A DNA stretch of 64,000 nt from Vermamoeba vermiformis (Eukaryota). How positions within the stretch are numbered: position 1 is the first letter of the stretch; the number at the start of each line of letters is the position of its first letter. The position numbers and the translations under genes are program-made. The notes under the pieces are model-generated. The model made no database searches. It was not told the DNA's origin and saw nothing but the letters and a program-made list of their open reading frames with translations. Where the stretch lies: the NCBI GenBank assembly GCA_045837725.1, contig JBEWZL010000232.1, positions 62,001-126,000 on the forward strand, in the 5' to 3' direction. Below, piece by piece: positions 1-64,000 of the stretch.

Positions 1-29
1 TATCGATTTACTAAATTTCATTCATTTAG

Positions 30-860
30 ACCAAGTCAAAAATGGTGGTCATTTAATGTACGGATGCGTAGCTGACATCATGGAGACGTATCCTAATTAC
101 GCTGGATACTTCTCATTCCACTTTGATTTGCTTGTGAATTACTGGAAATTCAACAACTTCGATAAAAACAAAGCTTGGATCTCGTACACGAACGACAACA
201 GTGGACCACATCCACTCTCGAAATTTCCAAACGATAGTACGAAGCCATGTAAGCACTCATACAAATCGCTTGATCATAGCGTTCTATATTATAGTAATTA
301 CCTATTTTAAAGCTGGATGGTACTGGTGGGGCACAAAATGGGGACTCGCAGCTTGTCGTAAAGCTATGAAAGAGCTGCCTCAACAATATAAAGACAAATT
401 AATAGCTAGTTATGGCGCTAATGATGTTATATGGCGCGGTAAGGCAATTTGATAAGAATATTGAATGTGTGAACTGCATCCAACGTTTGAAATTTAGGGA
501 TGGGGGATCTGTTCTACATACCTCAACGGATGAGACCCGAATTCGTGTCATTAACTCGCTTGTTCGTTAAGAGTGAAGTTTTTCTTGAAATAGCTATTCC
601 TACTATCCCCATAATCTTGGAAGCTCCAAGTGCGCCATTGAATCTAACTGGTAAAGCATTAAAAATTTATTTCATTCACTAGTTTCGGTTCAATTAAGCG
701 TATATTAATACCTTTTATAGGCGATTTTGATTGGTGGAGCCGACGCTTCGAGCAGTATTGGAAGCCAGAGTACCAGTTCGCACATCCCTTCAGGTTTCAT
801 GAATACGGCATGTACGCTAAATTTGGAGATATTATGAAACTAGGATACGCCGCAAAATAA
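30..860 (+). CDS. 3' part of STELLO/DUF288-like putative glycosyltransferase (multi-exon, 5' end outside window)
   Basis: Exons give GYFSFHFDLLVNYWKF..DKNKAWIS, W.WW..G..AC.KA, DLFYIPQR..EF..L..LF..SEVFLEIAIPTI and FAHPF, resembling the STELLO C-terminal region. TAA at 858-860. Confidence 0.6.
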
Positions 861-1139
861 AAAGATCGATTTAGGATCCGATCGACTATCTTTTTTTGGG
901 TGGAATGGATCGGCGTCGTTTAGCCCTATGCAATAAAGAATAGGAATTTAGTTCAACGTTGTGACTACACTGCGCATGTTCTTGGAAATTGACATTCAAA
1001 GATTCAAAATCAGTCATTTTGTTGTCTTCTTTGAATCCAAAATTGGATGCGATAAAATTTATTTGTTGCAGTTTATAAATTGGCATCGACATTATTTTCA
1101 TGCAACAACTTTATACAGCGCAACGTAAGAGTAAAAAGA

Positions 1140-2316
1140 ATGTGGAAACTTACCCTGTTTTGTTTGCTGTCGTTAACGGCTTTAAAGGCCTTAGCAGATT
1201 CGATAACCATTCAACAAGGTGTGAATGGATATACTTCTGGAAAATCCGTTGATATTAGTACTTTGTATGGCATCGGAGAGCCTGGTAAGAATACGAAGCT
1301 AATTAAGCCGGATGCAGTTTAATGTTGTAACGGCCTAAATTCTAAATTGAATCAATTGCAAAATTCCTTACCTTAGCGAATTAGTAATAGCAATGAGTCT
1401 TACGTGATTTAATTTCAAAGGTTCTTGGAATGACAACGGTTCGACTTTCGGCGATGGGGATGCGACCTGGTGTATTGGTTTATTGACCGTTCGTCCTGCC
1501 TATGGCTATGATATTAGCCCGCTGATGAGATTTGATGATTTGGATAAAGTGGTACCTGCTGGAGCCTATGTAACCAAAGCTACTTTGACTCTCAACGTTT
1601 TTGCCGATCGACCTGGCGCTAAGCTTATTGGCCGGTACTTGAACGTAGATTGGTACGCTGGGGACACTAGTAAGTACTATACTCCAAATTTTGGATCGAT
1701 GGTAACGATTTAAAATTGTCAAGATCTAAAATTAGATAATTCAAAATACTTACCGGATCTCGAATATAGTGGCTGGCGGAAAGGGCATTTGTGGCTGGAG
1801 ATACCGTAAAGAAGGAGTACAATGGTCTCAGCTCGGTGCCATGGGCGAAGGAACAGATCTGATAGCGGATGTAAACTTCGTTATGCCATCCGAAGGAACA
1901 ATTTCCGAATCTGATGGCCCAGTCTCAGTAGACCTTGACCCCTCTATTGTCCAGACTTGGATCGACACTCCGTCCAAGAACTACGGCTTTAAGCTTCAAA
2001 CCGACATTGCAGACGTTCACGTCGCGTTGGTGCAGATGCAGAACAAGGACTATCAAGGCGTAAAGACTCCGAAATTGACTATTGAATATACTACTGGACC
2101 CGCACCTCCTCGTCCTGCTCCTTCTAACACTCCTATTGCCTCTGGCATTCCTGTTGCTGGATCCGGATCGCCCACATCTAACGTTGGTAAGTCCCTCAGA
2201 TTTATATCAAACAATAGTATAGTATACTTACATAATTACTAGGCGGTAGTTCGGATGCTTCTAGACTGATCGGATCTGGCTTGCTTCTCATCGCGGGACT
2301 TGTTGCTCTTTTGTAA
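1140..2316 (+). CDS. Secreted, probably GPI-anchored DNRLRE/CBM96-like domain protein (4 exons)
   Basis: Signal peptide MWKLTLFCLLSLTALKALA. Motifs ITIQQGVNGY, LMRFDDL..VVPAGAYVTKATLTL, VQTWIDTPSKNYGFKL and PKLTIEY. Pro/Ser/Gly linker and hydrophobic end SSDASRLIGSGLLLIAGLVALL*. Confidence 0.7.
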
Positions 2317-2426
2317 ACGCTTGAAAAACTATTCGCTTGATGTTATATCGAGAAATTTAAGTAATTTAAGTTTAAAATGTAATAAATGTATTGTTAATAG
2401 TACTTTATAAGGCTATATATTCACAT

Positions 2427-4734
2427 CTAAGCGGATTTCTTGATCAGCGGTACGAAATATAACTGATTTCTTCGGTCAATTAACCAAGGCTGCAGTGCCA
2501 AGCCTATGATATAACGTATATTAATATATCATCCTATTGATAACTATTATTCTAAGAAAATAAGATGGCAAGTGAATTTCAGATTCAGATGCGGATTTGA
2601 GGATGAAAATTCATCTTACCTGCAAAAGCGCTGCCCAAGATACCGCAAGCGTACCAAAAACTGACAGAAGACAAGCAGAATTCTTTGTAAGCATCGTCAA
2701 TCTCTGAAGAAATCAGGTAGAAAGCGTTGACGTAGATCGAACCACCAATAAGACCTTCCCAAATAATAATAGGGAACAAGATCCAAATATTAGGAATGAA
2801 ATTCCAATACGCCACGGCCCTAAGTAAGCAAAAATATTATTATTTTCATCATTACAAAAATTCGGATCCAATTTAAGTTGGAATAATACTATTGTTCTGA
2901 ATAATAATATAAATATTACAATCAACTTACCATAAAAATACTAAATTGACCACTTGCAAGGTCGCTACAATGTACAATCGCTTGATCGGGAAGAAATTGA
3001 CCGACGAACGACTAATGAAGACACCGATTTGGTAGCTATTTTATACAATACTATAAGCTTACTATCGAAAAGTAAACTATGTAATATACTCACAGCAACG
3101 CGTAGTATCGATAGTCTCTATTGTCAGTGAAGAAGTACAAGTCCTTAGGGAATTGCAAAGCTGAAAAGTAGGTTAGATCCATCATTCATTTTTTTCGATC
3201 ACGTGCTACGCTACGTCTTAATGCATAGTACGTACCTTTAGTAACGCCCTGGTTGATAAGATATTCGGCGAAGTAAACCAAGAACAAAGGACCAGTGTAC
3301 TTAAGCAAGGCCTAGTGTTTTTTAAACTATTAGAACTCAATACATAATGTAAATTATAGTCCCAATACGTACGCCTTGCAATTTGAGTTTCATGGCAAAA
3401 GTCAACGGAGCCTTTTCAGTGGGCTGATTGACGGGTGTATCTTCAACTTCACCGCGGATCAATTTCTCTTGCTCAGCACGTTCTTTTCTCTTATCGTATC
3501 GTTCCATAATAAAGAAATAGCTAAAGTCGAGTTAGTTATGCTCGGTCAATATGAATCTATTCCTGTACCTGATGGTCATGAGAATGGGCAAGGGACAGCA
3601 GATCCAAAGAGTGATTTCAGAGCTCAAATGAATCCAGTCACGTGCTGCCAAGTAGATCAACGAGCCACCAATGCCCGCAGCTCCTGTACCACTGCTGTAG
3701 GATGACACCTGTCAACGTGGATTATTCAATGAACTCGTCTTTTTTGTCATAAAGTCACCAGGCCACAAAGAGTCATTATGACTCCAAGTTCCTATAATAT
3801 TGTATATAGGACTCAACTATAATCTACTTACAGTATTCCTATAAATTAATATCGTTAGCTATGCGAAAAAAAGTTCGTGAAAATATTGCGGATCACGTAC
3901 TTGTGGAAGTAAGACGACAGAGCCATGTACGTAATTTCTCCGAAACCACAGCTAATTGAAGCAAAAACGACACCTATGAGCTTAATCCAAACATTGGCGA
4001 AGAGTGCTGTGATTACAAACGATGCTGACGCCGTGAGAGTGATGAAGATGACACGTGCTCTGAGATATTTTTCAGTGAACACGAAGAGTGATAAATGAGC
4101 GGTGCAAAAATAGTACGTACCCGTAAGGAATAACATGCATAAAAAATGGTGCAATACCCTGCGCAGGAAGGAATTAAAAATTTTATCGGGGTTTAGGTGG
4201 ATCTGGTTGGAAAATCTACACGAATTATAGAGTAAATAATTGATTGTTTTAATTACCTGTGCGATCAAACCCGGTAAAATATCGGCTAATAATACAGCTG
4301 AGGTTGGAAGTGGATCTGTTGTGCCGTTTTCAAGCAAATCCGTCGCTTAATAAATAAATTAGCACGATCAAGAACATTAAAATAAATTAATCTCTTTAAA
4401 TAGATTATAGATAGATAAATCAGCTTTTTCGTTGGAAGTTTGCGATCGTCGTTTCATAAATTAATTTCATACCTGCCGACAAGAATACTACATATGCAAA
4501 ATTGTTCATAAGGCCGCAAATAAAAAATGCAGCTAAATTTCTGATTTTTTCTGGCCTGACTTTCGCTTCACCGAGATTAGATCGTGCATCTGTTCAACGG
4601 TTAGTCTTAATAGCGAATAATAATGCTATACAATTATTGTGATATGCGGTCGAATCGTCCATTGGATAAAGAATGCCATTCAAAAGATCTTTACCGTCAT
4701 CGACTTTGTCGTATGAGCTCTTCTTATTGCCCAT
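2427..4734 (-). CDS. CLN3: Battenin / CLN3 (BTN1) lysosomal membrane protein, multi-exon
   Basis: FFICGLMNNFAYVVFLSA, VLLADILP, GVVFASISCGFGEITY, EYLINQG, WEGLIGGSIYVNAFY..S.E...YKEFCL are CLN3 family motifs. Confidence 0.92.
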
Positions 4735-5115
4735 GCTTGACCTCCTCGAACAAATATTACAAATAATAGGACCCGTTCAAGAATACAATACAAAATAGTG
4801 CTTACAGTCTATTGTGGTTCATGACAATAACTGTTGGATTAAGTAGTTTCCTTTGTTGCTGATTTGTTGCTGCCACCCAACACATATTTCGATAAGCTGG
4901 AAACAACATCATCGTATCAATTCATTAATGACTTTTTGCCAAAACGCCATAGTATCCAACGAAATGTCGTTCGTTTTCCAAGTGTTGATCTGGATGATTG
5001 ATTAGGGCTTAAAAAAGCGAGACCATTTACTATTCTGGAGTTTCGAACCGATTTGCGGGCACTATAATCCATTTACTCGTACCTATACGTCAAATTTACT
5101 GAGTTTAATTTTTGT

Positions 5116-7055
5116 TCAAAGTAGTTGGTCACCAGCATAGTTCTTGATCCATTCTACAAGATCGTTCCTCTCGTGAGAAGACGCCACTTGCAGAACTGCT
5201 TTAGGGTCCCAAGGACACCCATTTTCTACTGCGTAATGAAGGCAGTCGATAGTTAGCGCTGTAGACTCGAAGGCGCAAGTGATGGTATCGGCGGACCAGG
5301 GCGCGCCATTCTCATGAGCGTATTTCAGCACTTCAAGACCCAAACCTTTTTTTAAAATCAGTGTGCAAGTGTTAGGTGTCCAAGGCACGCCTTTCTCGTG
5401 CATGAGTTTCAACATGTCGAACGAATTCGTCGCAATTTCCATTGCTCTGTCGTTAGTAGGGCCTACACAACCAACACTATTATTATCATATATGAATTAA
5501 GCACGTACTTACATCCGTGTTCAAGCGCGTATTCCAAACAATGGATGTGGCCACGATCAGCTGCGTAGACACAAACCAAAGCGTCCCAAGGACACCCGTT
5601 TTCATGGAGATATTTCAGCAGCTCGAGGTTACCACGATTTGCTGCTGATGCACAGGTCGATTCTTTCCACGTACAGCCTAGCCCGTGCAAGTACTTGACA
5701 ATCTCAAGCTCGTGATCGTTGACTGGGCTGATCGTGTTATCTATGATTGACGTTTTGACGAACGGAGCACCGTGCTCGATCAAATACTTTAACATGTCTA
5801 ATCTTCCAGTACGTGCTGCTACTGTCGCAACATCTAATCCTCTAGCTAATAGGCAGGCCGTTAGTTTTCAGCCAAGTACAATGGATCTTGTTGCACGTAC
5901 TAAAATTGGAAAACAATCCTTGTGACGGACGTGATTCGAAAGGACAGCCGTTCTCAACTAAGTACTTGAGTAATTCGAAGTAACCGTGCGTTGCCGCCAC
6001 TTTCATTGCAGCAACATCCCAAGTACCTGGATCCGTTAGACACGTGTCAGAAGTGCTAAAAAGTCACTTACATCCTTTGGCTCGCGCTTCTTTCACCATG
6101 TCGACGTCATTCATGTCTGCAATAGCTTCCATTAAATAGTTGCTCATAGGAGCACCGAGGCTGAGCGCAAAGCGAAGAAAGTCTTTGTGTCCTGCTTTCG
6201 CGGCCGCCTCACAAATAGTGTCGGGTATATTAAATCCTTTGTCAACGTAGTACTGCAACACTTCAATACTACCACCCATAGCTACGTAAGTCATATCTGC
6301 TTGGTCTAGCGGATTGTATTGTTCGATGAATTTAACCATCTCGAGATTTCCAGATCTAGCAGCTGCAGATCCAAGCCCTTGACTAGGCATCGAAGTCTCT
6401 ATGAAGAGAAGGTTAATATAAATCTAATACAACGATTTAAAGACTTACTGGACAAGATAAATTTCAACAGATCGATTTTTCCTGACTTGACCGCTCCCAA
6501 TGCAGTTTCCGAATTAGGCAAGATGTTCTTTTCAAGCATCAAATACTGCACGACGTGTTGCTGACCGCCTTCCGCCGCTTCGTTCAAAACGTCAGTGTCA
6601 AAAACCACATCGTGATCTTCCAAGATCTTCAAACAATCCAAAAATCCTCTTCCAGCTGCCAACTGCCCTTCACCTGACGTTATTGGCGCACCAGTTTCAA
6701 GAATATACTTCAACAAAGATGGGTAGTTCATGCGACAACAATACAGAGAAAGTAAATCCGCTCCATATAAGCAGAAAGCTGCTGTCGACTTGGGAATTCT
6801 CTTCGTTAATTCATAAAATGCCTTTGAAACCACTGCTAGCACGCTTATAATTAATTTGCGTGAAGGAACAATGCTTCGTTTCTGTGGATCGAAGCAAAAA
6901 TTGATAATTGTCGTCCATATCTCAATCGGAAGCTGCAATATAATATTAAACAATTATTATTCGATTGGGACATATTGGAGACAAAAAGTCCAATTTCAGA
7001 AAATCTATTATACCTTGAATAATAACTGGTGTTCGTCTTGAAAAATATTAGACAT
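5116..7055 (-). CDS. F-box-like + ankyrin-repeat protein, tandem copy 1 (GCPW-type repeats)
   Basis: MSNIFQDEHQLLFK|LPIEIWTTIINFC followed by repeats such as AANRGNLELLKYLHENGCPWD. The splice junctions checked keep frame. Confidence 0.85.
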
Positions 7056-7241
7056 TGTCTGTCGTGCTGCTTTGAATGAAACAAGTATACTGGCAGACTT
7101 TTTTGGCGAGCACGGCTTGTTTTGAACTGTCAACTTTTATTATTCCGTTTGATCTTCAACGTCAATCTCGTGAGATTAGCATTATGCCAAAGACGTAAGG
7201 ACTAGACTTCGAAAGCTATGTAAGAGTTTTACTTTGAAAAG

Positions 7242-9333
7242 TTAGTTCGTAACATAGTTTTTGACGATCCACTCGGCGATCTCGCTTTGGCTTGAATATT
7301 CTCGAGCTACAGCGAGAATACTTTGAGGGTCCCAAGGACATCCGTTGTCAATCGCGTACTTGAAGCACTTGAAACAGGTATTAATTGATTTGAGTCCATT
7401 CGCGATCGTTTCGTTAGTCCACGGGGCTCCGTTCTCATGCGCAAACTTCAACATCTCGTAATCTGAATGGCGTATCAGTGCAGTGCAAGTGTTGTTAGTC
7501 CAAGGAATGCCTCGTTCGTACAGGAGTTGAATCGTTTTAAGGGATCCAGACTCCGTTGCTGAGTCCATTGTTCTGACGTCCCAAGGGCCTGTATATGAAG
7601 GTTAAAAGACTAATTACCCTATTAAATCTATTGTGCTCGGCACTTACACGCATTATCGAGTGCGTATTTGAGGCATTGTACGTTGCCATTTCGTGCAGCG
7701 GAGGCGCAAGTGAGCTCGTCCCACGGACACTTGTTCTCGTGCAAGTACTGCAGCAGCTCAAGATGGCCACATCCTGCTGCTTTAGCGCACGTCATTGCAC
7801 TATAGGGACATCCCTTCTGCATCAAGTACTGAGTTACCTCCAGTTGGGCCTTGTTGAAAATACTGATCGAGTTGTCAATAATGTCATTGGGCCACGGGGC
7901 GCCGTGCTCCATCAAGTACTTCAAGCAGTCAATATGCCCGTTTCCCGCTGCGCGTGCAGTAGCATGGACTTTAGAGGCTGCAGGAATGTGTTATTGCTAC
8001 GAACATTGTACGTGTAAAACTTACTGTCATTAAACCCAAAGCCAAAGCCAAAGCCACCTACATTTTGCTCTGTCACAGGGTCCTCGAAAGGACAGCCATT
8101 ATCGACCAGGAACTTCAGTGCTTCGAAATTTCCTACCGTTACTGCTGCAATTATTGCCGAAGCATTCCAAGGACCTAACACAACGAAATATTCAAAAAAC
8201 ATGTTCGTGAAAACTCACTTTCGAGAATTCAAGCCACGATTTACAGCGCGCCAAATTTTGTTATGGCACGTGTAATAATAATTTCTGATTCATGGTGTCA
8301 AAAGTGTCAAAGTGTCACTTACATCCTTTCGCTCGCAGCTCTTTCATGAGCTCTACCTTGTTATTTTCTGCAAGAATTTTCATTAAGGCTGCGCTCGTCG
8401 GAGATCCGTGGTTGACAGCAAACTTGACGTAATCATCGTGACCTTCCGCTGCCGCAACGATACATGCCGCATCATCTTCCAACACGAATCCTTTGTCGAG
8501 AAAATACTGAAGCACTTCAATGCTGCCTGACCCCGCAGAGGCAGCGATATGAGTTTTTTGCAAAGGAGTGAATTGTTCGATGTATTTGACCATTTCTAAA
8601 CTTCCTGAGAGTGCTGCATTATAACCGAGATCCTCATACTCCACCGACGGGACCACTAATATAATAAAATTATAACGCTGAAGTCATTATGGATCTGTCT
8701 ACGTACAGTTTAGCAGGTACTTCACGAACTCGATCTTGCCAGTCTTGACGGCTAAGCCAACCGCACGTGTAGTGGGCTTAATTCCTTTGTCTATTATATA
8801 TTGTACGACCGACAAGTGATTTTTTCTCGCTGCTTCGTTCAAAATAAGTTCGTTAGCAACGCATCCGTGATCCTCCGTTATTTTCAGGCACTCAAGATGT
8901 CCTTCTCGCGCTGCATGAGTGATAGCTGCATCTACCATAATAGCTCCGTTCTTGAGCGCGTATTGTAATAAAGATGCGTAGCCATGTCTGCAACAGTAAA
9001 TTGCGATCGATCCCGCTCTTAGAGGTAGATCCAATTTGCTAGGACTGGTCAACTTCTTCGCCAATTGATAGAACTCTTTTGATACAAGAGCGAGAACGCC
9101 CTTAATTATTTTGAAAATGAAAGGTTGCGGATCAGCACTGAATCTTGCGACAGTGTTCCAAATTTCTAGGGGATGCTAATACATTATTAGCAAAATATAA
9201 CTAATAATATTATTGAAGGCGGAGGCGTAATTTATTATTGTTCTTAATTAATTCTGATCCATAATTTAAAATTATCGAGGTTGCTAAATACCTTTAACGC
9301 ACGTTGCTCGTCATCTTGAAATAGTAAAGACAT
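7242..9333 (-). CDS. F-box-like + ankyrin-repeat protein, tandem copy 2
   Basis: MSLLFQDDEQRALK|HPLEIWNTVARF; AAGCGHLELLQYLHENKCPWD repeats; same exon layout as copy 1. Confidence 0.85.
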
Positions 9334-10814
9334 TATTGTTGACTATAGTGATTATTAGCAGAGATATTTAAATAAACACTGGCGGGAACTTTTTCGACGT
9401 TTCATTTCCCGTCGCGAAATTTTTTGGTTCCATTTGAACGGGACCGGCAATAATATGACCTATCTCCGACTAATTAGTGTTATTATCAATGTTAAAAACT
9501 GAAGTTGTGTTTTTACTATCAATTTCAACGAAGCGCTTCGGGCTAGCTACTTGGGGACGTAAATTAACGCTACGCAACTGGAAGTTGTTAGTGCAAGTGA
9601 AAACACTGTATGCCCTTTCCAGCTCCGCCGTACACCTGCGAGAGTTGCATCCAAGTTGGACCTACTTCGAGGTACCTCAGAGCTGCCCAAGGGGTAGTGC
9701 TAGCTCTGCCGTTCAAGGTAGGAGTTATATCGAGCTGGTATAATATAATTTTGAAGTTTCCACCTCTAAATTTGCTCATGCATGCCACTTCTATTTTTGG
9801 CAACAACAGTTAACTCCGTAATAAAGTAAATATTATTTTTTTTAACGAATAACACTTTCTATTCGGTAATATCTCCGATTTCATGCGATAACTCGCTTGC
9901 AGCCCGTCCTTGCTAATTATCGCTATCACAGTAATATTTCCAAATTTAAATTTTGTTTACAGGAGCAGCTCAGGACCCTTTGTTCGTTTATTGAGAGAAG
10001 AGAGAACGATAAAATTGTATGTACGGACAAATAGTACAATTGTACTCAATAGACGTTCGTCACACTTAGAGATATGAATGAGATTGATATCCGTTTATCT
10101 AACTAATGAATGGATAGTGTATAGTTTATTTGTTCAATCAGTACATTTTACAAATCAAAGTATTCGTAAGGACACCAGATTTATTTTCTACGCAAATGTA
10201 CTGCCTAATTGTCTAATCTTGCAAAGAAAATACAGTGAAGTCGTCGTCGGGATTTATGATTGGAGGAGGAAAACAACCATTGTCGGAGCTTTTAGGTTTA
10301 TCGTCCCACTCTGGCATTGCTAGTTCTTCTTGTGTTGCTGTTCTTATTGGTGAGTTTGTTAAAAAACAAATTGAACGTTGACTTTAAAAGGAAAAAAAAT
10401 CCAGTTAAGGTTCAGAGAAAAAACCACGCGCCAAACCACGTGATAAACTTTGCAGTATTTGTTCGGGCAGGTTTGCTGACGGAGCCACTTTCGCTAATCG
10501 TGTTCCTTTTCAACTAAACTACAAACCCTTAAAAATTTAATGAGCAACGAAAATAAACGTACGCACATTGGGCGCTCAACTTTACTTAACATGCGTTTCA
10601 TTTAGACACAACTCATTCAATCGAACGCAGCTATTTTTATCGGACGGATTTTTACTACTTGTTCATAACGTTGTTCTCGATCCACTCCGCAAGCTTCATA
10701 GACAACGGGCTAGAAAATTTTTAGCATCGGTAAAATTTTATTCAAGAACAACAGTTACTTATGGTTCTCGCATCAAACAATATTTCGTGTTGTATCTACG
10801 CGTTCAACGGTTTA

Positions 10815-12875
10815 TCACTTTTTCAAAGCATTTTTTTCGATCCAATGAATAACCGCCCAATTATAGATTATCTTTGCCAATGTTAAAGTTTCTTGCGGGT
10901 TCCAAGGACATCCGTTTTCAACCGCGTACTCGAGACAGGGTAGTATGCCCTCTGTTGGACCATACGCCTTGAGTCCAGCGATAATGGTGTCTTCGGCCCA
11001 AGGTGCTCCGTTCTCGTGCGCGTACTTCAACATGTCCTCTGTGCCGCGACCTAAAAGCTTCGTGCACGAATCGCTAAGCCACGGGAGGCCTTTCTCGTGC
11101 ACTATTTTCAATACCGCGAGTGAGCCGAAAGACAGTGCCGCGTTCATTGTTTTGTAGTCCACAGGGCCTGTTCATTCGTTAGCGCCCGGGCAAAAAAAAA
11201 ATCACGTGTGTCGTTGTTTCGCAACTTACAATTGTTTGCAAAAGCGTATTGAAGACAATCAATTTTGCAACCCTGTGCAGCAGACTCGCACGTGCTTTCA
11301 TCCCACGGACACTTGTTTTCATGAAGAAACTTCAGTCCTATTAGATTACCACTTTGAGCGGCGTGTGCGGTCGTACGGACATCCCACGCACAACCGTACT
11401 CGCGCAAGTACTTCAAGGTTCCAAATAAATTCGTGTTGGAGTAATGATTGAAGACCAATTTGGTGATGATATCTCTTGGCCAGGGTGCGCCATGTTCCAT
11501 CAGGTACTTCAAGCAGTCAACGTGACCACGGTGCCCGGCACAGAGGGTGGCTTCGTTCGTGGGGCCTAGATAGGGATGTACGTAAGAATCATGCGATCAG
11601 ACAAGTCATTATAGGTTACCATAGTTGTATCCAAATCCGTAACGAAGCCACTTGTTTTGCGCTTGCTCGCCAAAAGGACAGCCGTTGTCGAGCAAGAATT
11701 TGAGTGCGTCAAAACAACCTTTGCTGGCAGCTTCTTTAATCGCGCCCCCATCCCAAGGACCTATCATATGTCGACCGTTAGTCAAACCGATCCTCACTTG
11801 ACACGTGTCATACATCCAATGTGTCAAAGTGTCACTTACATCCTCTCGCTCTCAACTCTTGCATTAACTCCACGTCGTTCATTTTTGCGACAGTTTGCAT
11901 CAATTCTTCGCTCATTGGAGCGCCGTGGTCGATGGCAAGCTTGACGTAGTTGAAGTGACCTTTCGTTGCGGCTGTCAAACAGACCAAATGATCGGTCAAT
12001 CCAAACCCTTTGTTGATATAGTACCGCAAGATCTCGACATTTCCGCATAGCGCTGAGCCAATGATGTTCTTTTGTTCCAAAGGAGTGTATTGCTCGATGT
12101 ACTTGACCATCTCAAGACTTCCTGACTTTGTCGCATCAAGCCCAATGTCGCTATAAGCTCGAAGATAAACGTCTAAAATATTAAGTTAGTTTGTCATTAT
12201 AATGGAAAGTTACAGCAGGCTTACAGTTCTGAAGATATTTGACCAAATCCACTCGTCCTGAACTAATTGCATGCATCATCGTCGTATCGACTGGTATAAT
12301 TCCCTTTCCGATCAAATATTCAACCACGTGCAACTGTCCTCTTTGCGCTGCGTCGTCAATAAGCCCGGGGCACAGTTTACATCTGTGATCCAAGAGCACT
12401 TTCAAGCAATCTAAGTGGCCGTTTTGAGATACAACAGTAGTGGCTTCTGTTGCCAAATACAAGCGGTTTTCAAGAGCGTATTTTAAGAGCGATGTATAAC
12501 CATAGTAACAGAGAAAAGCTGCTAAACCTCGTTGACCATACGGATGCGGCGTTTGTAGGGGCATCTTTTTGACCAGTTTGTTAAATTCCTTTGATAATGT
12601 TGCGAATACTTTGCGAATTGCCGTTATTGAAGCCAATTGAAACTGATCTGGCTCGCGGCAAAAATTAAAGATGATTTCCCAGACTTCCGCCGGTTGCTTA
12701 ATTAAATAAATAAGTAAATATTATTAATGTGTGGCCATAAGTACTGCCATAATTATTACACCGCTTAATTTTTCAAATGAAAATACGTTCTACTGTTCCA
12801 ACAAAATTCTTTAATTAGATGTCATCGGATTACCTTCAATAAGCGTTGCTCCTCGTCTATAAATAATAAGGACAT
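10815..12875 (-). CDS. F-box-like + ankyrin-repeat protein, tandem copy 3
   Basis: MSLLFIDEEQRLLK|QPAEVWEIIFNFC; AAQSGNLIGLKFLHENKCPWD repeats; same exon layout. Confidence 0.85.
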
Positions 12876-13556
12876 GCTTTGTATGATTTAATTAGAGCTA
12901 CTGATTGTGAGACGATTAATAGTGGATTCTTCGTGAGACGATAGCCCACAAACTGCGAGAAGGTCCATGCAAATGCATTGCCGTATCGATAGTTATGGTC
13001 TTGATTGGATGTAGTGTAAGTGTACAAAAAGAATCGACTCAAGTGAGTAGTGGTCGTGGTGTTGTTAGCAAGAAATATTTGTTATTTTTCAGTACCTTCG
13101 TTGGGACCACCAGCGCACATCATCTCTAATAAACTATCAAATATTATCGTCTTAACGACTAATGGAGCTGCATCCGGATAGAGTTTATGGCCGCGATCAG
13201 GATCCTAATCATTCTAAAAAAAAAACATTGGTACGAGCGAAGAATAATTATAATTATAATTATGCACCTTAAATTAGAATTCAGAATCCAACTTGCAAAT
13301 TACCAAGTTTAGGCCGAATTTTATCTGAACTTTTAAAGCAAATTTTCATAATCATAAAAAAATCTACGGATGAAAGTCCCTCCGTGCTATATTCGCGTTA
13401 TTGTCCTTTTCTAGCCACGTACCCAAATTTAATTTTTTTCTTTTTATGGAAACCAAATCTTATTTTTTTTGCCTCGCGAGGATCCATTTCAAACTCCAAA
13501 CCGTTGAATTCAACCACAAATCAAGAACTTATCTCTATCCTTTCTTCAGATCTTAA

Positions 13557-14667
13557 ATGGCGACAAAAGTAACTACGACGAAACTAATGGCTACATCCGC
13601 CTCGACTAAGTATGTTTCGATTACCCTCTAATGGTAGCCTTAAGTGGTTATATAGCTATCGAAATTCGAATTTTCCAATTTATACGCAAGAAGCCACACT
13701 GCGATTTTGACACGCAGGATCAAGTCAGTTATAAAATACTAAAAATAGAGCTTCTAGGTCAACCCGGCCTCCACAAGACAACTACTACTCTTATGCCATG
13801 ATGTTACTCATGAAAAGCCAGCTTGGCAAAAATACGGATGGTGAGATCCAACCGAAGAAATTCTTTCATATAAACGAAAAATTAATGTGCTTATCATTTA
13901 GAGGACTTCATGGGCAAGTTTATTGCGGTACTTAAGATGGCTCCCAAGGATAAGACAAAGATGCCCTCATCTGAAGATACAAACATGAAATTCTCCAAGG
14001 AAACGATCCGCGAGTTTGAAACTCGTTACGCGTAAGCACGTGGAGCTCGAATTAGGCTCTATTACGTTACTACAACTATGATTATTAGTGACATCGTACC
14101 TCTTGGACCCAACACTAATATAACGCTGAGCAACACGATGACACGCCGCATGGCCCTTTTCCTGAAACTTTATTTAAAGGGCGCTAAAAACGTCAAACTG
14201 CCTTCGATCTCTTCATACTGTTGTACGTCTATATGCCCATTAGTAACCAAAAGCGTTTAACAGTATTCTATTTTTAGGTTTCAAGATGCGTGGAGAGCAT
14301 TACGCCGTCGAAAAGACTGGACTTCTCATTTATGTAAGCAAGCCGAATAGATTACAGTTTCGATATAGTCTAGAACTAATTTTATTCTTATCAGATCGAC
14401 AAGTCGATGCTGATTGCCAAGGTAACGCGCGTCATTTCGGTGGATGTGTTGACCTTTACGAGCGATGACCAGCCCGATAACGAAGCTACCTCGCATACGT
14501 TCATGTTCGCCTTAATGGCACCGTTACGCAACCGCAAGTTCGAAGCTGAACAGGTCTATCCGCTCGGCTGGTACGCTCCTATTGTTCGCCCAGTTGAATT
14601 TGAAGAGCATGAAGGCGAATGGTACTCCGCTGGCTACAACATTCCGAGCGACCTTGATCATGAATAA
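13557..14667 (+). CDS. Hypothetical protein, paralog A of a tandem pair (multi-exon)
   Basis: Spliced exons YSYAMMLLMKSQL / FSKETIREFETRYA / DIVPLGPNTNITLSN / RGEHYAVEKTGLLIY / IDKSMLIAKVTRVISVDVLTF...YPLGWYAPIVRPV align with the neighbouring paralog. Start codon tentative. Confidence 0.65.
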
Positions 14668-14972
14668 TGGCATCTTTATCCAAGGCTGTTTTACTTTGTT
14701 TATTGATACAAATTGTACGCATTCTGCATATAAGTCAATTTATATAAAAATATTTCGTTAAGTCCAGAATTGAATTATGACATTCATACCACGCGTTAAG
14801 TAGATTCTTGGATAGCCTCCCAAAGATCTATAAATTAACTAACCCTTATTTAGACTTAGAATTTTGAACCTCGCTTACATTTGGATAAAACAAGCTGCCA
14901 AAAGAGTCGATTTCAATTTCCTTCAACTAACTGAAAGCCACGACAGAGGTTACAAGACTATAGTAAGTTCCG

Positions 14973-16176
14973 ATGTCCTCCAAGATCAAGCGAAGAAATG
15001 CCAAGCAAAAGGGATCTGCATCTGGCAATGCGTAAGTTGCCAAGCTAAAATCTTCTTTTTGTTGACGCTTTTTGAAGTCAGCGACCTGTCGCCGCTCAGT
15101 CCGGGCCGGCTTGGCCAAGCCGTATGTATTACTAATAACCAAAATAAGGACGCTATTGATCTTCAATTTCATAGAGCCAGAACAAGTCCAGCAGAAGTAC
15201 CCAACCGCGATCCATCGTTTCTTCCCAAATATAACCATAGTTCCAAATATAGGGTTTCAGGTCCGCAGGATAATTATTGGTCTTATGCGTTAATGTTGCT
15301 TATGAAGGCTCAGTTGCGCCAGATCATGGATAGTAAGTGGACATCCGTTAGTTTTATTGCTACTAACATTAACACCGTCAGGCGACTTCGTGGGCAAGCT
15401 TCTTCCACTTATTCATATGACGCCAGAAGACCCAAGAAGACGCCTAAGACCTGAAGACGTAGATAGCGCATTCTCCGCCGAAACGATCCGCGATTTTGAA
15501 ACTCGTTACGCGTAAGCACTTGGAGCTCGAATTAGCCTCTATTACGTTACTAGAATTATTACTATTAGTGAAATCGTACCTCTTGGACCCAACAACACTA
15601 ATATAACGCTGAGCAACATGATGACACGCTGCATCGAATTGTTCCTGAAGCTGCACTTGAAAGGCATCAAAAGTGCCAAACCAATGTCGATCTCTGCATT
15701 CAGTGGTACGGCGAGTGACGTGCAATAACTTGATTCTCAATACCGCAGTTACTAATTGGTTTGTCGTTAGCATTTTTGGCACGTGGTGAGCGATACAAGT
15801 GCAACGAGACTGGACTTCTATTTTACGTAAATCGATCTTAGATTCCATTTTCTAATGAGAGCTAGTACTAATATGAATTAATTAGATGGATAAGGAAGTT
15901 ATAGTAGGCAAAATTACCCGCGTCTTGTCCGTGGATGTCTTGACTTTCGAGGACGACTTCCAACAAGAAGAAGATGGCGAGCACCATACGTTCCACTTCA
16001 TGCTTTTGAAACCACTGCGCGACGGCCAGTTTGAAGCTGAAGAGATCTACCCGCTCGGCTGGTACGCGTCCATCATTCGGCCTGTTGACTTCGATGAGAA
16101 TGATGGAGTGTGGTGCACTTACGCGTACGATATTAAATGCGACCTCGACAACGACGTATTGTCAGACAGCGAGTAA
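14973..16176 (+). CDS. Hypothetical protein, paralog B of a tandem pair (multi-exon)
   Basis: YWSYALMLLMKAQL / FSAETIRDFETRYA / EIVPLGPNNTNITLSN / RGERYKCNETGLLFY / MDKEVIVGKITRVLSVDVLTF...YPLGWYASIIRPV, with the same intron positions as paralog A. 5' exons uncertain. Confidence 0.65.
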
Positions 16177-16859
16177 TGTAGTACGCGCGCTAGATCCGCA
16201 AGAGTAACCCTTGCGGAAGGTTTCAGCTTTTGTTAGTAAATATACGTTGCCCGTGCAATTATCACGTTATCGCGCTAGTGATTTATAATTATTAATGCCG
16301 TTAGGAAGCGAAGTAAAATATTTTCAATGAATGGATGGGAATCCGGAGAATTTTAAGAATTGAATTTTGCTTATTTTGAATGCACTTGTGACCTAATAAT
16401 AATAACGTTTGCTTCTATATTATAATTAATAGCACAAAAAACTCAATAAAACGTGGATTCAGAATTTAAATTTAGCAGAGCAGCAAAAAATTCCTTAACT
16501 GGTCAAAATGCAGGGTTTACTTTTGCTGATGATTATATAAACATAAAATAATTAGTGGCGAATATTTGTAGCAATTTTAACAACATTCTAGAAGTAGAGA
16601 ATAAATTGAACTTTTGATCAAGAATACTTCGTGTATTTTAGAGCGCTAAAGTTGTAAACAAAGAATTGTACATAAGGAATATAATGTCATAATGCTCGAG
16701 GCGTTAAATTTGCAATTAGATTCATAAGAAGGTCTTACGGTCAACGAAAGAGCAAGATGTGGTCCAAAGGCTCGATGTGGATGTAGATATGCGGCCTATC
16801 GTAAATGTCTTGAACCACAACTCCGCGAATGCACGATATTCCTAAAAGTAGCTGAATTT

Positions 16860-16869
16860 AGAAGCTTCT
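16860..16869. promoter_or_regulatory. Possible partial heat-shock element upstream of polyubiquitin
   Basis: aGAAgcTTCt about 140 nt before the ATG, plus aTTCtaGAAg at 16585-16594. Each has only two nGAAn units. Confidence 0.3.
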
Positions 16870-16905
16870 TCATTGGCCAGAAATCACGCGCGTTCTCGAG
16901 ATTGA

Positions 16906-17925
<1,020 letters not shown>

Positions 17926-18114
17926 ACGAAGCTGCTTTGTAACGGCTAGCGCACGAATGCGCTAATAAACTGTGTTTTACTCTAATAATTGTCTCTTTTA
18001 TTGCAAGCACAACTAAGTGCTAATCAGGTGGTATATCAAGCACGTTGCGATACTTTTATTGGTGGCGTAAGTACAATTACGGTAAAGTAACTCCATCCAT
18101 GGATGTGGGATCCA

Positions 18115-18677
18115 TTAATTAGTTTTCTTCTTGGTCACAGCTGCGGCCTTATTGTTCACTGTAGCTCGTGCCGATCTATGCAATAGAAGTGCGCGAAGTA
18201 AGAAGCCAAACAGCGCCACTGAGGCCGTGATATCGAGTACTGAAAGCAACACATCTCCGAACAGGAGCGAAGTACCGAAAATTAAGCCAAAGACCTCATC
18301 GAAGTTCTTGGCTGACAATACAGCGGATATGAAAGGGCCAATTTGAGGAATAACCGCGTTAACTACGAACCCTGGCAAATCTGATCGCCACTGTAGTTGC
18401 GCGATTGCAGCCACAGTTCCTCCAGCAACTAAGGTATAATATTAGGCGATTTTGTATCGATTTATTTCAATTTGATAGTGTTGTAGTTCTTACGGATCGT
18501 TGTAACCTTGATCCAGCGGCCAGATGAGGCAGATATAATGGCTAATATGGCCACAAAGGACTTCCATGCTGATAAAATTATGGATTCGGATGCTCCCAAG
18601 ACCACAATAAACGCGACCAGCGTTAGGTGGATCACAAGAGCAAATATTGAGATGAATAGCAGAGATTTTGATAGCAT
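18115..18677 (-). CDS. Small multi-pass membrane protein (2 exons), function unknown
   Basis: Two hydrophobic ORFs join in frame through a GTAAGA...TAG intron (about 18429-18494); about 4-5 hydrophobic segments and a basic C-tail. Confidence 0.6.
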
Positions 18678-18960
18678 CGTTTGACTGCTTGTGCTACGCG
18701 ATTGAATTGAAACGCTTAATCTTGCGAAGATGAACCCAGAAATTTATGTGCTTTCCGAAGATTTTTTGTGGGACTTAAGGTGATTAGAAAGTCAAAAACC
18801 TTCCGTGGAGTCGCTCAAAAGAGGGATTTCAAACACAACAAGGCTCGTTCACTATTTTTGGAAGGAAAAGACACTTGGCGGGGTCGAGAAGGAGATGCGG
18901 GGTACAGCAATAGATAATTTTATTAAAAATAAATAACAGCACAACTATCCGACATCGTTG

Positions 18961-21900
18961 TTAACATTTACATTTCGGATCAGGAATAGCGCCCGGGCCA
19001 GGGTTCTCAGGATCCAGTACAATTGCTTGACCCTTCAGATTGCTATTGATATTCGTACCAGCGTATGTATTGGTATCAACATTAGGTGTTCCGTGGTCGA
19101 GCATAGTCTGGTAGATATCTAATAACAAACAACGTTAGAAAAACAGTTCGGATTTCGCTTATGAAAAATAATTAAGGCTAGAGCGGATCTGAAGTGGATG
19201 GAAATATAGAAATAAATATGTATGAGACAATAGTGTACCTTTTAGTGTCATTTGGAAGGCGCGAGTAACGTTTGTAGAATCCAAAGCGGATGTTTCCAAA
19301 AAACTCATTTCATGGCGCTTAGCAAAGTCAGTAGCCTCCTCAACGGTGACTTGGCGTGCAGTGCTCAAGTCACATTTGTTGCCCAGCAAGACGAGCACGC
19401 AATGAGGGTTCGATGAAAAAGTCTTAATTTCTCGAATCCAGCTGTCCACTCGCCTGTATGAGTTTCTGTTGGTAATGTCGTATACGACGATAGCACCCAT
19501 AGCTCCTCGGTAGTATCTGTATTGAAATTTCCTGTTAGTAACGCTGCACTAAAAAATTCAAGCAAGATCCATAAAACTTACTGTCGTGTAACGGCTTTGT
19601 ATCGCTCTTGACCAGCTAATAGATGCAAAGTATATTAGTATATGTTCATATTGCCGTATTGTAAATATAATTTGGTGCGTCTGAGCGCAATTTTTACATC
19701 GGATCCATGAAGCTAAAATTCTCCAGTACGAAAACTTACCAGTATCCCACAACTGCACTTTAATGACCTTATCTTTAACTTCGTAGTTCTTAATAGCAAA
19801 TTCGATACCAATAGTCGCGGTAGTATCTGATTTGAATTCGTTGCGCATGAATCTAGTGAACAGATTCGTTTTGCCGACTCCAGATTCGCCAATAAGAATT
19901 ACTTTGAAGAGCATGTTGTGAGTAACATCTTCTGAGACCTCTGTTTCGGCCGAGAACTAAAAACAAACTCGAGTTAGGCCACATCCGCATCCGTTGTTAC
20001 AAAACTCAAATTAACTAAGGTTATTTCAATATCAAATTTGATAAATCGTATTAAAATATCATTAATAATAAATACAATAAATTACTTACAAGTTCAGGTA
20101 CTCGTCGAACAAAGTCCAACTTGATGCGGACGCAAGGCGACAAACCAGAAGGTCGTTTCTTTGAGCGCTTTTCGACCTTGTACCACTGATCGACAGTAGC
20201 ACCGTCATTGACATTAGACAATGGCACTGCTGCTTTGCCCAAGAACTTGGGTCCTTTTTTCAGATTCGCGTAAACTCCGACAAATAGCCGCGAAGCGTGC
20301 AAATCGTTTGTCTCACTATAATTACGATATGTTAGTGTAATGAATATAAAGCATATGATAGCACTATGCTTACAATTCGTAAGACTCTTCCCACTTTGGA
20401 TTAGTTGACTTCTTGTAAGTACCGCTCGTCTTTTGTTCTTTTTCAAAAATGCATTTGCAGAAGAAATCTCCTTCTTTGGCCATCAGTTCTTTAGCCTCGA
20501 CGACTAATAAAAAAAGTAAGGTTAAATCATCGTTTGCAAGCAAAGTTCAAGTTCGATCCGGGTTAAACTTACTGTCGACCTTTAACTTGCCCTTGATCGG
20601 TCGCTTAGATGCTTTCTATAATATTATAGTGGTTAGTATGATACATTATAATTGTATTAAGTTAGGATTCATTTTTAATGAACAACTGATCCGATCGGAT
20701 CACGTGATCTTGAACACAAAATTTCATTCACTAGTTATTATATCGTTATGATAAGCATAGAATACGTACCGGCTTGGGACCCATATCATCTTCGCGCATG
20801 CTTTGCTCGTCATCGGGGTCATCATCGTCGTCGTCATCATTGTTGTTATGACTGCCCGATCTGTCTCGTCCAGATCGACCACGTGCAGAGCCAGGACGAT
20901 AACCATCGGCGTATTGGAACGTGACCTTGACTTGAATATCGCCTGTAATGTCGTTGCTGGCTTTCTTCTTTTGCAAAGGTAGCCACTTGAAGAACTCACG
21001 TTCACCTGCAATATCTGACAGGGGAATAGCAACAATACCCTAGTCATCGCGGATGGATTAGTTTAAATGGTATTATAATATGCATAACGATCGTAGTAAA
21101 GGGAGTGATGTCGTACCAGAAATTCATTGCCTTTCTTCGTTCGATCCAAAATCGTGATGCGAAGTTTGGCGTTTTCACTGTACACCTTACTGTTATTGAA
21201 AATACATTAGTAATTGAACACTATAGATCGTTATACTGGTGTGACTTACAAGTCGAAAGGCTCGTTCCATTCAGGATTGACATTCTCTTTGATGACGTTG
21301 GTTTCAAACTGTTGGCCTTGCAGTTGCAGTTCACAGAACGGGTCCGCTTGTCGTGATTTGTGCAGTGTGGTCAAGTTGCGTGCTTGGAGGACTGAGAATA
21401 AGGGTTAGATTTCAGCGTTCATGAACGGCGTTAATCTGACGTACCATCCACGTGCATGTCGCCGATAGGGTCCTTGCTGGCGTATTCTTCGGGGTCATCG
21501 TCTGACTCGTCAATGGGCTCGGCATAAGGCTCAAACTTCAAGCGCAAAAGAACCTTGCCGCAAGTCTCGCCCTTGTCCTTCTTAGGGAAGAGATCGTACC
21601 ACTTCTTGACTTCCTTATTTGGTTCTAAATCATCGTTCTCGACCTTAGCCCTCGCCAAGAGGTTGTCTGACTTCTCTTTGTCCTTGTAGATTTCAACTTT
21701 GAATGTTGATTTCAAGTCTTTCACAGTACTATTGCGAACATTAGTAATGTACCAATCCTAAGAGTTATATATGAAGTACTTACAATACAAAGTTGTCCTT
21801 GAAGCGAGGAATCTTCGAGGCATTAACCGGGTCCGTGACAATGTTTTGTTTCTCAAAGTTGCACACTGCAACCATCTGCTTGGCATCGGCGAGGTCGAAT

Positions 21901-24097
21901 GTGTTGTCGAACTTGCCTTCAACGCCGTACACGTACAATTTACCAACTGTCACGCTCTTCACGGCGTTCTTGATGACTTTGAATGGCTGCACAGCACCTC
22001 CTTTCCTAAAGATTGCATTGTCGTTAGAATCAAGGCCATGAACGTGCTCGTGTCACGTGACACAATGAAATAAGTCCACTTACTTTTTTCTGCGTCGTCG
22101 ACCACCATCACCGTCTTCACTGTCTTCCATTTCAGTGGCGCTTTCGCTGATGGAATCATCGTCATCGTCATCACCTGAACCACGCATTGAACGACGAGAG
22201 GAACTTCTGCGCTTCAGTCTACGGCCTACAGACACAAGTTAGGAGATAAATAAGTTACGAACATATCATTCGAGCACGTACTGTCACGATCACTGCCGCT
22301 GTCCTCATCGCCACCGTCACGCACACGTGATCGGGACTCGCTCTTGCGCATTCGAGCAGCCTTCAACGGTGCACCAACACTGAATCTGAGACGAATCTCG
22401 GGACTAGCACCCTTCTTCTTGCTCGTCATGGGGTAGTACTTGTCACGTGATTTGCCTTTGATTTCTTTCATCGGCACTGACGCTACTGCCACTTTCTCGT
22501 CTTTGTCGCACAAAGCTACGGTGAACATGCACTCGTCTTCTTTCATCTTGTCGTCGAGTAAGCTACAACACGAACGGTCAGTAGGTGAATTTGAAGGTAC
22601 GATAATGCTGCAGTCAGTACTTACAATTTGTCCTTTGAGTTGAAATTCAAACTTTCTTCTTTGGTCTCAGCTGCATCAGCTTTGAACTTGCCGCTGCCCA
22701 TTTTAATCTTAACATTCGGGTGTTTCAAGCCTGACACGCCTTTCACGTCCAAGACTGAAGCACAATATTCATTAAGCACGTGCATATATAATTTTAGCTA
22801 TCATAACTTACCTTCGAAGTAGAGCGAGTTCTCCATGTCCACCTACGGAAAAATTTTCAGTTAAAAAAGTGTTACTGACCAATCGAAAACTCCATTAAAA
22901 GTGCACGTGTTACTCTCGCAAAAAGTGTAGTGTATAATAGGTCCCTAGTACTATAATACACGGGCATATGCAACGGTGACTTACCTCTTCTGAGCCCTTG
23001 AATGAAGCTCGAATGTGTAACTTGGGATTTCCTTCAGTCTTCTTTGACCGCTTTTCCAATTGAAACCAACCGTCTGTAGTCTTCTTATTTACAATGTCTT
23101 TCACGATAAAGTTGCATTGACCCAAGAACTCGTCTTTTGATCGGTCATAATCGTATACGTGAATTTTGATTTCATCTTCCAAGTTGTCAATATCACTATA
23201 ACGAATTGGTTAGACCGTGAGTATCGCCAATTAATGTAATTAAAGCAAAAATAATGGTCTGAAAGTGTTTGAAAGCGACATAAAATGCGCATAAATAATT
23301 TTGGTTATTTTAGCTACAAATCAATTGTTTTCGCTATTAATGCTATATTATTGTTAAAATATTGCTTGATATTACTATTATGCTTGCATAATATCGTTAG
23401 ATTAGCAAATAATTGAGTCGAAAGTTCGGATAATTTTGTTACTCGTGTTAACAGTGTTTCATAATCGCTAAAATACGTACAAATTAAATGATTCGTTCCA
23501 ACGAGGATTTAAATTCTTTTCAACCACTTTTGTACGGTGTTTTTGATCGCCTAATCGCAATTTAACATAGGGATTTCCTGCGTCTAATGAACAAGGTTAA
23601 AATTGATTATAATCGTATAAAATTAATTATTATAATAATTTAGTGTTTATAGAGTATATTCATGCAAGATTTTGTTAGTTTCTTTGAAAACGAGTATTTG
23701 GAGGTTAATTTGTATTGAAAATTCGAAAAATTGATTGTATTTCAAACGATGCAATTGTAATTTGAGTATCTATATATAATATGGAGTATAATAATGGTAC
23801 TTACTTGCTTTGCAAACCAAGCCGTTTGCTTCAACAACTAAATTGAATAAAAATTAATTTTTTATTGCTCGCGATCTAGTTATTGATAAAAGACTAGCTG
23901 ATTATTGATAAATACATATTATATACGCATAATTTATGGGTTAAATTCGTTAGTAATATCATGCAAAGAATTGCCGAAAGATCGGATTGTCGCGCTCAAA
24001 ATGTATTCAATGAAATTGAGTATCGGCAAGCGACAATATTGTATATATTAATTAATATAATATACGTACTATCTAATTTGATTGTTCCTTGAGCCAT
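18961..24097 (-). CDS. Five-C2-domain + Rab11-like small GTPase fusion protein with C-terminal CxC
   Basis: Continuous in-frame splice path from MAQGTIKLDIVEANGL..NPYVKLRLG..LNPRWNESF through five C2 domains into LFKVILIGESGVGKT, IGIEF, WDTAGQERY, YYRGA, GNKCDL, ETSAL, ending PKCKC*. Confidence 0.85.
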
Positions 24098-25800
24098 TCT
24101 ACTTGCTTTTCCTGATTTCATTATACAGATTAAAAATTGAGAGTTTCAATTATATTAATTAGTTGTTGCATTTCAAGCAATAATGTATCGATTAAAATTA
24201 ACGAGCAATTAAACAGATTACATAGCAGGTAAATAATCGCTCGACATAACGAACAAAAGTCATCGAAATCCAATCCAACTTACCGATCAAATTTCCTTTT
24301 TACAAATAGCCATAAGATACTTAAAATATATATACTGTACAAGTTGTTTCTACTACTATCCTAATTACTACTGCGTTCTATTGTGTACAATTAAAATAAC
24401 CGTTTCACTTTCAAATTTAATTGAAAATCTTTTTTTAATCTCCCGCAACTGAACGAACTTGAAGAGCATAAAGACCTTATTTACACTACCTCAATAATAA
24501 CATATTATAAGTACAAGCACCTTGTACTCAGCCGATCAGCTGCAGCGGTTTAGCGGGATTTGAACAAAACGAAATGGAGCCTACTTGTAGAGCACTGCCT
24601 CAATTATTTACGGCAAATGCACGTTAATAATTACGCAATAATTATTGGCAGATGTATGCAAATGATTTACAGTCCATTGAATTTGGGAGCTTTTTGGCTA
24701 AAGGACGCACGTAAGTTCTTACCAACCTCAATATTAATTAATAATCATAATAATCGCCATGACACTTTAAGTACTGCTAAACAAGTAATAACTTAGCACC
24801 AAGTGGTGATAAAAAAGTATTTATAAGCCTTTTTTTACGCCTACCAACGAATAATCTTCGACGCAAACGTACGCACCGCGTATTAATAATGCATTAAATA
24901 ATAATTTTGCACTTCTTGATTTTTTTTCCTAGTGGATGTTGGACATTGCAAATATTAATCAATTTTCTGCCCCGTGTACGATCGCTCGGATATTCGTACA
25001 AATTGCCCGCAATTGTCTTGAAGAATTCGTTCGGAGCATAGAGCGATACGCATTCTACGTCCTGTAGTATTAATTTGTGTTGTGCTTCGCTATGTGGCAA
25101 CAGACACAAAAAAAATTTATTAACCGGCCATTGTACGCCACGTCTTTCCATTAGATCGTTATAATAGCATCCTAATAATGCGTTTATTTAGTATTATGAA
25201 TTTATTGAATCAGATCTAAACTCCGGACTGTGTATTTGTTCGGGGAGTTGCGTGGTGTCAAATCAATACCACACTATTCGCGTTACATGAACTGTTCATA
25301 TTATATTCTAGCTTGCATTAAACCAACCGAAGCATCACAGAGCTACCGTGCCATATAAAAACGTTGGACCGCAATTCATTATCAGAACCACGTTTCGAAA
25401 CGCGATTTAAGTTCCGAATATTCACGTTATAACACATGTAGATGAACATTAGTTAACAGGATTATCAAATTTTATTTGAATCAAGCAAAATTTTCGCCTT
25501 TTATGGCAATTTAGACGGAACGTTCTTTTCCGTGCCACGCGGTTGGTAAAAGAAACTGAATAGCAATGAACTATGTATGAGATGAAGGGGATTTTATTTT
25601 ACAAGAGGCTATTTTACATTATAAATACATTCGCAAAATTGGTTGGTTTGGTTCGGGTGTTTTAAAAATAGGAGTTCATCCCTTCAATCCAGTAATACAG
25701 AACTATGTCTTGATCTTCGCTTAGGTTTAACTAAATAGGATTACTTATTAGTTCACAATCTTGCACTTTGACTTTACAAATTAGTCGATTTCTGGCGGTT

Positions 25801-26347
25801 TTATGAAATTCGAAATCCAAACAAGGCCGTTTTGGCATTATGACTGAAATCAATACTTACATCTTCATGAATGGTCGCCAACTTTTGAGTATCTTCAAGT
25901 TGAATCATTGGCGTTGAATCAGAAGCTGAGATAAATATGCGGATTTGTGTTGGATCGTCCAAAAGTGACAGAGCGTCAATAAGATATTGCTTGTTTTGAA
26001 GTTTGTATTGATCATTGAATCCGTAAGACTCCATATTGCCATTCTTGATGATGGTTTTCGCGAGTTTAGCCATCTTGCGGGTTAATTTTCTGAAGATGTG
26101 TTTCTTAAGTTTGCCAATTGAAAGCGACTTGGGAGAAGTTAAATAAGGGTGCTTGAGTTCAATGATTGGTTGAGCGGAGGAGGAAGAAGGTCGAAGCTCG
26201 ATAGTAATAGAGTTCTGAATTTAAATTCGGGTTAGGATTGGTTCATGAAGGTTATCTAACACTTACTTCGTTCATTTCTTCTTCACCGAAGGCTTCGCCG
26301 CTATCGACAAGGTAGTAAAACTTGAGATCTGATTCCATTACGCTCAT
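25801..26347 (-). CDS. RAWUL (PCGF/RING1-type ubiquitin-like) domain protein with no visible RING
   Basis: ITIELRP...LKHPYLTSPKSLSIGKLKKHIFRKL ... IRIFI...LEDTQKLATI fits the RAWUL pattern; two exons. Confidence 0.5.
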
Positions 26348-27060
26348 CTGTTGTTGATGTTTCAAAAGTAAAAAGTTGAATGACATAAAAATAGCCGCGG
26401 ATTGTTTTTATTGTTTTTTGTCCGAAGAAAACACGTGGCATAAATTTGTTGTGATTGTGTGTTCAATTTGCCTAATAAAGCCTTTTTAAGGATTTCAGTT
26501 TGCCCTCGCGTGCTTATTTAGTGCAAAATCAAAATAGCATGCAGATCTCGAACTAAATTGGTGCAAATATCCCCCGTTAAAACACAAAGAACGCCTCTAC
26601 ACGCCGGCGAATTGATTTAGATTATTCTAGGTCCGACACCCAGATCACGCATACGCAGCCCGTATCACAATCTGTTGCCAAGCAGTGATGAAATTGACTT
26701 CCTTATGATAATAGCGACAGTATTTTGGAGATATTCAATTTCAGTTTGAATCGTAACTTAAATTTCCTCCGATCTATTTCGAGCGACATCCAAAAACATC
26801 TCGACGTTTCCGTCTAAGGAGAAAGTATACGTTCGCTACACCCTTCCGCTCTTGTTCAATATTAGATACCTTATTAGTAAATAGGAAACACAAACTCGGT
26901 TAAAATAACATCTTTACTTTCGTGTTTTGAGTCAAGATCATCGCGATCTGACTGTAAGTACTTAAATAACACCTATTCAACTAAGGTTGTCGCAAAACTG
27001 GTAGTATCATTCTTATAGGAATATATATTGCATAGACTTATTCGTTTTCCAAACGGGCGC

Positions 27061-30000
27061 TTATTTACCAAACGCCTGAGCCATGAAGTGCTCGATCTCC
27101 ATCTTGTGTCGGTCGTAAGAAGCGGTAGCAGGAGAAGCAGCGCTAGCTCTACCAGCGTACAAAGGTTCAAACTTCTCACCTGAGTTTTCAAAACATGAGT
27201 TCGCGTTCGAATTTGAATTGTAGCGCTAAATCCGGTTACAAACCTCTGACTTTTCGGCCGGCAGTCTTGATGTGGAAGTAAATGAATGACCAAGCTCCCA
27301 TGTTCTTAGGCTCTATTAGGATTCATAGTGTTAGCGCCGCTCCGTAGCAAAGGCAATAAAATGAAAAAAACTTTTAAAATAGGAGATCCCATCTAAAAGG
27401 GCACAACACGCTACTTTGGGCGTGTAAGGTAGGAAATATTTTCCTTGTTTCATGAAATATGACTATCCAGGCAAATTGAAACACAAAGCTGAGGGAAAAT
27501 AAAAGTAGATCGTTTCGGCACGATCACCGACGCGATCCTCAATGCTTACCTTCTTGAACCCAGCAGACCTCAGCATTGGGGTACTTAGCAATAGTTTGAG
27601 CCATTTGAGTCCAAGGGAAGGGATGCAGCTGTTCTACGCGCACAATAGCGACGGTCTTGTCTTGGAGCACTTTGTTTCTGTGATCGCGCAATTCGTAGTA
27701 GACTTTGCCTGAGCAGAGCAACAACTTGCGGATCTTCTCGTCGGGCACCAAGTCGGTATCAGTTTCGGGGATCATAGGCCTAAATTTGTGTCACATTAAT
27801 GAATAGCTCGGACTAAAGTAACAAACATCGCCGATCGGTCAAATTCAACTGAGCTTCTGTGTTGGTATATAAAATCTTTTTGACCGATGATTGTTGGCAC
27901 CACAATCCACATATCGACGAAAACTACTTACTGGAATCTAACATCGTCACCAATGTCGTCGAATTGATCCAAGTCGGATTTAGCTTCGGGATGCCTAATG
28001 CAAAGACATTAGTAATTGCTCATTGCAAATGTTTACGGAAATGTGGTGAGCGTGCGCGTGCTTGATAGGAATTGTTAAGGAACATTGTAGTCCCGGTTAG
28101 TAAATCGCAACGCACCACTTCAGATCATACGCTAAAAATAATCTAAGGTATTTAAATCTGACTGCTCATGGCTCCATATAGCCAACGTGACCGTGGGCAC
28201 GGAAAAATTTAGAGTTGCCGCTTAATAAATGATTTCTGTGTTTAGCGCAAAAAAATCTTTTTTTTCTTGGAGATCCAACAAAACCTTGCTGAAAAGTTGA
28301 AGAAAAAAAAGGGTTCACTTACTTGAGCAAGCTCTTGGGAGTGGTAATCACAAGAGGTTTACGGAATTCGCGATGGATCTGTCGTCGCAACAAGTGGAAG
28401 TAGTTGGCAGGGGTCGTAACATTGCACACTTGCCAGTTAGCAGTCTGTTAAAACAAATCCGAAATTAATTAACGATTCATCTTTCAATTTGCTCTATAAT
28501 TATCAGTATCTTATGCCGATTATACCCAGTTGCTAAATTTAACGGTCTAATTATACGACCGAAAACTTCGTTAATTTCGCGCGCTATTTAAAGTAAATGC
28601 ACAAAGAAGGTTCGCTAATTGCGAGCGAAAGTGAATGCGAATTGCGCGAGGAATTATACTTCCAATATTGATAAATGTAACGTACCTGATCCAACAAAGC
28701 CAGCTCCTCTTCGGTGGGGAAGTGATCAGGATCTGAGTCGCAAAGTTGCAAGTAGCGCTCCATACGAGAGCTGCTGTGTTCAGGACCAGCGCCTTCGTAG
28801 CCATGAGGCAACAACATGACTAAGCCGGATTGGCGGTACCATTTCTTCTCGCCAGAGGACAAGAACTGATCGATGATGACTTGAGCTCCGTTGCTAAAGT
28901 CACCGAATTGAGCTTCCCAAATAACCAAAGCGTTAGGAGACTCGAGTGAGTAACCCAATTCAAAGCCGAGAACACCAAACTCGCTCAAAGTTGAGTTGAC
29001 AATGTCGATCGAGGCCTTGGCGTTGGGCAAGTGTTGAAGAGGGAACCAAGTCTTGCCGTTGTTTTGATCGTGCAACACGGCGTGACGGTGAGAGAAGGTA
29101 CCTCTCTGGCAATCTTGACCGGCAAGACGGACGTGATTGCCTTCTAACAAGAGAGTTCCAAAGGCCAAAGCTTCAGCGGTACCCCAGTCAAGTCCCTTGC
29201 CAGTTTGGAACATTTGCTTCTTGGCTGCGAGCAAACGACTGTTTCAAATAATAGTTAGACACGTTGTAAATTGCCTCGTAAGTTTCTTACGTCAATTGAG
29301 GGTGAGGGTTAAAACCTTCAGGGACGCTAGAGATGATCTCTCCGACTTGCTTCAAGACTGGCAAAGGAACACCAGTGTTCTTGATGCGAGCAGTTTGCTT
29401 GGGGCCTGTTTGTAATGAATAACGTTAATAAGTGACTAGACGTATTTTGCGCAATTTGAAGAATCGTTTAAGATCTGATCAGGATAAGAAAACGTACTCT
29501 TGAAGTCCTTCCACTTGGACTCTAACCAATCGCTAGCCTTAGGACGGTAGCTCTTGCTCGCCTCAAAAGCTTGGTTCAAAGAGGCATTGATTTGTTCCTT
29601 CATGCGAGCGAAGGCGTCTTCGTTAGTGAGACCCTCGTTGGCCAAGCGTTCGTAGTAGTAGTCCAAAGTAGCCTTGTGTTGATCAATGTTCTTGTACATC
29701 AAAGGTTGCGTGAATTTAGGTTGATCTTGTTCGTTGTGGCCGAAGCGTCTGTTCATTAAATTAGTACCGCGTAAACCAGATGCAGTTTTTAATTTTTAAA
29801 AAATTAGTATGAACAATTATTTACCTGTAGCAAATCAAATCGATGACTACGGATTTTTTGAACTAAAAATTAAAAATGTTAGTCAATGATGAATTTTGAT
29901 CTGACAGATCAGGCGAATTTTCCAACCGTACCTTTTGTCTCCATTCAGCGGCCAATTGGCAAGCATGAACAACAGCTTCGGGGTCATCAGCGTTAACGTG

Positions 30001-32236
30001 GAAGATAGGAGCACCAATAGACTTGGCAATATCGGTACAGTACTAAAAACAAAAAGTATAAGGATCCGCTTTCATTTACCGGAGAATTAAATATACGAGC
30101 CATTATTATCGCGTAATTTTGTTATATTATGATTCTTACCAAGCCACCACGAGAGTTTTGAGGGTTAGTAGTGAAACCAACTTGATTGTTGATGACAATA
30201 TGAACGGTACCACCAGTAGTGTAGTCAGGAACGCCAGCAAAGTTCAAAGTTTCCCAAACAACACCCTAGTAATAAAATATAATTAATACCAGTAAATGGC
30301 GAAAGAAAAAGATTCGACACGGATCCAAAAAAAAAAATTTGTTGCAAGCGTAACAATGAATTCATTTCGGGTTAATTTTTCGTCGCTGAAATCAAATTAT
30401 GCAAATGAACTAAGTAAAGACTCTGAAATAAATTTCCGAACAAGAGGACTTACTTGACCGGCGAATGAGGCGTCTCCGTGCAATTGGACTGCCATTGATT
30501 TGCTGCGCTCAACATCACCGCTGTAGTGTTGCTTAGCGCGGGTCTTGCCCTCAACAACAGGGTCGACGGCTTCCAAGTGAGAAGGATTGGCCAAGAGCGA
30601 CAAGTGCACTTTCTTGCCACTGCGAGTCGGTCTATCGTAAGAGGTACCCAAGTGATACTTGACGTCACCAGAGGCCCACTCGTCGTAGATAACAGCACCC
30701 TTCTCGAACTCGTACAACAACACTTCGAGAGGCTTGCGCACGACGTTACCGAGCACGTTCAAACGACCTCTGTGGGCCATACCAATCACAATTGATTCAA
30801 TGCCAATGTCGGCAGCTGTATCGATCATAGCTTTCATGCCAGGGATCAATGCTTCGCAACCGTCCAAACCGAATCTATATTAGGAAAGTTAGTGAGTTAA
30901 GTAATGACTATTTATGGTAAATAAATTAGCAGAGTCGTGAATTAATTGGCAAAATGTCAATAATTGTCGCATTATTGCGTTTTATAATATTATCCGTGCT
31001 ATCGATCGAAATTGGTCCACAAAAGCTCCATCGAAAAATATTGTGATTGAAAGTAAACAAATATTTTTTGTATTATATTCAATTATTTACCTCTTTTGAG
31101 TGGTCATCTTAACGCCCAAAAATCGTTCAAAGAAGGTGGCCCAAGCAAGGCGGTCCAAAATGAGAAGTTTGTCTTCCTGCAATAAAATGGTTTATGAGTT
31201 CAAAAGTCATCACGTGACACGAGCAGTAAATTCCTTTGCCGATTTGCATCTCTAATACTTTCAGACTTTACAGACGGAGTTAATTAATATGTTACGAGAC
31301 GACGGTTCGCGGATGTAGATCGCGAGGGGAAAAATAAATGCTCCAAAAAAATAGTGAACCGCCGAAATATGATGTAATTGATAATATATGTATTAAAAAA
31401 TAGCCGTAATATGGCAAGAATAATATTATAATTTTTCTATGGCTTACCTTGCTAAAAGAATATTTTCGCTCAGTTTCAAAGTGTTCCTTGATCCAGTTGT
31501 TCTCATCGCGGTTCTGAATGTGCATAAATTCGACACCAATATTGCTGCAATAGGTTTGCTTGAGCTTTTCCATAATTTCGCGGAGGGTTCGCTTGGGCTT
31601 GTTGCCAGACAAGAAGCCAGAGATGAGGCCAGGGTTCATAGGAATATAGAATTCGCGGTCCATATCAGCTTCGGTAAAGCCATAAGTCTCGGGTAATAAT
31701 TCAGGGAATACACGGGGCTTCGACATTCCGAGGGGATCGGTTTTAGCTTGGGTATGGCCACGGACTTGATAGCTGCGGACGAGCAGCATAATCTTCAAGC
31801 TGTCTTCAATAGTCTTCAAATCAACATTTCCTGAGGCAGCAGCAGCTTGAGCGAGGAAAGGTAAACCCTCCATCGTGATCACAGGATTAACTGTGTAGTC
31901 TCCGGGTTGAACTCCGTCGTCCAGCTTCGAGAAAAATTCAGCCCATGAAGGAGGAACGCTAGCGGCGTCTTGCTTCCAATTATCATAGAGATTATCCAAA
32001 TAATTGGCTGATGTCGCTGAAAGCCAACTCTCCGAGATCTGCTTCAATGTTGAGGGCTTTGGGGCTGCAGGTTGTGTAGAATAATTATTTGAGTGAATAA
32101 ATAAATTATTTTGGGCCTGCTGGGTCTGTTTTTGTTGTTTTTGCTTGATGGCGAAAAGGGCAGAAGAGTGACGAGATGCCGTGAGGCCTTTCTTCGCGGC
32201 TACACTAACCCTTCGCAATAATACTCGGGACAACAT
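27061..32236 (-). CDS. OGDH: Mitochondrial 2-oxoglutarate dehydrogenase E1, multi-exon
   Basis: Presequence-like N-terminus, [71 protein letters not shown]. Confidence 0.97.
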
Positions 32237-32549
32237 TATTCGTGGATGTGTGACTGAAAAAACAACAAAAATAAACGGTTTGAAGTTCGTGCGTTTTTTG
32301 TTCAGCTGAGTTTACGACCCCGGAAAAAAGCGAACACCAACTGCACGTGCTCTGCACTAGCCAAGAATTCTTAATAGGTGCGCTGTCACGATAACAAAAG
32401 TTAGGGCCTCCATATTGCATGACACGTATTTGAAGGGACCCATATAACCGTAACGGTTAGGTCGATCTGATCCTGATCAGCCACCGCACTGGCCCGAGGA
32501 CAACGCAACAAAACAAGGGAAAAGGATTATGAACAATAAAAAAGATAGT

Positions 32550-32622
32550 TGGATGCACAGGGTTTCGATCCCCGTACCTCCCGCATGCAAAGCGGACGTG
32601 CTACCAAGTGCACCATGCACCC
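32550..32622 (-). tRNA. tRNA-Ala(UGC)
   Basis: GGGTGCA...TGCATCCA acceptor stem with the G3.U70 alanine determinant, anticodon arm TCCGC-TTTGCAT-GCGGG, T-loop with A54, and a T6 Pol III terminator downstream. Confidence 0.93.
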
Positions 32623-32857
32623 TTGTTGAGGAACCGAAAGCGACGGTCGTGGGAGCCTCTTAAAAACGGGTAAGCTGTTCTTTACTTGCACTTTGGTTGG
32701 GTCCTTCTGCCGTTCCTCGCCGTTCTCTGTTTACTCGGGCGATCTCTGTTAATCGTGAGTATGCCGAGTGCTACTGTTGGTTCGCGGCTCGCGATTTCAA
32801 GTTCACTCAGTTAGTTGCGAGAAGTTTGGCGTCACGTTGTACTTTGTTTCTGAGCCT

Positions 32858-34257
32858 CTACGAGACCAAGTACTTTATCAATTCGCTGACTATTAACACA
32901 TTCAAGCTGTTGCCCAATAAACTGTACAATTGTTTGCGCGTGAAGTTCTTCTCGAACAAACTAAATTCTTGGCTCGGGAAGCCGTGAATATTCGCGATCT
33001 CTCGTGGACTGAAGTATCGCAGCTGTAATTTCTTCAGCGACTCGGGGTCACTTTCCACTGCCTTAATATCCTACACAACAGTAACGTTACAGTACTGGTA
33101 TTATAATATTAGGTCTAGTTGGCGTTACCTTATCTGCTAGCTGAATGACACTTCCCGTGCCTTCAACGTATCTTCCGTACGCCTTCGTGAAACAACATGA
33201 CCGCGTTGAGTCAGAGAGCGTAATATCTAACGTTACGTGAGTAAGTGACGTATATACGAGGCATTCATAATATAACAATTACCAAACAGCATTCCTGATT
33301 TAAGTAAAATGTTCTCGGGCACCATTAGCTCTGCTCGTTTTTCTTCGCTTAGTTCTTCTAAAAATTCACTCAATGGTCGTACATGGTGCGTTGAATTGCC
33401 TTGTACATCGAAGTAAGTGCTGTTAGGAATGAATTGAAGACAAGGCTCTGTCTGACTCGGGACATCCGTAAACGGCTTGTTCTTGCGAGCCTAAAATCGT
33501 TTGATCAATATTAAAAAGGCTCGTATATTTAGTAATTTCTAAGCCAGTATGACGATAGATAGTTGGATGATCGTGACACGTACCAGACAGAAGTAACGCA
33601 GGCGCGAGTTTGGAATACCGAATTGACTCGGTGTTAAATGAAATTCTTGGAAGTGGTAATCACATGCTTGAAATTGGTCGACTAATAACCGCCTTGTTTC
33701 CGAGATCTGATCCAGAAAATTAAAATCGATTAAAATAATTCGTAGGATTTTAATTACCTCAAATCCTTTAACATTCTCTATTAATATGTACATTGGTGGC
33801 TTTTGAAGCTTTGGCAGAATTTTTATAAGGTGCAGAAAGCTCTGTGCTCGTTGATCTTCAGTATCGCGTTGTTTACCTTCAAAAAATATTAATAATTGTA
33901 GATATATATACAATAAATTATACCAATTCGTGTGTATGGCTGGCAAGGCGGCGAAAGAAGCCACATCCGAGCTTTATGCTGATCTAATTCAACCGGTGAT
34001 AGCGACTCGATGCTTTTCTATTATAAACCCTTAGTAATCGCGTACAGTCTTTCATTAATCGTAATGGTGCGTACTTGATTGACTTTCTGTTTGAAGTTGC
34101 GTAAATACAGGTCATTAGCATTGGTGTTTATATCGAAGGCCTGTACGACATCGCCGTGCCAGCCAGAAAGCTTTAATCCGCAATGCAAGCCACCTATGCC
34201 ACTATAAAATTCAAGCGCTCGTTGTGGAGCTTGATCTGCGGGCGTGTTGTGTTCCAT
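32858..34257 (-). CDS. TRDMT1: tRNA (cytosine-38) C5-methyltransferase DNMT2
   Basis: Motif I LEFYSGIGG, IV LLSPPCQPY, VI ILIENVKGF, VIII QFGIPNSRLRY, the DNMT2-specific CFTKAYGRYVEGTGS, and X LGNSLNV. Confidence 0.95.
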
Positions 34258-34762
34258 CTTCGAGCGTAAACAAAATTCTTACGCAACGAACACTTGCACC
34301 TTCGTTACCCATCTTTTCGCCTTGGAGTAGTTCGTGTGACGAATGAGGTCTTTACTAGTATGGTTAAGGAACTGAACGTGGTTGTGGTGACGTATCGAGC
34401 TCCTAATTAGTAAATTCAAATGAAAGACCGGCCCGCCTTCATAGGTTTTGAAGACAAAGCAAATTTCTGCAGCGGCTTCATATTGGCAATTCTGAATAAA
34501 TTTACATTTTTTATTGGACAGCATCCAAACTGAGCTTCGTCACACAAACGAAGTTTCTGAGCATAATTCCACCTTGAAATATTGGCAACTCACTAACGAC
34601 GTCGTCGTCGCGTAGTGCATGACTAAGACTAGCTGGTGAGTTTCTCCACAATTTACATTCCACGCGCCTCAAAGATTTTCTATATTTAGGCTAGTCACGC
34701 GTTTTTGGCCTCATTTCAACTAATTACTACGTCACGTATAACACATCTCTCGCTTATTAATA

Positions 34763-37739
34763 ATGGGTGGTAAAGTCGCTAAAATTGACGCATTCCAAGC
34801 ACACAAAGTGCCTGGTACTGGCAAGGACGGCGAATCAGCAATTTATCGAAGCAAACTTGCTGGTGACAAGCTTTGTACCTCTATTTGGGACGACTGCAAG
34901 ACACTATGGGACACATTCAGGTAAATATCTTGCATTATTTTTCTGCAATATTTTGAGCTCGATCTGAATCTCCACGCGACATCTCAGTAACGTATTATTT
35001 GTAGCCGAGGTGCGCGGTTGTATCCAAAGAACCCCTGTTTTGGTGTACGCGAAGTAAAGGCTGACGGCACTCGCGGTCACTTTAAATGGGAGACGTATGA
35101 ACAAATCTACAACAAGACTTTGCAAGTGGGTTCAGCTTTGGCTGAGCTTGGCTTCTCAAAGGTACGTATTATACTTTATTATATTACCGTTTGAGAATCT
35201 TATTTTATTTCTAAAAATACAATAAAAGAAACAATTCGAGATCCGTTGACTAAACTTGACTTAGGGTTCCAACATTGGTATCTATGCTGTCAATCGCCCT
35301 GAATGGGTTATGACCTCGTCTGGTTGCTATTCTCAGAGCTTAGTTCCTGTTCCTTTGTACGACACTTTGGGTAAGACGATCGAAACTATTAATTGACGAA
35401 AAGATTTTCAAATTCTAATCGCAATTTAATTGCCTATATTTATATACTGATTTTTTAATACATTTTTCTCGTTCAATTTTGAGCGGAACTCTTCCACATG
35501 ATCGCGGGCCGCATTATGAGACATAACTAAATTTCCTTGCCTTGTAGGTCCTGAGGCTGTTGCCTATATTATTAACCAAGCTGAAATTGGTGCTGTCGTT
35601 TGCAGCTCTGACAAGATTACCAAGGTAATCCTCGTTACACGATCCTCATCCTGACTTCCGCTTTGTGAACCTCTTACTAACCCTCTTTATTTTTTCTTAT
35701 AGTTCTCTAACACCAAGGACTTCCCCACCTTGAAGTACATCATTTCTATGGACGAAACAGACACATCCAAGTTCGATCTTGCCGGCGTAAAGGTGTTGGC
35801 TTGGAGTGAACTTCTCAAACTCGGCGCGGAGCACAAGCACGACGTCGTGCCGCCTAGCCCTGACAGTCTCGCTACTATCTGCTACACTAGCGGTACTACA
35901 GGCAATCCTAAGGGTGTCATGTTGTTGCACTCCACCATCTACGCTGAAGTCTCGGCCGCGCACATGATTGGCCTCGACTTGAGCCACAACGACGTCTACC
36001 TCTCGTACTTGCCTCTGGCTCACATCTACGAGAAGTTCTTGATTGAAGCTTTGCTCGCTGTTGGTGCTATGATTGGTTTCTTCTCAGGCGTAAGTGTGAC
36101 ACTACATCCAGACCCCGTCAAGCAAATTTTCTTGGCAAATCAAGATTTATAATAGTAATATTACTATAGAACGTTTATTTATAATTATGGGTGATTTACT
36201 TTCGCTCCGCAAGCGTATCAACCAAAAATGTGAATTTTTTTCGATTTTTCGTGTTCTTGACGAGACAGTAGTGCTGTCACATGTCTCTTAATTAAATTGA
36301 ATCATAGTATACTAACAATAGCCTTTTTCTCACTACAGCAAGTCTTGCAATTGATGGACGACATTGCTCAATTGAGACCTACACTCTTTGCTTCAGTTCC
36401 TCGTCTTTTCAACCGAATTTACGACAGAATTCGCGGCACAGTTAAGGCCGAAGGAGGCATGAAACAGACCATCTTCGAGAAGGGTTACAAATCTAAGCTC
36501 GATGCCTTGAAGAAGGGTCACGTGCCCGAGTCTTTGATGTGGGACAGCTTGGTCTTCAAGAAGGTCCGTGCTCGCCTCGGAGGTCGTGTCCGCTTGATTA
36601 CTAGCGGTGCTGCTCCTTTGCAATCTGAAGTCCACGACTTCTTGCGCGTCTGCTTCTGCGTGCCTGTCTTGCAAGGCTACGGCTTGACCGAGACTACTGG
36701 TGGATCTGTCGCTCAAAGCCAAAACGACTTGACCTCTGGCAACATTGGTACTCCATTCCCCTGCATTGGTGAGTATATTAATGATAGTGGCGAGTATTCT
36801 CGTTCTTTGCTAATGTTGTTTTATTGTGTAGAATACAAGTTGGTTGACGTCACTGAAATGAACTACATTGCTCACCCCACTGACCCCGAAGCTCTTCCTC
36901 GTGGTGAAATCTGCTTCAGAGGCCCGTCCGTCTTCGTTGGTTACTACAAGATGGAGGATAAGACGTAAGTGCGAGTTTCAAACCTTAGTGCCAGATCTGG
37001 ACTTCGTCGTGACTTTTACTCATGTGTTTTATTGTAGTAAGGAAGTCGTTGATGAAGACGGCTGGTTCCACACTGGTGACATTGGTCAAGTCAATGCCAA
37101 CGGTACTTTGTCCATTATTGACAGAAAGAAGAACATCTTCAAGTTGTCTCAAGGAGAATACGTCGCGTGAGTACCACATGATAAAATAACTATAGCAACG
37201 ATCTCTAACTATCCCTTGTTAGTGCTGAATACATCGAAGGTGTCTACTTGCAATCGCAATTCGTGCAACAAATCTTCGTGTACGGTGACAGCCACAAGTC
37301 CGTCTTGGTCGCCATTGTCGTCCCCAAGCCTGAGAACTTGATCACTTGGGCCCAAAAGCACACTGACTGGGCTGAAGTCAAGGACGTTGAAGTCAAGGAC
37401 ACCAAGTCCCTGCCCGCCGTCTTGGCCCAAATCTGCGGCAAGCCTGAGGTCAAGAAATTGATCCTCGATGACATGAACAAGGAAGGCAAGGCCAAGGGCG
37501 TAAGTACTCACGAATAGCACCGCACATGCTATGTCACGTGACTCACTCTTGTTTGTGTTTAGTTGAAGGGCTTCGAGTTCGTGAAGAACATCTACGTCGA
37601 GTCGCAAGAGTTCACCGTCGAGAGTGACTTGATGACACCGACCTTCAAGCTCAAGCGACCACAAGCCAAGGACAAGTATCAAAAGCAAATTGATGACTTG
37701 TACGCTGAGTTCGAGGCCAACGCTCCCAAAGAGCAGTAA
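34763..37739 (+). CDS. ACSL: Long-chain fatty acyl-CoA synthetase, multi-exon
   Basis: [71 protein letters not shown]. Confidence 0.95.
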
Positions 37740-38428
37740 GCTGACAGCTCGGTAGGCACGTGCACCTGACGTGTCTTGTGTATCTACTTAAACTCTAGGA
37801 CACTGCGCGAGAGTGTCTAAAACCCATATAAAATAGTCTAATTTATTATACTTTTATAAATAAACTGTGTTTTGCGTAAAAACCTTCGTGCACCTCTTCG
37901 TTGCCTTTGTCTGGTACAAACTCCCTGTTCGAAGTTCGATCAAAGGTTCTCGCCCCGTTGCGAACAATTTTTCTCATTCTGATAGCCACGCCAAAATTGT
38001 GACTTGACCGTTGCAGCCGTCTTTACCCCCTTTTGTTCGGTCTCCATTGACGTCCCATTGCATAGTTAGCTATCATAATATCCACGGACCATAACCGCAA
38101 GCTGGTACTTAGTGGACTCTTAATTGAATTTTCCGTCTTTGTGAAAATATCTCTGCTCTTTCGTGTCACATCTAGCTCCGTGAGGTATACTGCAATCTTC
38201 TTCGTGTAATGATTTATTATGCTCTTTATTATGATAAATCAGAAATTTTCGTATTTAAGAGCAACGAATTGTTGGATTTATTTTACATAACTTTGGAACA
38301 AAAATAATTAAGAGATATTACAAAGAGTTCATATTATTGTCGATAATACTAATCTTTGCAATTTGAGTTGTTTAAAGACCACTGAGTTTCTTTGATCGAA
38401 ATCAGATTTGTTAAAAATGATACAAGGC

Positions 38429-39280
<852 letters not shown>

Positions 39281-39513
39281 TCATTTTATCAATTTTATTT
39301 TAGGCGAAATTTCACCGTCTTTATTTGAATTCGCGCTCTAAGCCAAATAAAGCACATAACCTGACGTCGGCAATTTAATGGAATTGTGTACGCAGGGAGG
39401 CTACTTTCTGATAAATATCTCGTTTTGGATCTAGAACAGTGGTTTTTCAGATAACAGATGAGACCTGACTAGGCCTTATTTACTATATTACAATAAAGGT
39501 GACTAAAAAATCA

Positions 39514-41955
39514 TTATGAGTGAAGGTTCTCCGCGCTCTGGAACGGATACATGTTCGCGGTCCAGTTCGCTGGCTTGTGGTGCTTCTCGTTCGATCCACT
39601 GCTGTTGCTAGAGCTCTTGCGCGAGTGGGACTTCTCCTTCTTCGCGTGCTCTCCTGGACTCTTCTTGACCTTGATGTCATCGGGGTACATGTTAGGGCCA
39701 GCATTGCCATTGTTGTGATGAGCTTTAGGAGGTGGATTGGACACGAGATTTGTGGGCTGGTTGACGCTCTCGCCATAATTCATCGCTGGATTGATTACAT
39801 GCGTCTCCTTGTTCGGAGCAACATTATTGTTAGGAGGAGGCACTGCATTGGCATTGGAGACCACTGCTGAAGTAATGGACGGGCGCAACATTGAGCTCTG
39901 CGACCTGCGGATCTCTTTTATCACGGCCTTTTGGTTCTTCAGCTCATAAATAATATCCAAGATCATATCGAGGATGATTGGCGCCTTGACCGTGTGTAAG
40001 TTAAACACTTCGTATTCATTCTTATCTCTGTTGAATGCACGGAATATGAATGATTTTCCATCGGGAGTCACTTGCCAGTTTGAGATCTGATTCCACAAGA
40101 AACTGCGCAGTAAACGCTATCGATAATATGAGTATATACTCGTCTAGTGTATATTACGCTACATACGTGGTTGTTAGGGTTGACCAAGTGAATTCCTTCC
40201 ATATTAAGACCTACAATGGTCGAGCCAGATGTAGCCTCCTGACCAAAGAATCCTGTAAAGATTGCGTTTGTATTAATACTCCGACGTGCATATTAACATA
40301 TTATAGCGTTAATAACCGTACCTGTGTCTTTAATACTGGCTTGACCGATCTTGGCGTGTACGAATGATGAACCATAGTATGGCTTCATACGAACACGTTG
40401 CAAGTACAGCAGCTCGAGAATGAGCTTGTCCTTATTCGCCAATTTTTGGTGTTCGAAGGCGATTTGACGCTCCCATTGTTCTGCGCTGTAAGCTTTGATC
40501 AAGTACTGCGGGATGTACATGGCCAAGTTTCCACTACAAAAGTCGTTAGAGATTTATCGGCCATTGATATCTTATATCAAATACTTACATGATATAATTT
40601 TGGTGTTTAGCCTTGTCATAGTTGCCGAGGCGGATCTGCGCTTCGGTCGCGGCCAAGTGAACCGCATCTTCTTTAGAAATAACGTAGTTTTGTCGTTTGA
40701 CATTAAACATTGACTAATAAGGCAATGGATTAGTCCCGTGGAAGTCTTACGACAATTTTAGTTAAAATATAACTCTCGTGGAGTCGATCCGGAGAAGGAA
40801 AATTGGATGTGTTTTAGCAAACCAAACTAAAAATACTTACTTGGACAAAGAAGAGATGGACGGCGCGTGTGTCCTTAACTTTACGTTCTGTAGCCAAATT
40901 GAGCGAGATTGAAGTTCTGAAAACAAATCTGCATGGGCTTCGATTAACAACTCCAAACTGGTTCTCAATCAACGGCCACTCCTCTTGAATTCGTGCGATC
41001 AAGTCGTCTCCACGGAGTAGCAACTCTATATGGCGTTAGATCGTGTTAATAACGAAGCACGAGATCAAATTCCGATCGACCGATCTTATATTCAAAGGCG
41101 TAATTAAGGGGCTTACCGAGTTCATCACTAGCTACCCATATAAAGAAGCATGTTCTAGCCTCTGGCGCGAGATTTAAAGTTTCGCAAACAGCCCACCAGA
41201 CCTGAAGCCACATACCGTTACACAGACATTCAAACTCGCTTAATAATCATTACTTACGTCTTCTGCAGTAGTCTCGTGAGGATTGACGGCGACAGGGATC
41301 TTATATGAGTCCAAGAAGTGCACTGTAATGGTTTTGATGTCTCGTTTGTTCTCGATCGAGATGGAGTTTCCGATCGCGGCAACCCACTCGTCCATTTCTT
41401 CTCTAGTACTTGCTCTGAATTTGAACCTATACCACGCAAGTCGATGTTAGTGTCATTGAAGGAGATTCAGCGGAGATCAGGTGGAATTTTGAATCATTAC
41501 CATAGATCGACGGTGTTGCCAATAATAAACTCGAAGTGACGCGGATCTGTTATTTTAACTTCTAATCCACTCAATGATACGTGATTGAGACCCTTCTCTA
41601 TTAAATGAAGCGACATTAATTAAAAATTATGGTAATTTCTAAGCGGCTAAATTAATTATCATAAATTGGGAGATTACTGTTATGAGTATCATATGAACGT
41701 AATATTATCATAATACAATATTATATATCGAGAAAATGTCGGTTAGTCGGCATAATAAATTATTATTTCGTAATTTGACCGGTACAAGAGGCGATTTTAA
41801 ATAAGTGATAGTTATAATAATAGAATACTATTAATATGGATCTTACTCTTATCTTTGCTCATAAAAGTCATCAATTTGTTATCGTAGAGCTGTACATAAC
41901 GTTTATCCCATCTGCCATTGATCTTCGGATGTTTCTTCTTCAAATATCCTTCCAT
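39514..41955 (-). CDS. PH + FERM (band 4.1) domain protein with low-complexity C-tail
   Basis: MEGYLKKKHPKINGRWDKRYVQL (PH). AVHLFFVQ, EDAVHLAA..AQIRLGNYD, YIPQYLI, YLQRVRMKPYYGSSF (FERM). Start tentative. Confidence 0.8.
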
Positions 41956-42613
41956 CTTCGGCAGCTATATATTCTTGTTTAGCAATAATAAAATATTACA
42001 ATGTTGTAAGGTGTAAACAATAAGCTCTGGTAATGACAGGGAATTTGAATTAAAAAAATTAAGTCCAGAGGAAAAATTCCAGGTCATTGTTTAGTCACAG
42101 AACCGCGAGATACATGCGAAACAATTTTGGAGATCACGTTGTGCACTATTTTTTTAATGTTTACGTGCTCCAAAAATCACTTTTGTGTGGTCGGTTGGAA
42201 ATCTGATTCGTTTTTCAATTACTCACCGTGACATCGCTGAAGGTGTGACTGCGCACTCTACTCTCGTGTATTATATCATCCATGTCTTATTGTTGCATGC
42301 GCTTTTATGGGGAGTTAAAAATCAAACTGTCATGTCAAGCAGTCAATGAATATGTCAGTGCAGCTCGTCAACAAAACCTAGTAACACCAAAGGAACTTTT
42401 TGGTTAAGAGCATCATACAATTTAACGTCCTTATTGTGCAGGTGAGTATTGACATCAATCAGTGTCGAAGATCGCAGAATCAGACCGTGAAATTTAAATT
42501 TGTATTTTTCATAAAGTTGCCTACATGTTATTACAAATTAATTAATTTAATTCTTGATTTTTGAAATGATATCCGAATTACGTTTATTTACATTTTCAGT
42601 TACGATCAGATAA

Positions 42614-44817
42614 ATGATTAATAGCATGGAAGTCGGTGTTGACAGTAGCACCAATACTCGTTGGAGCAGTTCTCTTAGGGATGCGATTAAGCAGAACGAA
42701 AACTGGGAGGAGTTGCGAGTGCAAAACGTCGGTCAAACAACGCTGGAGGACTTGCAAAATATATTTCAAGCGTTGGAAAAGAACAGAACCTTGAGAGTGC
42801 TCTCATTGAAGGACAAAACTGCTCAGAGCAGCTTCACTGGACAAGCCGAGCACCCTTTATCAAAAACATACGCCGAAAGCCTGGCTACTAATACGGTGCT
42901 AACGCACTTATCACTAGAAAGTAAGTTTTCTAGCCGAAATTCCATTCAAATTTAATGTTGGATCAGATCTGAAGTTAGGAGGAGTGATTCAATCCCTCGC
43001 CATAGCCTTGCGTCACAACAAAACACTGCAAAGTCTAAGGATTATAGGTACTAGTAATTACTCGAATTCGTTATCGGTTCATAACGTGCTTCAATGCTAG
43101 ACAATTCGTTAACGTCAGAAGACTTAAATAATTTGCGCGAATGCCTTGTGTTTAATAGGACTCTTGCCCATCTCGAGTTGCCAGGTAGGATGCTGTACAA
43201 TACGTGCTCGTTATTAAAATTCGATGAAAGATTATCTCGAAAAGTTCGAAAGTTACGCCTCGGTCATGGCAATCATCGCAGACAACCAGGCAGATAAGGA
43301 TAATAATGCTATGCTCAAAAGACGCGGGCATGGCGAAGAGAATTCAATCAATTCCGTAGCATTGAAAAAGGAATTGGAAGAAATGGCCAAGGAATTAGCA
43401 CGCACGCAAAAAAGCAAGGCAGAATTAATGATAAACAATGAGTTTCTCGAGCAAGTGATCGCTAATAATAGCGAAGCGACAGCAAGGCTAGAACGAGAGA
43501 ATCAAGAGTTGAAGCAGGCCGTGAACGATATAACGGTAGAAGAGTCTGTTAATACTAGCCGAATTGGTCAATTGACACAGGAAATCGTTCACCTAAGACG
43601 AGAGAATAAGATGCAACGAGATCAAATCACTTTGTTGGAACAAAATAGCTTGTTAACAACCAAACAGCTGCAACGAGAAATAAAACTAATCAAGGAAGAG
43701 AACGCAAAGTTGAAGAAGATGCTTGAAGCAGGGGAAAAGAGTGAGCATTCGAGCGATAACAACGAACTGAATGTCGACATCCCATTTGATGAACTGACGA
43801 TTGGAGAGAGCATTGGTGCAGGGGGCTATGGCGAGGTGTTCAAAGCACAGTGGCACGATCAAAACGTTGCTGTCAAGGGCATCAAAATCGAAGACATTGA
43901 GACTGGAAAGATCGACAGCTTGATTCATGAGGCGCGCACTGTGATGTAAGTCCAGTTTCGTGACACCAAATGACACGAGCGAATGACATTTTGACACTTT
44001 ATTTTGACATTTTGGGTCGATAGGCGACTTCATCACAAGCACGTGGTGCTGTCGATGGGCACGACAATGAAACCGGACACCAGCAAGATCATGCTCGTGA
44101 TGGAGTACATGAAGCATGGGTCACTCGAAGACCTACTTTTCAAACACCGTGTCAAGTTACAACGCCATCAAGTGACAGTACTTGCACTCGACATTGCTAA
44201 GGGCTTGAACTACTTGCACTGTCTCACTCCAAAGATCATTCATCGCGACCTCAAATGCGCAAACATCCTCGTAAGTTATCGATTGACACGTGTCACAAAT
44301 TTGATTTCTCTAATCAATTTTGTTCACTAACGCACTACTCTGCCACAGTTGTATCACAACAGATCACGAGCGAAGATTAGTGACTTAGGCACCGCTCGAT
44401 TTTTGAACAAGAATTCTTTGGCCAAGACTTGTCAGGGAGGCACGATCGGTTACTTTGCACCAGAGATTCTCGAAGAAGAAGAATACGACGAGAAAGCTGA
44501 CGTTTATTCGTAAGTGAACAATATTACGCATTAATACAATAGTGCACGTGTCGCTCATCTAATTTTTTAGATTCGGGATCGTGTTGCTTGTTTTAGCCAC
44601 GAGCAGCAACAACTTGCCCACGACTAGAACACCAGCCAAGCTTCGCAGCAGAATCAACGAGCTACTTGATGCATCAGCGACAATGGCCGATGAGGAACAG
44701 TTCAGAGAGCTCGTGCACGATTGCTGTCAAGTAAATCCTAAAGAGCGACCATCGATGAAGCAGTGCATTGATGTGCTAAAGAGTTTGCGTAAAAAACATG
44801 CGAACAACAATAACTAA
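42614..44817 (+). CDS. LRR - coiled coil - TKL protein kinase, array copy K1
   Basis: RI/NLRC3-type repeats (ALEKNRTLRVLSL, LATNTVLTHLSL), coiled coil, IGAGGYGEVF, VAVK, HRDLKCANIL, DLG in place of DFG, APE. Confidence 0.85.
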
Positions 44818-45155
44818 ATCGGCAACAGTTGTTTAAAAGTGAGTGAGAATTTTTTTGTGGATGCGTGTATCATTTTCAATTAGCACGTAAATCCGAATTG
44901 TGACCTCATTTTTCCAACGCTAACTTACCTTCATCAGGGTTGCATGATCGAGTCCAGAGGTGTATGTCGAAACTATTAAAAGATTGAATAAGCAGTAGGA
45001 ACAATACCCAAATACTTGAAACAGACAAACGTCAAACCTGACATGAAACGTATTTCGCCGACAAAAGTGCCTTTTTCATTTGTTTTATGGCCACTGCAAT
45101 TACACAAAGGAGAAAGTTAACTTAATTACTGGTCTCATCTCAAAGCCATTCACGG

Positions 45156-47528
45156 ATGTCGGGTAAGAGCCAAGCACTATTAGGCAATTAAATTAAGCCA
45201 AGCTTTAAAAACGACCAATTAATTATCATTATTAATAAAATTGTAACGATTTTTGGCAATAGTAATTAAATTAATTTTAATTTTCAGAACAGAACGATAT
45301 AACGCACCGTTTATCCGAGGACTCGCAAGTGCTCACGGTGACTATCAGCAAAAATTACCGAAGAAAAGAACCTTGGGGCAATCAGCTGCAGGACTTGTCA
45401 AAGCTTCCTAAATTGAAAGATCTTCGGATTGAGAATGAAGGCACCACGACAGTTAGAGATTTCGAGGGTGTATTTCAAGCCGTGGAGCACAATATTTCGT
45501 TGACACAAATTTCTTTCAAGGATCAGGGGCTGGGACCCAAAAAAACCTTCATGGACAGTTACTCTCCTCTCGGATGGGGCTTCGGTGGTTTTTTTTCTAA
45601 TTCAACGGTTAAATCTCTGTCCTTAGAAAGCAAGTAATTATGTATAATTAATTCTGGTCTAACTATTGTGAAATCAGATCTAGCCCTGAATAATTGCATT
45701 CAACCAATCACTGATGCTCTCTGCCACAATGAAACCTTGCAAAGCCTAATGATAAAAGGTAATTATATGTAAAGGTTAAAATGCTAACTACTTACGCAGA
45801 CAATTCGCTCACCAAACAAGATTTGCGTATTCTGTATGAAGCGTTAATGGTCAACAAGTCGTTAGTACATCTAACCTTACCAAGTACGTTTTGGCGGTCA
45901 TATGATATTTCTTCTATTCTATTGCTACAACGGACTCTAATTTTAATATCAAATTTAGGTCATTTGTCCGCGGAACCAGATTACATAAGAGCGATGAGCT
46001 GTGTTGCAGAGAACAAAAAGTACCTGCAGAGCCAGCGCCACAGAAACCACAGCAACGGCGGGACCGGAGAGCAGCGGCCGACAGAGCTCCAAAAGAGCAA
46101 AGAAATCAAGGAATTAGTGCGAAAGAACAAGGAATCACAAAAGCAATCGATCGATTCAGTGTCTGAGCAAACTCTGAATGCGCAGAAGATCCAACAACTG
46201 ACCAACGAGTGCGAGCAGTTCAAACAAGAAAACAACGCGCTTAAAACTGAAATTTCGCAATTGAAACAAGAAATCGAAGAGCTGAAGCAAGCCAAGCTCT
46301 TGCTTTCAGACACGAACGAGCAGCTTCAGAATCGAAATCGAAGCCTCGAGCGAAGAGCAGACGGAGACGCGGGCGGAGAAGGGAGAGAGAGGCGCACAGA
46401 AGAGGGGACCGAGAGCCCCGAAAGTCAACAAAACGTGAAGTCGAGCAACAACTTTGAGGAAGAATATAAAGCGTTAAAACAAGAGATAGAAGACTTGAAG
46501 AGAGACCTAGCACATGGGACCTCAGTAGATATTCCGCATCAGGAGATAACGCTCGGCGATCCCATCGGAGCTGGTACATTCGGCGAAGTGTACAAGGCAC
46601 TGTGGCACGGCCAAAACATTGCTGTGAAACGAATTAAACTCTCAACCTTAGGACTATCGAGTTTCGAGGACCTTATGCACGAGTCACGCACTGTCATGTA
46701 AGTGACGTTAGTCTACTCATTGCTAGGACCTCGGTCTATAAGGACATCTTTGACAGGCGTCTGCACCACAAGCATATCGTACTATCAATGGGCACCACTC
46801 GAAGGCACGACACAGAGGAACTAATGCTCGTAATGGAGTACATGAAGCACGGGTCGCTTCACAGCTTGCTGTTCCCTAGTGTAGGAAAGTCAGTCAAGCT
46901 AGAACGTCACCAAATCATTCAACTGGCCCTAGATGTCGCCAAAGGCTTGAACTACTTGCATTGTCTCACTCCGAAGATCATTCATCGTGATCTCAAGTGC
47001 GAGAACATCCTCGTAAGTTATCGATTGACACGTGTCATCGTGTTGAACTAATTATTATACCACGTAGTTGTATCACAACAAAACGCGAGCGAAGATCAGT
47101 GATTTTGGCACCGCTCGATTCCTCAACAAGAACTCCGTTGCGAGAACAATTCACGGCACTTTGGGCTATGTTGCACCTGAAGTTTTGGAGGAACAGGATT
47201 ACGATGAAAAAGCCGATGTGTTCTCGTAAGTGGATGTTACTATACTAGACAGGACCGGCCATATTAATCAGTCTGTTTGTTGAGGTTTGGAATGGTATTG
47301 CTGGTTCTGGCCACGAGCTGTGCAAACTTGCCAACGATGCGAGATGCAACGAGACTGCGAAACAGAATCAATGAGATACTTGCAACGAGCCTTGACGATG
47401 ATGACGGGTTGAAGAGGCTTATTATCGATTGTTGTCAAGTTAGTCCCGCTGAACGACCATCCGTCAAACAATGTATTGAAGTGTTGAAAGCACTTCGCCA
47501 AAAAGACACGAACGACGAATACAATTAA
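45156..47528 (+). CDS. LRR - coiled coil - TKL protein kinase, array copy K2
   Basis: ATGTCGG|gtaaga mini first exon, LRR exons, coiled coil, IGAGTFGEVY, HRDLKCENIL, DFG, APE. Confidence 0.85.
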
Positions 47529-47623
47529 AATCTGATTAACATGCTCGTAACACAAAGTGAGAAATATCAACCGAAGCAGGTTGACGAGCACGCGTCAAAA
47601 CGAATGAATTTTGCACTAGGCAT

Positions 47624-47728
47624 GACAGGCGACTGTATCACAAGCGCGCGGTGTTATCAGTAGGTACGGCAATGAACAAAAGGCAATGTTGGTGATGGAG
47701 TAAATGAAACACGGGTCGCTCCAGGACT
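47624..47728 (+). pseudogene. Degenerate fragment of one array kinase exon
   Basis: gacaggcgactgtatcacaagcgcgcggtg...ttggtgatggagtaaatgaaacacgggtcgctccaggac matches RLHHKHVVLSMGT...LVMEYMKHGSL but has a stop codon and a deletion. Confidence 0.7.
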
Positions 47729-48123
47729 AGCTGTTCAATCCAGAAATTTTTGTTCGTATTTTTATTTGGTTGCGTAACAACACGTAAGTCAGCCATTCCA
47801 AATTCTTTTGTAGAGTCTCGTGGCTTTCTTTGAATAACATATTTTTCTTTAGTATTAGTATTACTGGACGCGACAAACCGATCAGATCAACAGAAGAATT
47901 GAATACTGTTTTTTTTTGCCCGAGAGGAAAAAAATACCATAATTGAAATTTGGTTCCCAAAATTAAGTAAAATGGATTGCTATATGCAAAATCAAGAGAA
48001 TCATCGGTATGTAAACAAATCTGACAGATCGATTTTTAGATCTTTTTATGAACCACCACGAATATAATTTTTTTATCAAGGTCTGCGCTGCGCTATATTC
48101 GGGTCAAAGACGTAGGAACTAGA

Positions 48124-51001
48124 ATGACATCTCTAGAACAACGCAACAAAAAAATCGTCCAAGCAGCGGAACCACTCCCTGAAGGCAATCAACTACCAGC
48201 ACGAGTCATTTATTGGTTCGTTACAAATGAAGAGGTCGAGATACATTTTTCTCACAACAAATTCCACTGGCTTTATTCCTTCCCTGTGGTCACCGAGGAA
48301 GGCACGACGTATTATCTGAACCAAATCGAGTTTCGTAAAAGCGGAATAGTAGAGTTTGGATTCTCGGACGGTCATCGAGAGCAATGCTATTCAATGGCGA
48401 AGCAAAGTTCGACCAAAAAAATGAAGGTCAACCAGGGCAACAACAGCGATGCGCAGATGAATTACGAGTCTCAATCACCACAAATATCAGTCCCTGAAAC
48501 CCCGAATAACCATAACAATGCCGATGAAACTATAGTCTACGATGGCAATGGCCTTACGAGAGCGCCTTATCCAGCATCGCGTGACTTGATCGTCAATATA
48601 CTTCTCTTGGTGCCCGATATGAACGAGCTCGTCGACACTTTAGACAAAGAGTTGACCAAGATCGATTTCAAAAAAGAAGTTAGTTCTATCAACCAACACC
48701 TCTATAGTCGAGTTAATTCGACGTACAAGCAATTTCACGTGTTAGTGTTGCCCTACGGCAAATTGAACCAATATTACAAAGTAGCGGAGTACCTGCAATA
48801 CACAACCGAAGTAATTTTGATGGTTGAAGATTCAAGCCAACAGAACGGTCTCATGGCAGTAGAATGCGTGGCAAATGTTAATTACACCCCTCATTACACT
48901 TGGCAATTTGAAGTCAAAACCCAAAGCTTTAAAAAAACAACGCTTGATTTCGCAACGTTGGATCCGTCGGTCACCCTGTTGTTCCAAATAGAGGAGCTTC
49001 AACGAGCAAGCAAAGGCGGCGCTAGCTGCAACGGTGGGCTATCACTTGAAGGACTGCTTTCGAGGTACATTTTGGAGTGGACATTGAGGCCAGTGACCAA
49101 GAGCGCTGCACAAATGATTTATATTTGCTTCAAGTACGAACCAAAGAAAGTCAAGGCGTTTGGCGAGTATGCTGCCGCCTCCTTGGCTGCACTCGGAATC
49201 GAATATGATTTTGAACCACTAGTGGCCCACGGCAGTGTGCTCGTGTACATTCGATGCCCAGCGTACATCCCGTGGTACATTATGATGCGCAAGGACAAGG
49301 TGTTTGACACCCTGGCAGATCTAGGGCTGACAGAGATCTACGAGTGTTTCATCAGCGATGTTGACGCGTCACTTCAACGACCGCAGAATGCGAAGTTAGT
49401 TGCTGAATTGATGTTCTTAAAGGAACAGATGATTAGCGACGGAATAGAGGAGCAACTGGAAAATAGGTATATATCAACCGAAGATAGCAATCGTATTTAC
49501 GTGACTTTGTGCAGGTTCAGAGCAGAAAAGAATGATATAACGTATCTTTTTTCCGAGGACTCGCAAGCGCTCACGGTGACTATCAGCAAAAATTATCCAA
49601 GTGAAGAATATTGGAGCGATCAGCTGCAGGACTTGTCCAAATACCCTAAATTGAAAGAACTTCGGATTGAAAATGAAGGCACCACGACAGTTAGAGATTT
49701 CGAGGGTGTATTTCAAGCCGTGATGCACAATAGTTCTTTGACACAAGTCTCCTTCAAGGATCAGCGGTTGGGACCCAAAAAATCCTTCATGGACAGTTAC
49801 TCTCCTCTAGGATGGGTCGGTGCAGAAAGATATTTCCCGATCTTCAACGATTTTGTGATTAATACGACTGTGAAGTACCTGTCCTTAGAAAGCAAGTAAT
49901 GATGTACAATTAATTCTGGTCTAACGATACTATTGTGAAATCAGATCTAGCCGGCGATTGCATTCGCCCAATCGCTGATGCTCTCCGCCGTAATCAAACC
50001 TTGCAAAGTCTATCGATAAAAGGTAATTATATGTAAAGGTTATAAAGTCTAACTATTCACGCAGACAATTCGCTAACCAAACAAGATCTGCGAATTCTAT
50101 ATGAAGGTTTAATGGTCAATATGTCGTTAGTACGTCTAACCTTACCAAGTACGTTTTGGTGGTCATATGCAATGGATGACATTCTCTATTGTTACAGTGG
50201 ACGCTAATTTCTGTATCAAATTTAGCTCATTTGTCCGCGGAATCAGATTACAAAAGCGCGATGAGCCATGTTGCGGAGACCAAAAAGTACCAGAAAGACA
50301 GTAACATGCTCAAGGAATTCGAGAAAAGAAGAGAAGAACACTACAAGATCTATATTGAATTGCAACGAGAGCAATTGCATGGCTCAACGATGGTGAAGCC
50401 TGAGAACGATCCATTCGGCAAGCACATCGAACAAGTGGCTAATCAGGATGGAACCAACATCCCTGCTATTGTTGATAAAGCTGTTGAATATATCGAAAAC
50501 AAAGGATTGGAAGAAGAAGGCATTTTCAGAATTTCAGCAAGCAAGAGAGACGTCGATCAGCTCAAAGGAGAGATTGCGCAGACCGGTCATGTCGACTTCA
50601 CTGGTATTTTGGATCCACATCTGGTTGTAGATATTCTCAAGGCATATCTACGCGAGCTACCCGAGCCTTTATTGACACTCAAAGCGTACAATAGGCTCTA
50701 CGTACTACATCGACTGAAGGAGCTTGATGATTTCATTAACCAGTCCCGAGAGATCTTCAAATCATTACCGAAAGTTAACTATGCAACCTGTGCACGATTA
50801 TTCCGTCTATTATCAAAGATTGTCGAGAATGCAGCACGTAATCAAATGCGCGCTGTACCATTATCTACCATACTTTCTCCTAACATCTTTTACACTTATG
50901 ATCATATTCTAATGACAGGAGATGATATGTACGAAACATTTCAGATGGAGGTGAAGCTTGTTGCTCTATGGGTCTTGAACGCTTACAAAATATTCAACTA
51001 A
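48124..51001 (+). CDS. Novel N-terminal region - LRR - RhoGAP protein (array copy K3)
   Basis: About 460 aa of unique N-terminus, then an LRR module very similar to K2, then PFGKHIE..IPAIVDKAVEYIENKGLEEEGIFRIS..DPHLVVDILKAYLRELPEPLL..NQMRAVPLSTILSPNIF (RhoGAP with arginine finger). Stop at 51001. Confidence 0.8.
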
Positions 51002-51025
51002 GTGGTGCTCAGTTTGAATATGCTC

Positions 51026-51919
51026 AGCAACTTCGAGGAAGTACATAAAGCACTAAATCAAGAAAGAAGACGTAAAGAGAGGCCTAGCATGCGGAGGGAC
51101 TAGCCACGCTGTGCTTGCGGTAGATATTCCGCGTCACGAGATAACGCTCGGAGGTCTTGTCGGAGCTGGTACATTCGGCGAAGTGTACAAGGCACTATGG
51201 CACGAGCAAAACATTGCTGTCAAGAAGATCAAGCTCGCGGACATCGTTCCTGGTCACTCCACGACCTACTTTTCAAACATAACGTCAAGTTAGAACGTCA
51301 CCGAGTGATTCAATTGGCCCTCGATGTTGCCAAGGGCTTGAACTACTTGCATTTTCTCGATCCCAAGATCATTCATCGCGATCTCAAGTGCGCAAATATC
51401 CTCGTAAGTTATCGATTGACACGTGTCACAAAGTGATTTCTCGTCATCACTAGTATTGCTCACTAATGCACAACTCTGTCGCAGTTATATCACAACAGGT
51501 CGCGAGCAAAGATCAGCGACTTTGGTACTGCTCGGTTTTTGAACAAAAGTTCCGTGGCCAAGACGTTTCAAGGCACGTGGGGATATGTGGCCCCAGCATT
51601 GTTCGAAGATGACCACAAGCACGATGAACGAGCTGAAGTTTATTCGTAAGTAGACCACATATAAATGACATACAAATGTAACATTATCAGATTTGGTATG
51701 GTGCTGCTGACAATGGCAACGAGCAGCCAAAATTTACCAACATCTCGAGTCGCCGACAAAGTTCACGCCAGAATTGACGAGATGCTGAATGGTTCTAGTA
51801 TGGCTGGTGACAAAGACTTTAGAGCGCTCGTGCACGATTGTTGTCAATTCAGTCCCGCTGCACGACCGTCGATGAGGCGGTGCATCGCGATACTGAAGAG
51901 TTTGCGGGAAAAACTTTAA
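51026..51919 (+). pseudogene. Stranded kinase remnant of K3
   Basis: Lies after the RhoGAP stop. A frameshifting deletion joins IAVKKIKLADIVP to SLHDLLFKH; APE is APA and ADVYS is AEVYS. Confidence 0.8.
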
Positions 51920-52469
51920 TTAATCGTGTTGAAGCTGTGGCAGACATAAATGGTTTATTTATCAAGTGATGAATGAGCACTGTACGTAAGTCATTGATTA
52001 CATATTGCTCTCACTTCGAACTCGTCAATTACGGCCATTGTAGCCTCGGTGTTCGACAAGATACCGTTGAGTGGCCAGTGCGGCCATGTTCTTGGTGCAA
52101 CGACTGCTGCAGCTGTTGAGCACAGTGCAGGACTCGAGTGCTGCGCTGGTGACGCGTGAGAGTGCAGTGCACATCTGTGAAGTGACAAGCAGCTACACAC
52201 AGGGCTCATCTGACCGTTCTAACGGCTGTGTGTGCATGTACGCGTCATCAACTCATGCAACAAGTCACAGAGTGCGTGGCAGATGGAGCGTTGGCAGCAC
52301 GTGATTGGTCTGTTGCGCAATCAAGATCTCAATCTCGCACAATTTGCAGCACTCAACTTCAGTACTCTGCTGCAACGTGATCACATGACAGTGATTCAAC
52401 TGATCGCAGCGTAGATGTCAAGTCCTCGCAGCTGAGTCGCAAGATCACCCGAACGAGATCAGCCAACAA

Positions 52470-52725
52470 GGATCGTGCAGCTTGTTTTAGCCACGAGCAG
52501 CAACAACTTGCCACGACTAGAACACCAACCAAGCTTCGCAGCAGAATCAACGAGCTACTTGATTCATCAGCGATAATGGCTGACGAGGAACAGTTCAGAG
52601 AGCTCGTGCACGATTGTTGTCAAGTAAATCCAAAAGAGCGACCGTCGATGAAGCAGTGCATTGATGTGCTAAAGAGTTTGCGTAAAAAATACGCAAACAG
52701 CAACAACTATACCCCAAAACCGTAA
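52470..52725 (+). pseudogene. Orphan copy of the K1 terminal kinase exon
   Basis: Nearly identical to 44576-44811 (LVLATSSNNLPTTRTP..HDCCQVNPKERPSMKQCIDVLKSLRKK) but without the upstream exons. Confidence 0.8.
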
Positions 52726-53005
52726 CACGCGTGGAGTACTCGAGAGCGGATTCAACTTCTGATCGAACAAACCTGATTCTCTGTAATCTTCAAAAATCTA
52801 ATTGTAGCGCTGAAATAAGCTTTTAAAATATTTGAATTAGCAATAAGAACCACACCTAAATTTAATCCTGAACTGACAAACGTCAAACCAAACATGAAAC
52901 GTATTCGCCAAAAGTGCCTTTTTCATTTGTTTTATGGTCACTGCAATTACAAAAGGTTGTCGTGTATAGGAAGTTGATAACGGTCTCGTCTAAATAGCAG
53001 GCCGG

Positions 53006-55155
53006 ATGGGTAAGATAAATGCATCCAACCATTACGCAATTAAATTTAATTAACTTTAATTATTAAGCCAAGTTATAAAGCCGACCAATTAAATATCATT
53101 GGTAATAATTGTGGGCAATTAACAACAATTAATTTTCATTTCAGAAAGGAATTGTATATCGTATCATTTTTCTGAGGACTCGCAAGTGCTCACGGTAACC
53201 ATCAACAAAAATTATCTAAGAAAAGTACCTTGGAGCAAACAGCTGCTGGACCTTTCAGTATACCCGAAATTAAAAGATCTTCGGATTGAAAATGAAGGCA
53301 CCACGAGCATTGAAGATTTTGAGGGTGTATTTCAAGCTGTGGAGCACAGTTCTGTGACACAGGTGTCCTTCGAGGATCAGGAGTTGGAACCCAAAATAGT
53401 CCCTTTCCAAACAAAAGATATCGACGATTTTGAGACTAATACGACTGTGACATATCTTTCCTTAGAAAGCAAGTAATTATGCAATTAAATCTGGTCTAAC
53501 TATTGTGAAATCAGATCTAGACGATCACTGCATCCGATTAATCGCTAGTTCTCTCCGCCGCAATAAAACCTTACAAAGTCTAACGATAAAAGGTAATTAA
53601 GTTTAAAGGTTATACGTGCTAACTTTTCACGCAGACAATTATAAAAAGCTCACCAAACAAACTCTGCGTCGTCTGGATGTAGCGTTAGAAAATAATTGGT
53701 CGTTAGTACACCTAAACTTACCAAGTATGTTTTTGGCGGGCATACGGAATTGCAATATTCCGACATTATGTTACAACGGACGCTAATTTTTATTATTAGG
53801 TCATTTCTGCATGGAATCGGATTACAAAAGCGCGATGAGGCATATTGCAGATACCAAAAAGAAAATTCAGATCCGACAACTGACCACCGAGTGCGAGCAG
53901 TTCAAACAAGAAATCGAAGAGCTGAAGCAAGCCAAGCACTTGCTTTCAGATGCTAACGAGCAACTTCAGAATGGAAATCGACGCCTCGAGCGAGCGGCAT
54001 TCACGGCACGCGCTAAATTGACCTCACTGTTGCAAGAATACAACAAACAAGACCAAGCGATGAGGTTGTTGCAAGAAGAGGTTCGGACACTCAGAGAACA
54101 ACACGCTGTGCTGGCAGTAGATATTCCGCACTACGAGATAACACTCGGAGAGCTCGTTGGAGCTGGTGGATATGGCGTAGTCTACAAGGCTCAGTGGCAC
54201 GGTCAGAACGTTGCTGTCAAGGGCGTCAAAGTCGAAGACATTGAGACTGGAAAGATCGACAGTTTGATTCACGAGGCACGCACTGTGATGTAAGTGCCGT
54301 AGAATGACACGAGCGAATGACGTTTTGACACTTTGTTTTGACATTTTGGGTTGATAGGCGACTCCATCACAAGCACGTGGTGCTGTCAATGGGCACGACA
54401 ATGAAGCCGGACACCAGCGAGATCATGCTCGTGATGGAGTACCTCAAGCACGGGTCGCTTCAGGACCTACTTTTCAAGCACCGCGTAAAGTTAGAACGTC
54501 CCCAAGTCATCCAACTGGCACTTGATATTGCCAAGGGCTTGAACTACTTGCATTGTCTCACTCCGAAGATCATTCATCGCGATCTCAAGTGCGCGAACAT
54601 CCTCGTAAGTTATCGGTTGACACGTGTCACAAATTTGATTTCTTGTCATTGATGACATGTATGGGCTTTCGTTTCAGAGATCTCATTGCTATTTTAAATG
54701 TTCAGTTGTATAACAGCCGCTCGCGAGCAAAAATTAGTGACTTCGGCACAGCGAGATTTCTTAATCAAAATTCGGTGGCAAAAACGTTTCAAGGTACTTT
54801 TGGATACTTCGCACCCGAGCTGGTAGAAGAAGAATATGATGAAAAAGCAGATGTCTATTCGTACGTAGAAATTGTAGTCTTTGAACAGAGATCTAACAGC
54901 AGTTTGTTTAGCTTTGGAATGGTTTTGCTTGTACTGGCGACGAGTAACAGCAACTTGCCCACGACACGAGACCCATCAAAGCTCAGGAACAAGATTGATG
55001 AGATACTGAATACGTCAAGCAGCATGAACAACGATGAACAGTTCAGAAAGCTCGTGCACGATTGTTGTCAGATCAGTTCCACTGAACGACCATCCATGAA
55101 GCAATGTATCGAAGTATTGAAGGCGCTACGCCAAAAACATGCAAATAATAATTAA
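53006..55155 (+). CDS. LRR - coiled coil - TKL protein kinase, array copy K4
   Basis: ATGG|gtaaga first exon, LRR exons like K2/K3, VGAGGYGVVY, HRDLKCANIL, DFG, APE. Splices in frame. Confidence 0.85.
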
Positions 55156-55180
55156 AGTTTTATTAATGATAACTATTACT

Positions 55181-57260
55181 TCATTTGCTTTTTGGTTTTA
55201 ACTTCTTTCTTGGATGTTCCTCCGACTCTTGCTCAGGTTCACCTTCATCATCCCTCTTGCGCTTTGTTCCCTGTTATTTATCATTAGCGAAACTGCAAGA
55301 AAAGCAATGGTGTCACCTTTTTGGGGGCCTTTTGGCTCTTATTGGACTTTTTTGCAGCTTTCTTTTCAAGCAATTTTTCCTCTTCCTTCTTCTCAGAAGC
55401 TTCCTCATTGGTGCTCTTTTTCATCTTGGACATTTCCTTCTTCCCAAACTTATGTGCCTTCAGGGCTTCTGACAGAGGGGTCAGTGACTTGTGATCTGCC
55501 CTGATTAGTTGTCCATTGAGAGTGTTTGCATACAAAGTGCCATTGCTAATGCGTTCTGCAATAAATTCTGCAAATATGTGCATCTCCAGCACAGGCATGG
55601 ACAGATAACCTTTTTCACTGTCTGGTACTGGAGTGAATGCAACTATACCCTCTTTGATGAATTTCTTGATGTGTATGTCTTTGTCTGCCTACAAGCATGC
55701 TGAATAAGAGAACTAAATGCACTAGCAGTTGTAGCACTTACTCCAGGGCCCTTAAATACATCCTTGTAAGCAACAGCAGTTTGAGTAATACATGCTGCAA
55801 TGAGACAGTTGTAAGCCTCCACTTTCCTCTTTGCATCGGTTACTCTGGCAGGGTATTTGAAGGAGAACAATTGCTTGACTTGTGATAACAAGGCTTCTGT
55901 GTTGTGTTTTGTGTCATCTGAGCTCAGTGCATGTGCTGCAAACTCAATCATTCTGGTATTGCCTCCTATGGTAAATCAGTATCACATAACCTCTTTGTTA
56001 GGTTAACTTACCAAGCCATGGCAAAGCTTCTTTGACATAGGGGGTGCACACAATCTTTGCAGCATTCATTTTGCAGATTTCATTCAAAGCTTGCTCAAGC
56101 ATCAGGCTACTAGCTTTATCTGTCAAATGTTGAACATGAACCACATTAATTGGGCCACTGCTTAATTCAAGTAACTTTGGTTCTTCTAAAATCTCCTCTG
56201 CTAAAAATGCAGCTGCAATCCCACTGACAACAAGCTGAATCCTGACATTCTGGTGTGTATCACAAAGTTGTTGGATTGCATATTTAAGTTCAATATAGCC
56301 CTTGCCAATGTTTTGAATCTCATCAAGATAGAGAACCAGCTTGAATGGTTTTTTCCTAGTGAACTGCAAATTGTTAGTGAAGTTAGCACAAGCAATTGGA
56401 CAATACCTTTTTAAGGTCATCTGGAAGAATAAGTTCAAGAGTGTGCAGTATAGTGAGTTCTGAGTCTTTTGGATAGGAGATGTTGAGTCGTTCAAGGAGT
56501 TGCCTTGCAATGCTTGATGTAGGTACAACAGTTAAATCAACAATCTTGTCAGCTTTTTCTATTTTCATTTGAGCTTGAACTCCTTGAGGGTGGCTGGTTG
56601 TCTCAGCAGATACCAACTCCAAGTAGCGCAAGCAGAGCCTTGTTTTGCCAATACCACAAGGACCACTGATGACTAGTGTTGGTGGACGACTGCCATCTGG
56701 TGCACCAGCAAAAGTGTAGTTAGAGACCTTAATCATTTCTGTAAGCTCTGGTCTATCAACCCAAGTTTGCAGTGTTGTTGCAACACGTCTAGAGGCTGTT
56801 GGACCAGGAAGGGAATGTCTACGTAGAGTTTCGCTAGGCTTGTGTGAATCTTGCGAGCCACCAAACGAGGCTCGCGTTGCTGGTCTGGAGAGGAACTGTT
56901 GTTCTTTGTCCCTGTCTAAAAATAAGCTTTAGAAACGAACGAAAAGTAACTTTTGTGATATCTTATCCCATTGTGGTAGACATTGATACCTGGTTCCGGA
57001 GCGAGAGACTTCTTTAGGAGGTCGATCTCAGCCCACAAAATACTCGCTGTACCATGTGGCAAACTCATTGCTAAGGTATCAATGCTTTTGATTGAGAATA
57101 GCGCCTGGCCGGTATATTTCTGCTTTTGCAAAACTGCCACGTCGTCTGCGTCAAGGCGCAATACTTTTCGTGCCCAAGCCGCCACTTCTTCAAGTGTCCA
57201 AGCAGGGTTAAGCGTTGGTTTGGTCGTCTTATTCGAGTTGTCTGTTCTCAATTTAGTCAT
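55181..57260 (-). CDS. SAM domain + P-loop NTPase (STAND/AAA-like, Crinkler-type architecture) with basic NLS-like tail
   Basis: WTLEEVAAWA..LQKQKYTGQAL..LPHGTASILWAEIDLLK (SAM); WVDRPEL; Walker A SGPCGIGKT; Walker B LVLYLDEIQ; GGNTRMIE; tail KRKR..PRKKLKPKSK*. Five short introns keep frame. Confidence 0.75.
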
Positions 57261-57825
57261 TAGTTAAGACGTCTTATTGCATGCGTTTTTGGTGCGAAGA
57301 TTCGGATCACTTTGATTCAATCAAATTTTGGGCTACCTTTTGCTGTTAGAAAACTCATTTATCGCGAAATAAGGTTACATTTTAGTTCGGATGAAGTCAA
57401 ACAAAGTACCAAAAAAACTGATTCCGAATCTTCGTCGCCGTAAATCCGCAAATTTAACTATCTTGGGTATATAAAAAACAGCTATTAAGTGTAGAACCTA
57501 TTGTAAATATTGAAAATTAATTTGCAATTAATTTGCCTTGATCGAATTTCATTTTCAATATTGCGAATTGATCATCATTGTAGTTATTTTGTTTATTAGG
57601 TAATTGGCGGCGCCATAATTAATTTCTGCTTATTTTTGGCAGCAATTAGGCCAATTTGTTAAAATAAATATTGTAATTTTACCTCGGGTCTCCATAAGCT
57701 GTTTAGTAATCAGACGATTTAAATGCAAGTAAACAATTGGAATCGATGACGTGGACAGATGAGCAAATCAAAACTTTGAATGGATTTTATGAGCCTTGAC
57801 TTTTTGGCGGTACCAGAAAGAACGC

Positions 57826-58006
57826 AATTGGCGGTAAACAGAACTTGATTGCGAAAACTCAAGAGCAAGAGCGCGTTAAGCACATTAACACTAGTGTAAC
57901 TGATGCACAGCTCAAGCAGTTGATCACCGACTGTTGTGCGACAGATCTGACTAAACGACCAGAGATCGGCGAGTGTTTAGCCAGGTTGGAGAAAATGATC
58001 AAGTAA
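57826..58006 (+). pseudogene. Divergent orphan kinase C-terminal fragment (subdomain XI)
   Basis: QLKQLITDCCATDLTKRPEIGECLARLEKMIK* resembles the array kinase ends; no upstream kinase exons visible. Confidence 0.6.
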
Positions 58007-58101
58007 TCGTTTGAAACTTTAATTTTAATGGTACAAATATCTACAAAAGATCAAAACTGTCAAATAAATAACATTCAGAGCACGGACAAGATCGCACCAG
58101 C

Positions 58102-61100
58102 TTATTTGTGCTTGCTCTTCTCTTTCTTCTTGTCCTTGTCCTTCTTGTCCTTGCTGTCCTTCAACATGGTCGTGTCAACATAGCCGGGCTGAGCACCAGA
58201 AGCATTGCCGCCCTTGATGCTGCTCGTGTCCACGTAACTGCCGTTCTTGCTCACCGCACTTGTGTCCACATAGCTGCTGTTCTTATTTGACAAGTTGTTC
58301 GTGTCTACGTAGCTCGCGTTGTTTGTGGTAGGACTGTTCGCAGGACTGCCACGGGAACCACGTGACAAGTTGGACAAGTCGACGTAGCTGCCGTTCTGGC
58401 TTGCGGGACCTGAGCCAGGAGCAGGTGACGAGGACCTGTCGTTCAATGACTTGGTGTCGATGTAACTGCCTCCGCTGGAAGGAGGGCCTTGTGACAGGGG
58501 TCTGCTCAACACCGATGTGTTCACGTAGGCACCGCCAGAACCACCGCGTTCTGTGGAGAAACCAAGCGGCGAGACGTTGCCCAAGTTATCTGAATTGCGG
58601 CGCGTCACTTTGTCTTCAGCAATAAGCGCTGTAGTTCTGCTGCCAGGAGCGGTCATGTTCATTGAAGTAGGCGGTGTGCCGCTCGTTTTGTTGGACAAGT
58701 TGCGCGTGTCAATGTACGTGCCACCATTGTTTGAAGGGCTAGGATTTGAGGTCGTGATACTCGGTGGCAATGTCGCGTAGTTAGACTGCACGGTAGATCT
58801 GTTGCTCGTGTTGCTCAAATTACCCACGGGCTTGTTAGTGCCATTCGTCATGTTTGAGGCAGGACGATTCAACAATGCAGTGTCAATGTAACCGCCTTGC
58901 GTGTTGTTAGTCAAGTTGTTTGACGAGCCAGTAGGTGGCAGACTGGCATAGTTAGACGGTGCAGTGGATCTGTTGCTCGTGTTTGTCAAGTGGCCGAGTG
59001 GCTTGTTCGTGCTATTGTCAGAGGATGCATCAGCTGAAGGCGGCAAGACACCGTACTGCGAAGGAGAGTGCGTGGGGTTGGTCTTGTTAGTCATCATCGG
59101 ATTGGCAGGCATTCCGTGACCTGAGCGGGGAGTGCTTGAGGCCGAAGAGCTGTCAGTCTTGTTCGACAAGTTGTTGCTGTTTTGTTCGGGCAACACTCCG
59201 TACTGCGACGGCGTGTGCGTCCTGTTGGTGTTGAGACCAGGGCTACTTGTTACATTCGAAGACATTCGACGCATTGGGCTATCATCACGAGGTGTGGTCG
59301 GAGGCAAAACACCGTACTGTGATGGCGAGTTGGTCGTGTTAGTTCTGTTGGTACCATTGCCCAACATCGGACTGCCACTAGCGCCAGTAGAACCTGATCG
59401 CGGTGTGCGTGAACCAGCAGAACTGTCACTTTCCTTTCGGCGCGGTGAAACAACATTGGGATCGGTAGGAGGCAAGACACCGTACTGCGAGGGAGTGTGC
59501 GCGTTGGTTCTGTTCGTGGTGTTGGTGGTCAATGGGTTGTTAGTCACCGTGTTGTTCGAGAGACCACTGTTAGTCCTGTTGTCGAGACTGCCGCTCACTG
59601 TCAGATTCGCACTTGAGTCACCAGTAGGAAGAACTCCGTACTGCGAAGGAGTATGTGCACGGCTGGTTGTGTTCGTGGTGTTGGTCAAATTGTTGCCAGA
59701 ATTAGTAACGTTTGGCAAACTGTTGCTCGAAGTGTTCATCGAAGAGGCCGAGTCACCAGTAGGCAACACACCATATTGAGCAGGGCCGCGACCAGCAGTG
59801 TTGGTACGATTGAGCGTGTTCGTTGAGTTGCCGCCAGTCAACGGGTTGTTGGTCACCGTGTTGTTTGACAATCCACTGTTGGTTCTGTTGTCAAGGCCAC
59901 CACTCACTGTCATATTTGAGCCTGAGTCACCCGACGGCAAAACACCGTACTGTGAAGGCGTGTGCTTGACAGTTCGGTTAGTGCCGTTCAAGTTCGAGCC
60001 AGACTGTGTCAAGTTGTTATCTGGCGTGGCTGGAGGAGCACCACCGCCACTCACGGTCAAGTTGGCACCTGAGTCACCAGTAGGAAGAACTCCGTACTGA
60101 GAAGGTGTGTGCCTGACAGTTTTGGTGTTGGTCATGTTGCCCGACTGGGTCAAATTGTTGTCCGAAGCACCAACAGTAGAGCCACCGCTCACAGTCATAT
60201 TGCCTGACTCGCCAACTGGCAACACACCGTACTGCGCAGGACCGCGTTGAGTTCTGTTAGTGCCATTGAGGCCTGTGCCTGACTGGGTAAGATTGCCAGA
60301 CATGCTGAGGCTGCCAGACTGCGTCATGTTGCTGTCAGACAAGCCACCGCTGACAGTCATATTCAGAGCGCTGTCACCAGTAGGCAACACACCATATTGA
60401 GATGGTCCACGGCTAATAGTGTTCGTTGCGTTGGTCATGTTGTTAGCGGGCACTGGGTCCTCTTCGCTGTCCGATTCCACATCAACACCGTCATCAATAA
60501 CAGGCAAGGCACTGGTCGGAGCACCGCCGTCAGTAGAAGGCAGAACTCCGTACTGCGAGGGATTGATGCGTGCTTCAGACAGGCGTTTAGTCACATTTGC
60601 CACTGGCGAGGTGGGTTCAAGAATGGAATAACGGGTGCCAGGGTCTTCGTCTTTTTGAGGCGATGCTGTGGTCACGTTCGTAGTATTGCCGCTGACAATA
60701 GGCGTGCTCACGGTCTGGTTGTTGTTCTGAGAGTTTTCACGGCGGTAACCATCACGTGCAGCTGCGACAAAATAGTTAGTAAACCTTGCATCAAGTATTA
60801 TTTTTTTGCATTAACTTACGAGTATTGAGGGGAATGACATCGTAGGGATTCATCTCGCCTTGCATGTCTTGCGGCACACCCAAGTTGTACTCAACGTTGT
60901 TGGCATTGACGTTGTTAAAGTTCACTGGAGGCTTACGCAAGTCCTTCGCGTCCACATAGCCTTCACCGCCATTGTTGGCAACGTTATTAGGTCCAACGTA
61001 TGATGTGCTTGGCGTGTCAGTTGATTGCTGGAGTCCATTCGCACTGACATCAATGTACCCGGGAGTTGTGGTGCCAGAACCCGAGTCACGTCTGCTGCTA

Positions 61101-63218
61101 CTGCCCGAGTTGATTGGCTGTTGAATGTGTGCTTTGCTGGATCTCTTGCTCATGCTGCCCGATCTCTTCTTGTCAGACTTGTCCTTGTCTTTGTTCTTCT
61201 TTTCTTTCTTGTCCTTAGACGAGGCGTGCTTCAACTTCTTCTTGTCCTTGCTCGTTGACTTTTCCAAATCATCGACGCTGCTCGACGACGGCAAGTCAGC
61301 GTAGTTAGTGCTGTCAGGTGTGCTTGACGAGGCCTGGCTTTGTGTGGCATTGCGAGTTGAGCCAGGTGAGGACATCGGGATTGAAATGTACGTGGTCGGT
61401 GTTTGCACGCGCTGGTTGTCCACTCTATTTTCGTATTTGGGCACCGTAATGAACGTGAGTGTCTCCAAGGGGAGCTTGAATTTATCCGAATTAGCATCGA
61501 CGACTTCTTGCAATGTCGAGTGAGAACGACCGTTGCAGATGTAGCCATTAGCGGTCGGTTGAATCAGCGTGTGTTGCAATTGACCGTCGGCGATGAAGCT
61601 GACAGTCAAGTAGCCTTTACGAGAGCTGAAACGGAACAAGAAAGTGCCTTCAGGCTTGGATTTGAGCAGATCTGCGGCCTCGTCGTTATTTACATCGCCG
61701 TGGAACCAGCTGCAAGTCAAGTTAATAATCTGCACGGAATATTATATATAAATCGATAGTACCTCTCTCGTGTAATGGTCGAGTTAAACGGATTCTTTAA
61801 AATGTAATTGTAGTGGCGGATCAATGATTCTAAATTGTTGAAAACTCTGTTGGATTCGCCCTGAGCATCATTTTCATTGATAGAGTAGCCATTAGGAGGG
61901 CAGAAATGGATCAAAGTATGATTAATGCGCCTAGTTCCATCGACAAAAGCCAACGCAAAAGAGCCCATTTGAGATCGACTGAATCTGATCAAATAAGTGC
62001 CTATCTGTTGAAGCTCTAACAATCGCTCTGCTTCTTCTGAAGTCAAAAATCCATGGAACCATCTGTTATATACAAAATTAGATTCTTAATCATTAAATTA
62101 AAGAGCCTTTAAGGTTTGATCTCGATCGAGATCAGGTAAAACTTATAAAGAAGATACGCACTTGTTATTGACGACATTGCGGAGCTATAATAAGACATAA
62201 TAGTATTAGTAAAGTTGAAATGATATAAGTCAACGCTGGATCTTACATTTTGAATGGAATCTTTGAATGGACCGAAGGCTTTCAAAAACTCGTTAAATTT
62301 CAATAGAGTGACTTCGCCTGTGCCCGAATTATCTATAATTATACGTTAATAATGCACCTAAAATATTACGACCATTGTGGCGTATGAGGCACCAGTATAA
62401 GCCGAGTAAAACCACATCCTCATAAGAAAATTGGAATTCTCATTGTTCCATAGTAGTATAATGATTTAAAAATATAACGTGATTGCATATTGAGTAAAAT
62501 GACCTTGTAACTTACCGAGTACATAACGAAGAGATAAAAGACCTTCCTCATCTATGTCAATTTTTCTTGCTAGAGCGGCTGTAAATTTATTCCATTCGAC
62601 CATAACACCCTAAAATGGCAATTAATGAGTATAAATGACCATATACAAATTATAAATAAAAAAAACAAATTAAAATAATTAATTGGTTGGGCATCCACAA
62701 AATTAATAGACACTAAAATCAGGTAGGCTTACCTCGTCTTCAAAATATTCTTCCCATAATTTACGGCCATCAATATCTTCTAGAATACTCGTGTAATTTC
62801 TTTTTTTCTTTGGCTTCACATCTTTGTCTTTTTTCTTCTTGGTCGCGTTTAATTGCTCTATTTTTGCTACCATGCCTCGTACTAATCCATAAAGGGCTGT
62901 ATTAAGGTGATCTAAATTTCGTCTAACACGAGTGGATTGCATATAGCGCTTTAACTTTTGCTCAGCGTGAATCTTGGTCAAGAAGGTATCATAATCGCCC
63001 AATACTTTGACTAGATCATCTACTGGATTTTTGCCGGTGTCTTCTATGATTCCTTTCACGTTTGAGGCCTGCAGCTCATTATCGATCCGCTCTATAACGT
63101 TTTTAATAGTGACCAGGAAATCCGCATCCACAATTGCTTTGTTTGTTTCAAGGATCTTTTCTATCTTCGTGGCATGCTCCTTGCATTTAGCCAGGTCCTT
63201 TTTTACTTTCGAAGACAT
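58102..63218 (-). CDS. Four-helix bundle (MLKL/Cbl-N-like) + EF-hand-like + tandem SH2 protein with a long tyrosine-motif tail
   Basis: GRKLWEEYF..VEWNKF..DNSGTGEVTLLKFNEFLKAFGPF (Cbl-TKB-like EF), WFHGFLTSEEAERLL..GTYLIRFS and WFHGDVNNDEAADLL..GTFLFRFS (two SH2). An in-frame splice at about 60761-60821 joins the 869-aa repeat exon. Confidence 0.85.
58170..60560 (-). repeat. Coding repeats: 11x P[SA]QYGVLP, 2x SNYA[ST]LP, 9x Y[IV][DN][TL]
   Basis: Counted directly in the 58102-60711 translation; spacers are N/S/T/G-rich. Confidence 0.9.
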
Positions 63219-63603
63219 GTTGTATTCATTACGGCTCGGCGTCAAAATAAATTGAATTTCAGTTGGCTCAAAAATAACCGCAACTCGTGAGCAGCTCACA
63301 CAACGTAGGTAAGACTATCAATATCATGAATATACAGAAGAGAATCGGGGGAGCAATATCCGCCCTTATTTAAATTGTTTTGATTTTTTAAACAACAAAT
63401 CAATAGATCGTGCACGTACACAACACTGCAAAATGGCCGTTTGCCTAGTTTAATAGCCCCCTAGTGTTTCATATCGAGCGAGACTTATTATTACTGAAGA
63501 AGCACCACGTGGTGCTGATTTGTGAACCTCAAACCTGCGAGATTATTGCAGAAAAAACACAACGCATTTTAATCGATTTGACACAAGCTTCAAACACAGC
63601 GCA

Positions 63604-63906
63604 ATGTCGACTATCAAGGAAAGTAAGACTCTCGGAGACGTCTTGTCCTCCAAGAAAAAAGAGAAGAAGGACAAGGATGAGAAGAAGGACAAAGAAAAGG
63701 AGAAGGACAAAAAGAAAGAAAAAAGAAAGAGTGAGATGCGCACTTCATCTTCCACTCGTGAGCTGTCCTCTTCCTCCAAGGTAGACCGCAGAAAGAGTGA
63801 AAAGAGAATGCCGGAAGTTAAAAGGAACGCTAATATGGATGACGACCGGGACGAAGTTAGCATGACTGAAGAAGAGTCTGTGATTAAGGGTCACGAGTTT
63901 GATAAG
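63604..63906 (+). CDS. First exon of a gene with a Lys/Asp/Glu-rich N-terminus (continues beyond window)
   Basis: MSTIKESKTLGDVLSSKKKEKKDKDEKK...GHEFDK followed by a GTTAGT donor; divergent from the SH2 gene. Confidence 0.6.
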
Positions 63907-64000
63907 GTTAGTTAATTTAACTAATTTTTTAGAATTAATTCGTTGCAATTTGAACGTAATTTTGAATCTGTATTTCGTTTCAATGCTAAACTCTTTATTT

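Follow-up and report, generated by a model that had tools for sequence, protein, structure and literature searches.

A Vermamoeba vermiformis gene encoding five C2 domains fused to a Rab11-like GTPase

With few exceptions, a Rab GTPase is a small, single-domain switch working through separate effectors. Here, we describe a single gene on the minus strand of Vermamoeba vermiformis contig JBEWZL010000232.1 that almost certainly encodes five C2 domains followed by a Rab11-like GTPase; a conserved, expressed Rab of this kind represents a new design, with a lipid-binding 'effector' and a switch in a single chain. In the window (the whole 64,000-nucleotide stretch that was analysed, contig positions 62,001 to 126,000), the gene runs from 24097 to 18961 and comprises 20 exons (3036 nt) forming one open frame of 1011 aa, with a predicted mass of approximately 115 kDa. 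The exon model pairs every consensus donor with the first good acceptor that follows it, and it has CTAAC-type branch sites. From the N to the C terminus, the order is C2-1, C2-2, linker, C2-3, C2-4, linker, C2-5, a 19-residue connector, the GTPase, the tail and CKC (Table 1). Upstream of the intron in the 5' untranslated region, a non-coding exon that ends at 24284 bears a short uORF (ATG..TGA); loose ends at 24112 in X1 (one contig) and X23 (four reads) carry on into the sequence just above 24284.

Table 1. Features of the C2-Rab gene, in window coordinates
Feature	Position	Strand	Details
5'UTR intron	24112..24283	-	172 nt, GT..AG; consensus donor at 24283
Start codon and C2-1	22991..24097	-	ATG at 24097; residues 1-123, exons 1-4
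C2-2, degenerate	22370..22824	-	residues 132-243
Linker 1	21951..22369	-	residues 244-338; Arg/Ser-rich, then acidic, then basic (translation, composition)
C2-3	21524..21950	-	residues 339-462
C2-4	20908..21472	-	residues 480-604
Linker 2	20601..20907	-	residues 605-655; Arg/Gly/Ser, then poly-Asp (translation, composition)
C2-5	20105..20600	-	residues 656-778
Intron 16, between last C2 exon and first Rab exon	19957..20089	-	133 nt; phase 0 both sides
Connector	19915..20104	-	residues 779-797, RVPEL/FSAETEVSEDVTHN; family-wide F-[SAP] motif
Rab GTPase domain	19099..19914	-	residues 798-966 of 1011
G1 GESGVGKT	19890-19867	-	Rab domain
Switch I TIGIEF	19815-19798	-	Rab domain
G3 WDTAGQE	19749-19605	-	Rab domain; split by intron 17 (WDT/AGQERY)
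G4 GNKCD	19383-19369	-	Rab domain
G5 ETSAL	19296-19282	-	Rab domain
Hypervariable tail, CKC and stop	18961..19098	-	tail residues 967-1008; CKC 18972-18964; TAA 18963-18961

An earlier note, made by reading the genomic letters, had proposed that the last C2 exon is spliced in frame onto the first Rab exon, and its coordinates all hold: the ATG at 24097, the GTAAGT donor from 20089, and the CCTAAC branch site and TAG acceptor ending at 19957. The last C2 exon reads ..RRVPEL up to its end at 20090 without meeting a stop, the Rab exon continues in phase 0 from 19956, reading FSAETEVSEDVTHNMLFKVILIGESGVGKT, and IGIEF, WDT/AGQERY, YYRGA and the terminal CKC were all found in the translation. The predicted 20090/19956 splice was seen in all four RNA runs compared (two spliced-contig and two raw RNA-seq), with one contig each in X1 and X3 (shorter side, 217 nt), 10 raw reads in X21 (8 starts) and 10 in X23 (9 starts). 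One spliced contig in X1 (2893 nt) and one in X3 (2664 nt) each connect the 3' exons of the Rab part to the C2 region. Of the 19 coding introns, at least 15 (introns 5-19) appeared in RNA as GT..AG joints at the exact modelled boundaries; introns 1-2 are supported by two reads in which exon 2 of a relative lies between 23583 and 24070. In X21, the Rab and C2-5 exons were covered more deeply than the exons 5' of them, but with X21 reads no more than 90-95% alike, depth gives little guidance. Read starts and ends showed no reported pile-up in the RNA runs compared. Between the window and the relatives L002 and L003, intron 16 is 53% identical with 13 gap columns and the flanking exons are 85-87% identical, and the GTAAGT donor, CTAAC and AG acceptor are retained; in alignment A3, every one of the 16 rows has the connector Phe. 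The gene model, the RNA joints and the collinear transcript ORF P0122 thus bear out one gene and one mRNA for a (C2)5-Rab fusion that ends in a CXC prenylation motif.

P0122, a public transcript ORF of 1013 aa, is collinear with the window protein and identical at 969 of 1014 aligned columns (95.6%). P0135 (1079 aa) is also collinear (window residues 1-1011 against 8-1079, 38%), and further collinear or same-order relatives were found at 25-41% identity. The named carriers of the architecture, Flabellula, Arcella and Pyxidicula, are, with Vermamoeba, all Tubulinea. A gene adjoining the C2-Rab gene also points to a source close to Vermamoeba. Both PF00168 and PF00071 were present in 13 of the 120 long Rab-containing proteins listed, with Pfam C2 counts beside Ras of 4 in P0122, 5 in P0135, 4 in P0005, 6 in P0149 and 2 in P0199; in P0032-P0037 (contigs of 5.6-38.6 kb), uninterrupted ORFs run from the C2 domains through to the Rab P-loop. 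The gene therefore belongs to a C2(n)-Rab family of several Tubulinea, whose Rab domains cluster beside canonical Rab11. The earlier note knew of no described family with this architecture, and none was found in the literature searched; the architecture is nevertheless not unique to this gene, since unannotated public ORFs of several Tubulinea carry it. The CXC end is retained in P0122, P0135, P0136, P0005, P0433 and P0023, whereas Arcella P0013 and Pyxidicula P0020 have no C-terminal Cys, indicating that the prenyl-anchor logic is not valid for every family member; the arcellinid relatives have an N-terminal PH domain in place of the prenyl end.

The GTPase domain matched Pfam Ras on single exons (1.3e-17 and 6e-28) and in P0122 (2.2e-58), and G1-G5 are all intact in the window protein (GESGVGKT, the T of TIGIEF, WDTAGQE, GNKCD and ETSAL). 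Around the switch regions, where the Rab-family (RabF) motifs lie, IGIEF, KVQLWDTAGQE, RYKAVT, YYRGA and VVYDIT align with their Rab11A counterparts. In the PDB ranking, 32 of the 33 best rows were named Rab11, Rab25, RABA1a or Ypt31/32 (171-191 bits), and Ypt1 (165 bits), Rab14 (164) and Rab4B (163) scored about 6-25 bits lower, which places Rab11 closest among known Rab families; database proteins that contain Rab11 were approximately 50-54% identical. In the Rab tree, the eight fusion Rab domains were split off together by one branch (83/62; recovered in 98% of 200 bootstrap trees) and nine named Rab11-type proteins by another (87/90) that excluded all eight C2-Rab sequences, with moderate, unstarred clade support and a thin outgroup without Rab2, Rab14 or Rab1 references; RASEF- and CRACR2A-type Rab domains were distant from the C2-Rab domains. 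The Rab11-like signatures reported earlier thus stand as similarity, but the domain falls outside the clade of named Rab11 proteins, as a sister group, and 'Rab11-like' rather than Rab11 proper is the appropriate term.

All five C2 domains claimed in the earlier note were found by a family HMM and profile comparison, although Pfam scores only four stretches in the 95.6% identical P0122, compared with five in the collinear orthologue P0135. C2-1 gave Pfam C2 matches of 2.1e-10 (exon 3) and 1.8e-7 (exon 4), its best stretch in P0122 being 4-101, and its best PDB matches were myoferlin, dysferlin, Munc13 and E-Syt2, with a rabphilin C2 at 1.4e-7; the ferlin scores in this search are sums over many weak C2 matches. 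C2-4 (Pfam C2 on exon 11, 1.1e-10; family HMM 86.9 bits) and C2-5 (exon 16, 7.4e-4; 69.2 bits) were likewise recognized. The second and third repeats are degenerate, and their identity as C2 domains is backed by profile-profile comparison: C2-2 gave no Pfam match on exon 7 alone but scored 19.2 bits with the family HMM, and its orthologue profile matched a canonical Flabellula C2 profile in hhalign (probability 97.4%, P 1.2e-11), while C2-3 gave a weak Pfam C2 match on exon 10 (E 0.1), 40.2 bits with the family HMM and 95.1% in hhalign against the Flabellula C2 profile. The pI values of C2-1 to C2-5 are 9.1, 9.2, 8.7, 5.7 and 9.5; four of the five are therefore basic.

Judged from sequence, the most likely function is that of a prenyl-anchored, GTP-gated Rab with its own membrane-binding or tethering array. 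The earlier note had likewise pictured a membrane tether, with the contractile vacuole or recycling endosome as putative sites. By analogy with known Rabs, the predicted CKC end would be doubly geranylgeranylated, and the Rab domain would alternate with its nucleotide, inserted in the membrane when GTP-bound and extractable by GDI when GDP-bound. The five C2 domains, most of them basic and carried on long, flexible, charged linkers, would bind acidic phospholipids, either of the membrane that holds the Rab or of a facing one. With a prenyl end, a GTP cycle and a lipid-binding C2 array, the protein would be a Rab carrying its own effector-like tethering module, in a ferlin or extended synaptotagmin topology in which the fixed anchor is swapped for a reversible, GTP-gated prenyl anchor. 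Taken as a whole, this statement of architecture and mechanism is reasonably probable; the tether or membrane-avidity mechanism by itself is a tentative proposal. Somewhat unlikely, yet the closest competitor, is an array that acts in cis, either by making the Rab's hold on its own membrane more avid and more lipid-specific (coincidence detection) or by folding back to regulate the Rab. The same architecture evidence and the basic character of four C2 domains would suit it, the 19-residue connector holds C2-5 near the Rab domain, and the arcellinid replacement of the prenyl end by a PH domain suggests that membrane recruitment is the conserved role. However, linkers of 95 and 51 residues and five domains exceed the reach that avidity by itself would call for, which is an argument rather than a test.

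The gene might also yield two products, the full-length fusion and a minor Rab-only protein made through intron 16 retention or an internal start. P0132, a member of the same 90%-identity cluster (24 members), is a 214-aa ORF on a 974-nt contig that starts MLFKVILIG, and assembled intron-retention forms are frequent, P0125, P0126, P0129 and P0133 of this cluster being plainly intron-retention ORFs. We consider a second product improbable, as its basis is one short contig and a Rab starting at MLFKV would miss the usual N-terminal segment before beta-1.

Ca2+ could conceivably switch membrane binding by the C2 domains, by analogy with EF-hand large Rabs, synaptotagmins and ferlins. Ca2+-binding C2 domains of the synaptotagmin/PKC type have five acidic ligands in loops 1 and 3. 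With ligand positions as in synaptotagmin-1 C2A, placed by alignment to canonical Flabellula and myoferlin C2 domains, C2-1 to C2-5 of the window protein have acidic residues at 3, 2, 1, 3 and 2 of the five positions, and none of the five has a full set; the Ca2+ binding envisaged in the earlier note is not supported by this comparison. In C2-1, whose register agreed with a cross-check against the myoferlin alignment, the loop-1 Asp pair is replaced by Ala and Asn, although three loop-3 acidic residues are kept. In Flabellula P0149, at least the first four C2 domains carry Asp at all five positions, and the family may thus be ancestrally Ca2+-regulated. Pfam finds no EF-hand in P0122. The incomplete ligand sets do not support a Ca2+ switch in this species, where C2 lipid binding is probably Ca2+-independent, and we regard a Ca2+-triggered Rab as slightly less probable still than a second, Rab-only product.

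A reading as two adjacent genes, one with several C2 domains and one for a small Rab that begins at M798 (MLFKVILIG), joined in RNA by occasional read-through or chimerism, could appeal to the ATG 14 codons into the first Rab exon, to a C2 frame that, with intron 16 kept, stops 16 codons on (its acceptor TAG being in frame) and to P0132 beginning exactly at the M798 equivalent, but it is largely refuted and highly improbable: the last C2 exon closes on a consensus donor without a stop, the joint recurs in every RNA run compared with no reported read pile-up, seven ORFs among the 15 listed cluster members (P0001, P0122, P0127, P0128, P0130, P0131 and P0134) cross the junction against one that does not, the junction peptide is conserved in the 25-41% identical relatives and inside the uninterrupted ORFs of P0032-P0037, and P0132 is most simply another intron-retention ORF.

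The C2(n)-Rab family offers a simple natural system for asking how the nucleotide state of a Rab couples to membrane tethering, and how C2-array Ca2+ control is gained or lost between related lineages. To our knowledge, animal FIP effectors are absent from amoebae, and the family is a system for asking how a Rab11-type pathway is wired without them. More speculatively than the tether mechanism itself, Tubulinea may have Rab11-derived GTPases permanently fused to a multi-C2 array as reversible GTP-gated tethers, a 'Rosetta stone' for the pairing of Rab11 with a C2 effector; the ancestor would have been Ca2+-regulated, because Flabellula retains complete ligand sets, the lineage of Vermamoeba would have lost this control, and Arcellinida would have traded the prenyl anchor for a PH domain. 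Separately, P0121, P0123 and P0124 are exon-sized 'hypothetical proteins' from prokaryote-style gene callers that split this gene, and such fragmentation is a warning for amoebozoan gene prediction.

No description of the C2(n)-Rab architecture was found in the literature searched, which covered part of the Rab-evolution literature, and the term 'C2 domain' does not occur in a 2021 large-Rab review or in a 2025 paper listing large Rabs. In the sources consulted, the large Rabs Rab44, Rab45/RASEF and Rab46/CRACR2A have EF-hands and coiled coils N-terminal to the Rab domain (PMC8303950, PMC7645795, PMC12522834), and the multidomain Rabs named there are these three, the SOCS-box Rab40 and the EK-rich RabD2 of Entamoeba. 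The large Rabs resemble the window protein in having the Rab domain at the C terminus, behind an N-terminal region of sensor or effector-like type, but the window protein has five C2 domains and, judged by Pfam, no EF-hand. The Rab11 family (Rab11A/B, Rab25, plant RABA and yeast Ypt31/32) provides the closest solved relatives and shares the G boxes and the C-terminal double-Cys motif, to which the window protein adds an 800-residue N-terminal C2 array.

Ferlins have FerI, FerA, FerB and DysF domains and a C-terminal transmembrane helix, and extended synaptotagmins/tricalbins have an SMP lipid-transfer domain and an N-terminal membrane hairpin. Like these proteins and the MCTPs, the window protein combines serial C2 domains with a membrane anchor at one end; unlike their transmembrane anchors, its anchor is predicted to be a reversible Rab prenyl tail, and its translated C terminus is a Rab tail rather than a ferlin-type hydrophobic helix. 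The Pfam scan of P0122 lists just C2-type and GTPase-type families, with no ferlin-specific domain (FerI, FerA, FerB or DysF), no SMP domain and no FIP Rab-binding domain. Rabphilin and the synaptotagmin-like proteins also pair Rab signalling with tandem C2 domains, but they are effectors: a separate domain contacts Rab3 or Rab27, and they have no GTPase domain. Class I Rab11-FIPs (RCP, FIP2 and Rip11) bring together a C2 domain that binds phospholipids and Rab11 function on recycling membranes (PMC4156484). If our reading is true, the fusion mirrors what animals build as two proteins: there, the C2 protein and Rab11 are separate and linked by a Rab-binding domain, whereas here they form one covalent chain.

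Consensus donors (GTAAGT or GTACGT) and frame-compatible acceptors were searched on the minus strand, and exons were chained by pairing each donor with the first acceptor after it that lay in a pyrimidine or CTAAC context. The resulting C2-Rab gene model starts with the ATG at 24097, stops with the TAA at 18963-18961 and comprises 20 exons separated by coding introns of 53-285 nt; its 3036 nt form one open frame of 1011 residues. The junction between the C2 domains and the Rab domain was found as the earlier note had described it: the last C2 exon, stop-free upstream, ends at a phase-0 GTAAGT donor at 20089, CCTAAC is present, as is an acceptor whose last base is 19957, the translation contains FSAETEVSEDVTHNMLFKVILIGESGVGKT, and the gene model includes IGIEF, WDT/AGQERY, YYRGA and a CKC directly before the stop. 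Rfam and tRNA scans gave no match within the gene, its long 5' introns included, and no second copy of the gene was found within the window. In the exon upstream of the 5'UTR intron, a short uORF (ATG..TGA) lies just before 24284 (window 24112-24320, minus strand), and P0128, an ORF of a relative, begins eight codons earlier than the model (MKSGKGSRM..), which fits a transcript retaining the 5'UTR intron.

Features of the C2-Rab gene and of its predicted protein
Feature	Position	Strand	Remark
5'UTR intron	24283-24112	minus	loose ends of RNA at 24112
C2-1	residues 1-123		family HMM
C2-2	residues 132-243		family HMM; degenerate repeat
C2-3	residues 339-462		family HMM; degenerate repeat
C2-4	residues 480-604		family HMM
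C2-5	residues 656-778		family HMM

RNA was compared in 4 of 23 runs (X1, X3, X21 and X23), and reads or contigs crossing 20090/19956 were present in all four. X1 and X3 each yielded one spliced contig (2893 and 2664 nt, respectively) that covers the last Rab exon, crosses the junction and extends into the C2 exons. The raw reads of X21 and X23 belong to a relative: in X21 138 of 190 and in X23 111 of 136 are only 90-95% alike to the window, and for this reason their depth was excluded as isoform evidence. The joint 19956/20090 was covered by ten reads in each of these two runs, with eight start positions in X21 and nine in X23 and a shorter side of 64-70 nt. These joints show that the C2 domains and the Rab domain are encoded by one gene, as the earlier note had proposed. 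At least 15 of the 19 coding introns (introns 5-19) appeared as GT..AG RNA joints exactly at the model boundaries, and two X23 reads joined 23583 to 24070 via 33 letters that correspond to the relative's exon 2. No pile-up of read starts or ends along the gene was reported in the four runs.

A search of public ORFs with one C2 exon matched a single cluster (1 match among 83 candidates). Its full-length members, P0122 and P0127, have 1013 aa on contigs of ~3.2-3.4 kb; P0122 is collinear with the gene model from end to end, with 969 of 1014 aligned columns identical. Among the cluster members listed, seven read through the junction and four (P0125, P0126, P0129 and P0133) are intron-retention ORFs. 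Single introns are often kept in the relative's assembled transcripts (introns 12, 13, 6, 10 and probably 16), giving truncated ORFs. One further member, P0132, is a Rab-only ORF of 214 aa that begins MLFKVILIG on a contig of 974 nt, and a minor Rab-only product could conceivably be made beside the fusion; however, because the acceptor TAG is in frame, P0132 is most simply the product of intron 16 retention.

The single-gene arrangement was also found in genomic DNA of a relative. A metagenome scan with P0130, a member of the same cluster, reached four loci, all from close relatives (78-96% protein identity), and no distant members of the C2-Rab family. L001 and L004 do not span the C2-Rab junction; L002 and L003 do, and they display the same C2-Rab arrangement. 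The exons flanking intron 16 in these two contigs share 85-87% DNA identity and 92-96% protein identity with the window, and the intron itself, at 53% identity with 13 gap columns, retains the GTAAGT donor, CTAAC and an AG acceptor. All 16 family members that were aligned share an invariant Phe ~20 residues ahead of the P-loop strand.

In L001 and L004, the 3' flank of the gene (window ~18915) is directly joined to a homologue of window 4740-2404; the ~14 kb at window 4741-18914, absent between these flanks, would therefore be present only in the window or have been lost in the relative. This segment contains ankyrin-repeat genes and a four-unit polyubiquitin gene (16906-17925), and three tandem paralogous ankyrin-repeat genes with similar exon-sized ORFs lie at 5100-12720 on the minus strand. 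Elsewhere in the window, paralogous genes on the plus strand at 42600-55200 have leucine-rich-repeat-like, coiled-coil and protein-kinase-like ORFs (..HRDLKCANILV..), one of them with a RhoGAP domain at 50180-51001. At 58100-62100 (minus strand), where G+C is 49-52% against ~41% in the window, SH2-domain ORFs (Pfam SH2, 6.7e-16) adjoin a Ser/Thr/Asn-rich ORF of 902 residues in which the Tyr-containing motif PSQYGVLP recurs about a dozen times. The sole Rfam or ARAGORN match within the window is a tRNA-Ala (TGC) at 32550-32622 (minus strand), just upstream of a 2-oxoglutarate dehydrogenase gene, an exon of which shares 95% identity with a V. vermiformis transcript protein and ~71% with dictyostelid proteins.

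Pfam detected C2 in exons 3, 4, 11 and 16 and, weakly, in exon 10 when single exons were searched, and four C2 domains plus Ras in P0122 and five plus Ras in the collinear orthologue P0135 when whole proteins were searched. An HMM built from the first C2 domain of the family located five C2 domains in the window protein, the number first read from the sequence. When profiles of the two degenerate repeats were compared with a canonical Flabellula C2 profile, C2-2 matched with a probability of 97.4% (P 1.2e-11) and C2-3 with 95.1% (P 3.3e-8). In all five repeats, a phase-2 intron follows the beta-4 'F-x' position at the same alignment column (two columns off in C2-2), and in four of the five a phase-1 intron marks the beginning of the first strand, again at a shared column (exon boundaries, window 20090-24097). 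These common intron positions point to expansion of the array through duplication of a set of exons.

The Ca2+-ligand register was set by aligning all C2 domains with the canonical domains of P0149 from Flabellula as the reference. The first four C2 domains of P0149 have Asp at each of the five positions in loops 1 and 3, which we take to be the Ca2+ ligands, as in synaptotagmin and PKC C2 domains. At these five positions, C2-1 to C2-5 of the window protein have three, two, one, three and two acidic residues, which does not bear out the Ca2+ binding suggested for them earlier. The register of C2-1 matches a myoferlin alignment, in which the loop-1 Asp pair corresponds to Ala and Asn in C2-1. 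Four of the domains are basic (pI 8.7-9.5) and C2-4 has a pI of 5.7; the two linkers, 95 and 51 residues long, contain Arg/Ser-rich and poly-acidic stretches.

Ras was identified by Pfam in both Rab exons tested, and all G boxes are present. In a PDB comparison, 32 of the best 33 rows were Rab11, Rab25, RABA1a or Ypt31/32 (171-191 bits), followed by Ypt1 (165), Rab14 (164) and Rab4B (163 bits). A tree of 37 Rab domains was built from eight fusions, nine named Rab11-type proteins, Rab4, Rab13, RASEF/CRACR2A, Kelch-Rab proteins and unnamed rows, with P0122 omitted as a near-duplicate of the window protein. The eight fusions and two unnamed environmental rows shared one side of a branch (83/62; 98% of 200 bootstrap trees), and the named Rab11 group (87/90) adjoins them. 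The earlier assignment thus stands as far as the nearest PDB relatives are Rab11-type; given the separate fusion group, the domain appears, with moderate support from a tree without Rab1, Rab2 and Rab14 references, to be Rab11-like and outside the sampled Rab11 clade.

When long proteins were searched with the Rab part, at least 13 contained both C2 and Ras among the best 120 of 185 matches. The named holders of the C2+Rab architecture are Flabellula baltica (6xC2-Rab and 2xC2-Rab), Arcella intermedia (PH-C2x2-Rab) and Pyxidicula operculata (PH-C2x2-Rab and C2x2-Rab), all of them, like Vermamoeba, Tubulinea. In the environmental ORFs P0032-P0037 (contigs of 5.6-38.6 kb, which we infer to be genomic), no break in the reading frame separates the C2 domains from the Rab P-loop. 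The C-terminus is CXC in the Vermamoeba-like and environmental proteins and in one Pyxidicula form, and CxCG in the Flabellula proteins. P0013 (Arcella) and P0020 (Pyxidicula), in which a PH domain at the N-terminus precedes two C2 domains and the Rab, have no C-terminal cysteine, so the usual prenylation is impossible for them. Several other candidates were rejected: P0027 from Adineta, probably a merged gene model, has the reverse order (Ras 12-172, C2 323-422), the multi-Ras models P0164, P0193, P0165 and P0222 lack C2, and P0151, P0159 and P0161 are multi-C2 only. Seven environmental proteins of 516-642 aa (P0041, P0042, P0045, P0060, P0073, P0104 and P0109) pair Kelch-repeat Pfam families with a Rab domain at the C-terminus, which is a further non-standard Rab architecture; P0041 and P0060 lie outside both the Rab11 and the C2-Rab groups in the tree.

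Rabs undergo a GEF/GAP cycle, their CXC ends are doubly geranylgeranylated, and GDI extracts them from membranes. By analogy with these proteins, the simplest reading is that GTP-bound C2-Rab would insert its prenyl tail into one membrane, and that the basic C2 array it carries, joined by flexible linkers, would hold acidic lipids of the same membrane or of a facing one, as modelled on the E-Syts, the ferlins and the C2 domains of class I Rab11-FIPs. Lipid binding by the array would probably be Ca2+-independent in the window species and perhaps Ca2+-dependent in Flabellula. Action of the C2 array in cis, through avidity or autoregulation, is a serious rival to this proposal.

The C2-Rab proteins in public collections are unannotated, with names such as 'small GTP-binding protein'. 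In agreement with the earlier note, a full-text literature search found no described C2-Rab family, though evolutionary Rab surveys may mention one. 'C2 domain' occurs neither in a 2021 review of large Rabs (PMC8303950) nor in PMC12522834, and in the examined passages of the latter no non-standard Rabs are named beyond the EF-hand/coiled-coil Rab44-46, Rab40 and the EK-rich RabD2. The C2-Rab architecture is that of a large multidomain Rab united with a multi-C2 membrane protein.

Follow-up and report, generated by a model that had tools for sequence, protein, structure and literature searches.

The window analysed here, a stretch of 64,000 nucleotides (64 kb) of Vermamoeba vermiformis DNA, contains a spliced and transcribed minus-strand gene whose product combines a SAM-like part with a P-loop NTPase. 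Inside this gene lies a block of DNA that is nearly free of CpG (Table 1). The gene model comprises six exons and encodes a product of 584 residues, with exons 4 and 5 derived from the reading frame and GT..AG boundaries. The 5' exons are CpG-normal. From a point 130 nt inside exon 2, where the NTPase part sets in, the desert runs through three introns and closes either with the stop codon or with a possible last intron. In this alternative structure, exon 5 would be spliced after position 55317 to a last mini-exon at about 55180–55265. As the preliminary description of this locus had stated, the reading frame stays open across the desert, over 452 codons of the model.

Table 1. Features at the CpG-depleted locus (positions in the window; X4 and X7 are contig sets from two other studies)
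Feature	Positions	Strand	Properties
CpG desert	55289–56785	.	5 CpG in 1497 nt (o/e 0.08); TpG and CpA in excess
Exon 0	57683–57747	-	5'UTR (transcription up to at least 57747) and in-frame ATG at 57695; 13 coding nt; CpG-normal; joint 57683/57241 in X4 and X7 contigs
Intron, 441 nt	57242–57682	-	CT..AC ends on the plus strand; joint in X4 and X7; contains ATG at 57260
Exon 1	56990–57241	-	weak SAM-like domain (SAM_PNT, E 0.002, 18.5 bits, cut-off 24); CpG-normal
Intron, 74 nt	56916–56989	-	spliced contig joint 56915/56990 in X4
Exon 2	56407–56915	-	S/P/R-rich linker with normal CpG as far as 56786, followed by the CpG-free NTPase start with Walker A GPCGIGKT
Intron, 43 nt	56364–56406	-	inside the desert; 0 CpG; supported by an X7 contig end
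Exon 3	56012–56363	-	Walker B-like LVLYLDEIQ and remaining NTPase core; no CpG; homologs P0001–P0003
Intron (inferred)	55966–56011	-	0 CpG
Exon 4 (inferred)	55742–55965	-	from frame and GT..AG; one CpG, at 55837
Intron (inferred)	55689–55741	-	0 CpG
Exon 5	55284–55688	-	K/E-rich tail; predicted stop at 55284–55286 if there is no further splice
Convergent protein-kinase gene, 3' part	54526–55155	+	CpG-normal; ends about 130 nt from the desert

The splice structure at the 5' end follows from contigs of the X4 and X7 sets. An ATG at 57260 was examined as a start codon and discarded, since the spliced contigs place it inside the 441-nt intron; translation starts at 57695 instead. Further downstream, one X7 contig carries a loose end of 10 nt at 56407 that equals the first 10 nt of exon 3. 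Because the depth of X4 and X7 is only 3–5, missing contigs over exons 3–5 carry no meaning. RNA reads from run X13, which bears the same species label as run X1, match the kinase gene only (17 reads, all 90–95% alike) and are uninformative on the NTPase gene.

The protein resembles known domains only distantly. A Pfam search with five exons returned nothing but sub-threshold matches to AAA_16 (E 0.0008, 20.4 bits against a cut-off of 32.6), AAA_22 (E 0.0014, 19.3 bits against a cut-off of 27), a TniB-like P-loop and SAM_PNT. No SAM domain model in Pfam reached its cut-off (18.5 bits for SAM_PNT against the required 24), so we refer to this part as SAM-like only. By feature comparison, the Walker A part comes closest to bacterial or archaeal AAA_16/STAND-like clusters, with scores of 0.89–0.92, and ORC-like clusters also resemble the NTPase; we treat all of these as leads only. 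A sequence search of the PDB with the gene product gave nothing below E 0.39, and PADLOC returned one weak SspF match on the P-loop (E 0.0044) and nothing meaningful.

To describe the depth of the desert, we recounted the segment 55291–56780 (1490 nt), for which the preliminary description had reported five CpG by hand where roughly 60 were expected. The count is exact, with CpG at 55552, 55837, 56489, 56627 and 56687, and the base composition of this segment (GC 0.414) predicts about 64, corresponding to an observed/expected ratio (o/e) of 0.078. The same description had called TpG and CpA abundant, and indeed the segment contains 147 TpG (o/e 1.44) and 125 CpA (o/e 1.58), next to 87 GpC (o/e 1.36). 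The full window contains 3100 CpG, with an o/e of 1.107. It had also been proposed that the CpG ratio be compared with the normal range for this genome. Across 199 background windows of 1497 nt, the strand-symmetrised CpG o/e averages 1.141 (sd 0.136) and never falls below 0.802, which leaves the desert 7.8 standard deviations below the mean (z = -7.8). The symmetrised TpG/CpA o/e of the desert, 1.51, exceeds the background maximum of 1.49 (mean 1.09). At the CpG density of the window 72.5 CpG would be expected in the desert, and the Poisson probability of finding five or fewer is 5.8e-25. The GC content of the desert (0.414) equals that of the background (0.419). Base counts over the whole window give a GC content of 41.8%; the published draft genome of V. 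vermiformis is given as 41.7% GC in PMC7125106. The 2-oxoglutarate dehydrogenase gene in the window likewise points to V. vermiformis or a close relative: it matches a transcriptome protein of that species, with 87–100% identity in most alignments of single exons and 45–75% in a few pieces that contain intron read-through.

The block is also sharply bounded and singular. The nearest flanking CpGs are at 55288 and 56786, the latter in line with the claim that CpG returns above about 56785, where the linker and the SAM-like exon are CpG-normal. Maximum-likelihood limits fall at 55289 and 56785, and the intervals supported within two log-likelihood units are 55130–55332 and 56619–56821, so that the edges are placed to within about 40–170 nt. 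The three longest CpG-free gaps of the window (652, 285 and 264 nt) all lie inside the desert, and the next longest measures 189 nt. Scanning with 300-nt windows revealed other blocks with an o/e below 0.45 only as single short ones, at 3551–3850 and 45476–45800. Hence, there is just one desert in 64 kb of DNA with many genes.

The abrupt compositional change might suggest an assembly chimera or contamination, which we find scarcely credible, since contigs of X4 (56639–56859) and X7 (56618–56896), sets from two other studies, match the window at every position across the 5' edge, showing that this edge is not an assembly join, and since the frame and the splicing run on continuously. The 3' edge is crossed only by a contig of X1 (54606–55351), and X1 may be the source sample.

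How was CpG lost from this block? The preliminary description had recognised the kind of pattern left by deamination of methylated CpG, and three observations show that the depletion is the product of mutation rather than of codon or amino acid choice. First, the three introns in the desert contain no CpG in 142 nt. Second, CpG is equally missing where C and G belong to adjacent codons (1 observed against 27.6 expected). Third, NCG codons are absent from the desert (none among 103 NCN codons, whereas 14 host ORFs have 247 among 1069) and appear to have been turned into NCA: the third bases of NCN codons are A 51, T 35, C 17 and G 0, and the 51 NCA codons agree with the 49.8 predicted by conversion of NCG to NCA and not with the 33.9 predicted by pro-rata avoidance. 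The 5' part of the same mRNA contains 10 NCG among 43 NCN codons. Depleted introns next to a normal 5' part of the same mRNA argue against selection at the RNA level. A pyrimidine at the third codon position before G is almost invariably T in the desert (T 68 : C 1), compared to T 313 : C 290 across the 13 host ORFs left after exclusion of one low-complexity ORF. By hand arithmetic, TpG and CpA together number 272 against about 198 expected at the o/e of the window, an excess of about 75 that is close to the 60–67 missing CpG. The depletion is thus mutational conversion, and neither avoidance nor codon or mRNA selection.

Codons outside CpG context report on the sequence that existed before this conversion. 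Their usage in the desert gives a G/n of 0.134 relative to the pooled reference, and only 1 of 14 host ORFs (range 0.125–0.592) is closer. The starting sequence therefore looks like host-like coding sequence in which CpG was turned into TpG or CpA. The conversion also left a mark on the protein. Arginine accounts for 13 of 442 codons in the part encoded by the desert, the smallest share among 16 sequences compared, and 4 of these 13 codons are CGN, compared to 147 of 222 in host ORFs. Four of the five surviving CpG occupy positions 1–2 of arginine codons, a share that host class frequencies would put at about 19% (binomial P about 0.006, our own calculation). This enrichment indicates that protein selection acted during decay.

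Other copies of the sequence provide a second view of the same process. Besides the contigs of the window itself, DNA run X1 contains extra contigs over parts of the desert which are about 92% identical to it. In this one run, over the 401 nt that the usable listed differences cover, the extra copies differ from the window at 32 places and have no CpG. Merely one of these 32 listed differences touches a CpG (55837–8, a CpG in the window copy alone), compared to 4.9 expected from random substitutions at equal transition share (P 0.035). An adjacent pair of differences that reads TG in one copy and CA in the other is the trace expected of an ancestral CpG that decayed on different strands in two lineages. 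Three such doublets occur among the differences listed, at 55903–4, 56047–8 and 56067–8 (simulated P of three or more, 0.0004). Two of them change the protein: Cys faces His where the ancestral codon would have been CGY for Arg, and Met faces Thr where it would have been ACG. The comparison of paralogs for CpG-to-TpG change that the preliminary description had proposed thus bears out its expectation, and the doublets between copies show independent decay in each copy, so ancestral CpGs were lost in parallel after the copies split. It is conceivable that the X1 copies are not paralogs but alleles, or that they stem from a second strain. In exon 3, roughly 8 of 12 nucleotide differences change a residue (hand count), suggesting that protein constraint may be weak.

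The depth of X1 over the desert is at most about three times the single-copy level. Contigs of at least 90% identity raise the depth at the 5' edge as well, in the bin spanning it (56757–56873), and in a bin in the SAM-like exon (57108–57224), which suggests that the copies are duplicates of the whole gene and not of a mobile NTPase module.

Beyond these copies the family is small. Exon 3 has three relatives among 1.84 billion representative proteins (P0001 at 90%, P0002 at 36% and P0003 at 34%), all of them unnamed, exon-sized pieces on short contigs; at near length, P0001 is its sole relative in 90% clusters. P0001 is a piece of 130 amino acids on an NCBI contig. We asked whether the extra X1 contigs derive from P0001 and rejected this option, because it matches the other copy at 55 of 64 positions and the window at 56 of 64, and it is therefore a third distinct copy. 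Exon 2 compared with proteins of 299–2000 amino acids gave no match at E 0.001 or better. A profile built from exon 3 and P0001–P0003 produced 503 pattern matches in JGI metagenome contigs and 89 in IMG/VR, of which none could be confirmed. Following synteny by way of the neighbouring SH2 gene led to two metagenome loci with 81% identity (L001, 5815 nt; L002, 3895 nt), which have CpG o/e values of 1.20 and 1.17 and stop short of the NTPase locus.

These results also bear on the origin of the block, which had initially been likened to a transposon or endogenised element. This comparison did not hold up. The Pfam search with five exons revealed no hallmark gene of a transposable element or virus (transposase, reverse transcriptase, integrase, capsid or packaging ATPase), the edges of the desert carry no meaningful terminal repeats or target duplications, and neither high copy number nor viral relatives were found in representative proteins, IMG/VR, JGI metagenomes or the depth of X1. 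The three relatives in 1.84 billion proteins, the host-like codon usage, and the splicing and transcription of the gene point the same way. A 10-nt inverted repeat at 55285–55294 and 56827–56836 was dismissed as a chance occurrence, as 1.9 kb of sequence contains three perfect 10-mers, this one included, and chance alone predicts about 1.7. Judged by these sequence features, the desert is not a transposon or viral insertion. The related suggestion that it came from a methylated source would fit only a source with host-like composition.

We consider long-standing CpG hypermutation of the 5-methylcytosine (5mC) type, acting on the body of a gene family, to be the best reading of these data and a probable one. 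According to this reading, the NTPase body of a resident, lineage-specific gene, exons and introns alike, would have undergone raised mutation of CpG to TpG or CpA, as from deamination of 5-methylcytosine, and a few close copies would have been subject to equal decay. Protein selection would have preserved the open frame and some of the arginine codons. Roughly 1 kb near the promoter (the 5'UTR, the first introns, the SAM-like exon and the linker) and all neighbouring genes would have been spared. The likely cause would be a DNA methyltransferase, encoded outside the window, that methylates CpG: the only C5-methyltransferase in the window is, as originally noted, a DNMT2-like gene near 33.2–34.0 kb on the minus strand. 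The methylated patch may start where permissive, promoter-proximal chromatin ends and stop at the end of the transcript, and the process may be recent or still running. Literature searches of article full texts returned no report of 5mC or of DNMTs in Vermamoeba; the per-species DNMT repertoires that supplement PMC12344493 may already cover it. Against this reading, no demonstrated mechanism would hold a methylation edge at one place inside an exon over the time needed to remove almost every CpG. The spared 5' kilobase and the transcription of the gene also contrast with the methylated genes of Acanthamoeba.

A competing explanation places the decay elsewhere. The NTPase module could have lost its CpG at another, methylated place in this genome, such as a repeat, a silenced copy or heterochromatin, before recombination or gene conversion joined it to the CpG-normal SAM-like and linker part, after which it would no longer be methylated. 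Such a history would account for an edge that falls mid-exon at the start of the NTPase-coding part instead of at a gene boundary, for the existence of a small family of copies, and for the host-like starting composition. Nevertheless, we hold it to be unlikely. The added depth spans the 5' edge and the SAM-like exon, so the copies seem to be whole-gene duplicates, and decay continued independently after they diverged. With only one listed difference in 32 involving a CpG, the return of CpG has not begun, and the flanks contain no repeats beyond chance.

Alternatively, CpG might have been removed by a directed process that involves no maintained 5mC, be it a RIP-like mutator triggered by repeats, a targeted cytosine deaminase, or selection against CpG. 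The presence of several similar copies, the residue-changing steps from Arg to Cys or His and from Thr to Met, and an architecture of SAM-like and STAND-like NTPase parts that resembles immune-type proteins (by weak leads only) would all be compatible with such a process. We nonetheless rate it as quite improbable. The surviving CpG in arginine codons and the open frame fit slow decay filtered by selection and not bursts of mutation, the excesses of TpG and CpA (1.44 and 1.58) are balanced between the strands, and depleted introns beside a normal 5' mRNA part argue against selection on RNA. We know of no RIP-like system or RID-type enzyme in Amoebozoa.

The immune-type architecture also invites a more specific version of the methylation reading, which we offer as a long shot. 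In Vermamoeba-like amoebae, an undescribed system of locus-specific CpG methylation or hypermutation could be aimed at the NTPase module, as the sensor of an immune-type family of SAM-like and STAND-like proteins, while promoter-proximal chromatin is protected. Methylation might then provide facultative control and faster protein divergence (Arg to Cys or His, Thr to Met) in a host under constant giant-virus attack.

We consider it very unlikely that the NTPase part is a horizontal acquisition whose donor (a virus, an animal or a bacterium, for example) was poor in CpG. The block is indeed sharply bounded and compositionally odd, the amoeba hosts giant viruses with which gene exchange is reported in the accounts of PMC7125106 and of a preprint (10.64898/2026.05.21.726589), and the clusters that resemble the Walker A part (AAA_16/STAND-like, 0.89–0.92, as leads only) are bacterial and archaeal. 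On the other hand, codon usage outside CpG context ranks with that of the most host-like ORFs of the window, the patterns at NCN codons and at position-3 pyrimidines equal host usage plus CpG conversion, and GC content equals the background. Furthermore, the part contains three short GT..AG introns, one of which is supported by RNA, and it has no relative in IMG/VR or in JGI metagenomes and only three in 1.84 billion proteins, as exon-sized pieces on short contigs.

Returning to CpG hypermutation of the 5mC type on the gene body, the desert most likely adds a new case of CpG decay driven by methylation, in a lineage without described methylation. One cleanly delimited gene body that has decayed in CpG, within an otherwise CpG-rich genome, is a strong predictor, drawn from sequence only, of present or recent targeted 5mC in this lineage. 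If confirmed, a second amoebozoan branch (Tubulinea) would join the picture of sparse methylomes known from Acanthamoeba, with a pattern not described there, namely an expressed gene with a spared 5' end and a mid-exon edge. The locus would also illustrate how a family of protein-coding genes can be reshaped by CpG decay, by way of arginine loss, and yet survive.

Known systems share parts of this pattern. Endogenous giant-virus or transposon insertions marked by 5mC, as described for Amoebidium in PMC11244446 and for Acanthamoeba, provide precedents for local methylation in an otherwise unmethylated protist genome. The desert differs from those insertions in that it contains no viral or transposon genes, uses host-like codons, measures 1.5 kb instead of tens to hundreds of kilobases, and lies inside a spliced host gene.

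In fungi, RIP and MIP similarly produce changes of the C-to-T type that are limited to multi-copy sequences and have sharp limits. Unlike in those systems, the frame is kept here, the survivors are selected arginine codons, and the copies seem to share sequence past the edge of the desert. The indiscriminate C-to-T wrecking typical of RIP is not seen in this gene, where 452 codons are open and four of five surviving CpG lie in arginine codons.

A close parallel among the amoebozoans is Acanthamoeba castellanii (Sarre et al. 2025, PMC12344493), whose genome is overall not CpG-methylated and in which CpG methylation is described as sparse, covering 1.3% of CpG, 381 genes and 3.4% of the genome. 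As in that species, whose methylation reaches only a few percent of the genome and some hundreds of genes, long-term methylation of this type should leave a kilobase-scale patch in a CpG-normal background, which is what we observe. In contrast, the methylated genes of Acanthamoeba are described in that account as mostly silent, methylated at the promoter too, and often of viral ancestry, whereas the gene in Vermamoeba is transcribed, has a spared 5' kilobase, and shows nothing viral. PMC12344493 describes Acanthamoeba as being without gene-body methylation.

Gene-body methylation of animals and plants resembles the present case in that the 5' end is spared, depletion sets in about 1 kb past the transcription start and continues across exons and introns until the transcript ends, and the gene is expressed. 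It differs in that it involves many housekeeping genes, as opposed to one block in 64 kb here, and the depletion it leaves is usually far weaker, with edges far less sharp, than in the block with an o/e of 0.08 described here. The spared 5' kilobase and the evidence for transcription of this gene are closer to what gene-body methylation of a single gene family would look like.

The start of the SAM-like/P-loop NTPase gene could be placed from spliced contigs, assembled from runs of other studies. Translation starts at 57695, in an upstream exon that contributes a 13-nt coding tip. The ATG at 57260 heads a long open frame, but it was rejected as the start codon because it lies within the long intron that these contigs define (see the table). 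RNA joints elsewhere give introns of 74, 101, and 441 nt, and those of the 2-oxoglutarate dehydrogenase gene measure roughly 60–240 nt as estimated from tblastn gaps. The three introns within the CpG-depleted block of the NTPase gene (55689–56406) are shorter (43, 46, and 53 nt), a comparison that draws on a small sample.

This block (55289–56785) is also unusual in another dinucleotide. Its AG/CT observed/expected ratio is 1.23, compared to a maximum of 1.13 among 199 background windows. Loss of CpG from CCG and CGG trinucleotides would be expected to produce only part of this excess. The block is flanked by a perfect inverted repeat of 10 nt (55285–55294 and 56827–56836). Including this one, 1.9 kb holds three perfect 10-mers, roughly as many as chance would give, and we therefore set the repeat aside. 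The highest CpG observed/expected ratios of the window (1.4–1.8) occur in an AT-rich stretch at 23001–24500 (GC 0.28–0.32).

Features located in the window
Feature	Position	Strand	Evidence
DNMT2-like gene	about 33190-33960	-	motifs SPPCQPYTR, ENVKGF, CFT
Intron, 441 nt	57242-57682	-	spliced contigs
SH2 ORF plus following 902-codon open frame	58102-61741	-	ORF reading, Pfam
SH2-domain ORF	60791-61741	-	Pfam SH2, E 6.7e-16

The DNMT2-like gene is a candidate called from three motifs that we take to be its marks. Over the conserved core of the neighboring kinase gene (54534–54650), the summed contig depth in the matching DNA run (X1) reaches 742, as opposed to about 36 for single-copy sequence. 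This very high depth suggests that closely related kinases form a large family. The RNA run X13 carries the same species label as X1 and yielded only 17 matching reads, all 90–95% alike; the common label probably takes in a strain or species that has diverged.

Relatives of the SH2 locus occur on two metagenome contigs with 81% identity. The 902-codon frame is rich in serine, threonine, and asparagine, and tyrosine motifs of the SQYGVLP and SYVDT types recur in it many times. Judged from its sequence, the predicted product looks like a phosphotyrosine scaffold protein.

Follow-up and report, generated by a model that had tools for sequence, protein, structure and literature searches.

The gene described here probably encodes a cytosolic, non-catalytic protein of the amoeba Vermamoeba vermiformis that is predicted to serve as a multisite phosphotyrosine docking scaffold, with a tandem-SH2 head and 27 tyrosine motifs in one chain. 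It lies in a window of 64,000 nucleotides, the whole stretch of DNA analysed, and its product is ordered as four-helix bundle, EF-like domain, SH2, SH2 and a low-complexity tail of 1096 aa. A literature search found no published description of a tandem-SH2 tyrosine-array protein. The features are as follows, in positions of the window:

58102 to 63218, minus strand: whole gene, with 7 coding exons for a product of 1512 aa (about 161 kDa), based on junctions and the full-length ortholog P0001
62733 to 63218, minus strand: exon 1, with the four-helix bundle (aa 1-127, 62838-63218), a basic linker and the start of the EF-like domain
62167 to 62777, minus strand: EF-hand-like domain (aa 148-228), exons 1-4, including 62516-62609, 62247-62332 and micro-exon 62162-62184, junctions seen
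61774 to 62163, minus strand: SH2-1 (aa 230-326), mostly exon 5 (61763-62062); Pfam SH2 E 4.5e-15, weak Cbl_N3 6.9e-5
61451 to 61764, minus strand: SH2-2 (aa 330-416), start of exon 6; Pfam SH2 E 6e-16
60820 to 61450, minus strand: proximal tail in exon 6, with Yxx[LIMV]P three times (Y437, Y466, Y619), Y[IV]D twice (Y548, Y581) and a lysine-rich patch (61133-61249)
60762 to 60819, minus strand: 58-nt intron between the SH2-2 and repeat exons, frame kept
58765 to 60561, minus strand: class I zone, with 11 P[SA]QYGVLP at intervals of 38-58 aa followed by 2 SNYA[ST]LP
58171 to 58899, minus strand: class II zone, 9 Y[IV][DN][TL]
58102 to 58161, minus strand: C-terminal lysine-rich patch and stop codon

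The original prediction placed the end of this feature at 61400; the feature is real, but the gene reaches 63218 and includes the bundle and the EF-like domain. The spliced model has six GT..AG introns of 53-183 nt and no internal stops. As anticipated, the repeat exon is spliced to the SH2 exons: the intron between them (60761/60820) is absent from contigs in three of four runs (X1, X2 and X17, one recorded as RNA and two presumed to be RNA) and from two raw reads in the fourth. The ortholog P0001, a full-length Trinity protein, likewise holds head and tail in a single chain, and the closest match to the 1512-aa protein is a Vermamoeba vermiformis transcript. The protein lacks a transmembrane segment (the highest 19-residue hydropathy is 0.75). 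A reading of the protein as secreted and mucin-like, prompted by 64 N-x-S/T sequons, was discarded: a hydrophobic leader is absent and SH2 domains stand in the same chain.

The tail had been put at about 1100 disordered residues, in agreement with the length found; its disorder is judged from composition and from a drop in pLDDT past residue 415. It is rich in S, N, T, G and P, is in places poor in Lys/Arg, and contains 32 evenly spaced tyrosines, 2 phenylalanines, no tryptophan and no cysteine, the whole protein having 3 cysteines. The motif counts first given were all exact (9 of the 11 P[SA]QYGVLP being SQYGVL), and TNYADLP, GYIDV, GYVDA and PYDVIP are all present in exon 6. The first two class II motifs stand 20 and 21 aa past a class I motif (Y1231/Y1251 and Y1288/Y1309). 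With patterns picked once the sequence had been seen, Yxx[LIMV]P occurs 16 times against a shuffle mean of 0.38 and maximum of 4, and Y[IV][DN] 11 times against a mean of 0.39 and maximum of 5 (10,000 shuffles each). Apart from short units, Tandem Repeats Finder detected no tail array, indicating that the repeats do not stem from recent DNA amplification. A Pfam match of the tail to DUF7508 (E 2.7e-5) lies below the cut-off, with no stretch passing, and was set aside as noise.

Purifying selection acts on the tyrosine motifs, as had been suspected. Across 330 codon pairs, the 11 QYGVLP copies show 161 silent and no replacement differences. All 32 tail tyrosines are retained in orthologs, and three ortholog records conserve positions -1 to +4 at 29-32 of the 32 sites, compared with 440 of 653 residues away from tyrosine; two of these records share one 90% cluster, leaving two independent points.

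How far does this design extend beyond one species? Among 173 proteins examined, 140 carry the EF-like domain with two SH2 domains, and 21, three of them from the Vermamoeba lineage, have at least three strict motifs past the SH2 pair, all 21 having been found via the head. In a tree, 15 of the 19 array proteins entered form one clade together with a tail-less fragment (support 0.894). The same head with Y-G-x-hydrophobic-P arrays occurs in Tubulinea and Variosea and also in amoeba-like sources. Gly+1 is found in 173 of the relatives' 205 motifs and Ser at -2 in 75; over 236 tyrosines from 11 relatives, Gly+1, hydrophobic +3 and Pro+4 are strongly enriched. The ITIM consensus [SIVL]xYxx[LIV], to which the motifs had originally been likened, fits 11 of the 32 tail tyrosines and 53 of the 205 motifs in 18 relatives. 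Judged from the sequences, Gly+1, hydrophobic +3 and Pro+4 are the conserved signal and the ITIM likeness is probably incidental. The proposal of two zoned motif classes holds for this protein but not as an ancestral design: the Y[IV]D class appears in none of the 18 other strict-array proteins, and the block is best read as a gain of the Vermamoeba lineage within its clade. Tyrosine arrays with a different consensus are found in other branches, while most EF-SH2-SH2 relatives carry RhoGAP, kinase, RhoGEF, PP2C-like or UBA domains or end at the SH2 pair. A weak search with the P0003 tail for SH2-less array proteins returned the query alone among 8000 scored candidates, and the Atlas gave no usable match for P0003.

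Both SH2 domains of the head superpose on solved SH2 domains with Z of 14-15 and rmsd of 1.4-2 Å, and in sequence the tandem lies nearest to SHP2 among solved structures. With positions labelled after Src nomenclature, the phosphate-pocket residues Arg betaB5, Ser betaB7 and His betaD4 occur in each SH2 domain of this protein and of all 12 other clade members, suggesting that the head can bind phosphotyrosine. SH2-1 also has Thr at betaD5, and its specificity residues are invariant across the clade. SH2-2 retains Arg betaB5 and has Thr at betaD5, with Gly or Ala in the rest of the clade; it is altered at alphaA2, betaC3 and betaD5 in the sole lineage with the class II gain. At alphaA2, both domains have Ser/Asn without Arg. 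Thr betaD5 accompanies arrays in 16 of 19 proteins versus 9 of 109 otherwise, an association that comes mostly from one clade. When the head was modelled in complex with a 41-aa stretch of tail that includes one motif of each class, the scores were 0.04 and 0.01 against a mark of 0.34; this prediction, being phosphate-free and made with the alignment unused, is uninformative both ways.

The head follows the order of the Cbl, Cbl-b and Dictyostelium CblA TKB domains, namely four-helix bundle, EF-hand-like domain and SH2. Cbl_N2 scores 30.5 bits on P0001 against a Pfam cut-off of 22, and in Foldseek the Cbl TKB domains take the top ranks (E 1e-11). The overlay is loose, with TM 0.34-0.40 and rmsd 8-10 Å in most rows; for the predicted model of P0001 it reaches Z 14.3 and 6.8 Å over 244 residues (range 244-259 residues, 6.8-8.1 Å). 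The four-helix Cbl_N gave no Pfam match among the best 25 of 38 families in 24 rows, and the bundle gave no Foldseek match at E 0.001. In contrast to Cbl, a second SH2 takes the place of the linker and RING, and Pfam scans found no RING. Cbl recognises Pro at pY+4 of its ligands, as set out in part of PMC2943896. Half of the tail tyrosines (16 of 32) have this Pro, but none of the 32 has the full consensus (N/D)xpY(S/T)xxP, the tail lacking (N/D)-2 or R-1 and (S/T)+1.

The docking proteins IRS, Gab, Dok, p130Cas and LAT are non-catalytic and combine a targeting module with a long disordered multi-tyrosine region, some with repeated and class-zoned motifs. The present protein shares with them the lack of catalysis and the long disordered region with zoned tyrosine motifs. 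Pfam detected no PH, PTB, SH3, DNA-binding, SAM or kinase domain. It differs in that its tandem SH2 sits on a Cbl-like base in place of PH/PTB, SH3 or a membrane anchor, in that its motif is YGx-hydrophobic-P rather than YxxP (one in the tail) or YxxM, and in being non-animal. By analogy, it resembles an IRS/Gab/Dok/Cas docking protein whose head is Cbl-like; it belongs to none of these families. SLP-76/BLNK and the STATs also unite SH2 and tyrosine sites in one chain, and STATs bind their own phosphotyrosines reciprocally; here, two SH2 domains and 27 sites stand instead of one SH2 and one or few sites. Compared with amoebozoan EF-SH2-SH2 proteins, known by automatic database names, the head is the same and an array replaces the enzyme or other domains.

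The genome appears equipped with phosphotyrosine writers, erasers and readers, with 96 HRDLAARN matches (control 0), at least 23 PTP exon matches and at least 33 SH2 matches, and it holds at least four other EF-SH2-SH2 paralogs. We propose that the head would bind phosphotyrosine first on an activated tyrosine/TKL kinase or its substrate, which would keep the tail near the kinase and allow many of the 27 motifs to be phosphorylated. The phosphorylated array would then dock SH2 proteins, probably the protein's own SH2-1, within the molecule or between copies, and also other SH2 effectors such as the RhoGAP/kinase, UBA or PP2C-like paralogs; the latter are probable because the sites exceed the protein's own SH2 domains by about 13 to 1. 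Tyrosine phosphatases would reset the scaffold.

The closest alternative, which overlaps with the docking scaffold, parts from it in taking the protein's two SH2 domains as the chief readers of the tail to which they are joined. At low phosphorylation the molecule would close in cis, and at high phosphorylation copies would become cross-linked, as with a polyvalent STAT, into a network or condensate, with SH2-1 reading class I and SH2-2 reading class II in this lineage. Reader and array stand in a single chain in 21 of 21 cases, if all found via the head; the twofold pairing of class I with class II motifs at 20-21 aa, the invariance of SH2-1 beside the altered SH2-2 where class II arose, and the arrays of other branches with their own consensus all argue for it. 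The QYGx[LIMF]P array is unique in this genome, 11 of the pattern's 35 matches falling in this gene and the rest being single, and matches to NY[GA]x[LIMF]P are scattered (82 versus 126 in the control). However, this uniqueness covers Q at -1; [NQHKRS]YGx[LIMF]P is not enriched genome-wide (178 versus 309), the other -1 residues being known from 100 of the 178 matches listed. SH2-2 changed only once, and P0078 has Y[IV]D motifs too but Ser rather than Thr at betaD5 of SH2-2. The four or more paralogs could serve as readers, and two SH2 domains fill less than a tenth of 27 sites, leaving most of them to other SH2 proteins. Given this 2:27 ratio, drawing in other proteins should be no less important than self-assembly, and we consider self-reading as the main mode possible but doubtful, with self-binding and condensation, as predicted from sequence, equally tentative. 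No more assured is the wider idea that Amoebozoa possess an old family of self-reading phosphotyrosine polymers, in which reader and motif may change together branch by branch (YGx-hydrophobic-P here, another consensus elsewhere, a second class with altered SH2-2 in Vermamoeba) and phosphorylation would turn a closed monomer into a condensate gathering other SH2 effectors.

A role without phosphate, in which the tail supplies low-complexity stickers, YxxPhi sorting signals for adaptor mu or ligands for a non-SH2 domain, is unlikely. Prion-like domains have such a composition with evenly spaced tyrosines, and YGVL presumably fits YxxPhi. Stickers, however, need no fixed +1, +3 and +4, yet these are enriched, and the arrays stand behind SH2 domains with an intact phosphate-binding Arg. 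Less likely again is an ITIM-like inhibitory platform, whose phosphorylated array would recruit a tandem-SH2 phosphatase and damp kinase signalling. Its likeness to ITIM receptors and SHP-1/2 consists of the loose S-x-Y-x-x-L at 11 sites and the tandem SH2 nearest SHP2, and in one paralog (G000:C137) EF-SH2-SH2 is combined with PP2C-like matches that are weak (E 0.003-0.009). These matches lie below cut-offs, however; the protein has neither a transmembrane segment nor a PTP domain, the ITIM -2 residue is not a conserved feature of the motifs, few of which fit in relatives, and no SHP-like SH2-PTP fusion was seen among the matches listed, the nearest on one contig being about 31 kb apart.

An array that buffers SH2 proteins or phosphatases, own or foreign, without passing on a signal would explain the large surplus of near-identical sites, and PMC6208348 describes bacterial SH2 effectors that lack sequence selectivity. 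We consider such a sink very improbable: the motif is ancient, with conservation between phyla, a search for tail paralogs in the genome returned this gene alone, and the head is near-invariant (400 of 419 residues kept in orthologs), unlike an arms-race gene. Least probable is a phosphotyrosine-triggered executioner, in which array clustering would oligomerise an MLKL/RPW8/NLR-CC-type bundle for membrane attack: the bundle (pLDDT 89) does compare in fold with Cbl-N, NLR-CC, RPW8 and MLKL (Z 8.3-10.7; Sw-5b 10.7, rmsd 3.1 with 108 aligned; NRG1.1 CC-R 10.1; Rx-CC 9.5; Cbl 9.2; MLKL 8.4), MLKL_N is hit in 3 of 24 family rows (E 2.3e-4 at best, below cut-off) and Atlas neighbours in MLKL_N/MCAfunc/RPW8 clusters at 0.79-0.86 are a lead only, but every Z is below the tool's meaningful level for helical bundles, unrelated bundles and Cbl's structural one score likewise, helix 1 is basic and hydrophilic, and the bundle is internal in 23 of 77 bundle-bearing EF-SH2-SH2 proteins.

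Finally, we would place the docking scaffold in the context of SH2 signalling outside animals. According to a passage in Kaneko et al. (PMC6208348), it is unknown whether motif-based recognition shapes SH2-ligand binding in amoebae. The array family offers a direct test, with a motif under selection across two amoebozoan phyla and candidate readers in the same chain, together with branches of another consensus and a lineage that gained a second motif class. If the tail is phosphorylated, amoebae too have multisite docking scaffolds, a device mostly associated with receptor signalling in animals; if it is also self-read, the protein would be a non-animal, one-component counterpart of the LAT- or nephrin-type assemblies, and the family would yield a native SH2 recognition code of amoebae. 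A literature search found no phosphoproteome, and an Acanthamoeba supplement text gave no SH2 or Cbl match. Basal phosphotyrosine bands of 170, 150 and 120-125 kD are reported for V. vermiformis in part of PMC2212481, and one of the bands at 150-170 kD, which are unsequenced, could be the 161-kDa protein with its 27 sites.

By our reading of its splice sites, the gene is laid out as follows:

63218 to 58102, minus strand: SH2-array gene, seven exons

Its product of 1512 aa (161 kDa) is free of internal stops, and the six introns, all GT..AG, measure 53-183 nt with a G+C of 24-32%. We compared the gene with four public sequencing runs, two on record as RNA (X17, X21) and two guessed to be RNA (X1, X2). 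Contigs of X1, X2 and X17, and two raw X21 reads, run from the SH2-2 exon straight into the repeat exon. All four runs show the SH2-1/SH2-2 intron spliced out, three do so for intron 1 and one for intron 2, and a 23-nt micro-exon is supported by two; none of the runs' contigs covers the whole gene. P0001, a Trinity-derived EukProt record labelled Vermamoeba vermiformis (1498 aa), carries head and tail on a single chain and is 89% identical to the window's protein over exon 6. The match suggests V. vermiformis or a near relative as the source of the window. The run junctions and this single chain confirm that the repeat exon is spliced to the SH2 exons.

Pfam recovers both SH2 domains of the original prediction (E 4.5e-15 and 6e-16) and the tail it had attached to them stands, but the gene is larger, the domains ahead of the SH2 pair having been overlooked. 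Cbl_N2, which covers the EF-hand-like portion of Cbl, gives P0001 a match above cut-off, and an AlphaFold2 model of P0001 residues 1-429 (pLDDT 84.8) contains a helical bundle, then an EF-like domain, then a pair of SH2 folds. For this head, the top Foldseek ranks go to Cbl TKB structures (E about 1e-11); the overlay is loose (TM 0.34-0.40; Z 14.3, rmsd 6.8 Å across 244 residues). Both SH2 domains have Arg, Ser and His at what we take to be βB5, βB7 and βD4, and both lack the Arg of αA2.

Recounted on the spliced model, every motif count of the original prediction was correct. Trp is missing from the 1096-aa tail, which carries 2 Phe and 32 Tyr. Of these tyrosines, 16 lie in Yxx[LIMV]P (shuffle mean 0.38) and 11 in Y[IV][DN] (shuffle mean 0.39), both patterns having been picked after the sequence was seen. 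Selection acts on these sites: the 11 QYGVLP copies are written in nine DNA versions, with 161 silent and no replacement differences over 330 codon pairs, and Tandem Repeats Finder detects no long array in the tail DNA. In the ortholog records P0001, P0002 and P0010, the last two from one 90% cluster, all 32 tail Tyr are kept and the flanking positions, -1 to +4, are conserved at 29-30 of the 32 sites, against 440 of 653 residues away from Tyr; the motifs are indeed nearly invariant, while spacer drift is real but smaller than the predicted divergence. Class I (P[SA]QYGVLP, SNYA[ST]LP) and class II (Y[IV][DN][TL]) motifs are paired twice at 20-21 aa, possibly as a two-handed site. The tail (58105-61450, minus strand) also holds 64 N-x-S/T triplets (NRT, NLT, NMT). 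Composition would give about 35 by rough arithmetic, and none of 11 relatives has more than 19; the excess is unexplained for a cytosolic protein.

How widespread is this architecture? With a Soliformovum irregulare relative's head as query (37 matches) and a profile of 12 members (the top 150 of 209 matches, E 1e-30), we obtained 196 proteins including the window's model, or 173 after removal of 23 cluster duplicates. EF and two SH2 domains occur in 140 of the 173, and in 21, three of them from the Vermamoeba lineage, the SH2 pair is followed by at least three Y[GAS]x[LIMVF]P motifs. Carriers include Soliformovum irregulare, Cavostelium apophysatum, Protostelium nocturnum and Planoprotostelium fungivorum; Vermamoeba belongs to Tubulinea, Soliformovum and Protostelium to Evosea (Variosea). 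We built a FastTree tree from 128 of these 173 proteins, leaving out two array proteins as too short. It unites 15 array proteins, the window's among them, and one tail-less fragment in one clade (local support 0.894); four further array proteins fall outside it, and deeper branches are weakly supported.

Across 236 Tyr in 11 non-Vermamoeba tails, Gly+1 (66%), a hydrophobic+3 (about 80%) and Pro+4 (63%) prevail, with Ser-2 at just 39%. The predicted ITIM character is not supported: since only 53 of 205 Yxx-hydrophobic-P motifs in 18 other array proteins fit the ITIM, against 173 with Gly+1, the likeness appears incidental. Class II is a gain local to the Vermamoeba lineage, because Y[IV]D is missing from the tails of those 18 proteins. 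Among 80 two-SH2 proteins with a tail of at least 100 aa, a simple ratio marks 25 as Tyr-rich, some with another consensus: GY[SA]SF-like (a Pellita catalonica protein, Discosea), NxYSGM or EYA. EF-SH2-SH2 proteins P0078, P0084, P0131, P0195 and P0091 have Tyr arrays of differing consensus; P0032 and P0046 end in a lone EYG-type motif.

SH2-1 carries Thr at βD5 in the window's protein and in 12 of 12 further members of its clade; 10 of 113 proteins beyond the clade do so too. By array status the figures are 16 of 19 with an array and 9 of 109 without, 15 of those 16 forming one clade. SH2-2 βD5 is Thr in the window's protein and Gly or Ala in the 12 other members, and αA2 and βC3 are also changed, in the sole lineage with class II; this is a single event, unrepeated in P0078, whose tail has Y[IV]D-like motifs. 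The QYGx[LIMF]P array is unique within the genome (35 matches, 11 inside this gene, the others single), NY[GA]x[LIMF]P matches are dispersed, and the genome holds no tail paralog. One frame (L026:4106-4504, minus strand, G000:C44), in a gene without SH2 match, has two YGSLP motifs 29 aa apart and is a candidate ligand in trans.

The genome yields 96 matches to HRDLAARN (control 0), a loop typical of tyrosine kinases in the accessible text of PMC4342544, 94 to W[IMT]APE (control 8), at least 23 PTP exon matches and at least 33 SH2 matches, none of those found lying within about 31 kb of a PTP match. EF and two SH2 domains recur, at exon level and unassembled, at no fewer than four other loci, where the adjoining parts are RhoGAP with kinase, Ras-like with UBA, or weakly matching PP2C-like ones. 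One almost intron-free paralog (G000:C137; L020:2661-7313, minus strand) continues from bundle, EF and two SH2 domains into about 800 aa with weak, apparently duplicated PP2C-like matches, possibly a tandem-SH2 phosphatase of non-PTP type. Basal phosphotyrosine bands of V. vermiformis at 170, 150 and 120-125 kD appear in the available part of PMC2212481; the 161 kDa product is a size coincidence only.

What does such a protein do? Gene, architecture, selection and family are established; from them we infer each biochemical step of what is probably a docking scaffold: the head would bind phosphotyrosine close to an active kinase, the tail would be phosphorylated at many sites, the phosphorylated array would collect SH2 proteins, and phosphatases would reset it. 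This proposed working mode resembles that of IRS, Gab, Dok and Cas, but Pfam scans show no PH, PTB or SH3 domain, so the protein is no member of these families. Like SLP-76 and STAT, it holds reader and site together. LAT and nephrin form condensates, and the self-assembly originally proposed is a special case, overlapping the scaffold, and this case we regard as possible but distinctly less probable: array and reader share a chain every time and the consensus is specific to the branch, but 27 sites face only two readers, and the genome holds several paralogous readers. Phosphate-independent use of the tyrosine motifs is unlikely beside docking. An ITIM-like brake is more doubtful again; the protein has no transmembrane segment and hence is no ITIM receptor. 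That the array acts as a sink we consider very improbable. Least credible is a four-helix executioner. Sw-5b, NRG1.1 CC-R, Rx-CC, Cbl and MLKL-type bundles are grouped by structure in a review (PMC10586772), and our bundle scores Z 8.3-10.7 against them, intermixed with unrelated bundles, its separate model (pLDDT 89.2) having no Foldseek match at E 0.001.

This probable docking scaffold has a Cbl-like head but no RING (three Cys in all) and is therefore not a Cbl. Its motifs share Pro+4 with the Cbl ligand consensus (D/N)xpY(S/T)xxP (excerpt of PMC2943896), which no tail site fits in full. Among the papers listed by full-text searches, in literature that mostly excludes subscription journals, none is on an EF-SH2-SH2 array family. 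The genome papers of Acanthamoeba (48 SH2 proteins), Physarum (18) and Protostelium aurantium (85) make no mention of tyrosine arrays in their accessible parts; their architecture figures and supplements may already draw the EF-SH2-SH2 head. Whether amoebal SH2 domains read motifs is stated as an open question in the accessible part of PMC6208348, and the array family makes that question testable.

Other features of the window are:

5463-12720, minus strand: ankyrin-repeat-like gene cluster (by eye)
16906-17925, plus strand: polyubiquitin gene, four units (by eye)
43218-55155 and 57800-58006, plus strand: tandem run of coiled-coil and kinase genes (Pfam kinase matches)
48052-49899: 615-aa frame without Pfam match
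50180-51001: RhoGAP exon within one coiled-coil/kinase copy (E 1.6e-38)
52381-52725 and 57800-58006, plus strand: extra 3' kinase fragments (by eye)
55284-57263, minus strand: gene directly downstream of the SH2-array gene, same strand

The last has weak SAM-like and P-loop NTPase (AAA_16, AAA_22) matches, all below cut-off, and possibly encodes a STAND-like protein. Upstream (63218-63604, by eye), the SH2-array gene stands head-to-head, about 0.4 kb apart, with a lysine-rich plus-strand gene, and the two possibly have a promoter in common.
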